Positions 1 through 64,000 of a stretch of 64,000 bases of DNA are shown piece by piece. The notes beneath the pieces were generated by a model. It searched no databases. It saw nothing but the letters and a program-made list of their open reading frames with translations, and was not told the DNA's origin. This DNA is from an uncultured Acidobacteriota bacterium. GTDB lineage: Bacteria > Acidobacteriota > Vicinamibacteria > Fen-336. Location of the stretch: the NCBI GenBank assembly GCA_963729875.1, contig CAVSPR010000006.1, forward strand, positions 121,368 through 185,367, written 5' to 3'. Position 1 is the first letter of the stretch, and each line of letters starts with the position of its first letter. Both the position numbers and the translations under genes were made by a program.

Positions 1-33
1 AGCTGATGCGATAGTGGGCGAGGCTGCGGCCTA

Positions 34-2448
34 TCAACGGCCGTCTCCTGCGCGCGCCCTTTCGAGGCCCAGCTTTCGGACGAGCGCCACGAAGCGAGGC
101 TCCGAGCGGAGGGGGTCGAACGCCCGGTCCGCCCCGAGCCACCCGAGCCACTGCGAGTCGGTCGCGTGGGCCCGCTCCAGCAGGCCGAGGGCGCGGGCGT
201 GATCGCCCAGGCCGAGGTGAACGAGCGCGAGGTCGAACGAGGTGGGGGAGCCGCGCAGCGATCTCTTTTCCAGTGCCGAGAGCCCGGCCGCGGCGCGGGC
301 TCGATCGCCCGAGGCCCCGTGTGCGTAGGCGAGCCACGCGGAGACGAACGCCGGCGACCCCATGGCCTCGGCCTTCTGGAACGGCGCGACAGCGTCCCCG
401 ACCTTCCCGGCCTGGATCTCGATCCAGCCGGCGATCCACGGGGCCATGAACAAGGTCGAATCGAGGTCCGATGCCTTCTTCACGAGCTGGCGCGCCGACT
501 CGTAGTCTCCCTTCCAGGCGAACGCGAGGGTGGCGTCGAGGGGGATCTGGGGGGACAGCGGATCGAGCTCGGCGGCGCGCCTCCCCTCGGCGATCGCCTC
601 CTCGAGCCTTCCCTGGAACGCGAGCCCCATGCCGAACTGGTCGTGGGCGAGCGCGTAGCTCGGGTTCAGCGCCAGGGCCCGGCGGAACTCGGTCTCGCAG
701 CCCTCCCAGTCGTACTCGTACCAGAGCCTGAAGTTGGCGAGCGACGTGTGCGCCTCGGCCGAGGCGTCGTCCAGCTGGATGGCCCTCTCGGCGGCGGCCT
801 TCGCCCTGGGCCTGGCGTCCGAGGCGGTCAGGAATCCCTCGTTGTAGCCCGCCCAGAGGTAGGCGTCCGACAGCCCCGAGTGGGCCGGGGCGAACTCGGG
901 CTCGCGCGCGACCGCCTCCTCGAAGCGCGCGATCGCCTTCTGCAGGTTCTCGTCGCTCGGGCGGTTGTAGAAGTACCGGCCCTTCAGGTAGGCGTCGTAC
1001 GCCTCGGGGTCGACGCGGCGCGCTCTCGCCAGCCGGGACTCCTCGGCGGGAGTGAGCTGGACGTGGATCTCGCGCGCGATGGCGGAGGCCAGCTCGTCCT
1101 GCAGCGCGAGCACGTCGCGCGAGCTGCGCTCGAAGCTCCTGGCCCACAGGTGCCGATCGGCCCGGGCATCGATCAGCTGGGCCGTGACCCTCACCCTCTC
1201 GCCGGATCGGAGGATCGAGCCCTCCACGATCGCGTCGACGTCCAGCGTCTTCGCGATCTCGGGCGTGGGCGGCCGATGCGCACCCTTGAACTGCATCGCC
1301 GAGCCGCGCGAGATCACGCGGAGCTGGCTGATGGTGGCGAGCTGCGCGGTCAGCTCGTCGGTCATCCCCTCGGCGAAGTACTCCTGGCTCGAGTCGCCCG
1401 AGTAGTTGTCGAGGGGGAGCACGGCGATCGAGCGGATCGCGCGCGGCGCCGGCGCGTCCCCCTCTGCGCGCGCGGCGGGCCGCCGGAGGCCGTGACGCGT
1501 GCCCAGGTACGCCGCCGCCGCCAGCAGGACCACGACCGCGCCGGCGATCGGGAGCGCGTGCGAACGCCAGCCCGGCCGGCGGCCTGGCTGCGGCGCGGCA
1601 CCACCCGCCATCGGAGAGCGCAACGCGGCGTGAACGTCCCGCATGCTCTGGAAGCGGGCGCCCGGGTCCTTCTCGAGGCAGCGGGTCACGACCCGCGTCA
1701 GCTCCGGCGGCAGGCCGGCACGAAGAGTCGTCAGGGCCGGGGGCGTGTCCCGCAGGATCGCGGAGGCGAGCTCGGCCGAGGAGCTTCCCTGAAACGGCCG
1801 CCGCCCGCTCGCCATCTCGTAGAGGAGGATCCCGAGGGAGAAGACGTCGGTCCTGTGGTCCACGGGCTTGCCCGACACCTGCTCGGGGGACATGTAAGGC
1901 ACTGTCCCCATCACGACGCCCTCGCGGGTGCGGAAGTCCGTGGCCACTTCGGACCCGACTGAGCCCTCGGCCGGCGGCTCGCCCATCCGAGCGAGACCGA
2001 AGTCGAGGACCTTGACGTGCCCGTCGCCCGTCACCATGACGTTGGCCGGCTTGAGGTCGCGGTGGACGATGCCCTTGTCGTGGGCGGCGGAAAGGGCCTC
2101 GGCGAGGGCGGTGGCGATGTCGAGGACCCGGCCGACCGGCAGCCCGCCCTCGGGGATGACGCGATCGAGGGGCTGGCCCTCGACGAGCTGCATCGTCAGG
2201 AAGTGGACGCCGTCGGCTTCCTCGACCGAGTGGACGGTCACGATGCCCGGGTGATCGAGGGAAGCGAGGGCCTTGGCCTCGCGCCGGAAGCGCTCCAGCC
2301 GTTCCGGCCTCGAGGCCGTCTCGGCGGGCAGCACCTTGAGGGCCACGTCGCGGCCGAGCTTCGTGTCGGTGGCGCGGTACACCTCACCCATGCCGCCGGC
2401 GCCGATCGCCGCGGTGATCCGGTAATGCGCGAGCGTCTGGCCGATCAG
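34..2448 (-). CDS. Hanks-type Ser/Thr protein kinase with TM helix, TolB-like domain and TPR repeats (probable CTG start)
   Basis: GAGGMGEVY, VALK, HRDLKPAN, DFG, YMSPEQ; TM LPIAGAVVVLLAAAAYL; SIAVLPLDNYSGD...EYFAEGMTDEL TolB-like motif; TPRs. AGGAG lies 7 nt upstream of CTG at 2448 (xIGQTLAHYRI start typical of the family). The ORF-track extension to 2943 is antisense to another gene. Confidence 0.92.
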   Translation of the reverse strand: MIGQTLAHYRITAAIGAGGMGEVYRATDTKLGRDVALKVLPAETASRPERLERFRREAKALASLDHPGIVTVHSVEEADGVHFLTMQLVEGQPLDRVIPEGGLPVGRVLDIATALAEALSAAHDKGIVHRDLKPANVMVTGDGHVKVLDFGLARMGEPPAEGSVGSEVATDFRTREGVVMGTVPYMSPEQVSGKPVDHRTDVFSLGILLYEMASGRRPFQGSSSAELASAILRDTPPALTTLRAGLPPELTRVVTRCLEKDPGARFQSMRDVHAALRSPMAGGAAPQPGRRPGWRSHALPIAGAVVVLLAAAAYLGTRHGLRRPAARAEGDAPAPRAIRSIAVLPLDNYSGDSSQEYFAEGMTDELTAQLATISQLRVISRGSAMQFKGAHRPPTPEIAKTLDVDAIVEGSILRSGERVRVTAQLIDARADRHLWARSFERSSRDVLALQDELASAIAREIHVQLTPAEESRLARARRVDPEAYDAYLKGRYFYNRPSDENLQKAIARFEEAVAREPEFAPAHSGLSDAYLWAGYNEGFLTASDARPRAKAAAERAIQLDDASAEAHTSLANFRLWYEYDWEGCETEFRRALALNPSYALAHDQFGMGLAFQGRLEEAIAEGRRAAELDPLSPQIPLDATLAFAWKGDYESARQLVKKASDLDSTLFMAPWIAGWIEIQAGKVGDAVAPFQKAEAMGSPAFVSAWLAYAHGASGDRARAAAGLSALEKRSLRGSPTSFDLALVHLGLGDHARALGLLERAHATDSQWLGWLGADRAFDPLRSEPRFVALVRKLGLERARAGDGR

Positions 2449-2559
2449 GGGCGAGCTCCTCCGGATCTGCGCGATGGCACGAACGACATGGGTGATTTGG
2501 CTGGCAGCAGGGGATTCTACAGCAGCCGGCCGGCTGGGGTAGTCTGGGTGGGAGGGGTC

Positions 2560-2949
2560 ATGCCTCGACGAGTGGATGCGCGCGACGTGCTGGACGCCGA
2601 TGCCACGACGAGTTGCGCGTTCGCGGGGCGGGTCGTCGGAGTCTTTCGGCGGAGCGGTCCCAACTCCTGGGATGACTACGTGCTGGTCGACGAGGACGGG
2701 GGGGCGATCGAGGTCTTCGCCGAGACCCCCATCCAGGTCGAGAGCGACGGCGCCTCGTTCCGGATGCGCCGCAAGGGCGAGGTCATCCGGGTGGCCTGGA
2801 CTCCCCAGGGCAGAGGGCGCGAGCCTGGCGACGACCTGCGCGCGCGGTTCTTGAAGTCGTGCGTGCGGGACGTGGACCCCACCCCGGAGGGCAACCTCGG
2901 TGCCTGGCTCCACGGCGAGCTCGACGAGAAGTCCGAGCCGCACGACTGA
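2560..2949 (+). CDS. hypothetical protein (129 aa)
   Basis: GGAGG SD before ATG 2560; GC3-rich codons; normal composition (MPRRVDARDVLD...). Confidence 0.65.
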   Translation: MPRRVDARDVLDADATTSCAFAGRVVGVFRRSGPNSWDDYVLVDEDGGAIEVFAETPIQVESDGASFRMRRKGEVIRVAWTPQGRGREPGDDLRARFLKSCVRDVDPTPEGNLGAWLHGELDEKSEPHD

Positions 2950-2985
2950 GGATGGACCGGCGCCCCGGATGGAATGCTGGCCGCC

Positions 2986-3315
2986 TCAGTCGAGGCCGAG
3001 CCACCGCCTCAGGCCGTCGTCGACGGCTTCGAGCTCCCGAGGATCGCACTCCCCGATCTCCCCGCTGATCGCGGCGCGCGGCACGCTGACGATCTTGTCG
3101 ATCATCACCTGCGAGACACCCTTGAGGCCCGTCCGGGGCCCGGGGGGCAGGGTGAGGCGAAACAGGGGAGCATCCACGCAATCGGAGGTGATCGGGCAGA
3201 CCGTGAGGCTGGCGTGCGTCGGGTTGAACAGGTCCGACTGCACGACCAGCGCCGGCCGGGGCTTGCCGGTGTAGGCGCCGCGCGCCGCGACGACGACGAT
3301 GGCGCCCCGTTTCAT
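2986..3315 (-). CDS. mazF: PemK/MazF-family endoribonuclease toxin
   Basis: MKRGAIVVV...GKPRPALVVQSD...VCPITS...MIDKIVSV; ATGA overlap with the upstream antitoxin. Confidence 0.9.
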   Translation of the reverse strand: MKRGAIVVVAARGAYTGKPRPALVVQSDLFNPTHASLTVCPITSDCVDAPLFRLTLPPGPRTGLKGVSQVMIDKIVSVPRAAISGEIGECDPRELEAVDDGLRRWLGLD

Positions 3316-3578
3316 TTCCAGCCCCGGTCGTCCGCGACCACGGCGACGAGGGCGAGCGCCTCGCTCTCCGAGACGCGGCCGCTGACGAGCAACGACTGAC
3401 GGCGAGCCTCGCGAGCCGGATCCTCCGGGGCCGGACCTCCGCCGAAGGCGCCTTGCAGCACGTCTCGCAGGACGGCGCTCTTCGTCCGGCGCCGGCGGCG
3501 GGCCTCGCTCTCGATGCGGCGGTCGAGGTCGGACGGCACGCGAAGGGTCAAGACGGTGGACCTCTGTGGGCGGGGCAT
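3312..3578 (-). CDS. ribbon-helix-helix (CopG-like) antitoxin, MazE-like
   Basis: VLTLRVPSDLDRRIESEARRRRRTKSAVLRDVL RHH pattern; C-terminal EARRQSLLVS; translationally coupled to mazF; TATACT -10 at 3600-3605. Confidence 0.85.
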   Translation of the reverse strand: MPRPQRSTVLTLRVPSDLDRRIESEARRRRRTKSAVLRDVLQGAFGGGPAPEDPAREARRQSLLVSGRVSESEALALVAVVADDRGWK

Positions 3579-3867
3579 TCGCATCTCCAACTACACTACA
3601 GTATACACTGAGGTCAGGGGACCCCTCGAGCGCCTTCCGTGGGATCGGCGGCAGGGGCCTGGGGGGGAGGCGTTCGGCCCCTCTGGCCGTAGAATTCAAC
3701 CCGATGGGCGGCTGGCGGCACCTGGCACAAGTGACAGCTACTCGACCCGTCCGGCCCTGCATAGGATGAGCCTGCTCAGGCGGAACACGTCGAGGACGTG
3801 CGAGTGAGCCCAGCGTGGCGCGGAACGCATCGGGCGTGCCGCGAGTACGGACGACGAGGAGGGCGAC

Positions 3868-4116
3868 ATGAACTGGATCGTGACGATCGTGGTCGGCGGC
3901 ATCATCGGGTGGCTGGCCAGCATCCTCATGAAGACGAACGCGCAGATGGGCCTCATCGCCAACGTGATCGTCGGCATCGTCGGCTCGAGCATCGGCTTCT
4001 GGCTGGCCGGCGTGCTGGGGCTGACGACCTACGGGCCCATCCTGCCGTGGGTCGTGGGGGTGATCGGCGCCGCGCTGCTGATCTTCATCCTGAAGGCGAT
4101 CGGCGTCTTCAAGTAG
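3868..4116 (+). CDS. GlsB/YeaQ/YmgE family (transglycosylase-associated) small membrane protein
   Basis: IVVGGIIGWLAS...NVIVGIVGS...VIGAALL; three TM helices; GAGG SD. Confidence 0.9.
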   Translation: MNWIVTIVVGGIIGWLASILMKTNAQMGLIANVIVGIVGSSIGFWLAGVLGLTTYGPILPWVVGVIGAALLIFILKAIGVFK

Positions 4117-4273
4117 AGCGCGGCTCGCGGTCACGATGCGCGTGAGCTTCGTCCTCCAGGACTAGCCCAGCCCGCCGGAGGGGCCGAGCCAGCCTGCCGG
4201 CTGGTGCATGGGCCCCATTGACGGCTGCCGCTCCGGGGCGGCAGTGTGCCCGAGCGGAGGTGCGGCAGCATCG

Positions 4274-5419
4274 ATGGGGAGTCCGAGCCGGGTCGAGCGC
4301 CTCGAGGTGAGCGTGGCCGGGACCGGGCTCGCCCTGCTCACGTGGGTGGGTGGGTCCGGCCCGGGCGCCGTCGAGGAAGAGGCGGAGCGGGCGTACGCGC
4401 GGCTCGACGAAGCCCTGCGCGAGCACGGGTGCGTGCCCGTGCAGGAGCGGGCCTTTGGAGACCTCGCCGCGGCGCCAGGCCTGGCCCGGGGACGCGCCCG
4501 GGCGGTGGGGGCGTCCGCGGGGTGGGACGTGCCAACCACCTTCGTCGAGGGTTCCCCCGTCGGCCGGCGAGGCCTCGCCGGCATCCACGTCTTCGGGGCG
4601 CGCGGCGTGTCCCGTCTCGTGGCCGAGGGCGAACAGGTCCTCGGCCGCGTGGTGGAGGGGGAGCACGCGCGCCTCCTCGGGCTCGCGGACGTGGGGCGCA
4701 GGTCGGCCGGGCGTCCGGCGGCGGGGCCCGCGGAGGAGGCGGCGGCCGCGATGGAGACGGCGGAAGGCCTGCTTTCCCGGGCCGGCTTCTCCTTCAGGGA
4801 CGTCGCGCGCACCTGGTTCTACCTTCGAGACATCCTGGGCTGGTACGACCGCTTCAACGCTGTGCGCCACGCCGCCTTCCTCCACGCCGGTCTCATGGGG
4901 ACGGGCGCGGACGGAAGGCTCCCGGCGAGCACCGGCATCGGGGGGCGCGGCCCCCGGGGTGGCTGGTGCACCCTCGACCTGCTGGCGGTACAAACGACGG
5001 GCGGTGCCCACGAACGAATGGAGCGGCTCCACGGGGGCCTCCAGAACGAGGCGACCGAGTACGGGTCGGACTTCTCGCGCGCCGTGCGGGTCTCCCTCGG
5101 CGGCGCGCGCTGCATCTTCGTCTCGGGGACGGCCGCGATCGGCGGCCAGGGGTCGAGCGTGCACGCCGGGGATTTCGAGGCCCAGGTCCTCCACACGCTG
5201 GAGGCCGTGGGAGCGCTGCTGGAGGAAGCGGGGGCCCGGCTCTCCGACGTCGCCCAGGCCACCGCCTTCTTGAAGAACCCCGCGGACGGGCCCGCCCTCG
5301 AGCGCGTCCTGGAGCGCGCCGGCCTCGCCGGTCTCCCCGTCGTGCCGGTGGTTGCGGACGTCTGCCGCGACGAGCTGCTGTTCGAGCTCGACGCCACCGT
5401 GGTGGAGGCGGTCCGTTGA
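4274..5419 (+). CDS. tandem RidA/YjgF-fold protein, FkbO/Hyg5 chorismatase-like (start uncertain, 4208 or 4274)
   Basis: VARTWFYLRDI, PASTGIG, YGSDFSRA, IFVSGTAAI, ADVCRDELLFELDA. Confidence 0.8.
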   Translation: MGSPSRVERLEVSVAGTGLALLTWVGGSGPGAVEEEAERAYARLDEALREHGCVPVQERAFGDLAAAPGLARGRARAVGASAGWDVPTTFVEGSPVGRRGLAGIHVFGARGVSRLVAEGEQVLGRVVEGEHARLLGLADVGRRSAGRPAAGPAEEAAAAMETAEGLLSRAGFSFRDVARTWFYLRDILGWYDRFNAVRHAAFLHAGLMGTGADGRLPASTGIGGRGPRGGWCTLDLLAVQTTGGAHERMERLHGGLQNEATEYGSDFSRAVRVSLGGARCIFVSGTAAIGGQGSSVHAGDFEAQVLHTLEAVGALLEEAGARLSDVAQATAFLKNPADGPALERVLERAGLAGLPVVPVVADVCRDELLFELDATVVEAVR

Positions 5420-5433
5420 AGCGGAGGACGACG

Positions 5434-6645
5434 ATGGCGTTCGACTTCGAAAAAGCGCTGCGCCGCAGGATCGAGCAGCACACGGAGCTCGTCGAGCGGA
5501 AGAACCACCGCCTCAAGGAGGGCAACGGCGTCCTCGACCGGTGGGAGAACCCGGTGCTGACCGCCGCCCACGCGCCGATCTTCTGGCGCTACGACCTCGA
5601 CCGACGGCGCAACCCGCTGCTGCTCGAGCGGCTCGGAGTGCAGGCGGTCTCCGGCGCGGGGGCCATCGAGTGGAACGGCAAGATCTGCCTCGTGGCGCGC
5701 GTCGAGGGGACCGATCGCAAGAGCTTCTTCGCGGTGGCGGAGAGCGACAACGGGGTCGACGGCTTCCGCTTCTGGGACCACCCGGTGGTGCTGCCGGAGA
5801 CGGAAGTCCCCGACACGAACGTCTGCGACGTGCGCCTCACCACCCACGAGGACGGGTGGATCTACGGCCTGTTCTGCACCGAGCGGAAGGACCCGTCCGC
5901 CCCGCCCGGCGACACACAGGCGGCGGTCGTCCGGGCGGGGATCGCCCGCACGAAGGACCTCGTGAGGTGGGAGCGCCTGCCCGATCTCCAGTCCCGGTCT
6001 TCCCGGCAGGGGAGCGTGGTCCTCCACCCCGAGCTCGTGAAGGGCCGCTACGCCCTCTACACGGGGCCGCGGGGAGGCTTCGTCGAGGCGGGGGACGGGG
6101 GCGGGATCGGCTTCGCCCTGTGCGAGACGATGGAGGGGGCGGAGATCGGCGAGGAGACGCTCCTCGACCCGCGGGCCTACCACACGGTCCAGGAGGCGGG
6201 GAACGCGGCGGGCGCCCCGCCCCTGCGGACGCCGAAGGGGTGGCTGCACGTCGCCCACGGGGTGCGGCGGACCGCGGCCGGCCCGCGCTGCGTGCTCCAC
6301 GCTTTCCTCTGCGACCTCGAGGACCCATCGAAGGTGATCGCACGCCCCGGCGGCTGCCTGCTGGCCCCGGAAGGCGAGGAGCGCGTGGGCGACGTCCCCA
6401 ACGTGGTCTGCTGCAACGGCGCGGTGGCGAGGGCCTCGGGCGAGGTCCTGCTCTACTACGGCAGCTCCGACACCCGGGTGCACGTCGCGACCACGACCGT
6501 GGAGCGCCTGCTCGACTACGTCCTGCACACGCCCGAGGACCCGCTGCGCTCTTTCGCCTGCGTCGAGCAGCGGATGGCCCTCATCGAGCGGAATCTGAAG
6601 CTGCTGTCGCGGACGAAGGGAAAGGCCTACCGGGGCCTGCAGTAG
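5434..6645 (+). CDS. GH130 glycoside phosphorylase/hydrolase homolog (4-O-beta-D-mannosyl-D-glucose phosphorylase-like), active site degenerate
   Basis: NPVLTAAHAPIFWRYDL, ARVEGTDRKSFFAVAES, HEDGWIYGLFCTERKD, EERVGDVPNV, YYGSSDTR; GGAGG SD. Confidence 0.9.
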   Translation: MAFDFEKALRRRIEQHTELVERKNHRLKEGNGVLDRWENPVLTAAHAPIFWRYDLDRRRNPLLLERLGVQAVSGAGAIEWNGKICLVARVEGTDRKSFFAVAESDNGVDGFRFWDHPVVLPETEVPDTNVCDVRLTTHEDGWIYGLFCTERKDPSAPPGDTQAAVVRAGIARTKDLVRWERLPDLQSRSSRQGSVVLHPELVKGRYALYTGPRGGFVEAGDGGGIGFALCETMEGAEIGEETLLDPRAYHTVQEAGNAAGAPPLRTPKGWLHVAHGVRRTAAGPRCVLHAFLCDLEDPSKVIARPGGCLLAPEGEERVGDVPNVVCCNGAVARASGEVLLYYGSSDTRVHVATTTVERLLDYVLHTPEDPLRSFACVEQRMALIERNLKLLSRTKGKAYRGLQ

Positions 6646-6688
6646 GACCGTTCGTGGTTGAATGCCGCCTGCAAGAAGGAGAACCAGC

Positions 6689-7543
6689 ATGACGACCCGT
6701 CGTTCTTTCCTGGGAGCGATGACCGGCGGCGCGGCGGCCGCCGCGGCGGTCCGCGGCCGGGCTCTTGCCGCCGGCGGCGTGAAGCCGCCCCTCGCCCTGC
6801 AGCTCTACAGCCTGCGCGCAACGCTCGAGAAGGACGTGCCGGGCGTGCTCGCCCAGGTCAAGGGCTGGGGCTTCGACGAGGTCGAAACCTACGGCGCGTT
6901 CGGGGCGGAGATCGCGGCGCCGCTGAAGGCGGCGGGCCTCAAGGTGTGCGCGATGCACGTCGGGTCCGAGCGGCTCCAGAAGGACATGGCCGGCGTCCTG
7001 CGGGACGCCGACGCGGTGGGCGCCGGCACGATCATCAACCCGTCCCTGCCGCACGAGGCGCCCCAGGCGACGCGCGAGGAGATCCTCACCACCGCCGCCC
7101 TCTTCCGGGAGTGGTCGAAGGCGTGCCGGGCGGCGGGCAAGCGCTTCGCCTACCACACCCACGGCCAGGAGTTCGCTCCCGCGCCGGAGGGGACGCTCTT
7201 CGACGTGCTCACGAAGGAGTCCGGGCCGGACGTCGGCATCGAGCTCGACGTCTACTGGGCCGCATACGGCGGGGGCGACCCCGTCGCGATCATGAAGGCG
7301 TACCCGGGGCGCGTCTGGTTCACCCACCTCAAGGACATGGCGAAGGGCATGGCGCCCCTCTCCGAGGCCGCCCGCGGCGAGGAGGCGAAGGTGGTCCTGG
7401 GCACGGGTGTCCTCGACATCAAAGGGATCGTGGCCGCCGGGGCGAAGGCCGGCGTCGAGCGGCACATCATCGAGGACGAGAGCGCCGACCCCGCGGGCCA
7501 GATCCCGAGGAGCGTGGCGTACTACCGCTCCCTCCCGGCGTAG
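6689..7543 (+). CDS. Tat-exported sugar phosphate isomerase/epimerase (xylose isomerase-like TIM barrel)
   Basis: TRRSFLG twin-arginine signal; LQLYSLR, YHTHGQEF, ELDVYW, HLKD, IIEDE. Confidence 0.9.
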   Translation: MTTRRSFLGAMTGGAAAAAAVRGRALAAGGVKPPLALQLYSLRATLEKDVPGVLAQVKGWGFDEVETYGAFGAEIAAPLKAAGLKVCAMHVGSERLQKDMAGVLRDADAVGAGTIINPSLPHEAPQATREEILTTAALFREWSKACRAAGKRFAYHTHGQEFAPAPEGTLFDVLTKESGPDVGIELDVYWAAYGGGDPVAIMKAYPGRVWFTHLKDMAKGMAPLSEAARGEEAKVVLGTGVLDIKGIVAAGAKAGVERHIIEDESADPAGQIPRSVAYYRSLPA

Positions 7544-7546
7544 CCC

Positions 7547-8884
7547 CTACCGGTCCTGGCCGTTGAGCGAGACGGCGAAGGAGAACGTCCACCGGCTGAA
7601 CTTCGCCTCGGTTGCCGTTGCCGTGCCGTCGCGGCTGGGCGGCGTGATCGTCTGGGGCACGACCTCGCTGCCCCAGGCGTAGCCCACGCCGAGGGCCAGG
7701 CGGCCGCGGCGGCGGGTGAAGCTCACCCCGACCGTCACGTCCACGAGGTCCCAGGTGGCGAGGGTCTCGGACTCCGGCTGCCAGGCCGAGGCGTTCCGCG
7801 CGGCCCCGCCGTAGAGCGTGAACCGCTCGCTCAGCCGCCGCTCGAAGCCGACGCCGAAGTTCACGACGCTGTTCGCCGCGCCCCGGAACGTGAGCGGGAT
7901 CGTGGTCGTGCTGCCCGCCACCGGGGCGGGCTCCGGGGTCAGGATGTCGTAGGGGGCCACGGCCGAGAACCACTCGGCCGTGGTGTGGACCGCGGTGCGC
8001 TCGCCCCTCCAGGTCGCTCCCCCGGCCACCGACCACGGTGAGTGGAAGTCGGCGTCGAGGCCATCCTGGGTGGAGGCCGAAACGAACGGCGCCGACGCCA
8101 CGCCGGCGACCGTCGCGTTGAAGACCGACTTGCCGTCGCTCCAGACCCGGATGCCGGGGGTGGTCACGGTGGCGCCGAGCTCCCAGTGGCCCGGCCGCCA
8201 CGCGACCCCGGCCTTCGCCAGCAGCCGCCCGTGGTTGTACTCGTTCTCCCGCGCGACGAACGCGGCGCTCACGGCGCCGGCCGCCAGGGACTCCACGGTC
8301 AGCGAGCGGCGGCTGCGCTGGCTGCGGAATGCGACGAAGGGCGAGACGCCGAACGCGAGCCGCTCTTTCACGCGGTGGGACCAGGTGCCGCCGACCCAGT
8401 ACTCGACAACGCGCTGCCGCACCCGGCCGAACCCGGCCGTGGCGTCGGGGGAGCCGGCCGAGACCTGAGCGTCGCTGAAGCCGAGGTCCCAGTCGGTGTC
8501 GTGGCGGGCCAGGAAGGCGAAGGCGAAGTGGTCCGCCTGGCCGCGACTCGCGCCGATGTGCCCGGCCACCATCGACGGCACGACGTCGAAGACGGAGCTG
8601 TCGAAGTCGAGGTTGCGCCCGGCGGCGTCCTTGGCCTGGATCGACGCGAGCTCGACCGAGGTGAGGCCGAAGAGGAAGCGGGGCTCCTGGATGAGGGAGA
8701 GGGCCGCCGGGTTGTAGTAGACGGCCGAGAGGTCGCTCACTCCGCCGACGAGGGTGCCCTCGGTCAGCTGCCCGACCGGCCCGTAGCCGTACGTCCAGTA
8801 GTGGGCGTCCTGGGCCGCGGCTCCCGAGGGCCAGGCGAGGGCGGCGAGCAGGATCGCCGCGGCCGCCGTCGATCGCTGGGTCAC
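7547..8884 (-). CDS. outer-membrane beta-barrel protein, FadL/OmpP1-like
   Basis: Signal peptide; DLSAVYYNPAAL motif; alternating beta-strand pattern. Confidence 0.75.
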   Translation of the reverse strand: MTQRSTAAAAILLAALAWPSGAAAQDAHYWTYGYGPVGQLTEGTLVGGVSDLSAVYYNPAALSLIQEPRFLFGLTSVELASIQAKDAAGRNLDFDSSVFDVVPSMVAGHIGASRGQADHFAFAFLARHDTDWDLGFSDAQVSAGSPDATAGFGRVRQRVVEYWVGGTWSHRVKERLAFGVSPFVAFRSQRSRRSLTVESLAAGAVSAAFVARENEYNHGRLLAKAGVAWRPGHWELGATVTTPGIRVWSDGKSVFNATVAGVASAPFVSASTQDGLDADFHSPWSVAGGATWRGERTAVHTTAEWFSAVAPYDILTPEPAPVAGSTTTIPLTFRGAANSVVNFGVGFERRLSERFTLYGGAARNASAWQPESETLATWDLVDVTVGVSFTRRRGRLALGVGYAWGSEVVPQTITPPSRDGTATATEAKFSRWTFSFAVSLNGQDR

Positions 8885-8911
8885 ACAGCTCTCCGGTTCA
8901 AAGGCGACGCG

Positions 8912-8940
8912 ATGTTAGGCGGGACTGCCCGGGCCTTCAA
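8912..8940 (-). promoter_or_regulatory. putative sigma70 promoter of the FadL-like gene
   Basis: TTGAAG-17 nt-TAACAT on the minus strand, about 28 nt before the GTG. Confidence 0.5.
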
Positions 8941-9032
8941 CTGGCAAACGTACCAAGATCGCGCCGCACGATGCCGAGCACGGCGTCCGCGGCAAAGCCG
9001 GGTCGGCCGAGCCCGGGAGGGACCCCGGCGCG

Positions 9033-9566
9033 TCAGTCGTGGGCCGGAGGCGTCAGCGAGGGGACCGGAGGCGGCGGCGAGACGGGGGCCGCGAGGTCGG
9101 AGTTGAAGATGTCGAGGACGACTTTCCAGGTCCCGTCGCGCTGCTTGCGCCAGATCTCGACGTACTTGCCGGTGTCCCCGACGGGCTCGGCGGCTCCCGA
9201 AGGCAGCACGGTCAGCTGGTACGCCCCGTGGACGTAGGCGAAGTCGTTGTGGCCCTCGATGGCGAGGGTCGTGTACCGGACCGCCTGGATGGACCCGTAG
9301 GAACGGTAGAAGGCCACGATCGCGTCCCGGCCCGTCACCGTCGCGTGGTTGGGGGGGAGGACCCTGGCGCCCTCGGCGTAGTACAGCTTCACGTAGCCGT
9401 CCACGTCCGAGGTCGGAGGGTTGGCCGTCCGAAGCGCCTGGTCGACGACCTCGCGGATCTTGTCCTTGTCGGGCTCGGAGAGGTGCCCTCCAACGCCGGT
9501 GTGGCAGGAGAGAAGCGCGGCGCAGGCGAGGCCTGCGACCGCGAGGGGCAGGGCGGTGTGCTTCAT
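9033..9566 (-). CDS. NTF2/SnoaL-like (DUF4440/YybH) lipoprotein
   Basis: Lipobox LLSC; YAEGARVLPPN...GRDAI; GKYVEIWRKQRDGTWKVVLDIFNSD. Confidence 0.85.
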   Translation of the reverse strand: MKHTALPLAVAGLACAALLSCHTGVGGHLSEPDKDKIREVVDQALRTANPPTSDVDGYVKLYYAEGARVLPPNHATVTGRDAIVAFYRSYGSIQAVRYTTLAIEGHNDFAYVHGAYQLTVLPSGAAEPVGDTGKYVEIWRKQRDGTWKVVLDIFNSDLAAPVSPPPPVPSLTPPAHD

Positions 9567-9594
9567 CTCGGCCCTCCTGGATCGTGTCAGGGGG

Positions 9595-9624
9595 AAGCTA
9601 CGCCCGCGGGTCGAGGGCTGTCAA
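9595..9624 (-). promoter_or_regulatory. putative sigma70 promoter
   Basis: TTGACA-18 nt-TAGCTT on the minus strand; the -35 overlaps the stop codon of the upstream gene. Confidence 0.55.
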
Positions 9625-11033
9625 CGGTTTCCGGGCACGGCGACGATCGTCGCGCCGAGGAGGCCCTCCTGGGCTCCCCGCGCCTGCGCCGCGAACCGCT
9701 CCTGCAGGTGGCCGAGGACGAGGAGCGCGCACAGGAGCCCGGCGGCCGTGAGGACGCCGTTGCGCAGGCGGCGGAAGACGGGCACCGGCGCCGGGGTCCG
9801 GGTCTCGGCGGACACGAGGATGGGCCGGCGCACCCTCGGCCGGCCGGTCTCGCGCCCGACGAGGCGCAGGGCCCGCACGCGGAAGTAGCGGGCGAAGTGC
9901 TCGGTGGTGTCCACCGGACACACCCAGTTGCAGAACGGGCGGCTGACGAATACCGCGGTGAGCAGGACCACGGCCAGGATCGCGAGCTGGAAGCCCGTGC
10001 CGGAGAGGCGGAAGAAGGCGGCGAACACCTCGTAGCTCGCCGCCCCCGGCGCCCGGTAGAGCAGGCCGAGGAGCACGGCGAGCCAGAGCAGCACGCGCTT
10101 CACCCAGGTGAAGAGGAGGGCCGACGGGATGCGCCTCTTGCGGGCCCCACCCACGAGCCCGACGACGTCCTGTGCCGCCCCGAAGGGGCAGATCCACGGG
10201 CAATAGGCGTTCTTGCCGGTGCGGCTGAAGGCGAGCAGGACCCCGGCGAGCAGGACGTACCAGTAGAGGTGGGTCGTCCACGAGGGCCAGTCCCCGGCGA
10301 GGAGGCGGGTGGGGAAGGCGATCGTCCAGGGGCGGTTCCAGAGGAAGCCCAGGGTGGCGAGGCTCGAGAGCAGCGTCCCCGCGCGGAGGAGCTTCCGGGT
10401 GCGGGGGGCGAGGCGCGGCCGGTTGCGACCCACCGCCCCCGCGGCGAGCAGGAGGACGAGGACGACCTCGGGGGCGCCGACCAGCACCGGGGAGCGCGCC
10501 GCTGCCGAGCGAGCCATCCCGCGCTCGGCCACGGCCTGCGCCGCGTCGCGGGCGGCCAGGGCGAGCCCGCGCGAGGAGAAGGTGGCGCCCGTCACCGCGT
10601 CGACGTCCCGGCCGATCTCGAACGCGTCGGCCGGGCCCTTGTCGAGGAGCGACCCGAGGAGCCTCTTCGCCCCGCGCATGAGGTCGGGGGTGTCGTGGTA
10701 CTCGAGGATCGCGAGGCTGCGGATGCGGCCGTCGGGCGTCGTCCCCACCGCGAGGGTGAGGGGGCCGCCGTAACCGGACGCGGTGCCCGTCGTGGCGTAG
10801 CCCGCGAGCTGGTCGTCGCGCCTCACCTCGAAGAACGTGCCGCCGCGCTGGGGCAGGTACGAGGCGCCGGGCCACGCCCGCTTCAGGAACGGGTAGAGGT
10901 CGGGTGCCGGGCGGTCGGCACCCCTTCTCCAGGCGATGGCCCAGGTCACGAGGGCAAAGGCGAGGAAGAGGGGTCCCGCCCGGCGGCCCAGCTCGTGCCA
11001 GTCGACGTGGCGTCTCGCGCCCGGGGGAGCCAC
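9621..11033 (-). CDS. membrane FMN-binding / 4Fe-4S-binding protein (NosR/NirI/RdhC family)
   Basis: GYGGPL, VDAVTGATFSS flavinylation motif, multiple TMs, CPWICPFG and CNWVCP (CX3CP) motifs. Confidence 0.85.
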   Translation of the reverse strand: MAPPGARRHVDWHELGRRAGPLFLAFALVTWAIAWRRGADRPAPDLYPFLKRAWPGASYLPQRGGTFFEVRRDDQLAGYATTGTASGYGGPLTLAVGTTPDGRIRSLAILEYHDTPDLMRGAKRLLGSLLDKGPADAFEIGRDVDAVTGATFSSRGLALAARDAAQAVAERGMARSAAARSPVLVGAPEVVLVLLLAAGAVGRNRPRLAPRTRKLLRAGTLLSSLATLGFLWNRPWTIAFPTRLLAGDWPSWTTHLYWYVLLAGVLLAFSRTGKNAYCPWICPFGAAQDVVGLVGGARKRRIPSALLFTWVKRVLLWLAVLLGLLYRAPGAASYEVFAAFFRLSGTGFQLAILAVVLLTAVFVSRPFCNWVCPVDTTEHFARYFRVRALRLVGRETGRPRVRRPILVSAETRTPAPVPVFRRLRNGVLTAAGLLCALLVLGHLQERFAAQARGAQEGLLGATIVAVPGNR

Positions 11034-11044
11034 GAAGCGGGATT

Positions 11045-11455
11045 CTAACGGGACATCGCGGCGTCCACCATCGCGTGCTCGCGCTTCTCGTGCTCGCCGA
11101 GGAACCGGACGAGCTGCGCCGCCTCGTCGAGGAGCGCGTCGTGCGGGGAGCCCGCGGCCTTCCGGGCGCGGTCCCGCATGTCGCGCAGGGCCGCGGCGAT
11201 GCGGAAGTGCTCGTCGACGAGGGTGGCAAGGGGCACCCGGAACTCCGGGACGCAGACCCCGAGGGCGTCGTAGAGCCCCCCCGGCTTCTCCTCCGCGTTG
11301 AAGTGCCCGGTGAGGGCGGTGTGCATCTCCTCCAGCACCGGGAGAAGGGCGTCGAGGTCCTTCGCCCCCCCCAGGCGGTCGAGGAGCCCGTGGAGCCGGC
11401 GGTGGTCCTCGCGCAGCTCCTCGTTGGCGTGGGCGACGGTCGCGGTCGCGGTCAT
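11045..11455 (-). CDS. hemerythrin-domain protein
   Basis: EDHRRL, HFNAEE, EHFRI, HEKREH di-iron ligand pattern; GGAGG SD. Confidence 0.85.
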   Translation of the reverse strand: MTATATVAHANEELREDHRRLHGLLDRLGGAKDLDALLPVLEEMHTALTGHFNAEEKPGGLYDALGVCVPEFRVPLATLVDEHFRIAAALRDMRDRARKAAGSPHDALLDEAAQLVRFLGEHEKREHAMVDAAMSR

Positions 11456-11478
11456 GTCTGCCTCCCTGCGCGGTGCGC

Positions 11479-12765
<1,287 letters not shown>

Positions 12766-12781
12766 GTGTGCCTCCTGCTGG

Positions 12782-14407
12782 TTACCGGCCCACGCTGCCG
12801 AAGAGCGCGACGAGCTCGTCGTAGGCGGGCAGCGTGAGGAACTCGTTGAAGGTCTCGGACGTCGACATCCGCTCGAAGAGGCTGCGCGCCTCGGCGAACC
12901 GACCGGCATCGTAGCGCTCCTCGCCGAGCGTCGCGCGCAGCTTGCCGAGCTCGTCGTCCACGACGCGCCGGAACCGCTCGGCGGTCAGGGGCTGGCCGTC
13001 GTCGAGGTGCGCGCGGTGGTGGACCCACTGCCACACCTGGGTGCGGGAGATCTCGGCGGTGGCCGCGTCTTCCATGAGGTTGTAGAGCGGCACGCAGCCG
13101 TTCCCCTTGAGCCAGGCCTCGAGGTACTGGACGCCCACCCGGACGTTGTGGCGCAGCCCCGCCTCCGTGCGGGTTCCCTCCGGGACGCGGAGCAGGTCGG
13201 CTTCCGTCACGCTGACGTCCTCGCGCTTCACGTGGATCTGGTTCGCCGTCTTCATGTGGGCGTCGAAGATCTCGAGGGCCACCGGCACGAGGCCGGGGTG
13301 GGCCACCCACGTCCCGTCGTGACCGTCCTGAACCTCGCGGAGCTTGTCCGCGCGCACCTTGGCGAGAGCCTCCTCGCTCGCCCCCGGGTCGTCCTTGATC
13401 GGGATCTGGGCCGCCATCCCGCCCATGGCGTGGACCTCCCGGCGGTGGCAGGTCCTTATGAGCAGCTGCGTGTAGGCCCGCATGCACGGCTGGGTCATGG
13501 TGACCTGCGCGCGGTCCGGGATCACCCACGCGGGGTCGGCGCGCAGGGTCTTGATGAGGCTGAAGATGTAGTCCCACCGACCGCAGTTGAGGCCCGAGGA
13601 GTGCTCGCGCAGCTCCCAGAGGATCTCGTCCATCTCGAAGGCGGCGGGGAGTGTCTCGATGAGGACGGTCGCCTTGACCGTCCCGCGGGGGAGGGAGAGC
13701 CGCTCCTGCGCGGCCACGAAGACGTCGTTCCACAGCCGGGCCTCGAGGTGGGACTGCAGCTTGGGCAGGTAGAAGTACGGCCCGCTGCCCCGCTCGCGCA
13801 GCGCCTGCGCGTTGAGGAAGAGGTAGAGACCGAAGTCGAAGAGGAAGGCCGGGATCGGCGCCCCGTCCCGCTCGACGTGCTTCTCGGGCAGGTGCAGGCC
13901 CCGCGGCCGCACGAGGAGGACGGCCGGCTTCGGGCCGAGGCGGTACTCCTTGCCGGTCTCGGGCGCCGTGAAGGAGATCGTGCGGCGGACCGCATCCTTG
14001 AGGTGCTGGTGGCCGAGGACCACGTTCTCCCAGGTGGGGGAGTTCGAGTCCTCGAAGTCGGCCATGAAGACGCTCGCCCCGGAGTTCAGCGCGTTGATGA
14101 CCATCTTCCGGTCGACGGGGCCGGTGATCTCGACCCTGCGGTCCTGCAGGTCGGGCGGCAGGGGGGCCACCGTCCAGCTCGACTCGCGCACGGAGCGCGT
14201 CTCGGGCAGGAAGTGCGGCCGCTCCCCGGCGTCGAAGCGCCGCTGGCGCTCGCGGCGGCGCTCGAGCAGCTCCTCGCGGCGGGGGGCGAAGTCGCGGACG
14301 AGCCCGGCGACGAAGTCGAGCGCGTCGGGGGTGAGGACGGCCTCGTACTCGGGGCCCAGGGGGCCCCTCACGTGGAGCGCCCCGGCGGCGCGGGAGGTGA
14401 CACCCAT
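12782..14407 (-). CDS. aceB: malate synthase A
   Basis: [57 protein letters not shown]. Confidence 0.97.
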
Positions 14408-14558
14408 CGCGCAGTCCTCCTCTTCTCGCGGTGCCCCGATTGGCGTCACGAGACGTCCTCATGGACTCTCCGGCGGCCGGCCGGAGTCAATGGAGCGAAG
14501 GGATCAGGCGCCGACCCGGCCTGGCTCGGAGGGCGGTCCTCGTTTTTCACCTTGAACG

Positions 14559-14574
14559 TGGCATCCTCGTTGCT
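14559..14574 (+). promoter_or_regulatory. putative sigma54 (-24/-12) promoter
   Basis: TGGCATCCTCGTTGCT = TGGCA-N6-TTGCT with exact GG-N10-GC spacing, 30 nt upstream of ATG 14604. Confidence 0.65.
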
Positions 14575-14603
14575 AAGCTGGTAGGGTCGGAGGTTGGGGG
14601 ATC

Positions 14604-15674
14604 ATGAGCGCTTCGGGGTCGCGAGGTCCGTCGTGGGCCGTCCTGGCCGGCCTCGCACTCGTGCTGGCCGGGTGCGCGACGTCTTCTTCGACCAAGAGCC
14701 CGTCCCTCCCTCAACCCCCCCAGCCGCCGTCCCCGCCCTCGGTCCCGAGCCCCACCTCGCCCTCGGCGACGAAGCCCGAGGCCAAGGGAGAGAAGCAGGG
14801 CGAGAAGGGCGCCACCCAAGGGGAAAAAGGACAGCAAGGGGAGAAAGGCGCCACGCAGGGCGAGAAGGGGCAGCAAGGCGAAAAGGGAGAGCAGGGACAG
14901 CAAGGCGGCGAGGGTCCGAAAACGGGACAGGGCGGAAAGGCGGGCGGGCAATCCCAGGCCAAGGCTGAAGGCGGGGACAAGAGTGCCACCGGTGGAGGAC
15001 AGGCCGGAGCCGCCTCGGCGCCCGGGGAAGGGACGGGTGGCGGAGGAGCGACGACACCCGACGAGCAGCGCGACGCCCTGGACGGGCAGCTCCAGACGTC
15101 GATGACCGAGTTCGACCGGATGCTCCTGAAGGAGCAGAAGGCCCTCGAGGAGAAGCAGCGCAAGGACCCGCTGCCAGACCGCAGCGGCGAGGGCTCGGGC
15201 GGCGCGGCGGCCGGCGCTGGCGGCGCGGGAGGAACGGGGTCGGGCGGAGCGAAGGACGACCGCACGCCGGCCGAACGACGCGCGGACGCCGAAGCGGAGG
15301 CGGCCGAGAAGCAGGCGAAGGCCGGCGCGGCCGGCGAGTCCGGAAAACCCGGTGGTGAGGCCGGAAAGGCGGGCGAGCCTGGCAAGCCGGGAGACGCCGC
15401 CCCGCCCGCGGTCGACACCGCGACCGGGGGCTCCCCCGACGCCGGGCAGCTCGAGGGCGGGGCGACGGTGACCGCGCCGGTCGAGGGCGGGCCCGCCGGC
15501 CCCGGGACCGACTCGACCCCTGTCCCCCGGGACGTGGGAGACGGGAAGGACGACGACGTCGTGGCGCGCCAGCTCCGCGAGGCGGCCATGAAGGAGAAGG
15601 ACCCGGCGATCCGCGAGAAGCTGTGGGAGGAGTACCGGGAGTACAAGAAGAGCGCCGGAAAGGGCGGGAGCTGA
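14604..15674 (+). CDS. lipoprotein with collagen-like/low-complexity linkers and helical C-terminal domain
   Basis: Lipobox LAGC; GEKG-rich repeats; helix LDGQLQTSMTEFDRMLLKEQ; C-terminal DGKDDDVVARQLREAAMKEKDPAIREKLWEEYREYKK. Confidence 0.85.
   Translation: MSASGSRGPSWAVLAGLALVLAGCATSSSTKSPSLPQPPQPPSPPSVPSPTSPSATKPEAKGEKQGEKGATQGEKGQQGEKGATQGEKGQQGEKGEQGQQGGEGPKTGQGGKAGGQSQAKAEGGDKSATGGGQAGAASAPGEGTGGGGATTPDEQRDALDGQLQTSMTEFDRMLLKEQKALEEKQRKDPLPDRSGEGSGGAAAGAGGAGGTGSGGAKDDRTPAERRADAEAEAAEKQAKAGAAGESGKPGGEAGKAGEPGKPGDAAPPAVDTATGGSPDAGQLEGGATVTAPVEGGPAGPGTDSTPVPRDVGDGKDDDVVARQLREAAMKEKDPAIREKLWEEYREYKKSAGKGGS
14785..14915 (+). repeat. intragenic collagen-like GEKG(ATQ/QQ) tandem repeats
   Basis: GEKQ-GEKGATQ-GEKGQQ-GEKGATQ-GEKGQQ-GEKGEQ-GQQ with synonymous variation between units. 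Confidence 0.8.
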
Positions 15675-15683
15675 GGTGATGCG

Positions 15684-16898
15684 ATGACGAGGGGCTTCGG
15701 ATCGGCTCTGCTGGCGGCGCTGTGCCTGGTCGTGCCCGGGGCCGGCGCCGCCGCCGGGGGCGACGAGGCGCTGATCCTCGCGAAGGGCGAGATCCCCGAG
15801 GATCGCCTGATCGACGTGGCGATCGACCTCTTCTCGCCCGGGATCAACGAGGGCGACCCCTCGCCGCTCCTCAAGAAGGGCATCCGGGCCGCGGTGCGCA
15901 AGTCGGAGTCCCGCTACGTCCCGATCCACCTCCGCAACACGCTGCAGTCCAGCGGGCAGTGGGGTGCGGTCCGCGTCGTCCCCGGGGGAGCCGCGTGGGC
16001 CGAGATCCTCGTCACGGGCACGATCGCGAAGTCGAACGGCAAGGACCTCGAGGTCCGGATCACGGCGCGAGACGCGGCCGGCCGCGTCTGGGTGGAGCGC
16101 GACTACAAGCAGAAGGCGGACACCACCGCCTACGCGAAGGACCGGCCCGTCGACGGCCGGGACCCCTTCCAGGGGCTCTACAACCGGGTCGCGAACGACC
16201 TGGTGCAGGCGCGCGACAAGCGCAAGCCGGCGGAGCTCACGGCGGCGAAGGAAGTGGCGCGCCTGCGCTTCGCCGCGAGCATGGCCCCCGATCCCTACGC
16301 GGCCTACGTGGCCACCGACAAGAAGGGCCGCAGCCGCGTGGAGCGGCTCCCGGCCCAGGACGACCCGGTGATGGCCCGCATCACGGCGATCCGGGACCGC
16401 GACCAGATGTTCGTGGACACCCTCAACGAGTACTACGCCGACTTCTACGCCCGCATGGACAAGCCGTACGACGACTGGCGGGCCTACAGCTACACGGAGC
16501 AGGTCGCGCTCGACTCGATCAACCGCGCCTCGACGCTCAAGAAGATCCTGGGGGGCATCGCGATCCTGGGGGGCATCCTGATGGACCCGCAGAACGACCA
16601 TGGCGTCAAGGACATCCTGATCCTCGGGGGCATCGCCGCGGTCCAGGCCGGCTTCGAGGACGGCAAGGAGGGCGGGATCCACAAGGCCGCCCTCACCGAG
16701 CTCGCGGACTCGTTCGAGGGCGAAGTGACGCCTCTCCTGGTGGACGTGGACGGCAAGGTGGTGCAGCTCACCGGCTCGGCGGAAACGCAGTTCGCCCAGT
16801 GGCGCCAGCTGCTGAAGGACATCGTGGCCACGGACGCCCCCCTGCCCGCGGACATCAACCTCGTCCCGATGGCGCCCGCGGAGACCGTGCAGCCCTGA
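15684..16898 (+). CDS. exported hypothetical protein (404 aa)
   Basis: Signal peptide; GAGG SD; VRKSESRYVPIHLRNTLQSSGQWGAVRVVP; Gly-rich hydrophobic segment ILGGIAILGGIL; QFAQWRQLL near the C-terminus. Confidence 0.85.
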   Translation: MTRGFGSALLAALCLVVPGAGAAAGGDEALILAKGEIPEDRLIDVAIDLFSPGINEGDPSPLLKKGIRAAVRKSESRYVPIHLRNTLQSSGQWGAVRVVPGGAAWAEILVTGTIAKSNGKDLEVRITARDAAGRVWVERDYKQKADTTAYAKDRPVDGRDPFQGLYNRVANDLVQARDKRKPAELTAAKEVARLRFAASMAPDPYAAYVATDKKGRSRVERLPAQDDPVMARITAIRDRDQMFVDTLNEYYADFYARMDKPYDDWRAYSYTEQVALDSINRASTLKKILGGIAILGGILMDPQNDHGVKDILILGGIAAVQAGFEDGKEGGIHKAALTELADSFEGEVTPLLVDVDGKVVQLTGSAETQFAQWRQLLKDIVATDAPLPADINLVPMAPAETVQP

Positions 16899-16914
16899 GG
16901 ACACCCGGCTCCCG

Positions 16915-18730
16915 ATGAGCGTCCCCGAGCCCGGGCTCGAGATCCTTCCGGGACTGACCCTCCTCCGACCCCTCGGCCGGGGGGGCATGGGGGAGGCGTG
17001 GCTCGCCCACGACGCCGGGCGGGGCGAGGACGTGGTGGCCAAGGTGCTGCCCGCGGACGCGTCGCCGGACCGGGTCGCGCTGCTGCGGCGCGAGGCCCGC
17101 CTCGTGCGCAAGCTGCAGCACCCGCGCATCGTCCCCGTCTACGGCTTCCGCAGCGGGGAGGCGGCGAGCGCCGTCACGCTGCGCCACATGCGAGGCGGGG
17201 ACGCCTCGCGCCGGCGGGGCGCGACACCACTCGAGGTGGTCCGGCTGGGCCGGGACGTGGCCGACGCCCTCGAGTACCTGCACGGCCTCGGCGTCGTGCA
17301 CCGCGACGTGAAGCCGTCGAACGTCCTCCTCGACGAGGAGGGGCGCGCCCACCTCGCCGACTTCGGCATCGCCGCCGTGCTCGAAGGGGGCGAGGAGGAC
17401 GGCGTGGTGCTGCGGGGAGGGGGATCCCGCGCCAGCATGAGCCCCCAGCAGAGGGCGGGTGCTTCGCCGGCGCCCGCGGACGACCTGTACGCCCTCGGCG
17501 CGCTGCTGTACGAGCTGCTGTCCGGCCGCCCGCCGTTCCCGGCAGAGGCGACCGACGCGGAGTTCCTCGCGCGCGACCCGCCGCCCGTGGCGTCGCCCTT
17601 TCCCGTGCCGGAGTCGCTCCGTGCCCTGGTGGCCGCGCTCCTGGCCCGGTCGCCGGAGGGCCGCCCGCCGTCCGCCGGGGCCGTGAAGGAAGCGCTCGAC
17701 GCGATCGGGTCGCAGCTCGACCGGTCGCCGGCGGCGCCCGTCCGCCCGCCGGTCGCGCTTCACCCTCCGCCTCGCGCGAGCGAAGGGGGCATCTCCGCGC
17801 GCGGGCTCGAGAACCGCCTGGAGCGCCTGCGGTCCCGTCCCCGGACCGGTCTGTTGCCGGGCCAGGTGACGCTTCTGATTGGCCTCGCCGTGGCCGCTCT
17901 CGTGACCGTCGTGTGGCTGCCCCGCTGGGCCCAGGCGCCGACGGCGCCGCCACCCGCGGCGACGCCGTCGGTCGCGCGAGCCGCCCGTCGCGCCTGCGCC
18001 GGCGGTCACGCCCGCCCCGGCCGAGGCCGCGCCGGACCCGCCCGCCGAATCTCCCGCGGTCGCGGCGCCGGTCCCGTCGCGTCCGACCCCGGCCCCGCGC
18101 GTGCCGCCCGCGAGTCTCCTGGCGTCGGCCCCGGCGGTGGCTCCCGTACCCCCGCCCCTGCCCACGCCGGACCGGCAGGCCGAGACGCAGGCCCTCGCCG
18201 GCCACCGCGAGTCGGGCCGCGCCCTCGAGGAGAAGGAAGAGTGGCGGGGCGCCCTCGCCGAGTACGAGGCGGCCCTGGCGGTGGACCCGTTCGTCGCGTT
18301 CGCGGTGGAGGGCAAGGCGCGCGCGGCGGCCCGCGCCGCTCTCGCGGAGGCGCTCGCATTCCACGTCGCGAACCCGCACCGGCTCGCGACCGAGGCCGTG
18401 GGCCGAGAGGCGGCGGTGCTTCTCGAGCGGGCGCGCGACGTCGAGGCGCCGGGGCCGCGCCACCGCGCGCAGGTCGCCGCCCTGGAGGGTGCGCTCGCCC
18501 GGGCCCGCGTGCCCGTCGCGGTCGTCCTCGAGTCGGATGGTCTGACCGAGATCGTGCTGAGCCGGATCGGCCGGCTCGGCACGCTGACGCGCCGCACCGT
18601 CGAGCTGCGGCCGGGGACGTACACGATCGTGGGCTCGAGGCGCGGCTATCGTGACGTGCGGCGTCAGCTCACCGTGGCACCGGGCGGCCCCGCTCCCGTC
18701 GTGAGCGTCCGCTGCGAGGAGGCCATCTGA
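16915..18730 (+). CDS. membrane Ser/Thr kinase with Pro-rich linker, TPR-like helices and C-terminal PEGA-like beta domain; apparent frameshift near 17975
   Basis: LGRGGMGEAW, VAK, HRDVKPSN, DFG; TM LLIGLAVAALVTVVWLP. Sensible sequence continues in the +1 frame (EPPVAPAPAV...GSRRGYRDVR...CEEAI*). Confidence 0.85.
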
Positions 18731-20991
18731 GCACCGTTCGCGTCGAGGAAAGCGGGCACGCCCGGGACCTCGGGCCCACCGAGTTTCCCGTCCCGCTCGG
18801 TGGTCCCGGCTCGGTCGTCCCGGTGGCTTCGAGCGCGGGTCCCCTCGCGTGGCTCGGCCTCGCGGACGGAGACGTCTTCGTCCAGCCGACGCCGGGAAGC
18901 GCCGTCCAGTGCAACGGCATCCGCCTCTCCGCCTCGCACTGGCTCCGCGACGGGGACGTCCTGCGGCTGGGGCCCACCCGCGTGGAGGTCCGGCTCACCG
19001 GCGACGTGCTGCGCCTCGTCGTCGAGACGCTCACGGAGACGAACCCGACCGAGCCCCCCGTCGTCCTCGTGCCGCCGCCGCGGGACGAGCGCCTGCGGGC
19101 GGACGAAGGGCCCGGCCCGACGATCACGCCGATCGGCTACACGCCGCGGCCGGTCGGCAGGAAGGCCGCGTCCCGGCGGCGCGTGAGCCTCGGACGCCTC
19201 GCGCTCGTCGCCCTGCTGGTCGTCGCCGGCGTGGCCGTCGCCCTGCTCTCCCGGGTGGCGGCGGTGGGGGTCGCGGTCGAGCCAACCCCCGAGACGGTTG
19301 CCTTGCGCGGCCGCTGGCCCGCGCTTCGCCTGGGCTCCCGCTTCCTGGCCTTCCCGGGCCCGTACACGCTCGTGGCGGAGAAGGCCGGCTACCGGCGGCT
19401 CGAGGCGGCGGTCGAGGTGACGGGCGAGCCGGGGCAGACCCTGCGGCAAGCCCTCGTGCCACTGCCCGGTCGGCTGACCGTGGACACGGGCGGAGTTGCC
19501 GGCGCGGAAGTGGCGATCGACGAGGCCGTGAGAGGGAGCACCCCGCTCGCCGCGCTCGAAGTGGAGGCGGGGGAGCGCGAGGTCCGGGTGCGCGCCCCGG
19601 GCTACGAGGAGTACCGCTCGCGCGTCGCGGTCGAGGGCCGTGGCGTCGAGCAAACGCTCGCGGTCGCGCTCGTCGCCCTTCCCACCCCCGAGGTCAGGCC
19701 GACCCCGGCGCCGCCGCCCGCCCCGGGGGTCCTCGTGGTGACGAGCGAACCGGCGGGAGCCCGCGTGAGCGTTGACGGCGCCGACATCGGCGAGACGCCC
19801 CTCGAGGTCCGGCTCGAGGCGGGGAAGCCGCACGCCGTGCGCGTCGCCAAGCCGGGCCACGACGACGCGGAGCTCACCGTGCAGCTGCGCGCCGGGGTGA
19901 GGCACGAGGAGGCGGTACGGCTGCAGCCGCAGCTCGGAGAGGTCCGCTTCGCCGCGCGCCCGCCCGACGCGGAGCTCCTGGTGAACGGGGAGCCGAGGGG
20001 CCGCGCCGACCAGACGCTCCGTCTCCTCGCCGTGCCGCACGAGATCGAGATCCGCCGCGAGGGCTACGAGGCCGTGAAGCAGGTGGTCACGCCGCGGCCG
20101 GGGTTCCCGCAGACGGTGAGCGTCGCCCTCAAGAGCCAGGCCCAGGTCCGCGAGGAGAAGACGCCCCGCGTGGCGCGCTCGCCGGAGGGCCACGAGCTGC
20201 GGCTCGTCGACGGCGGGGCATTCAAGCTGGGCGCGTCCCGGCGCGAGCCGGGGCGGCGGGCGAACGAGCCGCTGCGCGACGTCGTCCTCGCCCGCCCGTT
20301 CTACGTGGCGACGCGCGAGGTCTCGAACCTGCAGTTCCGCCGCTTCGAGGCGAGCCACTCGTCCGGGCGGGTGGGAGCGGAGAGCCTCGACGTGGACGAC
20401 CAGCCGGTGGTGCGCGTGAGCTGGCAGCAGGCCGCCGCCTACTGCAACTGGCTGAGCCAGCGCGAGGGCCTGCCGCCCGCCTACGTCCAGAGGGACGGCC
20501 GCCTTGCGCCGGCGGTGCCAGCGACGACGGGCTACCGGCTGCCGACGGAGGCGGAGTGGGAGAGGGTGGCCCGCTACCCCGACACCCGCTCGGCGCTCAA
20601 GTACCCGTGGGGGCAGGCGCTCCCCGTGCCCCCGGGAGCCGGGAACTACGCCGACGCGAAGGCGAAGGGCCTGGTGGCGCTGGTGCTCGACGGCTACGAC
20701 GACGGCTACGCGACGACGGCGCCCGTGCAGGGCTTCCCCGCGAACCCCCTCGGCTTCCTGAACCTGGGGGGCAACGTCGCGGAGTGGGCGCACGACCTGT
20801 ACACGATCACGCCCTCGGTCGAGGGCCAGCCCGCGCGCGACCCGGTGGGGCCGGCGGAGGGCGAGTACCATGTCATCCGCGGCGCGTCGTGGATGCACGC
20901 CACGGTGACGGAGCTGCGCCTGAGCTACCGGGACTACGGCAAGGACCCGCGACCGGACGTGGGCTTCCGCGTCGCGCGCTACGCCGAGTGA
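18727..20991 (+). CDS. FHA-like - TM - PEGA repeats - FGE-sulfatase (SUMF1) domain protein (probable CTG start)
   Basis: CTGA overlap with the kinase stop and GAGGAGG SD; CNGIRL...LRDGDVLRLG FHA-like; TM; PEGA motifs (VTSEPAGARVSVDG...GETP); PVVRVSWQQAAAYCNWLS, RLPTEAEWE, GNVAEW, VIRGASW, GFRVAR. Confidence 0.88.
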   Translation: MSTVRVEESGHARDLGPTEFPVPLGGPGSVVPVASSAGPLAWLGLADGDVFVQPTPGSAVQCNGIRLSASHWLRDGDVLRLGPTRVEVRLTGDVLRLVVETLTETNPTEPPVVLVPPPRDERLRADEGPGPTITPIGYTPRPVGRKAASRRRVSLGRLALVALLVVAGVAVALLSRVAAVGVAVEPTPETVALRGRWPALRLGSRFLAFPGPYTLVAEKAGYRRLEAAVEVTGEPGQTLRQALVPLPGRLTVDTGGVAGAEVAIDEAVRGSTPLAALEVEAGEREVRVRAPGYEEYRSRVAVEGRGVEQTLAVALVALPTPEVRPTPAPPPAPGVLVVTSEPAGARVSVDGADIGETPLEVRLEAGKPHAVRVAKPGHDDAELTVQLRAGVRHEEAVRLQPQLGEVRFAARPPDAELLVNGEPRGRADQTLRLLAVPHEIEIRREGYEAVKQVVTPRPGFPQTVSVALKSQAQVREEKTPRVARSPEGHELRLVDGGAFKLGASRREPGRRANEPLRDVVLARPFYVATREVSNLQFRRFEASHSSGRVGAESLDVDDQPVVRVSWQQAAAYCNWLSQREGLPPAYVQRDGRLAPAVPATTGYRLPTEAEWERVARYPDTRSALKYPWGQALPVPPGAGNYADAKAKGLVALVLDGYDDGYATTAPVQGFPANPLGFLNLGGNVAEWAHDLYTITPSVEGQPARDPVGPAEGEYHVIRGASWMHATVTELRLSYRDYGKDPRPDVGFRVARYAE

Positions 20992-21008
20992 ACTTGGGAG
21001 GTGGACCG

Positions 21009-21224
21009 ATGAGGAGTCTCGTCCGAGCGCTCCTGCTGGGCCTCGCCGCGGTGGCGGCGGCCGCCGTCGCCGGCGACCAGGCGGCGCCACAGGTCCCGCC
21101 CCCGCCCGTGGCGCCGGGCCCCGCGGCGACGCCCGCCCCCGCTCCCCAGGGCGACGTCGAGGACTTCGTCCCTTCCGAGAAGGTGAGCGCGGACGACGCG
21201 GTCGCCTTTCCGGTGGACATCTAG
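21009..21224 (+). CDS. small exported Pro-rich protein with acidic C-terminal motif
   Basis: GGAGG SD; signal peptide; ends DVEDFVPSEKVSADDAVAFPVDI. Confidence 0.8.
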   Translation: MRSLVRALLLGLAAVAAAAVAGDQAAPQVPPPPVAPGPAATPAPAPQGDVEDFVPSEKVSADDAVAFPVDI

Positions 21225-21234
21225 GAGAAAGCGC

Positions 21235-22029
21235 ATGCGCAAGCTCCACGTGGACGACCTCGTCTTCCAGGTGGCGACGCTCGTCCTCTCGTTCCTGATC
21301 ATGCACGTGCCGTACACGCTCGTGGTGCGCCCCAACGCCCGGGCCGTCCTCGAGGAGCAGGCCCGGCAGATGCGGACGAACCCCGAGTACGTCCAGGAGC
21401 GCTCCTGGTGGGTCATCATCAAGGACCCCGAGCAGGAGTGGGAGTTCATCCTGTGCCTGTGGGCGCTCGCCATCATGGGCGCCAAGTGGCGCTCCAGCTC
21501 GCGCGAGCGGCGGCTCCTCGAGAGCGACCTCGTGCCGGTCTCTCCCGGCGCCCGCATCCTGCCCGAGGACGCCCGGGAGTACGCCCGGCAGGTCCAGGCG
21601 CTGCCCGACGCCGACCGCCGGCTGCTCCTGCCGCGCACCGCCCTCGCCGCCCTCAACCGCTTCCGGGCCACGCGCAGCATCCAGGACGCCTCGTCCACCG
21701 CGCGCGAGGTGTGCGCGGCGGAGTCGGACCGGCTCGACTCGGAGCTCGCCATGATCCGATACATCGCCTGGGCGATCCCCTCGATCGGGTTCATCGGCAC
21801 CGTGCGCGGCATCGGCGACGCGCTCACCCAGGCCCACCGCGCGGTGCAGGGGGACATCTCGGGCGTCACCGAGGCCCTCGGGGTGGCCTTCAACTCCACC
21901 TTCATCGCGCTGCTGCTGAGCCTGCTGCTGATGTTCGTGCTGCACCAGCTGCAGCTCAAGCACGAGCGCCAGGTGCTCGACACGGAGAGCTACGTGGACG
22001 AGCGGCTCCTCGCGAACCTGCAGGCCTGA
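21235..22029 (+). CDS. MotA/TolQ/ExbB proton channel family protein
   Basis: AIPSIGFIGTVRGI and ALGVAFNSTFIALLL channel helices plus two N-terminal hydrophobic segments. Confidence 0.92.
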   Translation: MRKLHVDDLVFQVATLVLSFLIMHVPYTLVVRPNARAVLEEQARQMRTNPEYVQERSWWVIIKDPEQEWEFILCLWALAIMGAKWRSSSRERRLLESDLVPVSPGARILPEDAREYARQVQALPDADRRLLLPRTALAALNRFRATRSIQDASSTAREVCAAESDRLDSELAMIRYIAWAIPSIGFIGTVRGIGDALTQAHRAVQGDISGVTEALGVAFNSTFIALLLSLLLMFVLHQLQLKHERQVLDTESYVDERLLANLQA

Positions 22030-22036
22030 GGGCCCC

Positions 22037-23440
22037 TTGTCGCGCGCCCTCGCCCTCGACGTCAGCGACGGCGGCCTCCTCGGGCTGGCCGAAGGCGGGG
22101 CCGTCCTCGGCCCGAGCCCCGGGATGGCACTCGTCGAGGGCGCCCAGCCGCTCTTCGGCGAGGAGGCGCGGCGGCGCTGCCGTCTCAGCCCGCGGCTCGT
22201 GGCGAGCGACTGCTGGGCGCGCCTCGACGGCGAGCCGCTCGGCCCGCCGTTCCCGGAAGGCCTGTCCCGCGCCGACCTCGTCCACGCCCACCTCGAGAGC
22301 CTCTGGAACGGGGTCCGCCGCGGGACCGGCGAGGTCGTGCTGGCCGTGCCCGGCGTCCACGGCGAGGCGGAGCTCGGCCTCCTGCTCGGCATCGCGCAAG
22401 CGCTGGGAATGCCGGTCGTCGGAATGGTGGACGCGGCCGTCGCGGCCGCTGCCTCCGGGTTCCCCGGCGAGCGCCTCCTGCACGTGGACGTCGGTCTGCG
22501 CCACGCCGCGGTCACGGAGATCCGGCAGGGGACGCAGCTCGTGCGCGAGCGGGTGGCGCGCATCGACCGCTGGGGCCAGGACGAGATCGAGGACGCGGAG
22601 ATGCGGGGCGCCGCCGCGGCGTTCGTCCGGCAGGCGCGCTTCGACCCGCTCCACGACGCGGCCTCCGAGCAGGCCCTCTTCGACCGCCTCCCGGCCTGGC
22701 TCGCGACCCTCGCGAAGGAGGGCCGGGCGACGCTGTCGCTGCCCGCCGCCGGGCGCGAGGCCCCTTCGGTCGAGCTTCGACGGGAGGAGGCCTGGGACTG
22801 GACGGCCGTGTACGCGTCCGAGCTGTCGCAGCAGGTGAGCGTCCTGAAGCGGGCCGGCGAGCCGGCCACCGTCCTCGTCTCCGCCCACGCCGCGCGCCTG
22901 CCCGGCCTCGTCGAGCGGATCTCGGCGATCCGCGGCGTGGAGATCGCCCTCCTGCCGGTGCACGCGGCCGCGGCGGGCGCGCTGCGCGAGCGGGGCACGG
23001 TGCGCTCGCCGGCGGGAGCGCTGCGCTTCGTGACCCGGCTCCCGCGGCCGGAGGAGCCGGAAGGGACGGTCGGCGGCCAGGCGGTCATCCTCCCGCCGCG
23101 CCTCGCGGTGACGCCGGTGGCGGGGAGCGGCCGCCGTCCCACCCACGTGCTCCTCGGCTCCGAGGCGCGGGCGATCACGGCCGAGCCGCTCGTCCTCGGC
23201 ACGGCGCCGCCCGAGGGCGCCCGGGGGCTGCGCCTCTCGGGCGAGACGGCCGGCGTCTCCCGCGCGCACTGCCGGCTGTTCGAGGCGGGCGGGACCGTGG
23301 TCCTCGAGGACCTCAGCTCCTGGGGCACCTTCGTGAACGGCGAGCGCGTGGCCGGGCGTGCCGTGGTCGAGGCGGGGGACCGGATCCGCGTGGGCAGCCC
23401 CGGCCTCGAGCTGCTGCTCGTCGTGGCGGCGGAGGGCTAG
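22037..23440 (+). CDS. actin/Hsp70-like ATPase-fold protein with C-terminal FHA domain
   Basis: ALALDVSD, VVLAVPG, GMVDAAVAAA, LLHVDVG (degenerate ASKHA motifs); FHA GVSRAHC...LEDLSSWGTFVNG...GDRIRVG. Confidence 0.75.
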   Translation: MSRALALDVSDGGLLGLAEGGAVLGPSPGMALVEGAQPLFGEEARRRCRLSPRLVASDCWARLDGEPLGPPFPEGLSRADLVHAHLESLWNGVRRGTGEVVLAVPGVHGEAELGLLLGIAQALGMPVVGMVDAAVAAAASGFPGERLLHVDVGLRHAAVTEIRQGTQLVRERVARIDRWGQDEIEDAEMRGAAAAFVRQARFDPLHDAASEQALFDRLPAWLATLAKEGRATLSLPAAGREAPSVELRREEAWDWTAVYASELSQQVSVLKRAGEPATVLVSAHAARLPGLVERISAIRGVEIALLPVHAAAAGALRERGTVRSPAGALRFVTRLPRPEEPEGTVGGQAVILPPRLAVTPVAGSGRRPTHVLLGSEARAITAEPLVLGTAPPEGARGLRLSGETAGVSRAHCRLFEAGGTVVLEDLSSWGTFVNGERVAGRAVVEAGDRIRVGSPGLELLLVVAAEG

Positions 23441-23444
23441 CGAG

Positions 23445-24539
23445 ATGGCCCGCCGCCGCGAGACGAACATCTTCAGCCTCTCGCTCCTCGACTGCATCTG
23501 CTGCGGCTTCGGGGCGCTGATCCTGTTTCACATGATCATCGCCTCCCGCTCGGGGCGGCAGTACGAGAAGGTGACGCAGACGCTGCAGGCCGAGGTGGAC
23601 AAGCGGCAGAAGGAGGTGCTCGAGGGCCAGGAGCGACTCGTGGAGCTGCGCAACTCCTTCCGCGAGATCGAGGACAAGAAGGCGGCGGCCCAGGGGCTCT
23701 CGACGCGTATTCTCGAGACGCTCAAGCAGATCCAGGAGGAGCTCGCGACCTACGACGCGCAGACCGTCGCCCAGCGCGCCCACGTGAACAAGCTGAAGGC
23801 CGACCTCAAGTCGCTCGAGCAGGGGACGAAGCGCCTTTCCGGGGGGACGCCGAGCCAGGAGGTGCCGGGCCGCAACGTGCGTTCCTTCGTGGGCGACGGC
23901 GACCGGCAGTACCTGACCGGCCTCAAGGTGGGCGGCAAGCGCATCTTCATCCTCGTGGACGGCTCGGCCAGCATGCTGGCCGAGGACATCGTGAACGCGG
24001 TGCGGCGGCACCTCTTCCCGCCCGACAGCCGCCTGCGGGCGCCCAAGTGGCGCCACGCGGTGAAGGCCGTGGACTGGCTGGCCGCGCAGCTTCCCCGCGG
24101 GTCGCAGTACCAGCTCTACGTGTTCAACACGACCGCGCGGCCGGTGCTCGGCGGGACGGACGGGGTGTGGCTCGACGCGAAGGACGGCAAGACGCTGGAC
24201 CGGGCGGTGGCCGGGCTGGGAAAGACGGCGCCCGACGGGGGCACGAGCCTCCACCACGCCTTCGCCGCGGCGAAGGCCATGAGCCCGCCGCCCGACAACA
24301 TCATCCTCATCACCGACGGCCTGCCCACCCAGGGCGCGACGCCGCCCAGCCGGCGCACCGTCTCCGGCAAGGAGCGCCTCCGCCACTTCGACCGCGCCCT
24401 CGACGAGCTGCCGCGCGGCGTGCCCGTCAACATCATCCTGTTCCCGATGGAAGGGGACCCCATGGCCACGAGCGCGTTCTGGAAGCTGGCCATGGCGAGC
24501 CGGGGGTCCTTCATGACCCCCTCGAGCGCCTGGCCGTGA
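23445..24539 (+). CDS. N-terminal Asp-TM - coiled coil - VWA protein (1)
   Basis: RRRETNIFSLSLLDCICCGFGALILF; coiled coil; MIDAS LVDGSASM / GGTSL / ITDGLP. Confidence 0.88.
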   Translation: MARRRETNIFSLSLLDCICCGFGALILFHMIIASRSGRQYEKVTQTLQAEVDKRQKEVLEGQERLVELRNSFREIEDKKAAAQGLSTRILETLKQIQEELATYDAQTVAQRAHVNKLKADLKSLEQGTKRLSGGTPSQEVPGRNVRSFVGDGDRQYLTGLKVGGKRIFILVDGSASMLAEDIVNAVRRHLFPPDSRLRAPKWRHAVKAVDWLAAQLPRGSQYQLYVFNTTARPVLGGTDGVWLDAKDGKTLDRAVAGLGKTAPDGGTSLHHAFAAAKAMSPPPDNIILITDGLPTQGATPPSRRTVSGKERLRHFDRALDELPRGVPVNIILFPMEGDPMATSAFWKLAMASRGSFMTPSSAWP

Positions 24540-25549
24540 GGCGGCGGGAGCGGCGGCCGTTCGAGGTGTTCAGCCTCTCGTTCCTCGACGTCGTGTGCTG
24601 CGGCTTCGGGGCGATCATCCTGCTGTTCGTGCTCAACAAGATGGGGGAGCCGGCCGCGCTCGAGCGGGCGGAGCAGGACCTCTCGGGGCTGCTCGCGAAG
24701 CTCGAGGAGGAGCTCGCGGTCGTCCGGGGGGAGACGACCGTCCTCAACCGCAACCTGCGGGGCCGCGAGGAGCAGCTCTCGGAGGAGAGGCTCAAGGTGG
24801 CGCGCCTCCAGGGCGACCTGTCCAGGGTGCAGGGGCAGTTCGCGGCGAGCAAGGAGCTGTCCGAGGTGCAGGACATCATCGCGGGCCGGCTCCTCGCCGC
24901 CCAGCAGGAGCTCTCCGTGGAGATGAAGCGGCTGCAGGCGCAGCAGGAGGAGGTCTACCGGCGTCCGGTCGACGCCCCGGTGGGCGGCATCCCCGTGGAC
25001 AGCGAGTACATCATCTTCGTGATCGACACCTCGGGCAGCATGCAGCGCTTCGCGTGGCGGGCGATGCGGAAGAAGATGGAGGAGGTCCTGAACGCCTACC
25101 CCAAGGTGAAGGGGATGCAGATCCTGAACGACGAGGGCGTCTACATGTTCGGGCACTACGCGGGCAAGTGGATCCCCGACACGCCGGCAAGGCGCCAGGC
25201 CATCCGCGAGCGGCTCTCGGGCTGGAACGCCTTCAGCAACTCCTCGCCGGTCGAGGGCATCGAGATCGCGATCAAGACGTTCTGGTCGGCGGACAAGAAG
25301 ATCAGCATCTACTACTTCGGCGACGAGTTCACCGGCGACTCGATCGACGAGGTGCTCGACCAGGTCGACCGCCTGAACCGCCGCGACGCCTCCGGCCAGA
25401 GGAAGGTGCGCATCCACGCCGTCGGCTTCCCGACGCTCTTCTCGCAGTCGCAGTTCCCCGAGCACACCGGCACCCGCTTCTCGATGCTGATGCGCCTCCT
25501 CTGCGAGCGGAACGGCGGCGCCTTCGTCGGCCTCAACAGCACCGACTAG
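24536..25549 (+). CDS. N-terminal Asp-TM - coiled coil - VWA protein (2)
   Basis: GTGA overlap; FEVFSLSFLDVVCCGFGAIILLFVL; coiled coil; VIDTSGSM, FGDEF, RIHAVGF. Confidence 0.88.
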   Translation: MRRRERRPFEVFSLSFLDVVCCGFGAIILLFVLNKMGEPAALERAEQDLSGLLAKLEEELAVVRGETTVLNRNLRGREEQLSEERLKVARLQGDLSRVQGQFAASKELSEVQDIIAGRLLAAQQELSVEMKRLQAQQEEVYRRPVDAPVGGIPVDSEYIIFVIDTSGSMQRFAWRAMRKKMEEVLNAYPKVKGMQILNDEGVYMFGHYAGKWIPDTPARRQAIRERLSGWNAFSNSSPVEGIEIAIKTFWSADKKISIYYFGDEFTGDSIDEVLDQVDRLNRRDASGQRKVRIHAVGFPTLFSQSQFPEHTGTRFSMLMRLLCERNGGAFVGLNSTD

Positions 25550-25603
25550 GGGTCAGGTCTTGAATTGTGACGTCGGGCCCGGGTGGCCTATGCTCGGAGC
25601 ACC

Positions 25604-26317
25604 ATGGCACGAAGGCTGGTCCTGATCAGCACGTCCACCGTGTTCGGAACCCGGTACCTCGAGCACGCCTTCCCCGAGCTGCGCGACGCGCTGGGAGCGG
25701 TCACCCGGGTTCTCTTCGTCCCCCACGCCCTCCAGGACCGCGCCGGCTACGCGGCCAAGGCTCGGGGCGCCTTCGAGGAGATGGGCTACGGCCTCGACTC
25801 GCTGCACGAGGCGGCCGACCCCCGGCGGGCGATCGAGGCGGCCGAAGCCGTCTTCTGCGGGGGCGGGAACACGTTCCGCCTCCTGAAGGCCCTGTGCGAG
25901 ATGGACGCGCTCGCGGTGATCCGCCGACGGGTGGCCGAGGGCATGGTCTACTCGGGGGCCAGCGCCGGCTCCAACCTCGCCTGCCCGACGATCCGGACCA
26001 CGAACGACATGCCGATCGTCGAGCCCCCCTCGTTCGACGCCCTCGGCCTCGTCTCCTTCCAGATCAACCCCCACTACGTCGACCCCGTTGCCGGCTCCAC
26101 GCACATGGGGGAGACACGGGAGACGCGCATCCGCGAGTTCCACGAGGAGAACGAGACCCCGGTGGCCGGCCTGCGCGAGGGGGCGATCCTGCGGGTGGAA
26201 GGGGACTCGGTCCTCCTCAAGGGCGTCGCCGGCGCCCGCATCTTCCGCCGGGGCCAGGAGCCGGTGGAGGTGTCGCCGGTCAGCGAGATCGGCCCGCTGC
26301 TGGCCGGCAAGGCCTGA
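25604..26317 (+). CDS. pepE: dipeptidase E (peptidase S51)
   Basis: GGGNTFRLL, GASAGSN, TIRTTNDMPIV, QINPHY, HMGETRETRIREF. Confidence 0.95.
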   Translation: MARRLVLISTSTVFGTRYLEHAFPELRDALGAVTRVLFVPHALQDRAGYAAKARGAFEEMGYGLDSLHEAADPRRAIEAAEAVFCGGGNTFRLLKALCEMDALAVIRRRVAEGMVYSGASAGSNLACPTIRTTNDMPIVEPPSFDALGLVSFQINPHYVDPVAGSTHMGETRETRIREFHEENETPVAGLREGAILRVEGDSVLLKGVAGARIFRRGQEPVEVSPVSEIGPLLAGKA

Positions 26318-26372
26318 GCCGCCGGTCGGCTGGCGGGGCCACCAGCGAGACCGCTGCGCCTCTACGTATCCG

Positions 26373-26416
26373 TTGACAGCGCTGTTTTCGAGAGTGTAGC
26401 CTCCCTTGTAGACAAG
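26373..26416 (+). promoter_or_regulatory. sigma70 promoter with palindromic operators for the TA pair
   Basis: TTGACA(26373)-18 nt-TAGCCT(26397); palindromes ACAGCGCTGT (26376-26385) and CTTGT-AG-ACAAG (26405-26416), the latter abutting the ATG. Confidence 0.65.
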
Positions 26417-26740
26417 ATGGGCTACGGAACCATCCGAATCAGTGACACCGCCCGCGGGACGCTCCGCCAGCTGGCCCGCGCCGAGGGCAAGTCGATGCTG
26501 GCCCTCGTGGACGAGGCGGTCGAGACCTTGCGTCGGCAACGCTTCCTGGAGCAGGTGAACGCTGCCTACGCGACCCTGCGCAGCGACCCCCGCGCCTGGG
26601 AGGAGATCGAGTCCGAGCGCCGCGACTGGGACGTCACCCTCGGCGACGGGCTGGTCGCCGAGGAGAGCCGGGCTCCCTACGGGAAGCGGGAACGTTCCGG
26701 GAGCGGATCGCGCGGGGGCCGGCGGGGAAAGCGATCGTGA
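26417..26740 (+). CDS. putative RHH antitoxin (MazE-like)
   Basis: TIRISDTARGTLRQLARAEGKSMLALVDEAVE; ERRDWDVTLGDGL; GTGA overlap with the toxin. Confidence 0.85.
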   Translation: MGYGTIRISDTARGTLRQLARAEGKSMLALVDEAVETLRRQRFLEQVNAAYATLRSDPRAWEEIESERRDWDVTLGDGLVAEESRAPYGKRERSGSGSRGGRRGKRS

Positions 26741-27078
26741 ACCCCCCGGCTCGAGGCGAGGTGTGGCTGGCCGAGCTCAGTCCGACGCGGGGCCATGAGC
26801 AGGCCGGTCGGCGACCGGTCCTCGTGGTGTCCGAGGACCTGTTCAACCGGGGTCCGGCGGGTCTCGTGATCGTGCTGCCGATGACCACGAGGTGGCGCGG
26901 CGTTCCGAGCCACGTGCCTCTCGATCCCCCGGAGGGCGGCGTCGAGGAGCGCTCGGCGGTGCTGTGCGAGGCCGTGCGGTCCGTCTCGGTCGAGCGCCTG
27001 ATCGAGCGGTGGGGCGCGGTCGGACGCCCGACGATGGCCGCCGTGGAAGACCGGCTGCGCATCCTGCTGCGACTCTGA
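26737..27078 (+). CDS. mazF: PemK/MazF-family toxin
   Basis: RGEVWLAELSPTRGHEQAGRRPVLVVS...VLPMTT...CEAVRSVS. Confidence 0.92.
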   Translation: MNPPARGEVWLAELSPTRGHEQAGRRPVLVVSEDLFNRGPAGLVIVLPMTTRWRGVPSHVPLDPPEGGVEERSAVLCEAVRSVSVERLIERWGAVGRPTMAAVEDRLRILLRL

Positions 27079-27121
27079 CCGTCTCGGCGGACCTTTCGGG
27101 GCGGGTGCTAGACTGACGCCG

Positions 27122-27451
27122 ATGACCGACGGGCGCCACGCCGTGGCCGAAGACGTGAGCCTGGAGTTGCACCGGGCGGTCGCGAAGCGCCTGCTCGAAG
27201 ACCCGGCCCTCGTCGAGCGGACGCGGGAGCGCGTAGCCGAGTGGCTGCGCGACGGCTCGGTCGCGAGGCCCTACGCCGAGGCGTGGCGCGACGTCCTGGC
27301 CGGTCCCGTCGAGGCCATCGCTCGCTTCCTGACGGACACGGGGGAGAAAGCGCGGCAGATGCGACAGACGTCCCCCTTCGCCGGCGTGCTCGACCCGAGG
27401 ACGCGCTGGTCCATCTGGCGGCGAGCGCGCGAAGGAGCGCACCGGCCGTGA
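27122..27451 (+). CDS. hypothetical antitoxin-like protein (partner of a nucleotidyltransferase)
   Basis: SLELHRAVAKRLLEDP...MRQTSPFAGVL; extended -10 TGCTAGACT ends 7 nt before the ATG. Confidence 0.7.
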   Translation: MTDGRHAVAEDVSLELHRAVAKRLLEDPALVERTRERVAEWLRDGSVARPYAEAWRDVLAGPVEAIARFLTDTGEKARQMRQTSPFAGVLDPRTRWSIWRRAREGAHRP

Positions 27452-27547
27452 AGCGGGAGCAGCTGGAGCACGTGATTCGGGCGGCGGCGACGATCGCGGG
27501 AGATACGGATCATCGTCCGGCAGATCGAGGCCGACTCGGCCGTCTGA
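27448..27547 (+). pseudogene. remnant of a DUF6036-like nucleotidyltransferase gene (internal deletion)
   Basis: GTGA-coupled start MKREQLEHVIRAAATIAGDTD, joined out of frame to IVRQIEADSAV*. Confidence 0.55.
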
Positions 27548-27562
27548 GCCTGGGATCGGGCC

Positions 27563-28765
27563 CTACGAGGCCGTGGGCCGGCGACGTCCGACGGTCAGGT
27601 GGTAGGACAGCGTGCCGAGCACCGCCGCCGTGACGAGGAAGAGCAGGAGGAGGGCGGCCAGCCGCCAGATCGCGTGGTCCACGACCTCCTTCAGGCCGCT
27701 TACGGCTGTGTCCACGGCGCGGGTCTTGATCGCATCCACCTCCTGGAGGCCCTCGATCCGCTCCTGCCGTAGGGCCGCCAGCATCGCGATGCGCTCCTCC
27801 CGCAGGGCCGCGAGGACCGCAAGGCGCTCCGAGGTCGCGTATTCGAGGGTCGCCAGCCGCTGGGCGTTCACCGAGTCGAGCACCGCGCGCCGTTCCTCGG
27901 CGATCACCGCGCGGGCCGCGGCCGTCGCGCCGGCGACGTCGGGCGCCTGGTCCAGGACCCCCTCGACGCGCCGGGCGGCCGACCCCAACGCCGCAACGTC
28001 GCCGAGGGCGGCCTCGAGGCTGCCCGCGCCGGCGGACTCGGACAGCAGCAGCTCGGCCTGCCAGCGGGCCAGCTTCGGCACCTGCGCGGCATAGGTGTTC
28101 AGGCGCTCCGAGAGGGCCTCGGCGGTGTCGGAGACCGAGCCGATGGCGACGAAGGCGTCGCGGCCCTCGGAGCGCAGCCCGGCGGTGTAGGCGGTGCACG
28201 ACGGACGTGACGAGAAGGTGTACCGCACCGGGTTGCGCCGGGCCCAGGCCTCGATGTCGGCGCGAGCACGGTCGAACTCCCCGGGACGGATCACGCGCCG
28301 GGACAGGAGATCGGCCTCGGCCACGAGCTCACTGGCGCCGTCCCGGGCGATGCCCTGCCCGGCACCGAACGAGTCCCGGCCGGCCCCGTCCCTCAAGTAG
28401 TGGTCGACCTGGTAGGCGAACGCCCACGCGTCGATGACGCCGGCCAGCGGGTCGGCGCGGTAGGCCGCGGTGTAGACGGCGGGAACCGCGTCGATCTTGA
28501 ACACGAGCGCGCGCCGGCGGACGGCGGGGTCCGGCGTCGCGGTGCCGATGCGATCGGCCGTCTGCTCGATCTGGTCGGCGAACCGGTCGGCGAGCGCGTT
28601 CGCCGCCGCCCGCAGCTCCGCCGCGCTCACGGCGATCGTGCCGGCCTTCTCCATCACGTCGGTCTGGCGATGGGCCGCCTTGGGCACGCAGGCCCAGATC
28701 GCGGCCGACGCCACGACCACTGCGATCCCGATCGACAAGGCACCGGGCGTGGAAGCGTGCTTCAT
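27563..28765 (-). CDS. helical exported/lipoprotein-like protein with C-terminal TM (paralog A)
   Basis: GGAGG SD; hydrophobic leader ending WAC; ADPLAGVIDAWAFAYQ; PKLARWQAELL; C-terminal TM with Arg tail. Confidence 0.8.
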   Translation of the reverse strand: MKHASTPGALSIGIAVVVASAAIWACVPKAAHRQTDVMEKAGTIAVSAAELRAAANALADRFADQIEQTADRIGTATPDPAVRRRALVFKIDAVPAVYTAAYRADPLAGVIDAWAFAYQVDHYLRDGAGRDSFGAGQGIARDGASELVAEADLLSRRVIRPGEFDRARADIEAWARRNPVRYTFSSRPSCTAYTAGLRSEGRDAFVAIGSVSDTAEALSERLNTYAAQVPKLARWQAELLLSESAGAGSLEAALGDVAALGSAARRVEGVLDQAPDVAGATAAARAVIAEERRAVLDSVNAQRLATLEYATSERLAVLAALREERIAMLAALRQERIEGLQEVDAIKTRAVDTAVSGLKEVVDHAIWRLAALLLLFLVTAAVLGTLSYHLTVGRRRPTAS

Positions 28766-28881
28766 GCGAGCTCCCTCCGAGGGGTGAGGCGGCGACGGGG
28801 GCGAGGTTATCACGCCCCCGCCGCCCACCCTCCCCCCGGGCGGCCGCGAACGCGGGCGAGAGGAGGGCGGCCTCAGCCCGG

Positions 28882-30034
28882 CTAGAACGACCAGCCGAGG
28901 CCGAAGATCAGCCGCGTGTCGTCCCGCCTCGGGAAGCTGCCGTCCTCGAGCGGCTGCGGATCCTGGACCCGGTCCCACACCCAGGCGACGTTGACGTCGA
29001 AGTCGCTGGTCAGCTCGATCTCGACCCCCGTGTCGAGGTGGTGGGTGTAGGTGCCGGACGCCTCGTCGGTGAAGAACGCGTTGTAGTAGGCGTGGAAGTC
29101 GATCGACTTCGTGAAGTCGTGGTCGAAGCGGGTGCCGACGCGCAGCGCCAGGCTGTCGGCCGACTCCTCGCCGTCGACGGGGGCGCTGTCCCACTGGGTG
29201 GACTGCCACGCGGGACCGGCGGTCACGCTCCAGGACGTGCGGGGAGTGTCGACGATCTCGTAGCCGAGGCCCGCCGTGGCCGTCCAGCGGTCGGCGACAT
29301 TCTGGAACGGGTCGCGGTACCACTCGAGGCCGACCACGTTGACGAACCACTTCTTGCTCAGGAAGTGGTCCCAGCCGACGGTGACCCGGTGGTTGTTGGT
29401 CGTGTCCGACGTCGTCGATGCGGGTGATGGTGCCGATGTAGTCGAAGGCGCTGCGATTCCGGACCGACCGGCGCATCGTCCCCAGCCGTGCCGTGTAGTC
29501 GATCTGGTCGCTGTTGCCGCGGCGGATGTTGCCGCCCACGTTCGCGTAGCCGGACCAGTAGTCGATCTCCCGGGCGCTGCCGACGACGATCGTCAGGATC
29601 TCCGGCCGTCCGAAGGCCGTCTCGCCGGATTCGGCGATCACCCGGGCGTTGGCACCCTCGAGGACCAGCCGGCCCATGGCCGGCTTGCGGCTGGCGTCGG
29701 CGAACCCCACCTGCACGACCCGCGACGTGCGGATCTCCTTGATGTCGGCGAAGTCGAACGTGTGAACGCCGAGCTCCTTGCTGTCGAACTCGAGCTTGCC
29801 GTCGTACATCGAGAGGATCTTCCCCTTGAGCCACTCGTCCGACGGCAGCCGGATCCAGTCGAAGTCCGTCGGCAGGCCGTCCGGGGCCTTCGGCTGCCAG
29901 GGTTGCTTGCCGTCGTCGGCTCGAGCCGCCGGAACCGCGAGCATCGAGGCCAGGAGTCCGACCACGGCCAGGCGGAGGGCGCGCGCGCGGCGCGGACGGC
30001 CCTGATCCGGCCAGTCCCTACTTGCCGTCATCAT
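28882..30034 (-). CDS. DUF481-like outer-membrane beta-barrel protein; apparent frameshift near 29407
   Basis: [32 protein letters not shown]; continues after one extra G as DTTNNHRV...EWYRDPFQN...LIFGLGWSF (terminal Phe). Confidence 0.8.
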
Positions 30035-30719
30035 CGCTCAGCCAGCGGCCGACGGCACCGGCCGCGGCCGCGCCGAGGATCGGGGCCACCCAGAAGAGCC
30101 ACAGCTGCGCGAGCGCCCAGCCACCCACGAAGAGGGCCGGGGCCGTGCTGCGGGCCGGGTTCACCGAGGTGTTGGTCACGGGGATGCCGACCAGGTGGAT
30201 CAGGGTCAGCGCGAGGCCGATGGCGATCGGGGCGAAGCCGGCCGGCGCCCGCCGGTCGGTCGAGCCGAGGATCACGAGCAGGAAGAAGAACGTCAGCACC
30301 ACCTCGGCCACGAAGCCGGCGACCAGCGAGTAGCCGCCGGGCGAGTGCTCGGCGTAGCCGTTCGCGGCGAAGCCGCTGCCGGCGAGGTCGAACCCGGCCT
30401 TGCCGGTGGCGATCAGCGAGAGGACGAATGCCCCCGCCAAAGCACCCAGGACCTGGGCGACCCAGTAGGGCAGGATCTCGCCGGCCTTGAAGCGGCCCCC
30501 CGCCCACAGACCCACGGTCACGGCAGGGTTGAAGTGGCCCCCCGAGATGTGGCCGACCGCGTACGCCATCGTCAGCACCGTGAGGCCGAAGGCCAGCGCC
30601 ACCCCCGCGAAGCCGATCCCGAGCTCGGGGAAGGCGGCGGCGAGCACCGCGCTGCCGCACCCTCCGAACACGAGCCACGCCGTCCCCAGGAACTCCGCCC
30701 CCAGCTTCTTCGTCATCAT
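30018..30719 (-). CDS. aqpZ: aquaporin Z
   Basis: [46 protein letters not shown]. Confidence 0.96.
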
Positions 30720-30800
30720 CTCGATCTCTCCTCAATCCCCCGCCGCGGGCAGGGTCACTCCGACACCGCGTCTCTCCCCCAAGGGCGAGGCGCAGTAGCC

Positions 30801-31980
30801 CTAGAGAAGGGCGCCGACGATCTTCTTCAGGACTTCCTTGATCGGAACCTGGGTGGAGAGTAGCACGACGATGGGAACCAGGGCCGGGACCCCGATGGCA
30901 AGCAGGGTGGACTTGCCGAATGGCAGAGGCCGCATCCTGCGCACCGCATCGTAGAGGGCCAGCGTGTCGGCCACCGGCCCGATCTCCGGGGCCTGCAGGA
31001 GCGCGTCGCCTGCCTGCGCCTCGCCCAGGATCCAGCGCTGGCGCACGAGGCGCCCGTGCTTGCCGACCAGGGCGCCGTACTCCAGCAGGGCGCGACGCTT
31101 GGCCTTGGCGAGGGGGCCGGCGAGGGCCAGCAGCGGCGCCACGCAGATGACGATCAGCAGCACCACGAAGGCGCCGAGCACACCCTTCAGCGACTGAACG
31201 GCGACCCCGTGGTACATCACGTCGTGGGCCAGGCGCGAGGCCACGACCGCCGAGGTGGCGAAGGCCAGCAGGCTGAAGGCCTTCGGCAGGTCCTTCACGA
31301 ATCCCAGGCCGCCGGCCCCGTCGGGGTGGGTCGGCACGATCGACAGGTCGAGCCCGGCGATGCGCTTGAGCAGCACGAACGCCAGGGCCAGGCGCCACAG
31401 CCAGGCCGCGAGGAGCGCCCCGAAGATCGGGCGACTCACGTACAGGAGCCACCAGCCTCCGAACCCGAGCCCGCCGCCTTCCAGCGCCCACTTCGCCTCG
31501 TGCTCCGCCTCCGTTCCGACGGCGGCGGGCTGCAGGATCGTCCAGGCGACCACGAGCACGGCGATCAGCACCCAGGGAAGAGTCCGGTCGCGCAGGCGGG
31601 CGACGCCTCCGAGGATGCGGACGAAGGCCCCCCTCTGCGCGGGCGGGACCACCCCTGAAGTCAGGAAGTAGGGAACGAGCGTCGTGCTCACCCGGTGCGC
31701 CGTGGCCTCGCCCAGGATGAGCGCCGGAACGGCCAGCAGGAAGCGGACGTGCACGCCGAAGTGCATGAGGAGCGGCTCGTCGACGCTGCCCGGCAGTATC
31801 CGGCCCGCTGTAGAGGGCCCAGGCGACGAGCGGCAGCCACGTGAGCAGGGCGAAGAACACGGCCCGGCGCACGACGCCGAGGCCCCCCGCGGGGACCAGC
31901 CGCATCTGCCGCTGCAACCGAAGCGCCACGTCGTCCACGAGGGACAGGGAGAGTGACGGATCGACCGATTGCGTGCTCAT
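30801..31980 (-). CDS. multi-pass membrane hypothetical protein; apparent frameshift near 31805
   Basis: ALLTWLPL...; after one extra G reads GRILPGSVDEPLLMHFGVHVRFLLAVP; PTHPDGAGGLGF; KRRALLEYGAL. Confidence 0.75.
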
Positions 31981-31997
31981 GACGATCGGGCTCCGCG

Positions 31998-32090
31998 CTA
32001 CTTCACGCTGTAGCCGCGACCTTCGAGGCAGGCGCCCCAGGACTTCTCGGACGTCAGGAACAACGCGACCGCCTTCGCCATGCTCGTCAT
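31998..32090 (-). pseudogene. 30-codon remnant of a glycine-zipper-type exported protein
   Basis: GGAGG SD + MTSMAKAVALFLT joined to ...GACLEGRGYSVK*, a C-terminus I associate with Gly-zipper proteins. Confidence 0.45.
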
Positions 32091-32173
32091 CGCCCGCCCT
32101 CCCAATGCGTCCGCGGCGGCGCAGCGGCGGCGCCGCCGCGGACCTTGCTTCTCCCGGGTTGTCGCTCGAACGA

Positions 32174-32582
32174 TCAGTCGCCGGAACGGCGGAACAGGAA
32201 GAACGCCACGATCACGACGAGGATGATCAGGGCACCCCACATGAGCCACGAGGTCCCTCCGCCGGCCGTCTCGGTGCCCACCGGCGCCGGAGCCGGCGTC
32301 CCCGGGGTGGCTCCCGCCGTGGTGTCCGTGGTCGTCGTCGGCGGGCCGGCCGCCGGTCCCGTGGCGGTTCCGGAGCCGGTGCCGCCGGCGGGAGCCGCCG
32401 CCGGCGCTGCTGCTGCCGCCGCCGTCGCTGCTGCCGCTGCGGCGATCGTCGCCTCCACCTCCTTCTCGGTCATGACCTTGGGTGGGCCCTCCGTGATGAG
32501 CGTCGCGGTGAGCTTGTCGCCCTCGTGCAGGTCCGAGAGCTGGACCGGTTGGCCCTCCTTGTAGATGCGGATCCCCCTCCTT
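32174..32582 (-). pseudogene. 5'-truncated (or read-through) beta-domain protein with Ala/Pro/Thr linker and C-terminal TM anchor
   Basis: GIRIYKEGQPVQLSDLHEGDKLTATLITE...LIILVVIVAFFLFRR; no ATG/GTG/TTG before the domain. Confidence 0.55.
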
Positions 32583-32665
32583 TCGAACGGTCCCCGATTG
32601 AATCGTGACCCGCCGCCGGCGGGGGTGGTCCGGGCGACGATGGGCTCAGCCGTGCGACGGACGCC

Positions 32666-33244
32666 TCACTTGGGGGCGGTGCCCGTCACGACGACGTCCT
32701 TCGTGATCACGCTGACCGGCTCCTCGACGATCTTCGTCGCGGTGAGCTTCATGCCCTGGCGGAGCTCCATCGCCTCCAGCTGCTTGCCCTCGACGTCGAA
32801 CTTGAACCCGGACGGCACCTCGTACTGCTTGTTCTCGCCCTTGTCGTTGGTCACGATGATGCTCTTGGGGGAGGCCCAGAACACGGTGCCCTGGGTGATC
32901 GTCGTGGTCCGGTTGACGAGCGGGGTCTCGGTGGTGGTGGCGGTCGACGTCAGCATCGTGCCCAGCTGGAGCTGGTCCAGGGTCTTCGGCACGCCGTCGA
33001 TGATGGCCTTCCTCCCCGGCTCGACGTTGTAGAGCCTGTAGTTGCCGGCCGGGCCCTTCGCGATGAGCCAGTTCGGGCCCTTGGCCACGAGCTCTCCCTT
33101 CACCTGCGCCGTCTGCATCTTGGCCGGTCCCGCCGGCACCGTCTCCTTCGTCTGGGTCGCCTGGGCCGCCGCGCCGGCGGCCAGGCTCAGCACACCGGCC
33201 GCGACCACGAAGACCCGCCACGTCCTGGAAAAGGCTCGCGTCAT
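32666..33244 (-). CDS. exported protein with two OB-fold-like repeats
   Basis: Signal peptide; two repeats (IDGVPKTLDQLQLGTMLT / VEGKQLEAMELRQGMKLT); GAGGAG SD. Confidence 0.8.
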   Translation of the reverse strand: MTRAFSRTWRVFVVAAGVLSLAAGAAAQATQTKETVPAGPAKMQTAQVKGELVAKGPNWLIAKGPAGNYRLYNVEPGRKAIIDGVPKTLDQLQLGTMLTSTATTTETPLVNRTTTITQGTVFWASPKSIIVTNDKGENKQYEVPSGFKFDVEGKQLEAMELRQGMKLTATKIVEEPVSVITKDVVVTGTAPK

Positions 33245-33344
33245 GTCGTTCTCCTCGAGAATCCGTCCCCGACCGCCTCGCGACTCGCCGCCGGTGGGAC
33301 GGGCCCGGCCGCGGTCACCCCCGCCGCGTGCGGCGGGGGTAGGT

Positions 33345-33614
33345 TCACGAATCCGATCCGGCGTTCACGTCGGTCCGGTGCGAGAACTCCTCCAGCTGCT
33401 GAAGCAGCTCGGCCTCGAGCCGGAGCTTCAGTGCCGAATACTCGGCCCGCAGCGTCGGCGAACCCGAGGCCTCGGCACGGTCCACGGCGCCGAGGCAGAT
33501 GGAGTACTCGTCGCAGAGCTCGCGAAAGACGTCGTCCCGGTCGTAGAGAGCCGCCACCTGCCCCCAAAGGCTGGGAAACAGGCGACTCACGACGTCGACG
33601 GACATTGTCATCAC
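33345..33614 (-). CDS. small helical hypothetical protein
   Basis: GGAGG SD; LFP...DDVFRELCDEY...LRLEAEL; preceded by the duplicated promoter element. Confidence 0.65.
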   Translation of the reverse strand: MMTMSVDVVSRLFPSLWGQVAALYDRDDVFRELCDEYSICLGAVDRAEASGSPTLRAEYSALKLRLEAELLQQLEEFSHRTDVNAGSDS

Positions 33615-33656
33615 GGCCTCCGACTGAAGCCACCGTAGGCTCCGGTCTCCGCCCGA

Positions 33657-33689
33657 GTCCAGTTGCAGCCGCGTAAGTTACGGTTGCCG
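33657..33689 (-). promoter_or_regulatory. duplicated promoter/operator element, copy 1
   Basis: 33-bp exact match to 35071-35103; palindrome CGTAA-N-TTACG; followed on the minus strand by TGGACT-18-TACGGT. Confidence 0.75.
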
Positions 33690-33694
33690 AGGGA

Positions 33695-34960
33695 TCAGCC
33701 AAGACGCCCTGCCGTGAGCCGATAGACGAGCACACCGAGGGTCGCGGCCGAGAACATCAGCACGGTGAGCAGCACGGCCAGCCGCCACAGCGCGTAGTCG
33801 ACGACACCGCGCACGCGGGCCAGGGCGGTGTCGATGGCCCGGCATTGAAGCTCTTCCACCGCCACGAGGGCCTCGATTCGCTCCTGGTGGAAGGCCGCCA
33901 GAGCCGCGAGGCGCTCCGCGGTCAGGTAGTCGAAAGCCCGCTGGCGCTGGTCGTTCACCTCCGCGAGCACGGCGCAGTGCTCCGCGGCCAGGACCTCGCG
34001 GACCGCCTGGCCCGCGGCGCCGAGAAGGCCCGGCACGTCGTGCTCGGCCGCCAGCTCGGCGGCGAGGAGCTCGGCCTGCCAGCGGACCTGCCTGGGCAGC
34101 TGCGCCGCGTACGTGTTCAAGCGCTCCGACAGGTTCTGGATGGTGTCCGTGACCTCTCCCACGGCGAGGAAGGCATCCCGGTCCTCGGACCGCCACTCGG
34201 CGAGGACCGGGGCGACGGACGAGCGCGAAGAGAACGCGTGCGCGATCGGGTGCTTCGCGACCCAGCTCTGCACCTTCGCGCGGGCAGCGTCGAAGGCCTT
34301 GCGCGAGGCCGTCATGGCCTGGACGGACGCGTCGGCGTCGGCGAGCAGGTCGAGGGCCTCCGCCCGGGCCACGGGCTGCTGGGCCCCAAAGGCGTCCCGG
34401 CCCGCGCCGGTCTCGACGTACTCCCTGACCTGGAAGGCGAGCGCCCACGTGTCCACGGCGGCGACCAGGGGATCGGCCCGATAGGCCGCGGTGTACACCG
34501 CGGGAACCGCGTCCACCTTGAAGGCGAGGGCGCGGCGGCGGACCGCGGGGTCGCGCGCCTGCGTGCCGATCCGGTCGGCCGTCCGCTCGAGAGCGCCGGC
34601 GAGGCGGTCGGCGAGGTCGTTCACCCGCGTGCGCAGATCGGCGGCGCTGATGCTCACGCCGCCCCCCTTCTTCATGATGTCCGTCTGCCGCGGGGCGACG
34701 CTCGGCGCGAAAGCCGAGGTCACCCGGCCGAGGAGCCCGGCGCCGACCTTGAGCCACGGAGTGTCGGCGGGCCGGGTGTCCTTCGTCGGCACATCCCCCT
34801 TCATTCCACGCCTTCGTCTGCCACCGCGCATCTGCGTCTTGCCCCGGGCATGTGTGAGCTCCGCCGCCGCCGTCTTCCCCTTGTCCTGCGCCAGCGCGGG
34901 CGGGGCCGCACAGGCGAATGCGGCGCCCAGCAGGACGCCAACCCACCCATTCGACCTCAT
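33695..34960 (-). CDS. helical exported protein with C-terminal TM (paralog B of 27563-28765); N-terminus possibly chimeric
   Basis: Near-identical blocks RQTDIM, RRRALAFKVDAVPAVYTAAYRADPL, LSERLNTYAAQ, RWQAELL. Confidence 0.78.
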   Translation of the reverse strand: MRSNGWVGVLLGAAFACAAPPALAQDKGKTAAAELTHARGKTQMRGGRRRRGMKGDVPTKDTRPADTPWLKVGAGLLGRVTSAFAPSVAPRQTDIMKKGGGVSISAADLRTRVNDLADRLAGALERTADRIGTQARDPAVRRRALAFKVDAVPAVYTAAYRADPLVAAVDTWALAFQVREYVETGAGRDAFGAQQPVARAEALDLLADADASVQAMTASRKAFDAARAKVQSWVAKHPIAHAFSSRSSVAPVLAEWRSEDRDAFLAVGEVTDTIQNLSERLNTYAAQLPRQVRWQAELLAAELAAEHDVPGLLGAAGQAVREVLAAEHCAVLAEVNDQRQRAFDYLTAERLAALAAFHQERIEALVAVEELQCRAIDTALARVRGVVDYALWRLAVLLTVLMFSAATLGVLVYRLTAGRLG

Positions 34961-35070
34961 CGGACTGCCCCTCCTTCCCGGACGATCGTGGTGACCTCGC
35001 AACCGGCTGCCGCTCGGCCACGGGGCCCCGCGCGGCGACTGCGGCGACGGTAGGCTCGGTGTCGGCCCGG

Positions 35071-35103
35071 GTCCAGTTGCAGCCGCGTAAGTTACGGTTG
35101 CCG
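35071..35103 (-). promoter_or_regulatory. duplicated promoter/operator element, copy 2
   Basis: GTCCAGTTGCAGCCGCGTAAGTTACGGTTGCCG; minus-strand TGGACC-17-TACCGT follows the palindrome. Confidence 0.75.
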
Positions 35104-35193
35104 CGGGGGGTCGCGCCGAGGTTCAGCCCCGGGAGGTGGGGTTGTTTCGGTCGAATCGCTCTGCTAGCCTCGGCGCGTCCAGGGGGCAGGGGT

Positions 35194-36789
35194 TTGGAGA
35201 CACAGAGGCTCCCCGCGAGCGTGGGAGGGCCCGATCCCGATGCCGTGAGCGGTGCGCTCGAGCGGCTACTCGCGAGCGTCGACTTCGACGCGTCGCCCCG
35301 GTCGCGCGAGTTCCTGCGCCACGTCGTCGAAGAGAGGATGGCGGGCCGGGCGGGGCAGCTGAGCCAGGTCGAGATCGCCCGGCGGGTGTTCAAGCGGCCG
35401 GACGACTTCGATCCGGGCCTCGACCCGATCGTCCGCATCCAGGCGGTGCGCCTGCGGCGCTCGCTCGAGCGCTACTACCTGCTCTCGGGCCACGACGATC
35501 CCGTGCGGATCGAGCTGCCCCGAGGCGGCTACATCCCGGTCCTGCGATGGGCGACGCCCGCCGAGCGGCCGATCCGGCATCCGACCCCCGGCCCGGCGCC
35601 GGGGCCCGACCGGGACGACTGGCCCGTCGTGGTGGTCCACGCCTTCGAGAGCTCCGCGGAGGAGGCGAAGGCGGCCACATTGCTCCGCGAGGAGCTCGCG
35701 ACCGAGCTCGGCCGTTACCAGGACGTGCACGTCGTCCTCGGCGGCCGGCGGGGCGACGCGGAGCGGCCCGCGGGCCGTGGCGCGCATTTCGCGCTGGGAG
35801 GGACCCTCCGCGAAGTCGATGGCGTCCAGCGGGTGAGCGTACGGCTCGTCGACGTCGTCGCGGGCCGCCAGCTCTGGGCGGACGAGTACCACCAGGCCCA
35901 TCCACCCGACCCCACGCGCGAGTTCGAGGAGACCATCGCACAGGTGATCGCGGGGCGCGTCGCGTCCGAGCAGGGAATCGTCGCCCGCACGCTCGCGGAG
36001 CAGTATCAGCTGCGTCCGCTCGACGAGCTGGGTCCGTACGGCGCGCTCCTGCGGTCGTACCACCTGCTGCTCACGCGCGACGCCGCGGAGCTCGGCCCGG
36101 CCATGGAGGCCCTTCGCCGGGCCGTGTCGCAGGACCCCGGGTTCGGCCTGGCGTGGACGCAGCTCGGGCGGCTGTACGCCATGAACTACGCCTTCGAGGT
36201 GGCGCCGATCGACACCCCGATCGAGGAGGCCGTGAGCCTCGCGCAGAGGGGCGTTCATCTCGAGCCGACGAGCCTCCGGAGCCGGGCGGTCCTCGCCGCG
36301 ACCCGGCTCTTTGCGGGGGAGATCGAGGCGGCCCGGGTCGAGGCGGAGCGGGCTCTCACCCTCTGCCCGACGTCACTCGTGTACCTGGACGCGCTCGGCT
36401 GGGTCCTGACCCTCCTCGGGTGCTGGGAGCGTGGCCGCGCGCTCGTCGATCGCGCGATCGAGCGCAACCCGTACCACCTCCCGTTCGTGTTCCACGCCCG
36501 GTGGGTCGACCACATCCGCCGCGGCGAGTGGGACGAGGCCTACGGCGCGGCGGTCCGGTACACCGACGCCGTGTGGTTCTGGCGGCCGCTCATGCTCGCC
36601 TCCACTTTGGGGCTGCTGGGGCGACGTGCCGAGGCGGAGCGGATCGCGGCGGACCTGGTTCGGGAGCGGCCGGACTTCCCGACCCGGGGACGCACGCTGA
36701 TCGGCCGGCTCATCAAGTTCCCCGAGGTGTCGGAGCCGATCGTCGAGGGCCTGAGGCTGGCCGGCCTGCACCTCGCACCGGAGCGCTAG
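35194..36789 (+). CDS. putative regulator: N-terminal wHTH-like domain + TolB-like + TPR
   Basis: SPRSREFLRHVV...EIARRVFKRPDDFDPGLDPIVRIQAVRLRRSLERYY...RIELPRGGYIP; TPRs; TTG start; extended -10 TGCTAGCCT at 35162. Confidence 0.82.
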   Translation: METQRLPASVGGPDPDAVSGALERLLASVDFDASPRSREFLRHVVEERMAGRAGQLSQVEIARRVFKRPDDFDPGLDPIVRIQAVRLRRSLERYYLLSGHDDPVRIELPRGGYIPVLRWATPAERPIRHPTPGPAPGPDRDDWPVVVVHAFESSAEEAKAATLLREELATELGRYQDVHVVLGGRRGDAERPAGRGAHFALGGTLREVDGVQRVSVRLVDVVAGRQLWADEYHQAHPPDPTREFEETIAQVIAGRVASEQGIVARTLAEQYQLRPLDELGPYGALLRSYHLLLTRDAAELGPAMEALRRAVSQDPGFGLAWTQLGRLYAMNYAFEVAPIDTPIEEAVSLAQRGVHLEPTSLRSRAVLAATRLFAGEIEAARVEAERALTLCPTSLVYLDALGWVLTLLGCWERGRALVDRAIERNPYHLPFVFHARWVDHIRRGEWDEAYGAAVRYTDAVWFWRPLMLASTLGLLGRRAEAERIAADLVRERPDFPTRGRTLIGRLIKFPEVSEPIVEGLRLAGLHLAPER

Positions 36790-38774
36790 AAGCCGCCCAG
36801 CCTCCAGGTGGCGTAGGCGCGGACCTGCGGCACGCGGTCGTCGTTCTCGACGAGCAGCGGGTTGCCGTAGTGGCTCTTGCGCAGGAAGAGGTCGCCGTCG
36901 ATGCCGATGCCGAACCCACCGGCGATGGGCGCCCGCAGGCGCACAGTGGCGACCTGGAGGTCGTGGTCGGCGTCGCCGCCGTTCGCCGGGGTGTCGTTCG
37001 TGGCGTGGATCCACTGGTAGCGGTAGGTGGCCTGCACGACCGGGTGCTTTCCCACGAGGAGCAAGGCCTCCGCCCGGGCGCCGAGACCCGGCCCGTACTC
37101 CCAGCGACGAAGCTCCTTCGTGCTCCCCGACGGGTCGGTGAGCTCGAACTTCGAGTTGATGGAGCCGAGCACCGTCCCGATGAGGTCGGCGTGCAGCTCC
37201 AGCCGCGTCGAGGGTGAGAGGGCGAAGCGGTGGGAGAGGCCGAGGGCGAAGCTCTGGGCCGCGAACTCCCACGTCCGCTGGTTCACGTAGTCGAAGTGCT
37301 GGACGAGGGCGATCGCCCCGTCGCGCGCGCCGGGCTCTCCGAAGGGCTTCGAGAGGAGGTCGCCGCGGATCGTCATGAGCCCGGCGGGGTCGACGTCGTC
37401 CGTGAAGTTGATCTGCGTCTGCATCCAGAACGAGTCGTACGGGCGGCGCCGCTCGTTGTCGAAGACGCTGCCGTAGGCGACGAACAGGTCGGCGAAGGCA
37501 GCGGTCTTCGCTCCGTCGCCGTTCAGCTCCCCCTCGTTCCCGACCCGCCGCGCGCCGAGCGAGACGAGGGCGCCCAGGCGCCTCGGGCGCCAGTCGAGCG
37601 GCTCCTCCGGGTTGGGGGAGCGGTACTGGTCGCGGAAGAGCCCGCGGTTGAAGCCCCGCACGATGTCGAAGGGGAAGATGGCGGCTTCCCGGATCACGCG
37701 GCTCACTCCCTTGTCGCGGTTGTCGAGGATGACCGACCCGAGGCGGTGGATCATCTCGCCCATGGCGATCCCCCCGAGGGAGGTCGAGACCACGTCGTTC
37801 CCCGACATCTTCAGGGTCTCGCCGCAGCACTCCCAGAGGAAGCTGCCGCCCACCGCGATCGCGGAGGAGCCCCAGAACCCGAGGCCGGTCGAGCGGCCGG
37901 TGCTGTAGAAGAGCGCCCCGTTCCACGGGTGGTAGAAGTTGTTGGTGTCGAACTTGTTCTGGTCGATCTCGAAGCCACGCTCGAGGTTCCGCCACCACGT
38001 GAGGGGGCTGACCTGGACGTAGTTGGAGTCGTGGATGTACTCGTTCTGGATGGAGGCGAAGCCGAAGTCGACCAGCAGCTGGCCGATCGCGAGCCCGGGG
38101 CTGCGGCGGACGCCCCAGGGCAGCGGCGGGCCGGTGTATCCCGGCGACCCGGCGCGGCCGAACGGCCTCCAGGTCAGCCCGACGCGTCCCGTGAACGCGC
38201 TCAGGGAGTCGATCTGCGCCCCGTCGCCCAGCGGCAGAGCGTCCGCCTGCTGCCCCAGGTAGTTGAGGGACAGGTCGAGGGCGACCGAACCGTTGATGTC
38301 GATCTCGACCCCGGGAGCGAGGCTGTAGCTCCAACCGTCCACGGCCGGCGCCGCCCGGTCGAGGGTCACCTGGTCGTGCAGGCGCGTGAGCCCGAGCCGA
38401 GCCTGCAGGTAGGGGCGGACACGCGCCCGCGGCCACGGGGAGAACGTCCCGTAAAGATAGAAGGGAGCCGCGGAGACCTCTTCGAAGGGAACGGGCTCGA
38501 CGGTCCGGAAGCGATGGAACTCGTACCCGATCCCGCCGCGGAAGCGGCCCTTCTCGAGGAAGAGGTTGAAGTCCGCGCTCCAGGTGTCGTCGAGAAAGTC
38601 ACTCGCCGCCCCGGTCGCGCGGCCGTAGCCGATCGCTCCGGTGAAGCCGTACCGGAGGTGGTCGGGTTCCGCGGAGGCTTCCTGGCCGGCCGCGGGCAGG
38701 GCGGGGAGTGCCAGGGCCACGACCAGGGCGAGGGCGCGCCCGCGGGAGAGGGATCGGAGGGGGGGAAGAGCCAT
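36786..38774 (-). CDS. outer-membrane protein: small beta-barrel fused to DUF3943-like domain
   Basis: Signal peptide; VRPYLQARLG barrel segment; DQNKFDTNNFYHPWNGALFYSTGRS...GSFLWE...SGND...GGIAMGEMIHR. Confidence 0.8.
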   Translation of the reverse strand: MALPPLRSLSRGRALALVVALALPALPAAGQEASAEPDHLRYGFTGAIGYGRATGAASDFLDDTWSADFNLFLEKGRFRGGIGYEFHRFRTVEPVPFEEVSAAPFYLYGTFSPWPRARVRPYLQARLGLTRLHDQVTLDRAAPAVDGWSYSLAPGVEIDINGSVALDLSLNYLGQQADALPLGDGAQIDSLSAFTGRVGLTWRPFGRAGSPGYTGPPLPWGVRRSPGLAIGQLLVDFGFASIQNEYIHDSNYVQVSPLTWWRNLERGFEIDQNKFDTNNFYHPWNGALFYSTGRSTGLGFWGSSAIAVGGSFLWECCGETLKMSGNDVVSTSLGGIAMGEMIHRLGSVILDNRDKGVSRVIREAAIFPFDIVRGFNRGLFRDQYRSPNPEEPLDWRPRRLGALVSLGARRVGNEGELNGDGAKTAAFADLFVAYGSVFDNERRRPYDSFWMQTQINFTDDVDPAGLMTIRGDLLSKPFGEPGARDGAIALVQHFDYVNQRTWEFAAQSFALGLSHRFALSPSTRLELHADLIGTVLGSINSKFELTDPSGSTKELRRWEYGPGLGARAEALLLVGKHPVVQATYRYQWIHATNDTPANGGDADHDLQVATVRLRAPIAGGFGIGIDGDLFLRKSHYGNPLLVENDDRVPQVRAYATWRLGGF

Positions 38775-38834
38775 GGCGCGAGCGCCGAAGTCTACCAGAA
38801 GGCCGTCACGGCCGAGGCTCGCGCCGACGGGCGC

Positions 38835-40337
38835 TCAGGGGGCGCCGCAGCCGCGGCGGCGGTAGATGCGCACGTGCTCGACCACGTCGAGAGGCTCGTA
38901 GGAGGCCGCGACGAACGTGGCGAGCCGGCGCCTCTCCTCCAGCGGAAAGCCCCAGCGCCCGAGGCGCGCGGCCGCCGTGTCGAGCACGTAGGTCGGGCGG
39001 CGCCTCGCGAGGTCGTCGAGAAGCCAGTCCCAGTGCAGCGGGTTCACGAGGCCCTCGCCGGCGCCCGGGTCCCGGTTCCCCGACACGTAGCCGACGAGGC
39101 TGAAGCCCACGAGGAGGAAGCGGCTCGCCGCGGGGAGGCGGGTCTGCGTGTAGAACATCGGGGCCCAGCCCCAGACGAAGAGGGGGCCCTCGCCGAAGCA
39201 ACGGTCCTCGCGGAGCCGCGCGGCGACGCGCGCGAACGCGGGGTGCGTCTCCGTGTAGACGTCGTCGCGGACGAGGTACAGGTAGCCGTTGGCCGCGGTG
39301 AAGCCGACGAGCAGGACCGCGGCCCACGCGACGAAGGCCCGCGCGGCGCGGCCGAGAGGGAGGCGCACGTGCTCCGCGGCCCAGGGAGCGGCCCCGAGGG
39401 CGAGGGGGAAGTAGAGCGGGATCAGGTAGTGGGGGTAGAGCCGCAGGCCCAGGAGAGCGGCGAGGAAGGAGAGCGAGAGGAGCGACGCGACGAGGGCGGC
39501 CTCGTGCTCGCCGAGGGCGCGGCGCGAGCGCCAGGCCGCCCACCACAGGGGAGCGGTGGCCACGAGGAACGGCAGCAGGTACGCGGCCGCTCGCTCGGCC
39601 GTCTCGCCGGCGGACACGGGGTTGGCCGAGTACGCCAGGTTGTGCGTCCAGTTCCAGTAGACGAAGGCGTCGCCCGCCCCGAGGGCGGCGAAAACGCCCC
39701 ACGCAGCGAGCGGCGGCAGCAGGAAGCCTGCGACGAGTAGAGCGAGGCGGCCGAGCAGCCGCGGCCTGCCGTCGCGCCACCCCGCGAGGACGATGGCGAC
39801 CGCGAGCGCCGGTCCCCACGCCGCCGCCTGGTACTTGAAGAGCGTCGCCACGCCCACGAGGAGGCCGGCGGCGAGCGCGCGCGAGGGGCGCCGGGCGGCG
39901 CCCGCGTCCCGGAGCGCGACGACCGCGAGGGCCAGCGGGCCGAGCATCAGGATCTCGCAGTTCACCGCCAGCATGTCGTGGCCGAGAAAGGCGGCGCTCC
40001 AGACGAGGAAGACGAGGCCGGCGAGGAGACCGCGGCGGTCGTGGCCGAAGAACGCCGAGGCGCAGAGGGCGACGAAGGGCACGACGAGGAGGGCGGTCAG
40101 GAGCCGGACCGGCAGCATCCCGTCTCCGATGAGCTGGGCCGCCGCGTACCAGGCGAAGACGAGGGGCGGCTTGTGGTCCGCGAAGTCCACGTAGGGCATG
40201 CCCCCCCGGAGCATCTCGCGGGCGCCGGTCAGGTAGACGGCCTCGTCGAGGTCCACCGTGGGCACGCCCACGAGCACCGCCCGCGTGAGGAAGGCGGCCG
40301 CGGCGAAGAGCAGGAACCTCAGGAGCGCCCGGGGCAC
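38835..40337 (-). CDS. GT-C (ArnT/PMT, GT39/GT83-like) membrane glycosyltransferase
   Basis: DLDEAVY, PYVDFADHKPPL, NCEILM, ATLFKYQ, YPHYLI, FVWG...PAASRF. Confidence 0.85.
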   Translation of the reverse strand: MPRALLRFLLFAAAAFLTRAVLVGVPTVDLDEAVYLTGAREMLRGGMPYVDFADHKPPLVFAWYAAAQLIGDGMLPVRLLTALLVVPFVALCASAFFGHDRRGLLAGLVFLVWSAAFLGHDMLAVNCEILMLGPLALAVVALRDAGAARRPSRALAAGLLVGVATLFKYQAAAWGPALAVAIVLAGWRDGRPRLLGRLALLVAGFLLPPLAAWGVFAALGAGDAFVYWNWTHNLAYSANPVSAGETAERAAAYLLPFLVATAPLWWAAWRSRRALGEHEAALVASLLSLSFLAALLGLRLYPHYLIPLYFPLALGAAPWAAEHVRLPLGRAARAFVAWAAVLLVGFTAANGYLYLVRDDVYTETHPAFARVAARLREDRCFGEGPLFVWGWAPMFYTQTRLPAASRFLLVGFSLVGYVSGNRDPGAGEGLVNPLHWDWLLDDLARRRPTYVLDTAAARLGRWGFPLEERRRLATFVAASYEPLDVVEHVRIYRRRGCGAP

Positions 40338-40411
40338 CCCGCTACTCTAATTCGGGAGCGGCCCGGTGCGCAGGTCGGTCTAAGATCACGGTCTCCAGGG
40401 GGCTCCTCCTC

Positions 40412-41923
40412 GTGAAGCTCGACGCCCGCCGCCTCGCCCTCGTGGCCGCCCTCGTGGCGGCGAGCGCCGTCGTGCGGGCCCCCCTCGTCGCCGCCCCGCC
40501 CCTCTCGGACGAGTCCGCGCACCTGCTGGGCTCCTTCAGCCTGCTCGACGGCGGGCGGCTCTACGTGGACTTCGTCGACAACAAGCCGCCGCTTCTCTAC
40601 GCCGCCTACGCCTCGGCCCAGGCGCTCCTGGGGCGCGGCCTCGGGTCGGTGCGGCTCGTCGCCGTGCTGCTGCTGATCCCGCTCACGGCCCTCGCCGCGT
40701 CGGCCTTCTTCGGGCACGACCGCCGCGGCGTGCTGGCCGCCCTCCTCTACGTGCTGCTCTCCGCCGCCATGGTTCCCGAGGACGCCCTGCCCGTGCACGC
40801 CGAGCTCCTCATGCTGCTGCCGGCGGCCTGGGCCGTCGTGCTGCTGGGGGGCACGGGCGCAACGCGCTCCAGCCCGTGGCCCGACGTCGTGGCCGGGGGG
40901 CTGCTGGGCGTCGCCACGCTCGTGAAGCCCACCGCCGCCTTCTGGCTGGCGGCCGCACCCCTGGCCGTCCTCCGGCGCGACCGAAGCGCGGGTGGCCTTC
41001 GCGCCGCCGCCCGGGCGGGCCTGGGAGCTGCCGCCGGCTTCGTCGTACCGCTCGTCGCGACCGGCCTCGTCTTCGCGCACGCGGGGACGCTCGGGGACCT
41101 CGTCGAGCGGGTGGTGCTCGCCAATGTCCGCTACGTCGGCGCCCCCCTCCCGCTGCTCGAGTGGGCGGCGCGCGCGGCGCGCGGCGCTCTGCCCTGGCTG
41201 GCCGCGACCGCGGCCGCCTGGTGGGCCTACGCGCGGGGGAGAAGGCTCGAAGGGCCAGGCTTCCGGTCGGCGCTGGTGGACGCGCTCGTCCTGTGCTCGA
41301 TCCCCGCCGTGCTGGTGGGTGGCCGCTTCTACGGCCACTACTTCCTCCAGCTGCTCTTCCCGCTGTGCCTCGGGGCGGCCCCGGCTCTCGCCCGGCTCGA
41401 TCGCGCCGCGCGCGCGGCCCTGGCCCTGGTCGCGGCGACGGCGCTCGGCTTTGCGACGGCCAACGCCTGGCTCGTCCTCGTTCGCGACGACGTGGTCGAG
41501 GACACCTTCCCCCTGCACCGCGACGTGGCGGCCTTCCTGCGGGATGACCCGTGCCACGAGGGCGCCTCCGTCTTCGTCTGGGGGATCGCGCCCCGGCTCT
41601 ACGTCGAGACGGGGCTGCGGCCGGCCTCCCGCTTCGTGCTCCCGCAGGAGACGATCAGCGGACACCAGCCGGGCCGGCGGGCGATGGCGCCGTCCGTGGT
41701 CGAGGCGGACCGCCGTCTGCTGCTGGCCGACCTCCAGGCGAGCGCGCCGGCGTACATCCTCGACCTCGCCCCCTCGGGCTTCCACCGGTGGGACCGCTTC
41801 CCGCTGACGACGTTTCCCGCCCTTCTCGGCCTCGTCCGCCGCGAGTACGAGATCGCGGGCGTGGTGGACGGCGTCGTGATCCACCGGCGCCTCGGGTGCG
41901 TCGGCCCGGGATCGATGCGCTGA
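40412..41923 (+). CDS. GT-C (ArnT/PMT-like) membrane glycosyltransferase, divergent paralog
   Basis: SDESAH, LYVDFVDNKPPL, HAELLM, ATLVKP, YGHYFL, FVWG...PASRF. Confidence 0.85.
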   Translation: MKLDARRLALVAALVAASAVVRAPLVAAPPLSDESAHLLGSFSLLDGGRLYVDFVDNKPPLLYAAYASAQALLGRGLGSVRLVAVLLLIPLTALAASAFFGHDRRGVLAALLYVLLSAAMVPEDALPVHAELLMLLPAAWAVVLLGGTGATRSSPWPDVVAGGLLGVATLVKPTAAFWLAAAPLAVLRRDRSAGGLRAAARAGLGAAAGFVVPLVATGLVFAHAGTLGDLVERVVLANVRYVGAPLPLLEWAARAARGALPWLAATAAAWWAYARGRRLEGPGFRSALVDALVLCSIPAVLVGGRFYGHYFLQLLFPLCLGAAPALARLDRAARAALALVAATALGFATANAWLVLVRDDVVEDTFPLHRDVAAFLRDDPCHEGASVFVWGIAPRLYVETGLRPASRFVLPQETISGHQPGRRAMAPSVVEADRRLLLADLQASAPAYILDLAPSGFHRWDRFPLTTFPALLGLVRREYEIAGVVDGVVIHRRLGCVGPGSMR

Positions 41924-42058
41924 CCCTCCCGAGCGGCGAAACCTCAAGAAAGGCCTTGCGGACGCGCGACGGCTCTATCTAGAATCCGCGAATAGGCCAA
42001 TCGGTCTGTTTAATTTAAGACGCCTTAAACGCTCGATTCATCGAGTTGGAGGGACAGG

Positions 42059-42559
42059 GTGGCTTGGGCTTTCGCCTACGGGAGCCTGATGGGAGACGCG
42101 GTGCTCGGCCGGTACCCCGCGCGCCCGGCCCGGCTCCCCGGGTTTCGGCGCGCCTTCCTGCACTCGTCCACGAGGCGGTGGGGCACGCCCGAGCGCCCTT
42201 GCCCGATCCTCGGCCTCGCCCCGGGCGGCGAGTGCTGGGGGCTCGTCTTCGACGTCGCGGAGGGAGAGCGCGGGGCGGTCGAGCGCGCGCTCGCGAAGCG
42301 TGAGGCGGCCGCGGAGCGCCGCCGCGAGACCCGGGCCGTCGAGGTGCCGGGGGGCACGGTGGCGGCGTGGGTGTGGGTCTCGCTCGCGTCGAACGGCGGT
42401 GGAGAGACCGACCTGGTCGCGCTCGAGGCGCGCCTGCGCGCGGCGCACGGGGTCGTGGGCACCGGCGTCGAGTACGTGCGAACGGTCGTCCACGCGATGG
42501 ACCTGCACGGGATCCAGGACTCTCTGGTGGCCGCGCTCTGGGCGCGGCTCGGGGGCTGA
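42059..42559 (+). CDS. ChaC-like gamma-glutamylcyclotransferase
   Basis: FAYGSLM, GFRRAF, WGTPERP, ECWGLVF, KREA, GTGVEYV. Confidence 0.85.
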   Translation: MAWAFAYGSLMGDAVLGRYPARPARLPGFRRAFLHSSTRRWGTPERPCPILGLAPGGECWGLVFDVAEGERGAVERALAKREAAAERRRETRAVEVPGGTVAAWVWVSLASNGGGETDLVALEARLRAAHGVVGTGVEYVRTVVHAMDLHGIQDSLVAALWARLGG

Positions 42560-42566
42560 GGCGACG

Positions 42567-43658
42567 ATGCTCCTCTACATCACCGCCGAGGACGTGCTGG
42601 GGAGCGGCGCCCCGGAGCGCCGGGGGCCCCGCCCGCTGCACGCGATCCCCTCGACCCTGTCCGGCCTCTTCGACCTCGGCCTCCGGCACCACGTGCGCCC
42701 GGCGGCCCTGGCCTGGTGGGAGAACGGCTCGCTCGAGCCGGTGCCGGACTGGCGGTTCGACCGGCTCGCGATCCGGCTCGCCCTGTTCGCGCGCGAGCGC
42801 CTGGGCGTCGAGCCGGGGGGCCGCGTGGCCGTGGTGGGCCGGCTCGGGTGGCTGTGGCCGGCCCTGGACTTCGCGGCGATGGGCTTCGGCGTGACGCCCG
42901 TCGGCGTCGAGCACGACGTGGAGGACGAGGCCCTCTCGTCGATCGTCGCCGAGGCCGCGCCGCGGGTCGCGTTCGCGACGGACGGCGAGTCCGCCGGACG
43001 GCTCGCCCGGCTGCGGCTGCAGGGCCGGCTCGGGGACGCGATCGTGGCGGCCGAGGGCCTGCCCCGGGAGCAGGGGCTGCTGCCCCTCGCCGATCTCCTG
43101 GGCCTGGCCTCCGTGCTCGACACCGCGGAGAGGGCCCAGGCGTTCCGCGCCTTCTCGCGCCAGGTCGCGCCCGACGATCCCGCCCTGTGGCACGCCGGTC
43201 CGCGCGGGAGCGTCCGCCTGACCCACCGGGAGGCGATGGCGGGGGTGGCGGACGGTCTGCGGTCGCGTCCCGCCCGCGAGGGCGACGTGGCGTACGTCGA
43301 CGCCCCCCGCGTGACGCTCAAGAAGCGGCTGGCCGTGGCGGCCTTCGTGGGCGACGGCCACACCACGACGGTGCTGGGGCGCGAGGGGCGGGCCGCCGAG
43401 GACGTGGCGGTGACCCGGCCGCACAAGGCCGTCTCGTCGGAGGGCTGGCCGCCGACCCTGTGCGACGGCCGGGGCTCGCGGTGGCCGGGCGGCCTCGACC
43501 GGTGGCGGGCGCGACGCCGGGTGCAGGAGGCCTTCGGGGGCCGCCTGCGCTGGCTCGAGGCGGGCTCGTCTCTCGGCGGGGACGCCGTGCGCGCTCTCGC
43601 CGCCGCGGGCATCGCCGTGGAGGTCGGGGACAGGGAGGCGCCTGCTCGGGCGTCGTGA
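42567..43658 (+). CDS. truncated/degenerate AMP-binding (long-chain acyl-CoA synthetase-like) protein
   Basis: LGVEPGGRVAVVG...LDFAAMGFG; PDDPALWH...VRLTH; EAFGGRLR; lacks YTSGTTG and the C-terminal domain. Confidence 0.7.
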   Translation: MLLYITAEDVLGSGAPERRGPRPLHAIPSTLSGLFDLGLRHHVRPAALAWWENGSLEPVPDWRFDRLAIRLALFARERLGVEPGGRVAVVGRLGWLWPALDFAAMGFGVTPVGVEHDVEDEALSSIVAEAAPRVAFATDGESAGRLARLRLQGRLGDAIVAAEGLPREQGLLPLADLLGLASVLDTAERAQAFRAFSRQVAPDDPALWHAGPRGSVRLTHREAMAGVADGLRSRPAREGDVAYVDAPRVTLKKRLAVAAFVGDGHTTTVLGREGRAAEDVAVTRPHKAVSSEGWPPTLCDGRGSRWPGGLDRWRARRRVQEAFGGRLRWLEAGSSLGGDAVRALAAAGIAVEVGDREAPARAS

Positions 43659-43707
43659 GCCGCGTGCGGCCCGGAGCGGGCCGCACGCGTGTGGGGAGGA
43701 GACAGTC

Positions 43708-45552
43708 ATGGAGCTGCTTCAGCAGATCGGCGAGCTGGCGTGGAAGGCCTTTCAGTCGGTGAACATGCGCCTCCCCGAGGGACGCTCGGTCGAGCCGCGG
43801 TGGGCGCCCGGACCCCTGCCGAAGTCCCACGAGAGGACGCGCCCTCCGCTCGGCTACCCCCGCGAGACCGACTCGCTCTGCCCCCGCTGCGTCATCGATG
43901 CGCGGAAGAAGATCCTGAGCGGCGAGCGCGACATCTCCGACCTGGTGAACGGGCACGTTGGCGAGATCAAGGCCACCTTCCACGTGAAGGGACGGGAGCT
44001 CTGGGTGACCAAGACCTGCCCCGACCACGGCACGTTCGACGACCTGCGCTCGATCGACGTCGAGTTCGACCGCGTGATCGAGCGCCGCTACCCGGGCCGC
44101 GACTTCCGTACGCTCGGGGACGCCCTCGTCCACCGCCACGGGACGTCCACCGTCCGCTACGGCCGGGGCGCCGTCCTCACCGTGGACCTCACGAACCGCT
44201 GCAACATGATGTGCAACCCCTGCTTCATGGACGCCAACCAGGTGGGCTACGTGCACGAGCTGACGTTCGAGGAGGTGCGGAAGATCCTCGACGACTCGAT
44301 CTCCTTCAAGCCGCGGCGGCAGATGGTCGTGCAATACTCCGGGGGCGAGCCGACCCTCTCCCCACACTTCCTCGAGGCCTGCGCCTACGCGAAGAAGGTC
44401 GGCTACAAGCTCGTCCAGGCCGCCACCAACGGCCTGCGCTTCGCCCTCGAGCCGGAGTTCGCCTTCCAGGCACGGGAAGCCGGGCTCGACATGGTCTACC
44501 TCCAGTTCGACGGGACGACGAACGAGTCGAACGCCCACCGCCACATCACGAACCTCTTCGACGTCCGGCAGGTGGCCATCGACAACCTGGCCGCCGCGGG
44601 GATCCGCATCACGCCGGTGGTGACCGTGGTGAACGGCGTGAACAACCACCAGGTCGGCCCGATCTTCGACTTCTGCCTCGCGAACCACGAGAAGATGGGC
44701 GGCCCCGCCTTCCAACCGGTCTCCTTCACCGGGCGCGACGAGGAAGTGAGCGACGAGGTGCGCCTGCGCCAGCGCTACACGACCTCCCACCTCGCCCACG
44801 ACCTCGCCCGGCACTACGGCGGGAAGATCGATCCCTACCGGGACTGGTACCCGCTCGGGGCGTCCACCGCCTTCGCCGCGCTCGCCGACCACCTCAAGGG
44901 GCCCGAGCAGGACTTCGGCCAGCTCAACTGCGGCTGCCACCCCAACTGCGGCGCGGCCACGATGATGGTCGCCAACTCCCGCACCGGCCAGTGGGCGACG
45001 GTCATGTCGTTCTTCGACCTCGAGCGGTTCTCCCGCGACCTCGACGTCGTCGTCGACTCCGCCCGCGGGCGGACGCTCACCGTCGCCCAGATCGGCCTCT
45101 CCTTCCTCCGCAACTTCGACGAGAGGAAGGCGCCCGCCGGCCTCACTCCCCGGGTGATGCTGGAGCTGTTCAGCGGGAAGATGGGGGGCGGGGTGACGTC
45201 GGACAAGCCGGCCGCGAAGAGCGAGTGGCGCATCACCACGATCCTCAGCATGTGGTTCCAGGACCTGTGGAACTACGACTTCCGGAGGACCGAGATGTGC
45301 GTCATCCCCTACGGCACGCAGGAGGGGGAGATCTCGTTCTGCGCCTACAACACCGGGGTCGGGTGGCGGCAGATCATCGAGGAGATGCGGCAGGTGGCGA
45401 GCACCCAGGACTGGTTCCGGGAAAAGGGACGGCACCAGATCTACGCGGGGAACCGTCCCGTCCCCCTGCCCACCGCCCTGAAGCGCAAGATCCCCCTGAT
45501 GGCGGGGGAGCCGTCGGGAGGCGGCTGCGGGACGGGCTGCGGCTGTCACTGA
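43708..45552 (+). CDS. tes: radical SAM protein, tetraether lipid synthase (Tes/GDGT-MAS, MJ0619) family
   Basis: N-terminal CPRC...KTCPDHG; DLTNRCNMMCNPCF; SGGEPT; YLQFDG; FQPVSFTGR; CHPNCG; FQDLWNYD...CVIPY...SFCAYN. Confidence 0.8.
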   Translation: MELLQQIGELAWKAFQSVNMRLPEGRSVEPRWAPGPLPKSHERTRPPLGYPRETDSLCPRCVIDARKKILSGERDISDLVNGHVGEIKATFHVKGRELWVTKTCPDHGTFDDLRSIDVEFDRVIERRYPGRDFRTLGDALVHRHGTSTVRYGRGAVLTVDLTNRCNMMCNPCFMDANQVGYVHELTFEEVRKILDDSISFKPRRQMVVQYSGGEPTLSPHFLEACAYAKKVGYKLVQAATNGLRFALEPEFAFQAREAGLDMVYLQFDGTTNESNAHRHITNLFDVRQVAIDNLAAAGIRITPVVTVVNGVNNHQVGPIFDFCLANHEKMGGPAFQPVSFTGRDEEVSDEVRLRQRYTTSHLAHDLARHYGGKIDPYRDWYPLGASTAFAALADHLKGPEQDFGQLNCGCHPNCGAATMMVANSRTGQWATVMSFFDLERFSRDLDVVVDSARGRTLTVAQIGLSFLRNFDERKAPAGLTPRVMLELFSGKMGGGVTSDKPAAKSEWRITTILSMWFQDLWNYDFRRTEMCVIPYGTQEGEISFCAYNTGVGWRQIIEEMRQVASTQDWFREKGRHQIYAGNRPVPLPTALKRKIPLMAGEPSGGGCGTGCGCH

Positions 45553-45604
45553 CCGGGCGGCGGCGCGCACCGGTCGACGACGGTCACCGCCCGCGGGCGG
45601 CGGC

Positions 45605-46360
45605 CTAGAAACGGACCAGGAAGCCGGCCGTGGCGTGGATGTCGTGCTCGGCCTCTCCGCTGAGGAAGTGGTCGGTCACGAGGTAGTCGACCACGTCCAC
45701 GCGGGCGCCGACCCGGCCGAAGTAGATCTTGAGCCCCGCCCCGAAGCGCAGCGTGAAGTCCGTCTCGGACTCCCGGGCCCCGTCGTACGAGACCCCACCC
45801 GCCCCGAAGATCACGAAGGGGCGCACGTCTCCGCCCGTGATGTCGTAGGTGAGGCCGCCGCCGTAGTGCCACGCGGTGACGCTGCGGGTGCGGAGGCCTT
45901 CGAGGTCGACGCCGGCGACATCGGCCATGCCCGGCCCCCGCCCCCAGGGCCAGGGACCCTGCCCACGGTCGCCTCCCGCGCGGCCGTAACAGCGGCCTTC
46001 GACGCAAAGCTCGCCCCCGACCTCGAGGTCGTGCGTCGGCGCGACGGCGAAGTCGGCCTCGACCGCGAGCCGGCCCTTCACGTAGCGGGAGTACCGGACC
46101 CCGAAGAGCGCGCTCCCGCCGAGCGACGTGTCCGTGCGGACCTCGATGTCCGGGAACCCCGGCCAGCGGTCGCCGGCCCAGCCGGGCATGCCGATTGTCA
46201 TGTCCTGACCCCCGGTGGCGTCCAGGATGGACGCGCCCCCGAAGACCACGACCTCGTTCTTCGCGTCCGCCGCGGGTCCATCCGCGGTCGCGACCCTCGC
46301 CCCGCCCAGGAGGGCGAAGCCCATCAGGAACCCGGCTCCCACGACTCCACGATGTCTCAT
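45605..46360 (-). CDS. outer-membrane beta-barrel protein (OmpA/OmpW-like 8-strand)
   Basis: Signal peptide; VRPFVIFGAG, FGAGLKIYF, terminal GFLVRF. Confidence 0.8.
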   Translation of the reverse strand: MRHRGVVGAGFLMGFALLGGARVATADGPAADAKNEVVVFGGASILDATGGQDMTIGMPGWAGDRWPGFPDIEVRTDTSLGGSALFGVRYSRYVKGRLAVEADFAVAPTHDLEVGGELCVEGRCYGRAGGDRGQGPWPWGRGPGMADVAGVDLEGLRTRSVTAWHYGGGLTYDITGGDVRPFVIFGAGGVSYDGARESETDFTLRFGAGLKIYFGRVGARVDVVDYLVTDHFLSGEAEHDIHATAGFLVRF

Positions 46361-46531
46361 CAGTCTCTTCTCCTGGTCACGCCGCATCAGGTGACGGAGC
46401 CATTGGACCAGAAAGCCACGCGTCAGCATGTCAAGACGTCGCCGGCGGCGGCAAAGAGTTGTGAAGGCCCGCTCGGCGCGTCGCAACTAGAATAGCGTGC
46501 CAGCTCCGTTCCCGTCGTGGGAGGACCTGTC

Positions 46532-47197
46532 ATGAGAAAGACGACGCTTCCGCTCGCCGCACTGGCGATGCTGGCCTTCCCGGTGGCCGCCACCGCCCAG
46601 GAGCCGGCGCCGGCGAGCCCGCCGCCGGCCGCGCCCGAGGCCGAGGCCGAGGAGACCGGCTGGGAGTTCGGCCTGGCGGGGGCGCTGTACGTCCTGCCCG
46701 ACGAGGGGGACTACGTCCAGCCGACGTTCAGGGCGGACCACCGGCTCTTCCACTTCGAGACCCGGTACAACTACGAGGACCGCGACTCGACGTCGTTCTT
46801 CGTCGGCGCGAACTTCGAGTTCGGGGACAAGGTGAAGCTCTCCCTGACCCCGATGATCGGCGCCGTCGCCGGGCAGACGGACGGGATCATCCCGGGCCTC
46901 GAGGCGGACCTGTCGGCCTGGAAGCTCGAGTGGTACGGGGAGGCCGAATACGTGTTCGACCTCGAGGACAGCGAGTCGAACTACTTCTACATGTGGTCGG
47001 AGCTCAGTCTTTGGCCGACGGAGTGGCTGCGCGCGGGGGTGGTGACGCAGCGGACGCGCGTCTATCAGACGGACCGGGACGTCCAGCGGGGGCTGCTCGC
47101 GGGCTTCACGTTCAGGAAGGTCGACGGCACGGTCTACTTCTTCAACCCCGGCGCCGACGACCACTTCACGGTCGTCTCCCTCGGCGTCTCGTTCTGA
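46532..47197 (+). CDS. outer-membrane beta-barrel hypothetical protein
   Basis: GGAGG SD; signal peptide; ETRYNYED; terminal LGVSF. Confidence 0.8.
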   Translation: MRKTTLPLAALAMLAFPVAATAQEPAPASPPPAAPEAEAEETGWEFGLAGALYVLPDEGDYVQPTFRADHRLFHFETRYNYEDRDSTSFFVGANFEFGDKVKLSLTPMIGAVAGQTDGIIPGLEADLSAWKLEWYGEAEYVFDLEDSESNYFYMWSELSLWPTEWLRAGVVTQRTRVYQTDRDVQRGLLAGFTFRKVDGTVYFFNPGADDHFTVVSLGVSF

Positions 47198-47731
47198 TCA
47201 CCCTTCCTCGGTCCGGGCCAGGGCGACGCAGTCCTCGAAGCGGGCGACGAGGGGGGGAGCGTTCCGGCCGAGGTACTGGCGGACGCCGTCGAGGTCGAGG
47301 CCGGCCTTGAGGAGCTCGACGACGTCGGCGCGGTCCTTGAGACGCGGCGACTTCAGCTTGAGATAGACGAGCGTTCCGGCCGAGACCACCGGTACCTCGT
47401 CGGGGCTGGGTGGTGGCAGCGATTGGGCCAGGAACGACTCGTCTCCGCTCGTCGAGAGCAGGTCCACGCTGACGCCGTCGATCTGGATCGGAACACCCGG
47501 CTTCAGCGTCACCAGTCCTCCCGCCCGGCGCTCGAACGCTTCGTCGCCGACGAGCAGGTCCACGTCTTGCGTGTTGCGGGGGTAGCCGTGGGCCCCCACC
47601 GCCAGCCCGCCCGCAACCGCGTGGCGGACGCCCAGGGCGGTGAGCGCGCGCGAGGCGCTTCGCATCGCGGCGAGCACGCGCGGAGAGACCGCGTCTTCCA
47701 GGAGGCGCAAGTCGGGCGTCGTGGGGGACAT
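47198..47731 (-). CDS. polymerase-beta superfamily nucleotidyltransferase (orphan)
   Basis: VAGGLAVGAHGYPRNTQDVDLLV; LKLKSPRLKDRADV. Confidence 0.82.
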   Translation of the reverse strand: MSPTTPDLRLLEDAVSPRVLAAMRSASRALTALGVRHAVAGGLAVGAHGYPRNTQDVDLLVGDEAFERRAGGLVTLKPGVPIQIDGVSVDLLSTSGDESFLAQSLPPPSPDEVPVVSAGTLVYLKLKSPRLKDRADVVELLKAGLDLDGVRQYLGRNAPPLVARFEDCVALARTEEG

Positions 47732-47849
47732 CGATCGGTTCCTCGGGATCGAAAGATGCGGCCTCGTCAGCACGCCTCAGTATGCCACGCCGTGCGGTGG
47801 GCGGACGCGGCCCCGGCGGGGGCGTCGATCGGCTGGCGTACCTGTGCGG

Positions 47850-50258
47850 TCAGCGGGCGGTGGCGCGGGCCCTTGCGTCGAACGCGCGACGCTCGGCCTC
47901 CGGCAGCGTCGCGGTCGCCGCCGCACGGCGGTAGACGTCCGCCGCCGCGTCTCGTCGCCCCTGGGCCTCGAGGAGAGTGCCGAGGAAGGCCCAGGCGTCG
48001 CGGTAGCCCGGGTGCCGCGTCACCAGGCCGCGGAGGACCCGCTCGGCGCCGGCCGGGTCGCCCGCCCTCTCGAGGTAGAACGCCTGGGTGAAGGCGTAAC
48101 GGGGATCCCCCGGGGCGCTCTCCGCGGCCCGCCCCGCGAGCGACGCGGCCTCCTTGGGGCTCGTCTCGGCCGCGAGGACGGCCAGGTTGTAGGCCGCCCC
48201 CGCGTTGCCGGGCTCGAGCTCGAGGGCGCGCCGCAGCTCGGCCTGGGCCTCGGAGTGAGGCCCCTTCTCTGCCAGCAGGAGCCCCAGGTTGAAGTGGGCC
48301 GCGGCGGTGCGCGGCTGCAGGCGAATCGCCTCGCGCAGCGTGGCCTCCGCCTCGGCGAGGCGACCGGCGCGCGCCTCGGCCATCGAGAGGTTGACGAGGC
48401 TCGCCACGTGGTCCGGGCGGAGGGCGAGGGCCTTGCGGTAGCGCTCGGCCGCCGCCGCGGCGTCGCCGCGCTCGAGCTGGAGGTTGCCCATGTTGTACTG
48501 CGAGGCGAAGTCGTCCGGTCGGGCGAGGAGCGACCGCTCGTGCTCGGACCGTGCGGCGAGGAAGGCGGCGCGGGCCGGCTCGGGGACCGTGGCGGGGTCG
48601 GTCGTCGGGAGCGCGGCGGCCGCCCTCACCCGCACGAGCCGCAGGTCGTCCCGGGTCGCGGCCAGGATGAGGTCGCGGGCGCCCGGGTCCGCCGCGAGGG
48701 TCGTCACCGCCGCCGCGCGGACGAGAGGCGAGGCGTCGGCGGCCAGGGCGCGAAGGGCCGGCCACTTCGACGGGTCGGGGCAGTCGGCGAGGAGCCGCAC
48801 GAGCGAGGCCGTCACGACCTCGTCGCGGGCCGGCTCTCCGAGGTAGGCCAGGACCTGCGGCAGGCGCGACCAGTCTCCCCTGCGCGCGGCCGCGACGAGC
48901 CGGCCTTCCCTCAGGATCCGCTCCGACCAACGGCCATGGCCCCAGTCGCGAACCGCCTTCTCGGCCCACGCCGCGCCGCGGTCCACGTGGCAGACGGTGC
49001 ACGCGTTCGGCGAGCCGAGCTCGCGGCTGGCGGCGGGGGAGGGCGGCCGCATCGAGTGGTCGCTGCGGATCATCCGCGCGAACTCGGTCTTGGGCATGTG
49101 GCAGTCGGTGCAGCGCGTGCCGGGGCCGTCCCCGGGGTGGCGCGTGTGGGCGGCGGCGTTCTTCACGCGCTCCTCGTGGCAGGGCAGGCAGGCGTCGTTC
49201 GGCCGGTCCTTCCACTTGTAGCGGCCGCTCGAGGTGTGGCAGTGCACGCAGTCGATCCGCCCCGACTTCGCGCAGGGGCTCATCCGCCACGAGGTGAGCG
49301 TGTAGTTCTCCCCGAGGTCGCGGCCGTCCGGGTAGTAGTCGGGGTTCTCGAGGGTCGTGAGGTCGAAGTGGTCGAAGAAGCGGTCGCCGGGGCGGAAGGA
49401 GGTCCAGAGGGGGCTCGCCTTGGCGTGGCAGGAGGAGCAGAGGTCGCTCCGCTGCTCCGTCGCGAGCCTCTTGACCGAGATGATCTTCCAGTCCGGCGGT
49501 GCCTTCCCGGGCGGCAGTCCCTCGAAGGCCTTCACGTGCGCGCCGGACGGGCCGTGGCAGGTCTCGCAGGAGACGCCGGGCTCCGCCCACACCGTGCGGT
49601 ACGAGTCGGTCGTCGGCTCGTAGTTCGTGGCCAGCTGGCTCACGTGGCAGCTGAAGCAGGAGGTGTTGAACGTGTAGGCCCGGTCCGTCCAGTCGAGCTC
49701 CTCGTCGATGCCGCCCTCGCTCGGGCGGCCCTCGGCCGTCGTCGACGCCGCGAAGTGCCGGACCGCGCTGCCCGCCGTCGAGAACCACTCCTTCCGGTGG
49801 ACGTCGTAGGCGACGGGGAGGACCTGCAGGAGACCGCGCTCGAGCGGGGTGAGAAAGTAGCAGACGTTCTTCCCGCCCAGCACCTGGACGATCGGGTAGA
49901 TCTTCTTCCCCTCCGGCCCCGTCTCCTCGACGTGGTCGGCGCCCGTCCCGATCACGGCCCGGTAGCTCCGCCCGCGGATCTCGATCGGCTTCTCCTGCGG
50001 CGTCAGCCGGTCGCGGGCGAAGTCCCCCGTGTGCGCCTGCATGGCGAGGCCGTGGAAGGACGTCGACCACTTCTGGAAGAAGACGGCGTGGCACGAGCGG
50101 CAGCTCGCGGAGCCGGCGAGCGGCGCCGGCGGCTCCGGCGGTGCCGAGGGAGGGGGTGGGGGGGCGAAGACGCGACCCGGGAGGAAGACGAGGGCGGCCA
50201 GGACGAGGGCCGTGGCCGAGCCGAGCGCGGCCATCACGTGACGGCGGTTCATGGGCAT
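47850..50258 (-). CDS. multiheme c-type cytochrome (8 CxxCH) with HEAT and TPR repeats
   Basis: CRSCH, CFSCH, CETCH, CSSCH, CVHCH, CLPCH, CTDCH, CTVCH; HEAT (DASPLVRAAA, DDLRLVRVRAA); TPRs; N-terminal TM. Confidence 0.9.
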   Translation of the reverse strand: MPMNRRHVMAALGSATALVLAALVFLPGRVFAPPPPPSAPPEPPAPLAGSASCRSCHAVFFQKWSTSFHGLAMQAHTGDFARDRLTPQEKPIEIRGRSYRAVIGTGADHVEETGPEGKKIYPIVQVLGGKNVCYFLTPLERGLLQVLPVAYDVHRKEWFSTAGSAVRHFAASTTAEGRPSEGGIDEELDWTDRAYTFNTSCFSCHVSQLATNYEPTTDSYRTVWAEPGVSCETCHGPSGAHVKAFEGLPPGKAPPDWKIISVKRLATEQRSDLCSSCHAKASPLWTSFRPGDRFFDHFDLTTLENPDYYPDGRDLGENYTLTSWRMSPCAKSGRIDCVHCHTSSGRYKWKDRPNDACLPCHEERVKNAAAHTRHPGDGPGTRCTDCHMPKTEFARMIRSDHSMRPPSPAASRELGSPNACTVCHVDRGAAWAEKAVRDWGHGRWSERILREGRLVAAARRGDWSRLPQVLAYLGEPARDEVVTASLVRLLADCPDPSKWPALRALAADASPLVRAAAVTTLAADPGARDLILAATRDDLRLVRVRAAAALPTTDPATVPEPARAAFLAARSEHERSLLARPDDFASQYNMGNLQLERGDAAAAAERYRKALALRPDHVASLVNLSMAEARAGRLAEAEATLREAIRLQPRTAAAHFNLGLLLAEKGPHSEAQAELRRALELEPGNAGAAYNLAVLAAETSPKEAASLAGRAAESAPGDPRYAFTQAFYLERAGDPAGAERVLRGLVTRHPGYRDAWAFLGTLLEAQGRRDAAADVYRRAAATATLPEAERRAFDARARATAR

Positions 50259-50344
50259 GGCGCAGACCGGTCTTGCTGCCGTCGCAGGCTACCAACTCCG
50301 GCCAGCGGGCGCCAGAGCCGATCGGATCATGCGTAGAATCGCTC

Positions 50345-51541
50345 ATGGCCCCCGGAGCAAAGCCACGGCCGGCACTTCCGCCCGAGCGACTCTCGGCCGC
50401 CCGCACGCTCACGCGGCGGGCCGTGCCCGGCAGCCTCCGGACGGGAGAGCTCCTGGCGCCGGGCCAGGTCGTGGCCAGCCCCCAGTCGCGGCTCGAGTAC
50501 CGCGCGATGCGGCTGATCGGCGCCGGCGGGTTCGGGCAGGTCTACCTCGCGCGCCGGCTCGGGCGCTCGTCCGGGGTGCCGGCGACGCTCTGCATCAAGG
50601 TCAGCGAGAACAGCGACGCCTGGGTCCGCGAGGCGTACTTCGGGCAGCTGCTCGACGGCCACCCGCGAGCGATCCGGGTCTTCGACGCCTTCCCGGTCGT
50701 GCGCCCCGACGGCCGCTTCCTCTACTGCCTCGCCCTCGAGTACGCCCGTCACGGCGACCTGCGGTCGTTCCTGCACCGAAGCGAGGGCGAGGGCTGGCCC
50801 GAGCGCACCGCCCGGCGCGAGATCGCGGGCATTCTCCAGGTCCTCGGCAAGCTCCACCGCGGGCACATCCTCCACCGGGACCTCACGCCGATGAACGTCT
50901 TCGTCTGCCAGGGGCGGACGCTGAAGCTCGGCGACTTCGGCCTCGTGCGGCAGCAGAGCGACCGGCGCGGGGCGACCGTCGACGCGCTCAACCCCATGAT
51001 GGCCCCGAGCGACATCGCCCTGGGCGCCGTACCGAAGTGGCAGGCCCGGGACGACGTGTACCAGGTGGGCCAGCTGCTCGGGATGCTCGTGCGGGGGGAC
51101 GCGCGGGCGCGCATCCGCACGGGCGAGATCCGCGGGCTCCCCTGCAGCGACCAGCTGAAGGAGGTCGTGTACCGCTGCATCGGCGAGCGGCGCAAGCGCT
51201 ACGAGACGGCCGACGAGCTGATCGCCGCCCTCCGCAGCCCGGCCCCCGCCCTGAAGGTGGGGCGGCTGGCCGCGCTGCGGGGGGTCCACCTCGCCTTCAC
51301 GGGGATCCTCGGCCGGCCCCGGAGCGAGGCCCAGGCGGCGGCCCGACGGGCCGGGGCGGTGGTGCACGGCGGTCCCTCGGCCCGCACCACCGTCGTGGTC
51401 CGCGGACTGCCCAACCCCCGGCAGGCGGCCGGTCGCGACGCCGGGCTCAAGCTGATGGAGATCAAGCGTCTGGCCGCGAAGGGGCACAAGATCACGCTCC
51501 TCAACGAGCGTCAGTTCTGGCGCCTCGCGGCTCGCCGCTGA
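50345..51541 (+). CDS. soluble Ser/Thr kinase with C-terminal BRCT domain
   Basis: IGAGGFGQVY, CIK, HRDLTPMN, DFG; C-terminal LRGVHLAFTGIL...RSEAQAAARRAGA...TTVVVRG...LLNERQF; TAGAAT ends 5 nt before the ATG. Confidence 0.85.
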   Translation: MAPGAKPRPALPPERLSAARTLTRRAVPGSLRTGELLAPGQVVASPQSRLEYRAMRLIGAGGFGQVYLARRLGRSSGVPATLCIKVSENSDAWVREAYFGQLLDGHPRAIRVFDAFPVVRPDGRFLYCLALEYARHGDLRSFLHRSEGEGWPERTARREIAGILQVLGKLHRGHILHRDLTPMNVFVCQGRTLKLGDFGLVRQQSDRRGATVDALNPMMAPSDIALGAVPKWQARDDVYQVGQLLGMLVRGDARARIRTGEIRGLPCSDQLKEVVYRCIGERRKRYETADELIAALRSPAPALKVGRLAALRGVHLAFTGILGRPRSEAQAAARRAGAVVHGGPSARTTVVVRGLPNPRQAAGRDAGLKLMEIKRLAAKGHKITLLNERQFWRLAARR

Positions 51542-51797
51542 GGCCGGCGGACCCGCAGGATCCCGTCAGACAGGCGACAGCTATCTCTCTGTCAGTAAAC
51601 CGGTTAGGTGCCAAGACATCCTGCGGCGGCGATGCGACAAATGAACTACCCGTCCTGAGATACCGGCAGGATTCAGTCCGGGGTGTCGTTTCGATAGGAT
51701 TGGGACGCTCCGTTGCGTTCGGGACCTTTCGTTGGACGCGGTTGTCCCTCCGCCCTCACAGAAGACCGCGGCGCGTCCGACATCTCCAGGGGGAAAC

Positions 51798-53435
51798 ATG
51801 GCGCGACTCGACGCCGAGATGCTCGACCAGATCCTGACGACGCTCCGGGAGTACGCGGAGAAGAACCTCCCGCCGGCGAAGCTGCTCGAGATCGAGCTCG
51901 GCCACGAGTTCCCCGAGAGGGTCATGAAAGACCTGTACGACCCGGGGCAGATCGGCCTCCACCTCCTGACCATCCCCGAGGAGTTCGGGGGCCTCGGCGG
52001 GGGGGCCTACGACATCTACCGGGTTTCCGAGGCGATGGCCTCGATCGACCTCGGGATCGCCACCGGCGTCCTCGCGACCTTCCTCGGCACGGACCCCATC
52101 AACGTCGGGGCCACGCCCGAGCAGAAGGCCGAGTGGCTGGGGGCCCTCGCCGAGCACGGCCACTTCTACGCGTACGGGGCGACCGAGCCGCAGGCCGGGA
52201 GCGACCTCGGCGCGCTGTCGACCACGGCGGTGCCGGTCGAGGAGGGCGGGAAGGTCGTCGGCTACCGGATCAGCGGCCGCAAGCAGTGGATCAGCAACGG
52301 CGGGGTGGCCGACCGCTACACGATCCTGGCGAACGCCCCCGGTGGGACCACCTGGTTCCTCGTGGACAAGGGGACCGAGGGCTTCACCGCCGGCAAGCCC
52401 GAGGACAAGCACGGCATCCGCGCCTCGAACACGGCCGCGCTCTTCCTCGAGAACGTCTACGTCCCGGCCGATCGGCTCATCGGCCTCGTCGAGGGCAAGG
52501 GCCTCGCCCAGGCGCAGGCGGTCTTCGGCTACACGCGCCTGATGGTCGCCGCCTTCGGCCTGGGCGCGGGTTGGGAGGCGCTGCGGCGGGCCATTCGCTA
52601 CGCGCAGGAGCGCGTGCAGGGCGGCGGGCCCCTCAGCCAGAAGCAGGGCTACACCCACAAGTTGCTGGTGCCGAACGCGGTGCGGCTCGAGGCCTCGCGC
52701 CACTACATCGAGTGGGTGGCGGAGAGGCTCGACGCGGGCGAGGACGACCTCGCCACCGAGGGCGCGGTGGCCAAGTACCTCGCCACCGAGGCGGGGAACA
52801 AGGCGGCCGAGGACGCGATCCAGGCCCTCGGCGGCTACGGCTACACCCGCGAGTACATGGTCGAGAAGATCAAGCGCGACGTGCGCATCACCACGATCTA
52901 CGAGGGCACCTCCGAGATCATGGAGTGGACGATCGCGCGGGACCGCTGGCAGCAGCACCTCAAGAGCCGGGGGCAGTACTACGTCGACTGGGCCGCGCGC
53001 GCGGACGAGAGGCACGCAAAGTCGCCGAACGTCGGGGCCGGCCACGCGGCCATGGCCCTGCGGTCGCTCGCGGCGCTCCTCGAGCGCGCGCGCCTCGACC
53101 GGCTCACCCGCAACCAGCACGTCCTCTTCCGGCTCGGGGAGCTGATCGCGTACGCGGAGACGGCCGCGCTCTTCGCCGAGCGGGCCGCCACCGCGCCGAC
53201 GAAGGCGAGCGGCCTCGAGCCGGCGACGCTCGAGGCCATGGCCCGCGTCCACGCGCGCGAGGCCTGCCTCAAGGTCGCGAGCGAGGGCCTGCGCTGGGCC
53301 ATCGGGGCCGGCCAGACCGACGCGAACCTGAAGCAGCAGCTCAACCTCGACGCCGCCGTGGCCGCCCAGGCCGGCCTCGTCGAGGACATGGACAAGATCG
53401 CGGCCGACCTCGTCCGGGCGTTCCCCGCCAAGTGA
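51798..53435 (+). CDS. acyl-CoA dehydrogenase family protein with extended C-terminal domain
   Basis: [43 protein letters not shown]. Confidence 0.93.
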
Positions 53436-53448
53436 AGGAGCAGCGTCG

Positions 53449-56400
53449 ATGAGCGACCGGAGCGAGAGAGCGGTAGCGATCGTCGGCCTCGGGGCCATCC
53501 TCCCCGACGCCCCCAGCGCCCGGGCCTTCCGCGACAACGTGTGGGCGAAGAAGTACTCGATCGTCGAGGTCCCGCCCGACCGCTGGAGCGTCGCCGACTA
53601 CTACGACCCCGACCCGACGGCGCCGGCCAAGACCTACAGCAAGATCGGCTCCTGGGTGCGCGGCTTCCAGTTCGACTGGAAGCGGTGGCGCGTCCCGCCG
53701 CGCGTGGCGGGGGCGATGGACGAGGGGCAGCAGTGGGCGATCACGATCGCCGCCGAGGCCCTCGCCGACTACGGCTGGCCCGGCAAGCCCCTCGACACCG
53801 AGCGGACCGCCGTCGTCCTCGGCAACGCGATGGCGGGGGAGCGGCACTACCTCACCACGCTCCGCATCTCGTTCCCCGAGTACCGCCGGCTGCTGAGCGA
53901 GACGAAGGAGTTCCTGGACCTGCCGGCCCCGGTGCGCGAGGCGATCCTCTCGCGCTGGTACGAGGTGGTCCGCAAGGGGATGCCCGAGATCACCGAGGAC
54001 ACGATGCCGGGGGAGCTGTCGAACATCCTCTCCGGCCGCGTCGCCAACGTGCTCAACCTGCGCGGGCCCAACTTCACGACCGACGCGGCCTGCGCTTCGA
54101 CGTTCGCCGCCCTCGACGCGGCCGTGGACATGCTGGTGGCGGGCCACTGCGACGCGGTCGTGACCGGCGGCGTCGACCGCAACATGGGCACGAACTCGTT
54201 CGTGAAGTTCTCGAAGATCGGCGCGCTCTCGGCCACCGGGACGCGGCCCTTCGGCGACGGCGCCGACGGCTTCGTGATGGGCGAGGGCTCGGCCGCGTTC
54301 CTGCTCAAGCGCCTCGCGGACGCCGAGCGCGACGGCGACCGGGTGTACGCGGTCGTGCGCGGCCTCGGCGGCTCCTCGGACGGCAAGGGCAAGGGCATCA
54401 CCGCCCCCAACCCGATCGGCCAGCAGCTTGCGATCGCGCGGGCGTGGGAGAACGCCGGGCTCGACCCGACGACCGCCGGCCTCGTCGAGGCCCACGGCAC
54501 GAGCACGAAGGTCGGGGACCTCGTCGAGGTCGAGAGCCTCGCCACCGTCTTCAAGGGCGCGGCGAAGGGACAGATCGCCCTCGGCTCCGCGAAGAGCAAC
54601 GTCGGCCACCTGAAGGCCGGCGCCGGCGCGGCGGGCCTGCTGAAGGCGGTCTGGGCGGTGCACGAGAAGGTGCTGCCGCCGACCCTCCACGCCCACCCGC
54701 CCAACCCCGGCATCGACTTCGCTTCGACGCCGTTCGTGCTCAACCACGACCTGCGCGAGTGGAAGCCGGCGAACGGCGCCCCGCGGCGCTGCGGCGTCTC
54801 CGCCTACGGCTTCGGGGGGACGAACTTCCACGTCGTCCTCGAGGAGCACGTGCCGGGCGCGCTCACGAAGGGCGCGCGGCCGGCCCAGGTGGCGGTGCCG
54901 TCGTCGATGCCGGCGGGAGGGTCGGTTGCTGCCCCGCGGCCGCCGCTGCGGGGCCTGCTCGTGGTCGGGGCGCAGTCCGTGGACGGCCTGCGCAAGAAGG
55001 TGGACGGCCTGCTCGCGCGCGCGAAGGATGGCCACGTGCCTCCGGTCGCCGTGCCCGACCCCGCCGACCTGATCGCGCGGGAGCGCATCGCGATCGACTA
55101 CGAGGACGGCAAGGAGCTCGTCGAGCGGCTGCAGAAGGCGCAGAAGGCCCTCGCCACCGACGCCCCCTCGACGTGGAGGGCCTTCCAGGCCCAGGGCGTC
55201 TTCCGCGGGAGCGGGCCCGCGCCCGGCAAGATCGCGTTCCTCTTCACCGGCCAGGGCAGCCAGTACGTGAACATGGGACGGGACCTCGCGCACGCCGACG
55301 AGCTGGTGGCGGGCGTCTTCGAGGAGGCCGACCGCGTCCTCGAGCCGCTCCTCGGCCGGAAGCTGACGAGCTACATCTTCGTGGATCGCCAGGACCCGGG
55401 GGCCGTCAAGCAGGCCGAGGAGGACCTGAAGCAGACGGCGATCACGCAGCCGGCCGTGCTCAGCATGGACACCGCGATGTGCCGGCTCCTCGGCGAGTAC
55501 GGTCTCGAGCCGGACATGGTGATGGGCCACTCGCTGGGCGAGTACGGCGCCCTCGTCGCGGCCGGCGTCCTCACGTTCGCCGAGGCGCTCGAGGCGGCCG
55601 CCGCCCGCGGCCGCGAGATGACCAAGGTCAGCTTCGGCGACAACGGGGCGATGGCGGCGGTCATGGCGCCGGCCGCCTTCGTCGTCGAGGAGCTGAAGAG
55701 CATCGAGGGCTACGTCGTCCCCGCGAACCTCAACGCCCGCGGCCAGGTGGTGATCGGCGGCGAGACGGCGGCGGTGGAGCGTGCCGTGGACGCCTTCAAC
55801 AAGAAGGGCTACCAGGCCCAGCGCCTCCCGGTGAGCCACGCCTTCCACACGAAGATCGTGGCCTCCGCGGCCGAGCCGCTGCGCAAGGTCCTCGACCGCT
55901 TCGACGTGCGCGCTCCCCGGCTGCCCCTCGTCGGCAACGTCACCGCCGACTTCTACCCTTCCGACCCCGAGGCGATCAAGGACATCCTCTGCCTCCAGAT
56001 CGCCTCCCCCGTGCGCTGGGTGGAGAGCGTCGAGCGTCTCTACGCAGCGGGCGCGCGAGCGTTCGTCGAGGTGGGGCCGAAGCGGGCGCTGAAGGGCTTC
56101 GTCGACGACGTCCTCGCCGACAAGACCGACGTCATGTCGCTCTTCACCAACCGGCCGCGGCCCAAGGAGGTCGCGAGCTTCAACCAGGCGCTGGCCGGGC
56201 TCTACGCCGCCGGCTACGGAACGCGGGAGGCCGCGGCCGTCCAGGTGGCGACCGTCCCGGTGGCGCGGCGCGAGTCTGCGCCCGCGCCGGTGGCGCCGGC
56301 GGCGGCGCCCGACACGCTGGGAGAGCTGCGGGCGCTCCTCCAGAAGGCGATCGACTCCCTGCCGACCGGACCCGTGGCGCGTGCCGAGGGGCCGTTCGAC

Positions 56401-59400
56401 CGCAACGACGTGCCGAAGGGCTCGGTCGTGATCAGCGGCACCGGCCTCGGGCTGCCGGGGGCGAACAAGCCCGTCATGGACCCGAAGAACGCCGCCCGGA
56501 TCCTGGCCGGCGAGCAGTTCGTCGGCCCCGTCCCGCAGCGCCACCGCGAGGGGATGGCCAGCCGCCGGGTCACGCAGCTCGTCAAGACCGCGGACGGCAG
56601 CGGGCACTTCCAGACGATCGACGACCCGAAGGACGTCATCAAGCTCGCCGCCCTTCCGGGCACGTTCGACCTGACCGCCGAGTACGGGGTCCCCGACAAG
56701 CTGGTCGAGGCGCTCGACTCGACGACCCAGCTCGCCATGGCGGCGGGGCTCGACGCCCTGCGCGAGGCGGGGATCCCGCTCGTGCAGACGTGGAAGAAGA
56801 CCACCACCGGCAAGTACCTGCCCGAGCGTTGGGTGCTGCCGGAGGCGATGCGCGACGAGACGGGCGTCATCTTCGCGAGCGCCTTCCCCGGGTACAACCG
56901 CTTCGCCGACGAGGCGCACCGCTACTACACGTTCGAAAGCCGGCGGGCGCAGAAGCGGCAGCTCGAGGAGCTGCTGGAAACGGCACGCGACGCGGGCACC
57001 CGGTCCGAGATCTCGCGCCGGGTCGCCGAGCTCGACGCGCGGCTCGAGAAGGAGCCCTACGCGTTCGACCGGCGCTTCCTGCTCCGCATCCTCACGATGG
57101 GCCACAGCCAGTTCGCCGAGTACGTCGGCGCCCGCGGGCCCAACACCCACGTCAACGTGGCCTGCGCCTCGACGGCGTCCGGCATCGCCCTGGCCGAAGA
57201 CTGGATCCGTTCGGGTCGCTGCCGGCGCGTGGTCGTCGTGGCCGCCGACAACGTGACGAGCGACGCCATGATCGAGTGGATCGGGGCCGGGTTCATCGCG
57301 AGCGGGGCGGGAGCGACGGACGAGCGGGTCGAGGACGCCGCCCTGCCGTTCGACCGCCGCCGCCACGGGACGCTCATCGGCATGGGCGCCTGCGCGCTCG
57401 TGGTCGAGAGCCAGGACGCGGTCGAGGAGCGCGGGATGCGGGGGATCGTGGAGCTCCTCGCCACGGAGAGCCGCAACAGCGCTTTCCACGCGACCCGTCT
57501 CGACGTGGCGCACGTGGCGGGCGTGGTGGAGAGCCTCGTCGCCTCGGCGGAGCGCCGCTTCGGCGTGAACCGGGCGGCGATGGCGCCGCGCACCGTGTTC
57601 GTGTCGCACGAGACGTACACGCCGGCGCGCGGCGGCAGCGCCGCCGCCGAGATCGCGGCCCTGCGGCAGGTCTTCGGGCCCAGCGCGGACCGGGTGATCG
57701 TGGCGAACACCAAGGGCTTCACCGGCCACCCCATGGGCGTCGGGATCGAGGACGTCATCGGCGTCAAGATCCTCGAGCACCAGATCGTGCCCCCGGTGCC
57801 GAACCTCAAGGAGCCCGACCCCGACCTCGGGAACCTGACCCTGTCGAAGGGCGGCCGGTACGATGTCGAGTACGCCATCCACCTCGCGGCCGGCTTCGGC
57901 TCGCAGATCGCGCTCACCCTGACGCGTCGGATCCCCGGGCCCGTCGACCGGGTGGACGACCGGGCACGCCACGAGTGGTGGCTGGCCGAGGCGAGCGGGC
58001 AGGACGGCGCACGGACGGAGGTCGTGAAGCGCGTGCTCCGCGTCGCGGCCGACGGCCCGCCGGCCCGACCGCCGGCGGCGAGCGCGTGGCGCTTCGGCCT
58101 CGGGCCCGTGAGGCGCGTGTCACCCGAGGGCGCGAGAGCGCCCGAGGGATCTCTCTCTCGTCCTCCCCTCCCACCCACGCAAGCGGAGAGCCGGCCTGGA
58201 AGGCCTTCCCGGAAGGCCCTCCGAACCGACGCCGAAGGATTTGCCCAAAACCACGACGCATTCCGCGCCGCCCGTCCGGATTGAAGCGCCGCGGAATGAC
58301 GTCGTGGAGAGGGTCCTCGCCATCGTGGCCGAGAAGACCGGTTACCCGCCCGACATGCTCGATCTGGAACTGGACCTCGAGGCGGACCTCGGCGTGGACA
58401 CGGTGAAGCAGGCGGAGACGTTCGCCGCGGTGCGCGAGGCCTACGGCATCGCCCGCCAGGAGAGCTTGAAGCTCCGCGACTTCCCGACCCTCAAGCACGT
58501 GGTGCAGTTTGTCTACGACTTCAGGCCGGATTTGCGCCCCTCCGAGGGCGCCTCTCCGGCGCGGCCCTCGGAGGCCGCCGGCACGGTCTCGTCCCCGCCC
58601 CTGTCTCCCTCGAAAGCCCCGGGGAAGGCCGGCTCAGATGAAGTCGTCCAGAAGGTGCTCGCCATCGTCGCCGAGAAGACCGGCTACCCGCCCGACATGC
58701 TCGAGATGGACCTCGACCTCGAGGCCGACCTGGGTGTCGACACGGTGAAGCAGGCGGAGACGTTCGCGGCGGTTCGCGAGGCCTATGGCATCGCGCGCCA
58801 GGAGAACCTGAAGCTCCGCGACTTCCCGACGCTCGCAGCACGTCGTGCAGTTCGTGTACGACTTCCGACCTGACTTGCGCCGTCCGGCGCTTCCCGCGCG
58901 CGGCCCTCCCAGACGCCGCCGACGGACTTGCCCCGAACCACGCCGCATTCCGCCGCGCCCGCTCCGGGTCGGAGCGGCTCGGAATGACGTCGTGGAGCAG
59001 GTCCTGTCCATCGTCGCCGAGAAGACCGGCTACCCCGAGGACATGCTCGAGATGGACCTCGACCTCGAGGCCGACCTCGGTGTGGACACGGTGAAGCAGG
59101 CGGAGACGTTCGCCGCGGTGCGCGAGGCCTACGGCATCGCGCGCCAGGAGAACCTGAAGCTTCGCGACTTCCCGACCCTCAAGCACGTCGTGCAGTTCGT
59201 GTACGACTTCAGGCCGGACTTGAAGCCGGGCTCTCCCGAGGGGCCTTCCCAGACGACGCCGACGGACTTGCCTAGAACCACGACGCATTCGTCGGCGCCC
59301 GGTCGAGCCGAAGCGCCTCGGAATGACGTCGTGGAGCGGGTGCTCGGGATCGTGGCCGAGAAGACCGGCTATCCCGTGGACATGCTCGAGATGGACCTCG

Positions 59401-62196
59401 ACCTCGAGGCCGATCTCGGGGTCGACACGGTGAAGCAGGCGGAGACGTTCGCGGCGGTTCGCGAGGCCTACGGCATCGCCGCGCCAGGAGAACATGAAGC
59501 TCCGCGACTTCCCGACGCTGAAGCACGTCGTCCAGTTCGTCTACGACTTCAGGCCGGATCTGGCACCCGAGGGCGCGAAAGCGCCCGAGGGACCTGCCGT
59601 TGCTCCCTCGGTGGCTCCCCCTTGTCTCATTGCTCCTGAGAAGGCCCCGGGGAAAGCCGGCGTAGAGCCCGCCCCCCGCCCCCTCGCCTCCCTCGCCGAC
59701 GCGGACAAGATGCCCCGCCGCGTCCCGGTCCCCTCCCTCCGCCCCGCCCTCGATCTCTGCAAGCCGACCGGCGTCGCCCTCGGCAAGGGCACGCGGGTGG
59801 TCGTGGTGGGCGACGCGGGCAGCGTCGGCCAGGCGCTGGCGAGCCGGCTCGAGAAGACCGGCGCGACGGTCCTGGCCCTCGACGGAGCGATCGCGACCGA
59901 CGAGGTGACGACTCGTCTCCAGACCTGGCTCGCGGAGGGGCCGGTCCAGGGGGTCTTCTGGCTTCCCGCCCTCGACGTCGAGCCCGCGATCGCGGAGATG
60001 GACCTCGCCGCGTTCCGCGAGGCCCTCCGCCGTCGCGCGAAGAACCTCCACGCGGCGATGCGCGCGCTCTACGAGAGCGTGGCCGCTCCCGGCACGTTCC
60101 TCGTGGCGGGCACCCGCATGGGCGGCCTGCACGGGCAGACGCCGGAGGGGGCCACCGCGCCCCTCGGCGGCGCGGTGGCCGGCTTCGCCAAGGCCTACAA
60201 GCGCGAGCGCCCCGAGGCCCTCGCCAAGGTGGTGGACTTCGCCCCCGGCGCTCCCGCGGCCGAGGTGGCCGAGGCCCTCGTGGCCGAGGCCCTGGGCGAC
60301 CCGGGCGTCGTCGAGGTCGGGCGCCACGACGATCTCCGCTGGACGATCACCCTCGAGGAGCGCCCGGCCGCCGACGGCCGGCCCGGCCTCTCGCTGACGA
60401 AGGACACCGTCTTCGTCGTGACCGGCGCCGCCGGCGGCATCACGTCCGCGATCGTGGCCGACCTCGCGGCGGCGAGCGGGGGCGGAGTGTTCTACCTGCT
60501 CGACCTCGTGGCGGAGCCGGCCCGATCCGACGCGAAGATCGCCCTCATCCGGCAGGACCGGGAGAAGCTGAAGCTCGCCCTCATCGAGGAGGCGCGCGCG
60601 AAGGGCGAGAAGCCGACGCCGGTGGCCATCGATCGCCAGATCATGGCGATCGAGCGGCAGGACGCCGCCCTGCGGGCGATCGAGTCGGTCGAGGCCGTCG
60701 GCGGCACGGCGCGGTGGCGCTCCGCCAACCTGCTCGATGGTCCCGCCGTCGCCGCGATCGTCGAGGAGATCCGCAGGGCCCACGGCCGGATCGACGTCCT
60801 CGTCCACGCCGGCGGGATCGAGATCAGCCGCAAGCTGTCGGAGAAGGAGGCTGGTGAGTTCGACCTCGTCCTCGACATCAAGGCCGACGGCTTCTTCAGC
60901 CTGCTGAAGGCGGCCGAGGGGATGCCCATCGGGGCGACGGTCGTCTTCAGCTCCGTGGCCGGCCGCTTCGGCAACGCGGGCCAGACCGACTACAGCGCGG
61001 CGAACAACCTCCTGTGCGCGATGTCGAGCGCGCTGCGGCGGACGCGGCCGGAAACGAAGGCGATCGCGATCGACTGGACGGCCTGGGGCGGCATCGGCAT
61101 GGCCACCCGCGGGTCGATCCCGCAGATCATGGCCGCGGCGGGGATCTCCATGCTGCCGCCGGAGTCCGGGATCCCGACCGTCCGCCGGGAGCTGGTGGCG
61201 GGCGGGGGCTCGGGCGAGCGGGTCGTGGCGGGGACGCTCGGGATCATGGGTGCGGAGTACGACCCGACGGGGGGCCTCGACGTCGAGAAGATGAAGGCCG
61301 CGATCGCCGGACGCAAGCGGCCCCTCCTCATGGTCGGTGCGGTCAAGGCCGCGCGCCTCTACGGCGGCGTCGCCGTCGAGACGACGCTCGACCCCCGGGA
61401 GCAGCCGTTCCTCCTCGACCACCAGATCGACGGCGTTCCCGTCCTGCCCGGGGTGATGGGCACCGAGGCGTTCGCCGAGGTGGCGAGCGTCCTCTGCCCG
61501 GGCTTCCACGTGGCGTCCGTCGAGGACGAGACGTTCCTCCTGCCGTTCAAGTTCTTCCGCAACCAGCCGGCCACCCTGCACCTGCACGCGGTCGCGATGC
61601 CGGCCGGCGTGGGCGAGATCCTGGTCGCCGCCGAGCTGCGGTCGGTCGTTCAGCCGAAGCCGGAGCTGCCGGCGCAGGAGCGGGTCCACTTCAGGGCGCG
61701 GGTCCGGATGACGCGGGAGACCCGGCCGGCCCCGAGGGTCGCGTTCAAGAAGCCGGCGGCGAAGGCGCTCACGATCGGGAAGGGCGCGATCTACGAGGTC
61801 TACTTCCACGGTCCCGCCTACCAGGTGCTCGAGCGGGCGGCGGTCGAGGGGGACGGCGTCGTGGCCCTCATGACGGCGGGCCTGCCGTCGAACGCGAGGC
61901 CCGCCGAGGCCGAGGCGCTCATGGCACCTCGGCTCCTCGAGCTGTGCTTCCAGGCCGCCGGCCTGTGGCTCCTGGCGAAGAAGGAGACGATGGGCCTGCC
62001 CACGGCCCTCGGGCGGGCGGTCGCGTACCGGGGGGAGGAGGCGGCGGGCGAGAGGCGGCTGTACGCGACGGTGGAGGTGCTCCGTGACGGGGAGGCGTTC
62101 GACGCCCGGGTCGTGGACGAGAAGGGGCAAGTCCACGCCGAGGTGGTCGGGTACCGGACCGTCGCGCTGCCCGAGCGGCGTGCGCTGAAAGGCTAG
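53449..62196 (+). CDS. iterative type I PKS/FAS (PfaA-like): KS-AT-KS-ACPx4-KR-DH; apparent frameshifts near 58210, 58835, 59479
   Basis: KS1 [21 protein letters not shown]; AT GQGSQ, GHSLGE, HAFH; KS2 [19 protein letters not shown]; 4 ACPs; [30 protein letters not shown]; [28 protein letters not shown]. Confidence 0.9.
58298..59561 (+). repeat. four tandem near-identical ACP-domain repeats separated by Pro/Thr-rich linkers
   Basis: Units start near 58298, 58638, 58985, 59324: [74 protein letters not shown]. Confidence 0.92.
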
Positions 62197-62200
62197 GGAC

Positions 62201-64000
62201 GTGGGTCGCAGCTTCAGCCGCGTCGCCGTCGTGAACCGCGGCGAGGCGGCGCTGCGCTTCATCCACGCCGCCCTCGAGCTCAACCGCGAGGGAGAGCGCC
62301 TCCGCACGATCGCGCTCTTCACCGAGCCCGACCGCCGCGCCCTCTTCGTGCGGGAGGCGGACGAGGCGTGGGAGCTCGGCCCGGCCATGGTCGAGGGCGC
62401 CGACGGCCGGCGCAAGGTCGCCTACGTGGACCTCCCGCGGCTCGAGCGGGCGCTCGTCGAGACGAGGGCGGAGGCGGCGTGGCCGGGCTGGGGCTTCGTG
62501 GCGGAGCAGCCGGCCTTCGCCGAGATGTGCGAGCGGCTGGGGGTGACGTTCATCGGCCCCTCGCCGGCGGCGATGCGGGCCCTCGGCGACAAGATCGCGG
62601 GCAAGCGGCTCGCCGAGGGGCTCGGCATCCCGGTCGTCCCCTGGGCCGGGGCCCCCACCGCGAGCGAAGCCGAAGCCCAGGCGCAGGCGGCCGAGATGGG
62701 CTTCCCGGTGATGGTGAAGTCGACCGCGGGGATCGGGGGCCGCGGGGTCCGCGAGGCCGAAACGCCGGGGGCCCTCGCGGGTGCTTTGAAGGCGGCGCGG
62801 ACCGAGGCCTGGAGGTGGTTCGGCCAGGCCACCGTGTTCCTCGAGAGGCGCCTCGACGGCGTCCGGCACGTGGACATCCAGGTGGTGAGCGACGCATGGG
62901 GGAGCGTGTGGACCCTCCCCGCGCGCGAGGCGTCGATCCAGAGGCGCCACCAGAAGCTGGTCGAGGAGTCCCCGGTGCCCGGCCTCCCGCCGGCCCGGGA
63001 GGCGGCGATGCGGCATGCGGCGGGGCGCCTCGTCCGGGCCGCCGGCTACGTCGGCGCGGCGGCGGTCGAGTTCCTGTACGACCCCTCCTCGGAGGACTTC
63101 TGGTTCCTCGAGGCCAACACGCGGCTCGAGGTGGAGCACGGCGTCTCCGAGGTGACGACGGGTCTCGACCTCGTGAAGCTGCAGGTGCACGTCGCCCGGG
63201 GCGGCCGCCTGCCCGGGGAGCCGCCCGCGGCCTCCGGCCACGCCGTCGAGGTCCGGCTGTGCGCGGAGGACGCCGAGGCCGGCTTCGCCCCCGCCCCGGG
63301 GACCGTGGCGCGCCTGAGGCTCCCCGGCGGCCCCGGCCTCCGCGTGGACGCGGGGGTGGCCGAGGGCGACGCCGTGCCCGCCGAGTTCGACTCGATGATC
63401 GCCAAGGTCATCGCGCACGGGCAAGACCGCGAGGAGGCGCTCGGCCGTCTCTCCCGCGGCCTCGCCCAGACCGCGGTCATCCTGCGCGGCGGCACCACGA
63501 ACAAGGCCTTCCTCCTCGACCTGCTCGACCGCGAGGAGGTGCGCACCGGGCGCCTCGACGTCCGCTTCCTCGACCGGCTGGTGGCCCGGGGCGAGCAGAC
63601 CTCGCGCCGCCACGCCGAGCTCGCTCTCGTGCGGGCCGCGATCGAGGCATACGAGGCGGAAGCCGACGGCGAGAAGGCGCGCTTCCTCTCGACCGCGGTT
63701 CGGGGGCGGCCCGAGGTGCGGCCGGAGACCTCCCGCACGGTCGAGCTGCGCCAGGGCGGCCAGTCCTACGCCGTCGTGGTGAGGCGCATCGCCGTGGACC
63801 GGTACCGCGTGGAGGAGGCCGGGCACCGGGTCGACGTCGGCGTGGAGCGGCTGGGGTCTCCGCTCCGTGAGCGCCGGCTGCAGACGTCCGAGTGGCGCCT
63901 CCTGTGCGGCGGCTCGACGTGGCGGGTGCTGTCGCTCGTCCAGGGCCGCTCCCACCTCGTGGAGGTTGAGGGCGTGCCCCACACCTTCACCCGGGACACC
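62201..64000 (+). CDS. biotin carboxylase domain of an acyl-CoA carboxylase, probably multidomain (runs off the window end; absent from the ORF track)
   Basis: VAVVNRGEAALR, WPGWGFVAE, FIGPSPAAMRALGDK, GGRG, SIQRRHQKLVEESP, FLEANTRL, EVRLCAED, FDSMIAKVI. Confidence 0.92.
   Translation, partial: MGRSFSRVAVVNRGEAALRFIHAALELNREGERLRTIALFTEPDRRALFVREADEAWELGPAMVEGADGRRKVAYVDLPRLERALVETRAEAAWPGWGFVAEQPAFAEMCERLGVTFIGPSPAAMRALGDKIAGKRLAEGLGIPVVPWAGAPTASEAEAQAQAAEMGFPVMVKSTAGIGGRGVREAETPGALAGALKAARTEAWRWFGQATVFLERRLDGVRHVDIQVVSDAWGSVWTLPAREASIQRRHQKLVEESPVPGLPPAREAAMRHAAGRLVRAAGYVGAAAVEFLYDPSSEDFWFLEANTRLEVEHGVSEVTTGLDLVKLQVHVARGGRLPGEPPAASGHAVEVRLCAEDAEAGFAPAPGTVARLRLPGGPGLRVDAGVAEGDAVPAEFDSMIAKVIAHGQDREEALGRLSRGLAQTAVILRGGTTNKAFLLDLLDREEVRTGRLDVRFLDRLVARGEQTSRRHAELALVRAAIEAYEAEADGEKARFLSTAVRGRPEVRPETSRTVELRQGGQSYAVVVRRIAVDRYRVEEAGHRVDVGVERLGSPLRERRLQTSEWRLLCGGSTWRVLSLVQGRSHLVEVEGVPHTFTRDT

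What the first reader, a model, noticed from the sequence alone, without database searches (positions are those of the whole stretch)
14559..25549. Candidate undescribed PMF-driven envelope machine: MotA/ExbB + two Asp-TM/VWA subunits + actin-fold-FHA + kinase + PEGA/FGE + lipoprotein
Seen: nine co-directional genes with gaps of 17 nt or less or overlapping stops/starts, behind a sigma54-type promoter. Known: MotA/TolQ/ExbB proteins form 5:2 ion-driven motors with a single-TM Asp-bearing partner (MotB, TolR, ExbD, ZorB, AglQ/S). FGE-fold non-enzymes serve in GldK/GldJ (T9SS/gliding) and in TagR of the PpkA-Fha T6SS checkpoint. Inference: there is no TonB/TolA, TonB-dependent receptor, flagellar, T6SS, T9SS or Zorya C/D/E gene here, so this looks like a distinct motor complex. 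Its output would be periplasmic VWA heads, with a cytoplasmic actin-like adaptor and its own Thr-phosphorylation switch. Possible roles: surface adhesion/motility, envelope remodelling, or import/export.
Basis: partly seen in the sequence, partly recalled or inferred. Interest (0 to 1): 0.9.

Follow-up and report, generated by a model that had tools for sequence, protein, structure and literature searches.

The report
TolQ-like motor operon with VWA heads
This is a nine-gene operon, conserved across several bacterial phyla, that most likely builds a proton-driven membrane motor whose central subunits carry integrin-like adhesion heads; its core was proposed from sequence in 2025, and nobody yet knows what it does.

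Summary
Nine co-directional genes lie at 14604-25549, with gaps of 17 nt or less or 4-nt overlaps, behind a sigma54-type motif. Two corrections apply. The kinase gene changes frame near 17940-18000. The PEGA/FGE gene starts at a CTG (18727).

The genes are: a lipoprotein; a secreted protein; a Ser/Thr kinase-TM-TPR protein; an FHA-like-TM-3xPEGA-FGE-fold protein; a 71-aa secreted protein; a MotA/TolQ/ExbB protein; an Hsp70-NBD-fold+FHA protein; and two paralogs built as TolR-like Asp-TM, coiled coil and VWA.

The gene order is kept in Acidobacteriota, Desulfobacterota, Gammaproteobacteria and others. Of 54 loci with full flank, g7 is present in 53, g5 in 52, g4 in 50 and g6 in 48.

The core (tolQ-like gene plus paired Asp-helix vWA genes, no tolR/exbD) was already proposed in silico in Mol Biol Evol 2025 (PMC12204202). 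"Undescribed" is therefore only partly right. The passages I read do not mention the kinase, FHA, FGE, lipoprotein or small-protein genes.

The small protein ends in a conserved motif (58 of 63 loci). A model places this motif on the metal-binding (MIDAS) face of one VWA head (score 0.85, best control 0.37).

The best reading is a 5:2-type ion-driven force transducer. Its physiological role is unknown.

The parts
14559..14574 (+). Sigma54-type -24/-12 motif TGGCAT-N5-TTGCT, 30 nt before the g1 ATG
   Evidence: Only match in the window, with 0 matches in 100 shuffles. rpoN is present in the genome. The motif was not found upstream of g1 in relatives.
14604..15674 (+). g1: lipoprotein (lipobox LAGC) with a long low-complexity linker and a conserved C-terminal ~45 aa (DDDVVARQLREAA...LWEEYREYKK)
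   Evidence: Translation. No Pfam or NCBIfam hit. The C-terminal motif is 54-78% identical across phyla. A lipobox was found by regex in 15 of 23 complete relatives, which is an undercount.
15684..16898 (+). g2: secreted 404-aa protein with an alpha/beta domain, a long helical hairpin and a small C-terminal domain. It is a lipoprotein in the relatives but not in this genus.
   Evidence: Found in 49 of 54 loci. All 44 relatives in A3 have LxGC, while the window and L013 lack it. The model has pLDDT 82, and its best PDB matches are weak: PelC, LptE and the TolB N-domain, E about 1e-3, TM 0.5. The Atlas gave no named family.
16915..18730 (+). g3: Ser/Thr kinase (HRD, DFG and the VAKV lysine are intact), then a TM helix, a P/A-rich linker and a periplasmic TPR + PEGA-like domain. 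The reading frame changes near 17940-18000.
   Evidence: Pkinase 3.8e-34. The gene is a single ORF in relatives, for example L013:2136-3950, 605 aa.
18727..20991 (+). g4: FHA-like N-domain (cytoplasmic), TM helix, three PEGA domains and a non-catalytic FGE-sulfatase fold (periplasmic). The start is a CTG that overlaps the g3 stop.
   Evidence: Pfam. GldK scores 5.2e-28 but only 98.5 bits against a cut-off of 350. The N-domain matches the g6 FHA profile with hhalign probability 95.5%, E 1.5e-8. Fifty of 59 homologs have no Cys in the last 70 aa.
21009..21224 (+). sm: 71-aa secreted protein with a signal peptide, a P/A-rich linker and a conserved C-terminal motif ending ...FVPSEKVSADDAVAFPVDI-COOH
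   Evidence: The RBS and ORF are. The motif ends the gap ORF in 58 of 63 loci. A model docks it on the MIDAS face of the g7 VWA domain.
21235..22029 (+). g5: MotA/TolQ/ExbB-family subunit with four hydrophobic segments. T189 and T222 are invariant and align to the two TolQ channel helices.
   Evidence: Pfam 5.2e-14. The profile matches TolQ 8odt at E 6.5e-4 over positions 148-256.
22037..23440 (+). g6: cytoplasmic Hsp70-NBD-like (ASKHA) domain plus a C-terminal FHA domain
   Evidence: Model pLDDT 92.2. Foldseek matches DnaK/Hsp70 NBDs at E 1e-15 to 4e-17, with target TM about 0.7. FHA 5.8e-10. Found in 48 of 54 loci.
23445..24539 (+). g7: RR tail, TolR/ExbD-like helix with Asp16, coiled coil and a VWA domain with MIDAS D172-S174-S176
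   Evidence: The invariant residues come from A4, 54 sequences. Found in 53 of 54 loci. It contacts sm in the model.
24536..25549 (+). g8: paralog of g7 with Asp18 in the helix, a coiled coil and a VWA domain with MIDAS D164-S166-S168
   Evidence: The invariant residues come from A1 and A5. The family has 331 clusters at E<=1e-30.

Best explanation
The operon most likely encodes a self-contained envelope machine driven by ion flow.

Motor (inferred from family resemblance). g5, a MotA/TolQ/ExbB-family protein, would form the pentameric ring in the inner membrane. g7 and g8 would form its central heterodimer. Each of them places a TolR/ExbD-like helix with an invariant Asp inside the ring. Proton flow through this Asp/Thr path would turn the ring and the axle against each other.

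Output (shown in sequence). The axle proteins have no peptidoglycan-binding or TonB-binding domain. Each instead carries a coiled-coil stalk of about 100 residues and a VWA head with an intact metal-binding (MIDAS) site in the periplasm.

Ligand (a model, not shown). The g7 head holds the conserved C-terminal peptide of the small secreted protein sm, with sm's penultimate Asp placed against the MIDAS residues.

Outer-membrane side (inferred). g1 is a lipoprotein with a long tether and a conserved acidic C-terminal motif. g2 is a lipoprotein in most relatives. Together they would form the outer-membrane side of the machine.

Control layer (inferred). g3 (kinase-TM-TPR), g4 (FHA-like-TM-PEGA-FGE fold) and g6 (Hsp70-NBD fold + FHA) would gate or position the motor. 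This layer is optional across lineages.

What the force is used for (outer-membrane tethering or remodelling, export, adhesion or surface movement) is not known.
For: Co-conservation:
- The gene order g1-g2-g3-g4-sm-g5-g6-g7-g8 is kept in 5 acidobacterial genomes of five families.
- It is also kept in the 80 best loci from Acidobacteriota, Desulfobacterota, Gammaproteobacteria and others. Of the 54 loci with at least 9.9 kb upstream: g7 53, g5 52, g4 50, g3 C-part 50, g2 49, g6 48, g1 41.

Motor features:
- g5 matches PF01618 above the cut-off.
- Its profile aligns to solved TolQ, with T189 and T222 invariant in 62 sequences.
- g7 D16 and g8 D18 are invariant in 54 sequences each.
- These Asp residues sit where the genome's own three ExbD proteins have theirs.
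- There is no ExbD or TonB in the locus. The genome's other two ExbB genes each have their own ExbD and TonB.

Prior proposal: an independent paper reached the same motor reading for tolQ-like genes with paired Asp-helix vWA genes, from AF3 models (PMC12204202, passages of section 8 and the legend of Fig. 4).

Heads and ligand:
- The MIDAS DxSxS motif is invariant in both heads.
- The sm motif ends the gap ORF in 58 of 63 loci.
- The complex model scored 0.85 against a best control of 0.37, a mark reached by 58 of 80 solved complexes and 2 of 110 mismatched pairs.
- The three runs agree in at least 86% of contacts, and the partner pLDDT is at least 61.
- The score falls to 0.00 when the g7 head is replaced.
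- sm residue 39 of the 40-mer touches g7 residues 175, 265 and 266.

Control layer: the kinase and the g4 FHA-like domain co-occur. Twenty of 21 kinase-bearing loci have the g4 FHA-like domain, against 8 of 31 kinase-less loci.
Against: - No 5:2 model could be run here: five copies of g5 exceed the 1000-residue limit. The stoichiometry rests on analogy and on the cited paper.
- g5 is a distant family member. TolQ scores only E 6.5e-4 and only over the C-terminal 110 residues. The NCBIfam TolQ and ExbB scores are far below their cut-offs.
- The g7/g8 helices match no ExbD Pfam model. The likeness is at motif level only.
- The complex score is the model's own confidence. It was obtained with my own alignments on a three-chain job, which is unlike the calibration set.
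- g6 is missing in 6 of 54 loci. The kinase is missing in 31 of 52 loci and is frameshifted in this window, so the control layer is dispensable.
- The g4 N-domain matches Pfam FHA in only 1 of 33 members.
- The distribution in the phylum is patchy: strong g8 matches in 5 of 400 other genomes. This would also fit an accessory or conflict system.
- There are no expression data. No RNA holder was listed.
Confidence: 0.68

Rival explanations
1. The operon is an envelope signalling module and not a force generator. The kinase, the FHA domains, the FGE-fold protein and the lipoproteins would form a threonine-phosphorylation sensing pathway like TagQRST-PpkA-Fha1. The TolQ-like protein would act only as an ion channel or a scaffold.
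For: The locus has an active-looking kinase (HRD, DFG and the catalytic Lys), two FHA-type domains, an FGE-fold periplasmic domain and lipoproteins. The kinase and the g4 FHA-like domain co-occur. The resemblance to the PpkA/TagR pathway is recalled, not tested here.
Against: The parts kept most widely are g5, g7, g8 and sm, not the kinase. Loci such as L084 and L096 keep only sm-g5-g6-g7-g8. The Asp and Thr residues that define motor function are invariant. No target machine such as a T6SS is encoded nearby.
Confidence: 0.12
2. The operon is an anti-phage or conflict system of the Zorya type. A MotA-like/TolR-like complex would sense envelope perturbation and signal inward through the kinase, the FHA domains and the Hsp70-like protein.
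For: The distribution within Acidobacteriota is patchy. PADLOC gives a weak ZorA hit for g5, 7.5e-5 at 19.9 bits. Kinase, FHA and vWA domains are common in conflict systems (PMC7159879, passages). A MazEF-like pair lies 0.9 kb downstream.
Against: No PADLOC model matches any of g1, g2, g4, sm, g6 or g8. The kinase hits are generic. The operon has no nuclease or other effector domain. The flanks in the window are glyoxylate-shunt genes and a peptidase, and the flanks are not conserved. The passages of PMC7159879 that I searched do not mention MotA, ExbB or TolQ.
Confidence: 0.07
3. The operon is an ordinary Ton or Tol variant whose ExbD/TolR and TonB/TolA partners are encoded elsewhere.
For: g5 belongs to PF01618 and is named ExbB/TolQ by the sources.
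Against: The genome has only two other PF01618 genes. Each sits beside its own ExbD (one or two copies) and TonB. g7 and g8 carry the Asp helix themselves and accompany g5 in 52 of 54 loci. No TonB-dependent receptor lies in the operon or its flanks.
Confidence: 0.03

Closest known systems
Putative 'TPH-vWA' motors next to tolQ-like genes (Mol Biol Evol 2025, PMC12204202, section 8 and Fig. 4c-d; in silico only)
   Same: A tolQ-like gene with no tolR/exbD. vWA proteins in heterologous pairs. A TolR/ExbD-like helix with a conserved Asp, facing a ring of Thr. Found mainly in Proteobacteria and also in Verrucomicrobia. Function unknown (compare).
   Different: The passages I read do not mention the kinase, the FHA domains, the FGE/PEGA protein, the Hsp70-like protein, the lipoproteins or the small secreted ligand ('kinase' occurs 0 times; the only 'FHA' hit is FhaC). 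They do not mention Acidobacteriota either. I could not fetch their Idiomarina seed, so sequence identity of the two families is likely but untested. Their supplements were not available.
ExbB-ExbD-TonB and TolQ-TolR-TolA
   Same: A PF01618 subunit with the two channel Thr residues. A partner with one helix bearing Asp near its cytoplasmic end. Expected force transmission to the outer membrane.
   Different: There is no ExbD-type periplasmic domain and no TonB or TolA. The axle itself carries a coiled coil and a VWA head. g5 has four hydrophobic segments, whereas the three of ExbB/TolQ are recalled and were not tested. The sequence match is weak.
GldL-GldM motor with the GldK/GldJ FGE-fold lipoproteins (type IX secretion and gliding)
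   Same: A 5:2-type motor whose axle subunit reaches far into the periplasm, working with a non-enzymatic FGE-fold protein. GldK is the best NCBIfam hit of g4.
   Different: The GldK score is 98.5 bits against a cut-off of 350. g4 is anchored in the inner membrane by a TM helix and has PEGA repeats. There are no GldL, GldM or GldN homologs.
PpkA-Fha1-TagR threonine phosphorylation pathway of type VI secretion
   Same: A membrane Ser/Thr kinase, FHA proteins, an FGE-fold periplasmic protein, lipoproteins and a VWA domain, all in the envelope. The domain content of that pathway is recalled.
   Different: No T6SS genes are present. The TagH model scores 20 bits against a cut-off of 120. No PP2C phosphatase was found in the operon. 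The kinase is absent from most relatives.
Zorya ZorAB
   Same: A MotA-like subunit plus an Asp-helix partner outside flagella. PADLOC gives a weak ZorA hit.
   Different: There is no ZorC, ZorD or ZorE, and no long ZorA tail (g5 is 264 aa). The partner has a VWA domain in place of a peptidoglycan-binding domain.

Membership tests
MotA/TolQ/ExbB 5:2 ion-driven motors | A subunit that belongs to PF01618 | tested here: met
   g5 scores 52.5 bits against a cut-off of 22.9.
MotA/TolQ/ExbB 5:2 ion-driven motors | Conserved Thr on the two channel-lining helices | tested here: met
   T189 and T222 are invariant in 62 sequences. They align to the GTV and ...AT positions of solved TolQ. That these are the essential Thr residues of TolQ is recalled, and is also stated in PMC12204202.
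MotA/TolQ/ExbB 5:2 ion-driven motors | A partner with a single TM helix that carries a conserved Asp | tested here: met
   g7 D16 and g8 D18 are invariant in 54 sequences each. They sit at the same place as in the genome's own ExbD proteins.
MotA/TolQ/ExbB 5:2 ion-driven motors | 5:2 stoichiometry and ion-driven rotation | not testable with these tools
   Five copies of g5 exceed the residue and chain limits of complex prediction. No experiment is available.
TPH-vWA motor class of PMC12204202 | A tolQ-like gene, no tolR/exbD, and paired heterologous vWA genes with an Asp helix | tested here: met
   against the passages.
TPH-vWA motor class of PMC12204202 | Sequence relatedness to the paper's Idiomarina seed | not testable with these tools
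   The seed sequence and the supplements were not available. No Idiomarina record is among the 80 loci kept out of 222 relatives.
Ton system | ExbD (PF02472) and TonB beside ExbB | tested here: not met
   Neither is in the operon. Both are present at the genome's two other ExbB loci.
Zorya | ZorA and ZorB together with ZorC/D or ZorE | tested here: not met
   The only hit is a 19.9-bit ZorA match. There is no other Zorya model hit.
Type IX secretion / gliding core | GldK at equivalog score, together with GldL, GldM and GldN | tested here: not met
   GldK scores 98.5 bits against a cut-off of 350. There are no GldL, GldM or GldN hits.
Formylglycine-generating enzymes | A catalytic cysteine pair in the C-terminal part (its position is recalled) | tested here: not met
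   The window's g4 tail...RGASWMHATVTELRLSYR..., has no Cys. Fifty of 59 homologs have no Cys in the last 70 aa.
MoxR-VWA / Bat aerotolerance systems | An AAA+ MoxR partner beside the VWA proteins | tested here: not met
   There is no AAA+ hit in any operon protein.

The most novel reading that the evidence does not exclude
This would be a complete trans-envelope mechanical device of a new design. A proton-driven rotary motor would have an axle that ends in two different integrin-like MIDAS heads. One head would grip the C-terminal peptide of a dedicated secreted protein (sm). The other would grip the conserved acidic tail of a tethered outer-membrane lipoprotein (g1). Rotation would then wind, pull or release these tethers. 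An Hsp70-fold/FHA protein would act as a cytoplasmic clutch, and in some lineages a eukaryote-type kinase would act as the switch.
Probability: 0.3. Interest if true: 0.85.

Novelty: new variant of a known kind. Interest (0 to 1): 0.72.

Why it matters
Five-to-two ion-driven motors power flagella, Ton uptake, Tol-Pal division, gliding with type IX secretion, and Zorya defence. Each new output module has revealed a new way in which bacteria deliver energy to the outer envelope.

This family is large. The g8 protein alone has 331 clusters at 50% identity with E<=1e-30. It spans several phyla, including abundant soil Vicinamibacteria and marine Gammaproteobacteria. It has no experimental study in the library I searched.

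This analysis defines the full gene set of nine (plus a tenth lipoprotein gene in 33 relatives), a candidate ligand for one head, and an optional phosphorylation layer. Together with the cultured carriers named below, this makes the function directly testable.

Tried and rejected
- Reads across the kinase frameshift. The best public holders share only 0.32 or less of the sampled words. The contigs laid on 17600-18400 gave exact pieces only for 17600-17882 and 18041-18191, and none bridged the frame change. Whether the frameshift is real or an assembly error stays open. No RNA holder was listed.
- Sigma54 motif in relatives. It was not found upstream of g1 (0 of 42 loci; none at the matching place in L013-L016, L019, L021 or L022). 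Many loci are cut at the 10-kb flank, so this is weak evidence.
- g2 identity. Pfam, NCBIfam and the Atlas gave nothing usable. The fold search gave only borderline PelC, LptE and TolB-N likeness, which I treat as a lead only.
- g8 against solved structures. Only coiled-coil noise and a faint integrin I-domain hit at E 0.14 appeared.
- Names of distant g8 relatives. They are 'hypothetical' or 'VWA domain-containing protein'.
- Pfam FHA on the g4 N-domain. Only 1 of 33 members matched. The FHA-like call rests on the profile-profile match.
- A defence reading through PADLOC gave nothing specific.
- Supplements of PMC12204202, which hold its AF3 models and gene lists, were not seen and may name further genes.

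Full report
**What is there**

The window has 72% G+C. Source names for near-identical proteins point to Vicinamibacteria, in the Acidobacteriota. I placed the genes by third-position G+C.

Nine + strand genes fill 14604-25549. The spacers are 9, 16, -4, 17, 10, 7, 4 and -4 nt.

- Upstream genes lie on the other strand: malate synthase and isocitrate lyase.
- Downstream come a peptidase S51 gene and a MazEF-like pair.
- None of these flanking genes is kept beside the operon in relatives.
- A sigma54-type motif, TGGCAT-N5-TTGCT, lies 30 nt before g1. It is the only match in the window, and none of 100 shuffles gave a match.
- The genome has rpoN.
- I did not find the motif at the matching place in relatives.

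**The proteins**

- **g1** has the lipobox LAGC, a long low-complexity linker and a C-terminal motif of about 45 aa. The motif is kept at 54-78% identity across phyla.
- **g2** is a secreted 404-aa protein.
  - All 44 relatives in alignment A3 have a lipobox. The window and its same-genus relative do not.
  - Its model (pLDDT 82) has an alpha/beta domain that faintly resembles PelC, LptE and the TolB N-domain (E about 1e-3), followed by a long helical hairpin.
- **g3** is a Ser/Thr kinase with intact HRD, DFG and lysine motifs. It continues with a TM helix, a P/A-rich linker and a periplasmic TPR plus PEGA-like domain.
  - In the window the frame changes near 17940-18000. In relatives the gene is one ORF, for example 605 aa in the same genus.
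  - Public contigs did not bridge the frame change.
- **g4** starts at CTG 18727, at the position where most relatives have a TTGA, GTGA or ATGA overlap.
  - It has an N-terminal domain that matches the g6 FHA profile (hhalign probability 95.5%, E 1.5e-8).
  - Pfam FHA matches this domain in only 1 of 33 members.
  - A TM helix, three PEGA domains and an FGE-sulfatase fold follow.
  - Fifty of 59 homologs have no Cys in the last 70 residues, where my recalled placement puts the catalytic cysteines. The fold is therefore probably not an enzyme.
- **sm** (21009-21224) has an RBS, a signal peptide, a P/A-rich linker and a C-terminal motif.
- **g5** matches MotA_ExbB.
- **g6** is a cytoplasmic protein. 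Its model (pLDDT 92.2) matches Hsp70/DnaK nucleotide-binding domains (E down to 3.6e-17, target TM about 0.7). It ends in an FHA domain.
- **g7 and g8** are paralogs. Each has an Arg-rich tail, a hydrophobic helix with an Asp, a coiled coil and a VWA domain.

**Conservation**

Within the phylum sample, 7 of 401 genomes matched g8. This count includes the window's own genome and one weak partial hit. Five other genomes, from five families, had strong matches, and each carries both paralogs. All five keep the whole gene order.

The g8 family has 1588, 821 and 331 clusters (50% identity) at E<=1e-3, 1e-10 and 1e-30.

The best 80 come from Acidobacteriota, Desulfobacterota, many Gammaproteobacteria (Steroidobacteraceae, Halieaceae, Woeseiaceae, Microbulbifer, Seongchinamella and others), a Verrucomicrobia MAG and a Rhodospirillales MAG.

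Among the 54 loci with at least 9.9 kb upstream of g8, these counts were found in order on the same strand:

| Gene | Loci (of 54) |
|---|---|
| g7 | 53 |
| g5 | 52 |
| g4 | 50 |
| g3 C-part | 50 |
| g2 | 49 |
| g6 | 48 |
| g1 | 41 |
| kinase part of g3 | 23 |

Exceptions:
- L054 has g8 alone.
- L075 has g7-g8 alone.
- L084 and L096 have sm-g5-g6-g7-g8 without g1-g4 nearby.

**The small protein**

All 63 loci that have both g4 and g5 contain an ORF between them. In 58 of these the ORF ends in [FY]xP[ST]Exx[IV]xxDxx[VI]x[FY]PxDI-COOH. In 55 of those 58 there is a hydrophobic run near the N-terminus. The linker between the two is variable.

**Motor features**

- g5 has invariant T189 and T222 (62 sequences).
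- Its profile aligns to solved TolQ over positions 148-256, at E 6.5e-4. The two Thr residues fall on TolQ's GTV and ...AT positions.
- g7 D16 and g8 D18 are invariant, and so are the MIDAS residues DxSxS of both heads.
- The genome's other two PF01618 genes sit in ordinary TonB-ExbB-ExbD loci.
- Their ExbD helices (…INVTPLVDVVLVLL…) place the Asp as g7 and g8 do (…FSLSFLDVVCCGFG…).
- From hydropathy alone, g5 has four hydrophobic segments. This is an inference.

**Variants**

Of 52 loci where both g3 and g4 could be scored with HMMs that I built, 21 have the kinase.
- Twenty of these 21 have the g4 FHA-like domain.
- Of the 31 loci without a kinase, 8 have the g4 FHA-like domain and 23 do not.
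- At least one locus scored as 'without' (L076) has the kinase in a separate frame.
- In kinase-less loci g3 is a TPR + PEGA-like protein of about 515 aa.
- The g6 FHA domain was detected in 42 of the 47 loci with g6 by my HMM, and in 33 of 58 members by Pfam.
- Related genomes are not independent, so these counts are descriptive only.

Thirty-three of the relatives, nearly all gammaproteobacterial by record title, add a tenth gene directly after g8, a lipoprotein of 200-300 aa (one truncated copy has 135 aa). The window lacks it.

**Complex test**

I sent three chains, each as an alignment: the g7 head (residues 135-364), the g8 head (125-337) and the last 40 residues of sm as the partner.

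- The score was 0.85 and the best of 3 controls was 0.37. This mark was reached by 58 of 80 solved complexes and by 2 of 110 mismatched pairs.
- The runs agree in at least 86% of contacts, and the partner pLDDT is at least 61.
- The job differs from the calibration set: three chains, my own alignments.
- With the g7 head replaced, the score was 0.00.
- The interface covers g7 residues 174-176, 179-187, 265-267, 295-296, 301-311 and 336-340, and sm 40-mer residues 21-40. The Asp at position 39 touches g7 residues 175, 265 and 266.
- These g7 residues flank the invariant MIDAS positions D172, S174, S176, G266 and T295.
- The model supports binding but does not show it.

**Literature**

Three full-text searches found one paper that joins vWA proteins to TolQ-like motors: Mol Biol Evol 2025, PMC12204202.

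I read the passages around its hits, in section 8 and the legend of Fig. 4. The paper proposes, from synteny and AF3 models:
- TMH-tethered vWA proteins without the SHLS motif;
- usually found in heterologous pairs;
- tightly co-occurring with tolQ homologs and without tolR/exbD;
- inserting an Asp-bearing helix into the pentamer;
- found mainly in Proteobacteria and Verrucomicrobia;
- of unknown function.

In its main text the word 'kinase' occurs 0 times and 'FHA' occurs only as FhaC. I could not see its supplements. A survey of vWA conflict systems (PMC7159879, passages) does not mention MotA, ExbB or TolQ.

**Reading**

Shown:
- The nine genes and their order.
- Their conservation across phyla.
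- The domain content, including the ASKHA fold of g6.
- The invariant Asp, Thr and MIDAS residues.
- The absence of ExbD and TonB from the locus.

Modelled:
- The sm peptide sits on the MIDAS face of g7.

Inferred:
- A 5:2 assembly with a g7/g8 heterodimer as the axle.
- Periplasmic heads that act on lipoprotein-anchored partners.
- A control layer made of g3, g4 and g6.

Unknown:
- The physiological output.

I file the operon as a new variant of the 5:2 motor kind. Its core has already been proposed in print. Its full composition and its candidate ligand are, as far as my searches reach, not in print.

Noticed in passing
window 17940-18000: The kinase gene g3 changes reading frame inside its P/A-rich linker. 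Relatives have one ORF. The genome has only 11 contigs, so an indel error of the assembly is as possible as a real pseudogene.
   Followed up: partly
window 18727-18730: g4 seems to start at a CTG within a CTGA overlap with the g3 stop. Two relatives (L019, L042) have the same CTGA, while most have TTGA, GTGA or ATGA.
   Followed up: yes
window 26417-27078: Two small overlapping genes lie downstream. The second is a PemK/MazF-like toxin (6.6e-29). The first is probably its antitoxin and has no Pfam hit.
   Followed up: partly
window 25583-26317: A peptidase S51 gene (4e-60) lies 33 nt after g8 on the same strand. It is not kept beside the operon in any relative.
   Followed up: yes
window 11479-14449 (- strand): Isocitrate lyase and malate synthase genes (the glyoxylate shunt) lie divergent from the operon.
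   Followed up: no
L045:11023-11997 and 32 other loci: In 33 relatives (nearly all gammaproteobacterial by record title) a tenth gene follows g8 within about 260 nt on the same strand. It encodes a lipoprotein of 200-325 aa (135 aa in the truncated L037 copy). The window has no homolog (tblastn E > 0.4).
   Followed up: partly
L019:4144-6066: In a close acidobacterial relative a 640-aa ORF sits between g4 and g5, in a gap of 2.5 kb. I did not check whether sm is still present there.
   Followed up: no
window 15684-15760; L013: g2 lacks the lipobox Cys in this genus, although all 44 other homologs aligned have LxGC. Here the protein may be soluble in the periplasm.
   Followed up: partly
G000:C4:1184000-1196000 and G000:C5:122000-134000 (L099, L100): The genome's only other MotA/ExbB genes lie in ordinary ExbB-ExbD-TonB and TonB-ExbB-ExbD-ExbD loci. 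The C4 ExbB is 437 aa and has a long N-terminal extension.
   Followed up: partly

Follow-up and report, generated by a model that had tools for sequence, protein, structure and literature searches.

The window, by which we mean the whole 64,000-nucleotide stretch of DNA that was analysed, carries an operon, g1–g9, that probably encodes a proton-driven motor of 5:1:1 (5:2) composition, in which a pentamer of the channel subunit g6 would surround the two Asp-bearing helices of g8 and g9 as an axle, and the MIDAS heads of these two proteins would grip a periplasmic partner. The idea that such a pair acts as a motor axle is not new here. It was published as the predicted TPH-vWA family by Williams-Jones et al. 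(2025; Mol Biol Evol msaf138, PMC12204202), where section 8 (Fig. 4c-d) describes, from synteny and AF3 models of an Idiomarina locus and as a prediction without experiments, a heterologous TPH-vWA pair as the dimer of a TolQ-like pentamer. To judge from its match to the features described in that section, the g8/g9 locus appears to be a member of this family. Since the motor core has been predicted in print, the locus alone is not a discovery; what the full operon supplies is a set of likely output parts and a candidate ligand, by which a motor known from prediction becomes a defined machine, open to knockout in a cultured marine bacterium. The literature searched, from which subscription papers were largely absent, contained no experimental test of a TPH-vWA motor, nor anything on the family beyond this one paper or on the wider operon. 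We infer assembly, ion flow, rotation, ligand and function of the motor from residues, domains, gene context and co-occurrence.

The two subunits of the pair are encoded back to back on the plus strand. Subunit 1 (g8, vWA1; 23445..24539) has 364 aa with Asp16, Cys20, a coiled coil at about residues 40–135 and a vWA domain, and subunit 2 (g9, vWA2; 24536..25549) has 337 aa with Asp18, Cys22, a coiled coil and a vWA domain; the GTG start of g9 overlaps the TGA stop of g8 in a shared GTGA. The Asp codons lie at 23490 and 24587, respectively, and these positions, like the coordinates and motifs that an earlier note on this DNA had given for both reading frames, proved correct when the sequence was read again. 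That note had also described a basic tail, a membrane Asp, a coiled coil and a vWA head in both proteins, and three kinds of evidence agree with this: a basic N-terminal tail is followed by the sole hydrophobic segment (residues 14–32 in each protein), the stalk residues 40–135 display a hydrophobic period of 3.5 residues in both alignments, and each protein has one Pfam VWA_2 match, at 3.5e-7 (above the cut-off) and 5.4e-5 (below it). The two proteins are paralogs from end to end (hhalign E 1.3e-36, 22% identity). Among about 8000 scored candidates for each, 5690 and 8000 relatives were found, which fall into 1459 clusters at 50% identity, and these numbers exclude a chance occurrence of the architecture. 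A search of the vWA1 profile against solved structures gave nothing beyond coiled-coil and weak vWA matches, the ESM Atlas returned solely unnamed or VWA_2 clusters, and a plasmid search gave no match. At one locus (L030:9989-12067) vWA1 and vWA2 are joined in a single frame of 693 aa, which is either a real fusion or an assembly error.

The proton-carrying aspartates of MotB (D32) and ExbD (D25) occupy a position equivalent to that of the membrane Asp in g8 and g9, and the conservation of this residue is central to the proposed mechanism. The first 80 loci were not used for counting the Asp or the Cys pair, as they had been found with a pattern that contained LD..CGFG and any such count would have been circular. 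In loci that were found by the vWA2 head alone, a set that shares two genomes with the first one and includes the unpublished G247, the Asp occurs in 24 of 24 vWA1 and 29 of 29 vWA2 N-termini (28 of the latter recognised by pattern and one by eye). It is likewise found in all 115 of the 150 listed representatives that possess the N-terminal segment, the other 35 being mostly truncated or fused. Thus, the Asp is invariant in sets that were chosen without the Asp motif. The tandem Cys pair that had been singled out as an unusual feature of both membrane segments is lineage-specific: its first Cys is present in a minority (2/24 and 10/29 in the head-found loci and 36/115 of the representatives), and only the second one, at Asp+4, is nearly invariant (110/115 representatives). 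Neither a conserved His nor an SHLS motif occurs in the helix of either subunit. An AxA site past the helix is rare (5/59 for vWA1 and 2/54 for vWA2), and these counts speak against a cleaved signal and for a retained helix, as the earlier note had assumed.

The metal-binding residues of the heads are equally well kept in alignments that mix both sets of loci; none of these residues was part of the scan pattern. Among 59 vWA1 sequences, the MIDAS is formed by D172 (57), S174 (59), S176 (59), T267 (57) and D291 (59), and in vWA2 D164, S166, S168, S236 and D263 were each found in 54 of 54. Since S236 of vWA2 aligns with T267 of vWA1 (hhalign), the second head carries Ser in place of Thr. The MIDAS, which had been listed as complete for the first head and as a DTSGS motif for the second, is therefore full in both, and each head has the DxSxS...T...D residues of an integrin I-like vWA, apart from this Ser in the second.

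The channel subunit is encoded by g6 (21235..22029, plus strand), a MotA/TolQ/ExbB-like protein of 264 aa (Pfam MotA_ExbB, 5.2e-14). Its residues T189 and T222 are invariant (33/33) and fall on threonines 145 and 178 of TolQ in a weak phmmer alignment (E 0.096), presumably the essential threonines of that protein; the same weak alignment places TolQ Glu 173 at Val217 of g6. A ring of threonines in the pentamer is named in PMC12204202. Other polar residues conserved in or near the membrane segments are H24 (31/33), D64, E66, E68, R191 and N220, and these family-specific positions could bear on gating or ion choice. A Pfam/NCBIfam scan of the operon revealed no exbD, tolR or motB gene (PF02472 gave no match at E 0.1), a Pfam scan of g8 and g9 revealed no ExbD, MotB or OmpA-like peptidoglycan-binding domain, and a MotB plug was not found in the genome (86% complete). 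Of the three MotA_ExbB genes in the genome, two adjoin ExbD and g6 has no ExbD neighbour; the three ExbD genes are placed on contigs other than that of the operon, next to ExbB/TolQ genes of their own. When a profile was built from the helix, none of the 43,968 ORFs in the genome matched it, nor did the N-termini of these three ExbD proteins, so that the kinship of the helix to ExbD proposed in the earlier note is not detectable by sequence. Because neither this profile nor Pfam gave a match, the likeness to ExbD rests on the position of the Asp and on gene context.

The tie between channel and pair is seen most clearly in co-occurrence. In the Gammaproteobacteria sample, vWA2 is present in 26/301 genomes, and the channel profile (in a count that left out G427) matched in 29/300, with 26 strong matches (E < 1e-59) and three weak ones that represent the sister family discussed below. 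The 26 vWA2 genomes and the 26 genomes with a close channel have 25 in common; in the channel-only genome, G235, vWA1 adjoins the channel at a contig end, and in G509 a vWA2 fragment occurs without a channel match. In 25 of 80 loci no channel gene is seen; 18 of these have g4 in place, and from them the channel gene has therefore left the operon. A relocated copy was found elsewhere in eight of nine genomes, including the unpublished G002 and also G005, where the channel is in two pieces, and none was found in G003. A mirror-tree comparison of 41 loci gave correlations of 0.91–0.92 for vWA with channel, 0.89–0.93 for vWA with g4 or g2, and 0.87–0.96 for all operon genes; since the first value is no higher than the second, it reflects co-inheritance and not contact. 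As a test of coevolution with the MotA-like protein, the comparison is therefore not specific. That g8 and g9 are the B subunits of the neighbouring channel is supported indirectly, by the Asp, the pore threonines, the lack of exbD/tolR and the co-occurrence, but not by any match of the helix to ExbD.

The remaining genes of the operon, all on the plus strand, mostly encode envelope proteins or proteins with signalling domains. The first operon gene in related loci, g1 (14604..15674), specifies a predicted lipoprotein with a LAGC lipobox-like motif, a long low-complexity linker and a short conserved C-terminal helical domain, and has no Pfam/NCBIfam match. An exported protein with a TolB-N/CsgG/FlgT/PelC-like domain is encoded by g2 (15684..16898; AF2 pLDDT 87, Foldseek); it is a lipoprotein in most relatives and has a long helical hairpin with a Gly/Ala-rich tip. 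Its model was aligned with VIA-align to the FlgT ring (Z 11.1, rmsd 4.0, 139 aligned), PelC (Z 10.3; 2.7, 110 aligned) and TolB (Z 10.2; 2.8, 102 aligned), and several proteins that share the fold predicted for g2 form rings, although a common fold alone shows no function. All 23 of 300 genomes with g2 also have vWA2. The product of g3 (16915..18730) is a Ser/Thr kinase (Pkinase, 3.8e-34) with a membrane helix and TPR-like and PEGA-like parts, of which the kinase part is optional in relatives. In the window, g3 is split over two frames with a break near 17985–18100, whereas it forms a single ORF of 661 aa with kinase and TPR in L132 and a single ORF in L133 as well; the break may be an assembly indel or real, since contigs that matched in this region did not bridge 17985–18100. 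A membrane-anchored stalk of PEGA repeats (5.5e-39) with an FGE-sulfatase (SUMF1-like) end (2.8e-42) is encoded by g4 (18823..20991), and g7 (22037..23440) encodes a cytoplasmic protein that combines an Hsp70-NBD (actin-like) fold (AF2 pLDDT 91; Foldseek matches to the DnaK/Hsp70 NBD at E ~1e-15) with an FHA domain (5.8e-10). Motif tallies show that the phosphate-loop glycines of g7 are poorly kept, and the protein is possibly a pseudo-ATPase.

Among the 48 loci whose upstream flank is complete, vWA2 is present in 48, the C-terminal part of g3 and g4 in 46 each, g7 in 45 (BLAST), g2 in 41, the kinase in 38 and the channel in 35. Two Verrucomicrobiota loci consist of just the channel, one g7-sized gene and the vWA pair, and one of these two genomes has g1–g4 elsewhere. 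A search for a sigma-70-like promoter found none, and terminator-like sites occurred at chance level. Downstream of pepE, at 26417–27078 of the window, an antitoxin and MazF/PemK-type-looking pair was recognised by eye, with a further short ORF at 27122–27451 and a second PemK-like frame, also read by eye, near 3000–3400.

A working mechanism can be outlined from these parts. The Asp helices of g8 and g9 would insert into the g6 pentamer as those of ExbD, TolR and MotB do in their channels, and the stalk of about 95 residues, which at 0.15 nm per residue would reach some 14 nm if fully extended, would raise the heads to the level of the cell wall or the outer membrane. There, in place of a wall-binding or TonB-binding domain, the heads would hold on to an acidic residue in another product of the operon, with Mg required for the contact, so that proton flow would exert force on an envelope assembly of the g2 lipoprotein and the g3/g4 PEGA stalks. 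Regulation from the cytoplasm would fall to the kinase and the Hsp70-FHA parts, both of them optional.

The distribution of the operon bears on its possible role. By record title, the order g1–g9 recurs in Acidobacteriota, Gammaproteobacteria, Betaproteobacteria, Kiritimatiellia, Spirochaetales and others, so that the class is widespread. Besides the gammaproteobacterial counts given above, vWA2 is present in 80/81 genomes of the family of G006 (Sediminihaliea sp. by title), a family that we take to be the Halieaceae, and the operon is retained in genomes of 1.7–1.8 Mb. Occurrence among the relatives of the window genome is patchy, with the system in 12/41 of them (6/16 among good-quality genomes) and in 4/201 genomes phylum-wide. 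Fixation in one family, even if kin are not independent, is more easily explained by a stable role in the envelope than by a defence island, and the motor most likely has a lasting task there, be it transport, secretion or remodelling, rather than one in phage defence. One genome (G372) contains two divergent full copies of the operon, C1 and C2 (L125, L126). A locus titled Klebsiella pneumoniae (L077) has operon proteins that resemble those of marine gammaproteobacterial loci and is possibly a mislabelled bin.

A sister system was noticed at L144:7494-16949 and L147:1897-15957 (G252, G488), with its channel also in L145 and L146. Its genes are ordered as a related channel (E ~1e-30), an FHA protein, a PP2C, two trypsin-FHA proteins, a single TPH-vWA and Ser/Thr kinases; the TPH-vWA keeps the Asp in a helix of LDLFAS/CALG type. 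This gene content suggests a homodimeric version that would be tied to phospho-signalling. Both systems are present in G488 (1.7 Mb).

Such a coupling of one TPH-vWA and its channel with PP2C, FHA, trypsin-FHA and kinase proteins could also mean that the pair in the window belongs to a Zorya-like sensor, in which the heads fix the axle in place and detect envelope damage or a ligand, and the pentamer relays the signal into the cell via the Hsp70-FHA protein and the kinase, with no mechanical work done outside. The kinase and FHA modules of the operon, a weak match of ZorA over the channel domain (7.5e-5) and the patchy occurrence among the relatives of the window genome point in this direction. 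However, the supposed signalling parts are dispensable, with the kinase lacking in 10/48 full loci and g7 in 3/48 (BLAST) and without a match in L118–L125, and the retention in 80/81 genomes of one family is unlike that of a defence island. Furthermore, g6, with its 264 aa, lacks a long tail, and PADLOC had no match for g2, g4, g7 and g9, which makes a sensor of this kind an unlikely explanation.

Poorer still are the prospects of a surface-motility machine like Agl-Glt or Gld, in which the FGE protein would serve as track or ring and focal adhesions would grip by means of the vWA heads. The AglQS heterodimer and the FHA-bearing GltG are precedents, as given in PMC11761067, and gliding requires the MIDAS of CglB according to PMC9946355; for the first of its vWA families, PMC12204202 raises gliding as a speculation. 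The g4 protein does resemble GldK (4.6e-28), yet its score of 98.7 bits lies far below the cut-off of 350, and the GltG model matched in the operon scan with 19 bits against 650, over the FHA part only. Besides, the operon has no outer-membrane barrel, TonB_C or Glt gene, and the heads are tethered to the inner membrane, unlike the surface lipoprotein CglB. Flagellin (1/5 of the carriers) and PilT (over the cut-off in 3/5) are neutral in this respect.

That the two vWA proteins serve by themselves as a membrane-anchored adhesin or scaffold, while the channel pairs with an ExbD/TolR protein encoded elsewhere, would agree with the lack of a sequence match between the helix and ExbD, with the separation of channel gene and pair in at least 18/80 loci and with the three ExbD genes elsewhere in the genome, but it is highly improbable, since a plain anchor has no use for an invariant membrane Asp in both paralogs, the ExbD genes adjoin their own ExbB/TolQ genes and the pair co-occurs nearly one to one with the g6 channel subfamily.

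If g6, g8 and g9 do form a motor, a candidate for what its heads hold is found in the same operon. Between g4 and g6, g5 (21009..21224, plus strand) encodes an exported micro-protein of 71 aa without a Pfam match, which has a variable disordered linker and ends in D-x-x-V-S-F-P-x-D-I-COOH. A search in which P, D/N and I/M were fixed and position −10 was left free placed g5 behind g4 in 74 of 75 locus rows (L067 and L133 being the same locus), with Asp (68) or Asn (6) at position −2 and Asp at −10 in 67/74. Just 73 of the 11,860 ORFs of 80 loci have an ending of this type, and they are mostly g5 itself; in several loci the protein consists of a signal-like helix and about 15 residues and nothing more. 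In a MIDAS, an acidic residue of the ligand completes the metal site, and by analogy with this chemistry g5 is a candidate ligand. The six Asn residues at −2 speak against the −2 Asp as the completing residue, and the tail could instead be received by the TPR, PEGA, FGE or g2 domains. A rather improbable further reading is that the two MIDAS heads grip the acidic tail of g5, which would act as a handle, sorting tag or gate and so couple rotation to an outer-membrane ring of the g2 lipoprotein and to the PEGA-FGE stalks. If true, this would add a new motor system that spans the envelope to Ton, Tol, Mot, Agl, Gld and Zorya, and would be a peptide-gripping core envelope machine that is near-universal in Halieaceae-type marine bacteria.

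It is useful to compare the proposed motor with systems that are better known. With MotAB and ZorAB it has in common the Asp on the B helix and, as predicted here, membership of the 5:2 motor family, but it differs from them in having no OmpA-like wall-binding domain, MotB plug, long ZorA tail or Zorya effectors. The AglRQS-Glt machinery of Myxococcus likewise employs two different B subunits, with an FHA protein nearby and a MIDAS vWA in the system; there, however, AglQ/S carry TolR-like domains and the vWA is a separate surface lipoprotein, CglB, and no Glt orthologs were found in the operon scan. ExbBD and TolQR resemble the system of the window in the MotA_ExbB channel with both threonines and in a partner with a basic tail and an Asp at the start of the helix, whereas the ExbD periplasmic domain is replaced here by a coiled coil and a vWA domain and there is no TonB/TolA gene. 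The closest likeness is to the predicted TPH-vWA family, which in the published section also has a heterologous vWA pair with an Asp-bearing N-terminal helix, a tolQ-like neighbour with conserved threonines and no tolR/exbD, and is reported there from Proteobacteria and Verrucomicrobia (PMC12204202). That section is silent on MIDAS conservation, lipoproteins and the PEGA-FGE, Hsp70-FHA, kinase and PxDI peptide genes. Among the matches listed for g8 and g9 there is no homolog that bears the name Idiomarina, and the present copy, unlike the Idiomarina query of that paper, comes from a genome that has Acidobacteriota as its closest named relatives.

Follow-up and report, generated by a model that had tools for sequence, protein, structure and literature searches.

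Results

The window, that is, the whole stretch of 64,000 nucleotides analyzed here, carries on its forward strand an acyl-CoA dehydrogenase family gene (51645..53435; Pfam Acyl-CoA_dh_N/M/1) directly upstream of a multidomain synthase. The top NCBIfam match of its product is the acryloyl-CoA reductase AcrC at 236 bits, under the cut-off of 640, and the protein may serve the system as an enoyl reductase or an acyl-ACP dehydrogenase. The first part of the synthase (53449..58284, plus strand, frame 1; Pfam ketoacyl-synt, Ketoacyl-synt_C, and Acyl_transf_1) comprises a KS, a malonyl-type AT, and a second KS-like domain, which corresponds to the "CLF" of Shulse and Allen (PMC3098273). This domain is represented by a second ketoacyl-synt match at residues ~1217-1450 and retains its Cys (VACAS). 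Four ACP domains follow, and the second part (59494..62196, plus strand; Pfam KR, adh_short, PKS_DH_N, and PS-DH) holds the end of ACP4, a linker, a KR, and a PKS-type DH. The domain order is KS-AT-KS2-ACP4-KR-DH in the window and KS-AT-KS2-ACPn-KR-DH in the family. The active sites of KS, AT, KR, and DH had looked intact in an earlier sequence-only reading of this DNA, and their motifs were indeed found: DAACAS in the KS, GHSLGE and HAFH in the AT, YSAANN in the KR, and a 10-residue motif in the DH. The start of a single-chain acetyl-CoA carboxylase (ACC) gene lies at 62201..64000 on the same strand and runs past the window end; the full gene (L051:257-5839) encodes 1860 aa with the Pfam order BC-BCCP-central-CT.

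These genes belong to a conserved operon with the order acyl-CoA dehydrogenase, synthase, single-chain acetyl-CoA carboxylase, and 4'-phosphopantetheinyl transferase (PPTase). Over 80 loci, the conserved neighbor clusters are ACAD, ACC, PPTase, ETF, and a CCG protein. In 63 related loci, the sequence extends at least 2.5 kb upstream of the synthase, and the acyl-CoA dehydrogenase gene was found there in 57; the single-chain ACC was found downstream in 43 of 76. Besides the ACPs of the synthase, no further carrier domain was found in the operon.

The four tandem PP-binding domains span about 58298-59565, and each has one 11-residue motif in which the Ser position at the N terminus of helix II is taken by Thr, encoded by ACG in all four copies. 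As the sequence-only reading had stated, the Thr codons begin at 58400 in ACP1 (58298..58537; codon 58400-58402), 58742 in ACP2 (58640..58879; codon 58742-58744), 59088 in ACP3 (58986..59225; codon 59088-59090), and 59427 in ACP4 (59325..59565; codon 59427-59429), all on the plus strand. The variability that it had noted at the surrounding synonymous sites is also present, with pairs of copies differing at 14-20 of 150 nt from helix I to the helix II core and by 7-12 synonymous codons each, while the Thr codon is constant. In environmental contigs, the Thr codon position of ACP3 is ACC or ACT, which are synonymous Thr codons. Likewise, the 50-residue cores contain 0, 0, 1, and 0 Ser, in line with its remark that no Ser lies near helix II, and these four domains are the sole PF00550 matches in the span of contig C6 covered by the window, so that no stand-alone ACP is present there; a PF00550 search of the genome located AcpP beyond the window at C6:682823.

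All four domains match PF00550 above the cut-off of 20.8 bits, with scores of 50.5 and 44 bits. An AlphaFold2 model of the ACP (pLDDT 93.0) contains helices at residues 2-14, 35-49, and 65-75, with helix II beginning at Thr35, and the best Foldseek matches to this model are ACPs with TM values of 0.79-0.86. The Thr aligns with the DS serine of the solved ACPs PigH (5y08) and T. thermophilus ACP (1x3o). By profile score and helical fold the domains belong to PF00550, and they lack the Ser at the N terminus of helix II.

The synthase gene of the window is not one open frame, a point on which the sequence-only reading was silent. KS-AT-KS2 occupies frame 1 as far as 58284; the reading then shifts to frame 2 for ACP1-2 and to frame 0 for ACP3-4, and it is back in frame 1 for KR-DH, from ~59480. 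The gene therefore contains at least three frameshifts. The first zone (58184..58236, plus strand), located between KS2 and ACP1 by translation in three frames and a tblastn comparison with an intact orthologue, changes frame 1 to 2; a one-base insertion at ~58834-58837 breaks the C-terminal helix of ACP2 and changes frame 2 to 0; and a one-base insertion at ~59478-59482 in ACP4 changes frame 0 to 1. Two further frameshifts are probably present in the linker between ACP2 and ACP3. One independent metagenome contig omits one base at 58184, and two independent contigs omit one base within the ACP2 break, at 58834 and 58837.

The Thr is conserved across relatives of this synthase. In 10 same-genus loci, it is present in 27 of 27 ACP copies, including those in single open frames of 2585-3154 aa. 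Over 80 loci of at least eight phyla, Thr was found in 298 of 298 copies (ACG 147, ACC 122, ACT 15, and ACA 14), of which the search pattern forced Thr in 80 and left it free in 218. The labels of these loci are Acidobacteriota, Chloroflexota, Myxococcota, Gemmatimonadota, Actinomycetota, Rhodothermales, Leptospiraceae, and Calditrichota. An unbiased phmmer search gave Thr in 425 of 589 aligned ACP stretches and all-Thr arrays in 117 of the best 150 cluster representatives. Moreover, at least 600 stretches match the Thr pattern across 185,579 species genomes. The arrays of relatives hold 2-6 copies, and the residues invariant in 15 diverse ACP sequences are T14, G15, Y16, E28, L31, G32, D34, T35, K37, and Q38. 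A KS tree with 48 rows places the Thr type in one clade, inside which a single all-Ser array (P0127) is nested, and the tree has two Ser/Thr changes compared with a shuffled mean of 11.6, with 0 of 500 shuffles as low. P0082 combines Ser, Thr, and Thr within one array. The sequence-only reading had allowed that close homologs might all have Ser; they clearly do not, as the homologs are all-Thr across phyla. The Thr at the ACP site is neither decay nor error.

In 37 of 76 loci, the synthase or the ACC is followed immediately, on the same strand, by the gene of a PF01648 protein (62.5 bits; cut-off 25) assigned to the PPTase clade c3. Among the 31 related loci whose sequence continues for at least 7 kb downstream, 16 have no c3 gene nearby. 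Near the synthase, no PPTase gene was found within the window or over the next 20 kb; the c3 gene of this genome (G000:C7:69828-70553; PF01648 49 bits) is unlinked to the synthase, and the same-genus genome G009 has a c3 PPTase in operon position. In an alignment of 17 c3 sequences, GxDxE and WxxKExxLK are invariant in all, and these Mg/CoA motifs together with the PF01648 score above cut-off place c3 among the Sfp-type PPTases. No NCBIfam equivalog was found for c3, with HetI reaching 29.9 bits versus its cut-off of 370. The clade has its own invariant segments, LGRWTAK and GLxxDTR. The c3 of this genome reads MTDR, and the matching two positions are SH in 15 of the 17 aligned sequences.

The sequence-only reading had suggested a search for co-occurring PPTase clades, and c3 answers to it both in the operon and across genomes. 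In a phylum sample of 301 genomes, the tandem Thr motif was present in 18 and a reversed control pattern in 0. The c3 profile reached at least 170 bits in 16 of the 301, all 16 among the 18 Thr-type genomes, versus 0 of the other 283, where the best score was 94 bits; these counts were made among related genomes and overstate independence. In one of the remaining two Thr-type genomes, G339, a c3 fragment is truncated by the end of its contig; the other, G274, which is 81% complete, gave no match. The positives are spread over eight families, and c3 and the Thr array lie on the same contig within 10 kb in 10 of the 16 and are unlinked in 6. A contrast was also observed within one genus, where G218 has both the Thr array and c3 and G197 has neither. 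In addition, P0220 (1630 aa) has at least five Thr-ACPs, a KR, and a DH fused to a C-terminal c3-like PPTase domain, which matches c3 with an hhalign probability of 99.2% (E 1.8e-19).

A complex model of the genome's own c3 with ACP1, CoA, and Mg scored 0.89, compared with 0.00 for the best of three controls; in calibration, 58 of the 80 complexes with solved structures reached the mark, as did 2 of the 110 mismatched pairs. At least 92% of the contacts agree between runs, and the pLDDT of the partner is at least 87. Residues 28-36 of the ACP, including Thr35, are predicted to contact E114, W151, E155, and the clade-specific 164-170 segment of the PPTase. PPTase-carrier complexes have already been solved, and the pass of the model may therefore reflect likeness to those.

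Discussion

The Thr residues, their conservation, the ACP fold, the operon, and a PPTase clade that co-occurs exclusively with the Thr arrays were all observed in this analysis, and we consider it probable that Thr is the phosphopantetheine site and is served by a dedicated PPTase. The modification of Thr, the part of c3 as the modifying enzyme, and the identity of the product are what we infer beyond these observations. The four domains would be working acyl carriers of an iterative PfaA-like synthase whose attachment residue is Thr throughout the clade. The Sfp-like c3, the final operon gene in many relatives and unlinked here, would take the arm from CoA and attach it to the hydroxyl group of the Thr at the N terminus of helix II. 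The resulting holo-ACPs may ferry malonyl and growing acyl chains among KS, KR, and DH, with malonyl-CoA supplied by the adjacent single-chain acetyl-CoA carboxylase. The adjacent acyl-CoA-dehydrogenase-family enzyme, together with ETF in acidobacterial loci, could fill the place of the missing enoyl reductase or work as a desaturase.

The sequence-only reading had left two alternatives, a PPTase that modifies Thr or structural domains in a synthase that uses CoA thioesters or a trans-ACP. The former is supported and the latter is less favored, because the c3 clade lies in the operon and is strong only in Thr-type genomes. If the Thr domains were never phosphopantetheinylated, they would be structural or docking pseudo-ACPs, and the synthase would work on CoA thioesters or a Ser-type ACP in trans such as AcpP. 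The block that Thr imposes on modification of E. coli AcpP (PMC3340395), the separate AcpP at C6:682823, and the lack of an adjoining PPTase gene in the window all agree with this. However, the most strongly conserved part of the ACP is exactly the motif recognized by PPTases and partners, arrays of 2-6 copies are maintained as in productive PfaA, one whole array has returned to Ser inside the Thr clade, and the PPTase clade, besides its operon position, is fused once and is strong only alongside Thr-type arrays; we regard pseudo-ACPs as unlikely. Slightly less probable still is an indirect link, in which Thr or another residue bears a different prosthetic group or modification, or c3 serves another Ser-type carrier. 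Although c3 has the clade-specific invariant residues GLxxDTR and lies apart from the Thr array in 6 of the 16 phylum genomes, it retains the Sfp-type Mg/CoA catalytic motifs, the conserved operon has no second carrier domain, and the P0220 fusion contains Thr-type carriers only.

The frameshifts raise the separate question of whether this genome carries a decaying pseudogene, with genuine breaks and a Thr that is now only a relic, whatever function it may have elsewhere. At least three and probably five frame changes fall inside 1.4 kb, and the PPTase gene is unlinked in this genome. On the other hand, the breaks are confined to the tandem repeat, whereas the flanking gene parts of 4.9 kb and 2.7 kb are open and maintain a GC3 of 0.95-0.96. 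The genome is in 11 contigs yet only 86% complete, and few-contig genomes of the same genus are also 65-86% complete with split frames, whereas short-read genomes of the genus have single frames of 2585-3154 aa. At two of the breaks, independent contigs of low depth (2.7-4.3) are one base shorter. The frameshifts are most likely assembly errors of a long-read metagenome-assembled genome, and decay is improbable, although function in this particular organism is uncertain because the gene in the window is itself frameshifted.

To our knowledge, the attachment Ser of carriers is treated as invariant in fatty acid, polyketide, and nonribosomal peptide synthesis, and annotation rules and engineering tools depend on it. 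In the literature searched, we found no mention of O-phosphopantetheinyl-threonine or of the Thr in these carriers and no MS or biochemical evidence of Thr-linked phosphopantetheine. On balance, we lean toward a carrier family that crosses phyla and uses O-phosphopantetheinyl-threonine through a co-inherited PPTase, the pair being insulated from Ser-specific PPTases within a self-contained lipid factory. By the same slight preference, this factory would consist of the ACC, the iterative synthase, and a flavin/ETF-linked reductase and would be common among soil members of the Acidobacteriota, Chloroflexota, Myxococcota, and other groups. Confirmation would add a new kind of protein modification, explain why automatic pipelines may label Thr-type domains inactive, provide synthetic biology with an orthogonal carrier/transferase pair, and open a way to the lipid from a cluster that bacteria of soils and wetlands very commonly carry.

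The cluster type itself matches the Type R secondary lipid synthase cluster described earlier (Shulse and Allen 2011, PMC3098273), whose product was uncharacterized there. In that paper, Type R has one pfaA homologue of the order KS-MAT-CLF-ACP(3-6)-KR followed by a PPTase gene, with an ACC gene between the two in Koribacter, and is scattered across Acidobacteria, Chloroflexi, and Elusimicrobia, the named genomes being Koribacter, Solibacter, Roseiflexus, and Elusimicrobium (PMC3098273). By this description, the loci here fit Type R in domain order, ACC/PPTase order, and taxa (PMC3098273), and the one-gene layout was found as KS, AT, second KS-like domain, four ACPs, and KR, then DH. The words threonine and serine do not occur in its main text, which hence contains no description of the Thr site, and the same text makes no mention of the upstream acyl-CoA dehydrogenase or ETF genes seen here (PMC3098273).

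The synthase also resembles PfaA (TIGR02813) of marine PUFA synthases in its logic of KS, AT, tandem ACPs, KR, and DH, and the tandem ACPs of both have the common motif KTGYP...DLGxD. Against the TIGR02813 cut-off of 1010.1, the Thr-type homologues P0004 and P0071 score 1198.8 and 979.6 bits, and the split of the gene holds the pieces in the window to 614.4 and 170.2 bits. In canonical PfaA, the ACP motif is DLGIDSIKRVEI with Ser in 27 of 27 copies in nine sister-family loci, which agrees with the LGIDS given in the sequence-only reading and from which the Thr type differs. Unlike the Thr type, canonical PfaA has no second KS between AT and ACPs. Between the end of the KS and the first ACP lie 577-766 aa in the eight rows that make up the two deepest Ser clades; most Thr-type rows have ~1080-1270 aa there, and four Ser rows and P0127 have 1007-1130 aa. 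In Ser-type relatives, a PfaE-like PPTase adjoins pfaA; homologues of pfaB, pfaC, and pfaD (AT, KS-CLF-DH2, and ER) were not seen adjoining Thr-type genes.

As for the transferase, c3 is like the Sfp/HetI/PfaE-type PPTases in PF01648, GxDxE, WxxKExxLK, and its modeled placement on carrier helix II, as in solved pairs, but differs from them in the LGRWTAK and GLxxDTR segments and in being strong only in Thr-type genomes. E. coli ACP S36T cannot be modified, is nonfunctional, and does not replace acpP (PMC3340395), so at least one PPTase class rejects Thr. The Ser-to-Thr swap is the same in both cases; in E. coli AcpP it is a mutation, whereas here it is the natural, conserved state of a large family.

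Threonine occupies the attachment position of all four ACP domains

Window positions 58215–59558 are taken up by a tandem repeat with a 342-bp unit in 3.9 copies, which in the correct frames encodes four PP-binding domains (PF00550; 50.5 and 44 bits, cut-off 20.8). Each of these ACPs contains the ACG threonine codon, at 58400, 58742, 59088, and 59427, respectively, inside a common 11-residue motif, and the encoded threonine aligns with the DS serine of solved ACPs, none of the seven PDB matches having threonine at this site. In the AlphaFold2 model of the ACP (pLDDT 93.0), helix II comprises residues 35–49 and begins with Thr35, and the closest solved folds are ACPs (TM 0.79–0.86). The KS, AT, KR, and DH motifs are present in the synthase, whose active sites had looked intact in the sequence-only reading. 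Because the threonine aligns with the ACP serine, helix II starts at Thr35, the fold is that of an ACP, and the synthase motifs are present, the observation of threonine in all four domains is correct. The variation reported at synonymous sites was also recovered, as the cores of any two ACPs differ at 14–20 of 150 nt, with 7–12 synonymous codon differences per pair, and the threonine codon itself is constant. The 50-residue cores of ACP1 to ACP4 contain 0, 0, 1, and 0 serines, the lone one being in helix I of ACP3.

Threonine is conserved across a wide family of synthases

The synthase gene with threonine is found in 10 of 16 other genomes of the genus, where all 27 ACP copies carry the window's threonine motif. 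In the sister family, which has the canonical Pfa-type DLGIDSIKRVEI, serine is present in 27 of 27 copies from nine loci, in agreement with the earlier claim that Pfa-type ACPs have serine. The possibility raised there that close homologues all have serine was not borne out, given these same-genus copies and the 80 best loci of a wider search, in which 298 of 298 ACP copies have threonine (80 forced by the search pattern and 218 free of it) and all four threonine codons are in use. That search, with LG[IV]DTVKQ[AV] in 185,579 species genomes, returned at least 600 matches, 599 of them confirmed by tblastn among the matches listed, and the best 80 loci are labelled Acidobacteriota, Chloroflexota, Myxococcota, Gemmatimonadota, Actinomycetota, Rhodothermales, Leptospiraceae, and Calditrichota, among others.

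When ACP1 was searched with phmmer against 1.84 billion cluster representatives, 5939 matches reached E ≤0.001, including 805 at ≤1e-30. Among the best 150 of these 5939 proteins, the 589 aligned ACP stretches divide into 425 with threonine, 150 with serine, 11 with a gap, and 3 with some other residue; by protein, 117 are all-Thr, 27 all-Ser, and 6 mixed or artefactual. A further 111 proteins found by shared words, a set biased to the motif, have threonine in 498 of 499 copies. The third ACP of P0109, a 286-aa fragment, ends in DLGVDCLLYTSDAADEED, which resembles an artefact of a contig end or adapter rather than a Cys variant.

A KS tree was built from 48 rows: the window, and those proteins of 1900 aa or longer whose KS alignment exceeded 380 columns (47 of 53, six being dropped). 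The threonine type forms one clade, with a single all-Ser array (P0127) nested within it, and the support values are weak because the tree was made with FastTree. Only two Ser/Thr changes are needed, compared with a mean of 11.6 after shuffling, and none of the 500 shuffles came down to two. Since P0127 is nested in the clade and P0082 has Ser, Thr, and Thr within one array, serine and threonine substitute for each other at this exact position, as would be expected if both bore the same group. The near absence of serine in the clade, although serine and threonine codons are one base apart, suggests that threonine is required, beyond mere tolerance. As a speculation, it could insulate the carriers from other PPTases or from phosphodiesterases.

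The window copy has an interrupted reading frame

The window synthase gene is split over several frames, a feature that the sequence-only reading missed. By three-frame reading and tblastn (L006 rows only), KS-AT-KS2 ends at 58284 in frame 1, ACP1-2 lies in frame 2, ACP3-4 in frame 0, and KR-DH in frame 1 from approximately 59480; two further shifts are likely in the linker between ACP2 and ACP3. Every break falls inside the repeat; the 4.9 kb of gene leading up to it and the 2.7 kb beyond are uninterrupted, at a GC3 of 0.95–0.96. The window genome consists of 11 contigs, yet its completeness is 86%. Same-genus genomes with few contigs are likewise 65–86% complete with split frames, and the short-read genomes have single frames of 2585–3154 aa. 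Short Logan contigs from other metagenomes have, at low depth, one base fewer at 58184 and at 58834/58837; these come from other samples, none crosses the full stretch, and the third break at approximately 59478 lies outside their cover. We regard the frame breaks as very probably errors of long-read assembly.

Artefactual or degenerative origins of the threonines were weighed together. A read error or a relic of gene conversion is ruled out by the synonymous variation between copies, by the four threonine codons in relatives, and by environmental contigs that carry ACC or ACT at position 59090. Decay of the system in this lineage was rejected in view of six same-genus genomes that have such single open frames and all-Thr arrays, and a hidden nearby serine serving as the real site is ruled out by the serine counts of the ACP cores.

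A dedicated PPTase clade accompanies the threonine arrays

A check for a co-occurring PPTase clade, proposed in the sequence-only reading, was positive for c3, a clade of Sfp-like 4'-phosphopantetheinyl transferases. Among 301 evenly sampled genomes of the phylum, the tandem threonine motif occurs in 18 and a reversed control pattern in none. The c3 profile scores 170–313 bits in 16 of the 301 genomes, all of them among the 18, whereas the remaining 283 show no strong c3 (0/283, or 0/282 without G191, an unpublished genome with a generic PPTase match of 5.0e-13) and a top score of 94 bits; these profile counts carry no p-value, as related genomes are not independent. The two threonine-motif genomes below that level are G339, where a piece of c3 is cut by the contig end, and G274, which is 81% complete and has none. 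The positive genomes belong to eight families with negatives alongside, including a within-genus contrast (G218 versus G197), and in 10 of the 16, c3 and the ACPs share a contig and are at most 10 kb apart.

In the genus, a c3-like gene accompanies the threonine synthase in each of the 11 genomes that have the latter, and it takes the operon position in one of them (G009). The c3 orthologue of the window genome lies off the synthase contig, at C7:69828-70553 (L132:9829-10554, minus strand), between genes for a DPP-IV peptidase and a UbiA prenyltransferase, and its neighbours are unrelated. Its product is 50% identical to the c3 of an Acidimicrobiia locus and was matched by all 39 c3 queries; at E ≤1e-5 it has no match in 15 sampled genomes of the Ser-type family. 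In three Ser-type relatives that were checked, a PF01648 gene adjoins pfaA and aligns as PfaE-like; the reference PPTases read as PfaE-like were S_G026, S_G030, S_G034, and G025C2.

As in Sfp-type enzymes, c3 has the catalytic motifs GxDxE and WxxKExxLK, unchanged in 17 of 17 sequences, and it has invariant segments of its own, LGRWTAK and GLxxDTR. MTDR is found in the genus's own c3 and in one Acidimicrobiia c3, and SH stands at the two matching positions in the other 15 aligned. No NCBIfam equivalog was found for c3. The protein P0220 (1630 aa) combines at least five Thr-ACPs with KR, DH, and, at its C-terminus, a domain resembling c3 (hhalign probability 99.2%, E 1.8e-19), and is a natural carrier-transferase fusion. 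Its record, a partial entry, bears the label of a Thermoplasmatota archaeon MAG.

A large NRPS/PKS region of the window genome (C9:202000-268000) contains 17 PP-binding matches of the Ser type and has a PPTase of its own at C9:202509, so that carrier systems of both types, each with a separate PPTase, occur in this genome.

The predicted complex of c3 from the window genome with ACP1, CoA, and Mg scored 0.89, against 0.00 for the best of three controls; in the calibration, 58 of the 80 solved complexes reached the mark, as did 2 of the 110 mismatched pairs. Contacts agree by at least 92% between runs with partner pLDDT of at least 87, and place ACP residues 28–36 (including Thr35) and helix II against E114, W151, E155, and residues 164–170 of the PPTase. 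Because PPTase-carrier complexes have already been solved, the passing score may stem from likeness to them, and the model cannot discriminate threonine from serine chemistry.

Genes around the synthase

Upstream of the synthase lies an acyl-CoA dehydrogenase (ACAD) family gene at 51645–53435, with acryloyl-CoA reductase as its best NCBIfam match, below cut-off, and directly downstream lies a eukaryote-like, single-chain acetyl-CoA carboxylase (ACC) of 1860 aa with the order BC-BCCP-ACC_central-CT (window part 62201–64000; full gene L051:257-5839). Frames of the best 80 cross-phylum loci were clustered and representatives scanned against Pfam, which recovered the synthase in 76 of 80 as part of a conserved operon. 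Among these loci, ACAD precedes the synthase in 57 of 63 with at least 2.5 kb upstream, a count that includes a minus-strand cluster of ~600 aa at the same position, presumed to be an antisense shadow in high-GC loci. In 43 of 76 loci, across several phyla, ACC comes after the synthase, and a PPTase of ~250 aa (PF01648, 62.5 bits), which defines the c3 clade, occurs in 37 of 76, or 15 of 31 with at least 7 kb downstream, always on the synthase strand and directly after either the synthase or ACC. In acidobacterial loci (L061, L076, L083-L084, L087, L091, and others), genes for a CCG iron-sulfur protein and ETF beta and alpha stand before ACAD. The ACAD and ETF genes suggest a flavin/ETF-linked enoyl reduction or desaturation that replaces the PfaD-type ER. 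Three Thr-type proteins of ~3900–4040 aa (P0071, P0086, and P0117) have an NMO/PfaD-like enoyl reductase domain fused N-terminally before KS, and some members thus bring their own ER.

The second KS-like domain of the window (56900–57800, residues ~1217–1450 of the first ORF) keeps its Cys (NVACAS), an active-site-like residue that a classical chain-length factor is not known to have, and may be a second true ketosynthase.

Elsewhere in the window are an 812-aa multihaem cytochrome c fused to TPR repeats (47850–50288, minus strand; CXXCH-type Pfam hits) and a 712-aa radical SAM protein with an HMPTM-type zinc ribbon (43414–45552). Beside the latter gene, the frames at 45605–46486 (minus) and 46496–47197 (plus) gave no Pfam match.

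Proposed mechanism and comparison with known systems

The carrier fold has threonine at the attachment position, this threonine is strictly conserved, and the arrays have a private PPTase clade that reaches them in three ways: in the operon, fused, or co-inherited. The sequence-only reading had offered two alternatives, that a PPTase modifies threonine or that the domains are structural and the synthase uses CoA thioesters or a trans-ACP. The conservation and the c3 link make the former the best-supported reading, and we infer that threonine is probably modified in this way. Against it counts the S36T variant of Escherichia coli ACP, which was unmodified and non-functional (PMC3340395). If threonine is modified, c3 would move phosphopantetheine from CoA onto the threonine hydroxyl, and the holo-ACPs would then work with KS, KS2, AT, KR, and DH through iterative rounds for which the neighbouring ACC provides the feed, while ACAD, plus ETF where present, would carry out a desaturation or the enoyl reduction that is otherwise missing. 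A textbook invariant would thereby be overturned in a very common soil-bacterial system. No mention of a threonine attachment site or of threonine-linked phosphopantetheine in any carrier family was found in open-access papers and bioRxiv preprints, and the threonine site with its exclusive PPTase clade appears to be undescribed so far.

The family resembles canonical PfaA in sharing its profile (P0004, 1198.8 bits versus a cut-off of 1010.1), but differs in its threonine, its extra KS2, and the absence of pfaB, pfaC, and pfaD neighbours. The cluster type is already known but uncharacterised. The description of the Type R secondary lipid synthase (Shulse & Allen 2011, PMC3098273) gives the order KS-MAT-CLF-ACP(3-6)-KR with a downstream PPTase, an ACC gene between synthase and PPTase in Koribacter, a scattered distribution over Acidobacteria, Chloroflexi, and Elusimicrobia, and a product that is unknown; the words "threonine" and "serine" are absent from its main text. 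The second KS-like domain is named CLF in that literature, whereas that of the window keeps its Cys. By architecture and gene order, the cluster fits Type R.
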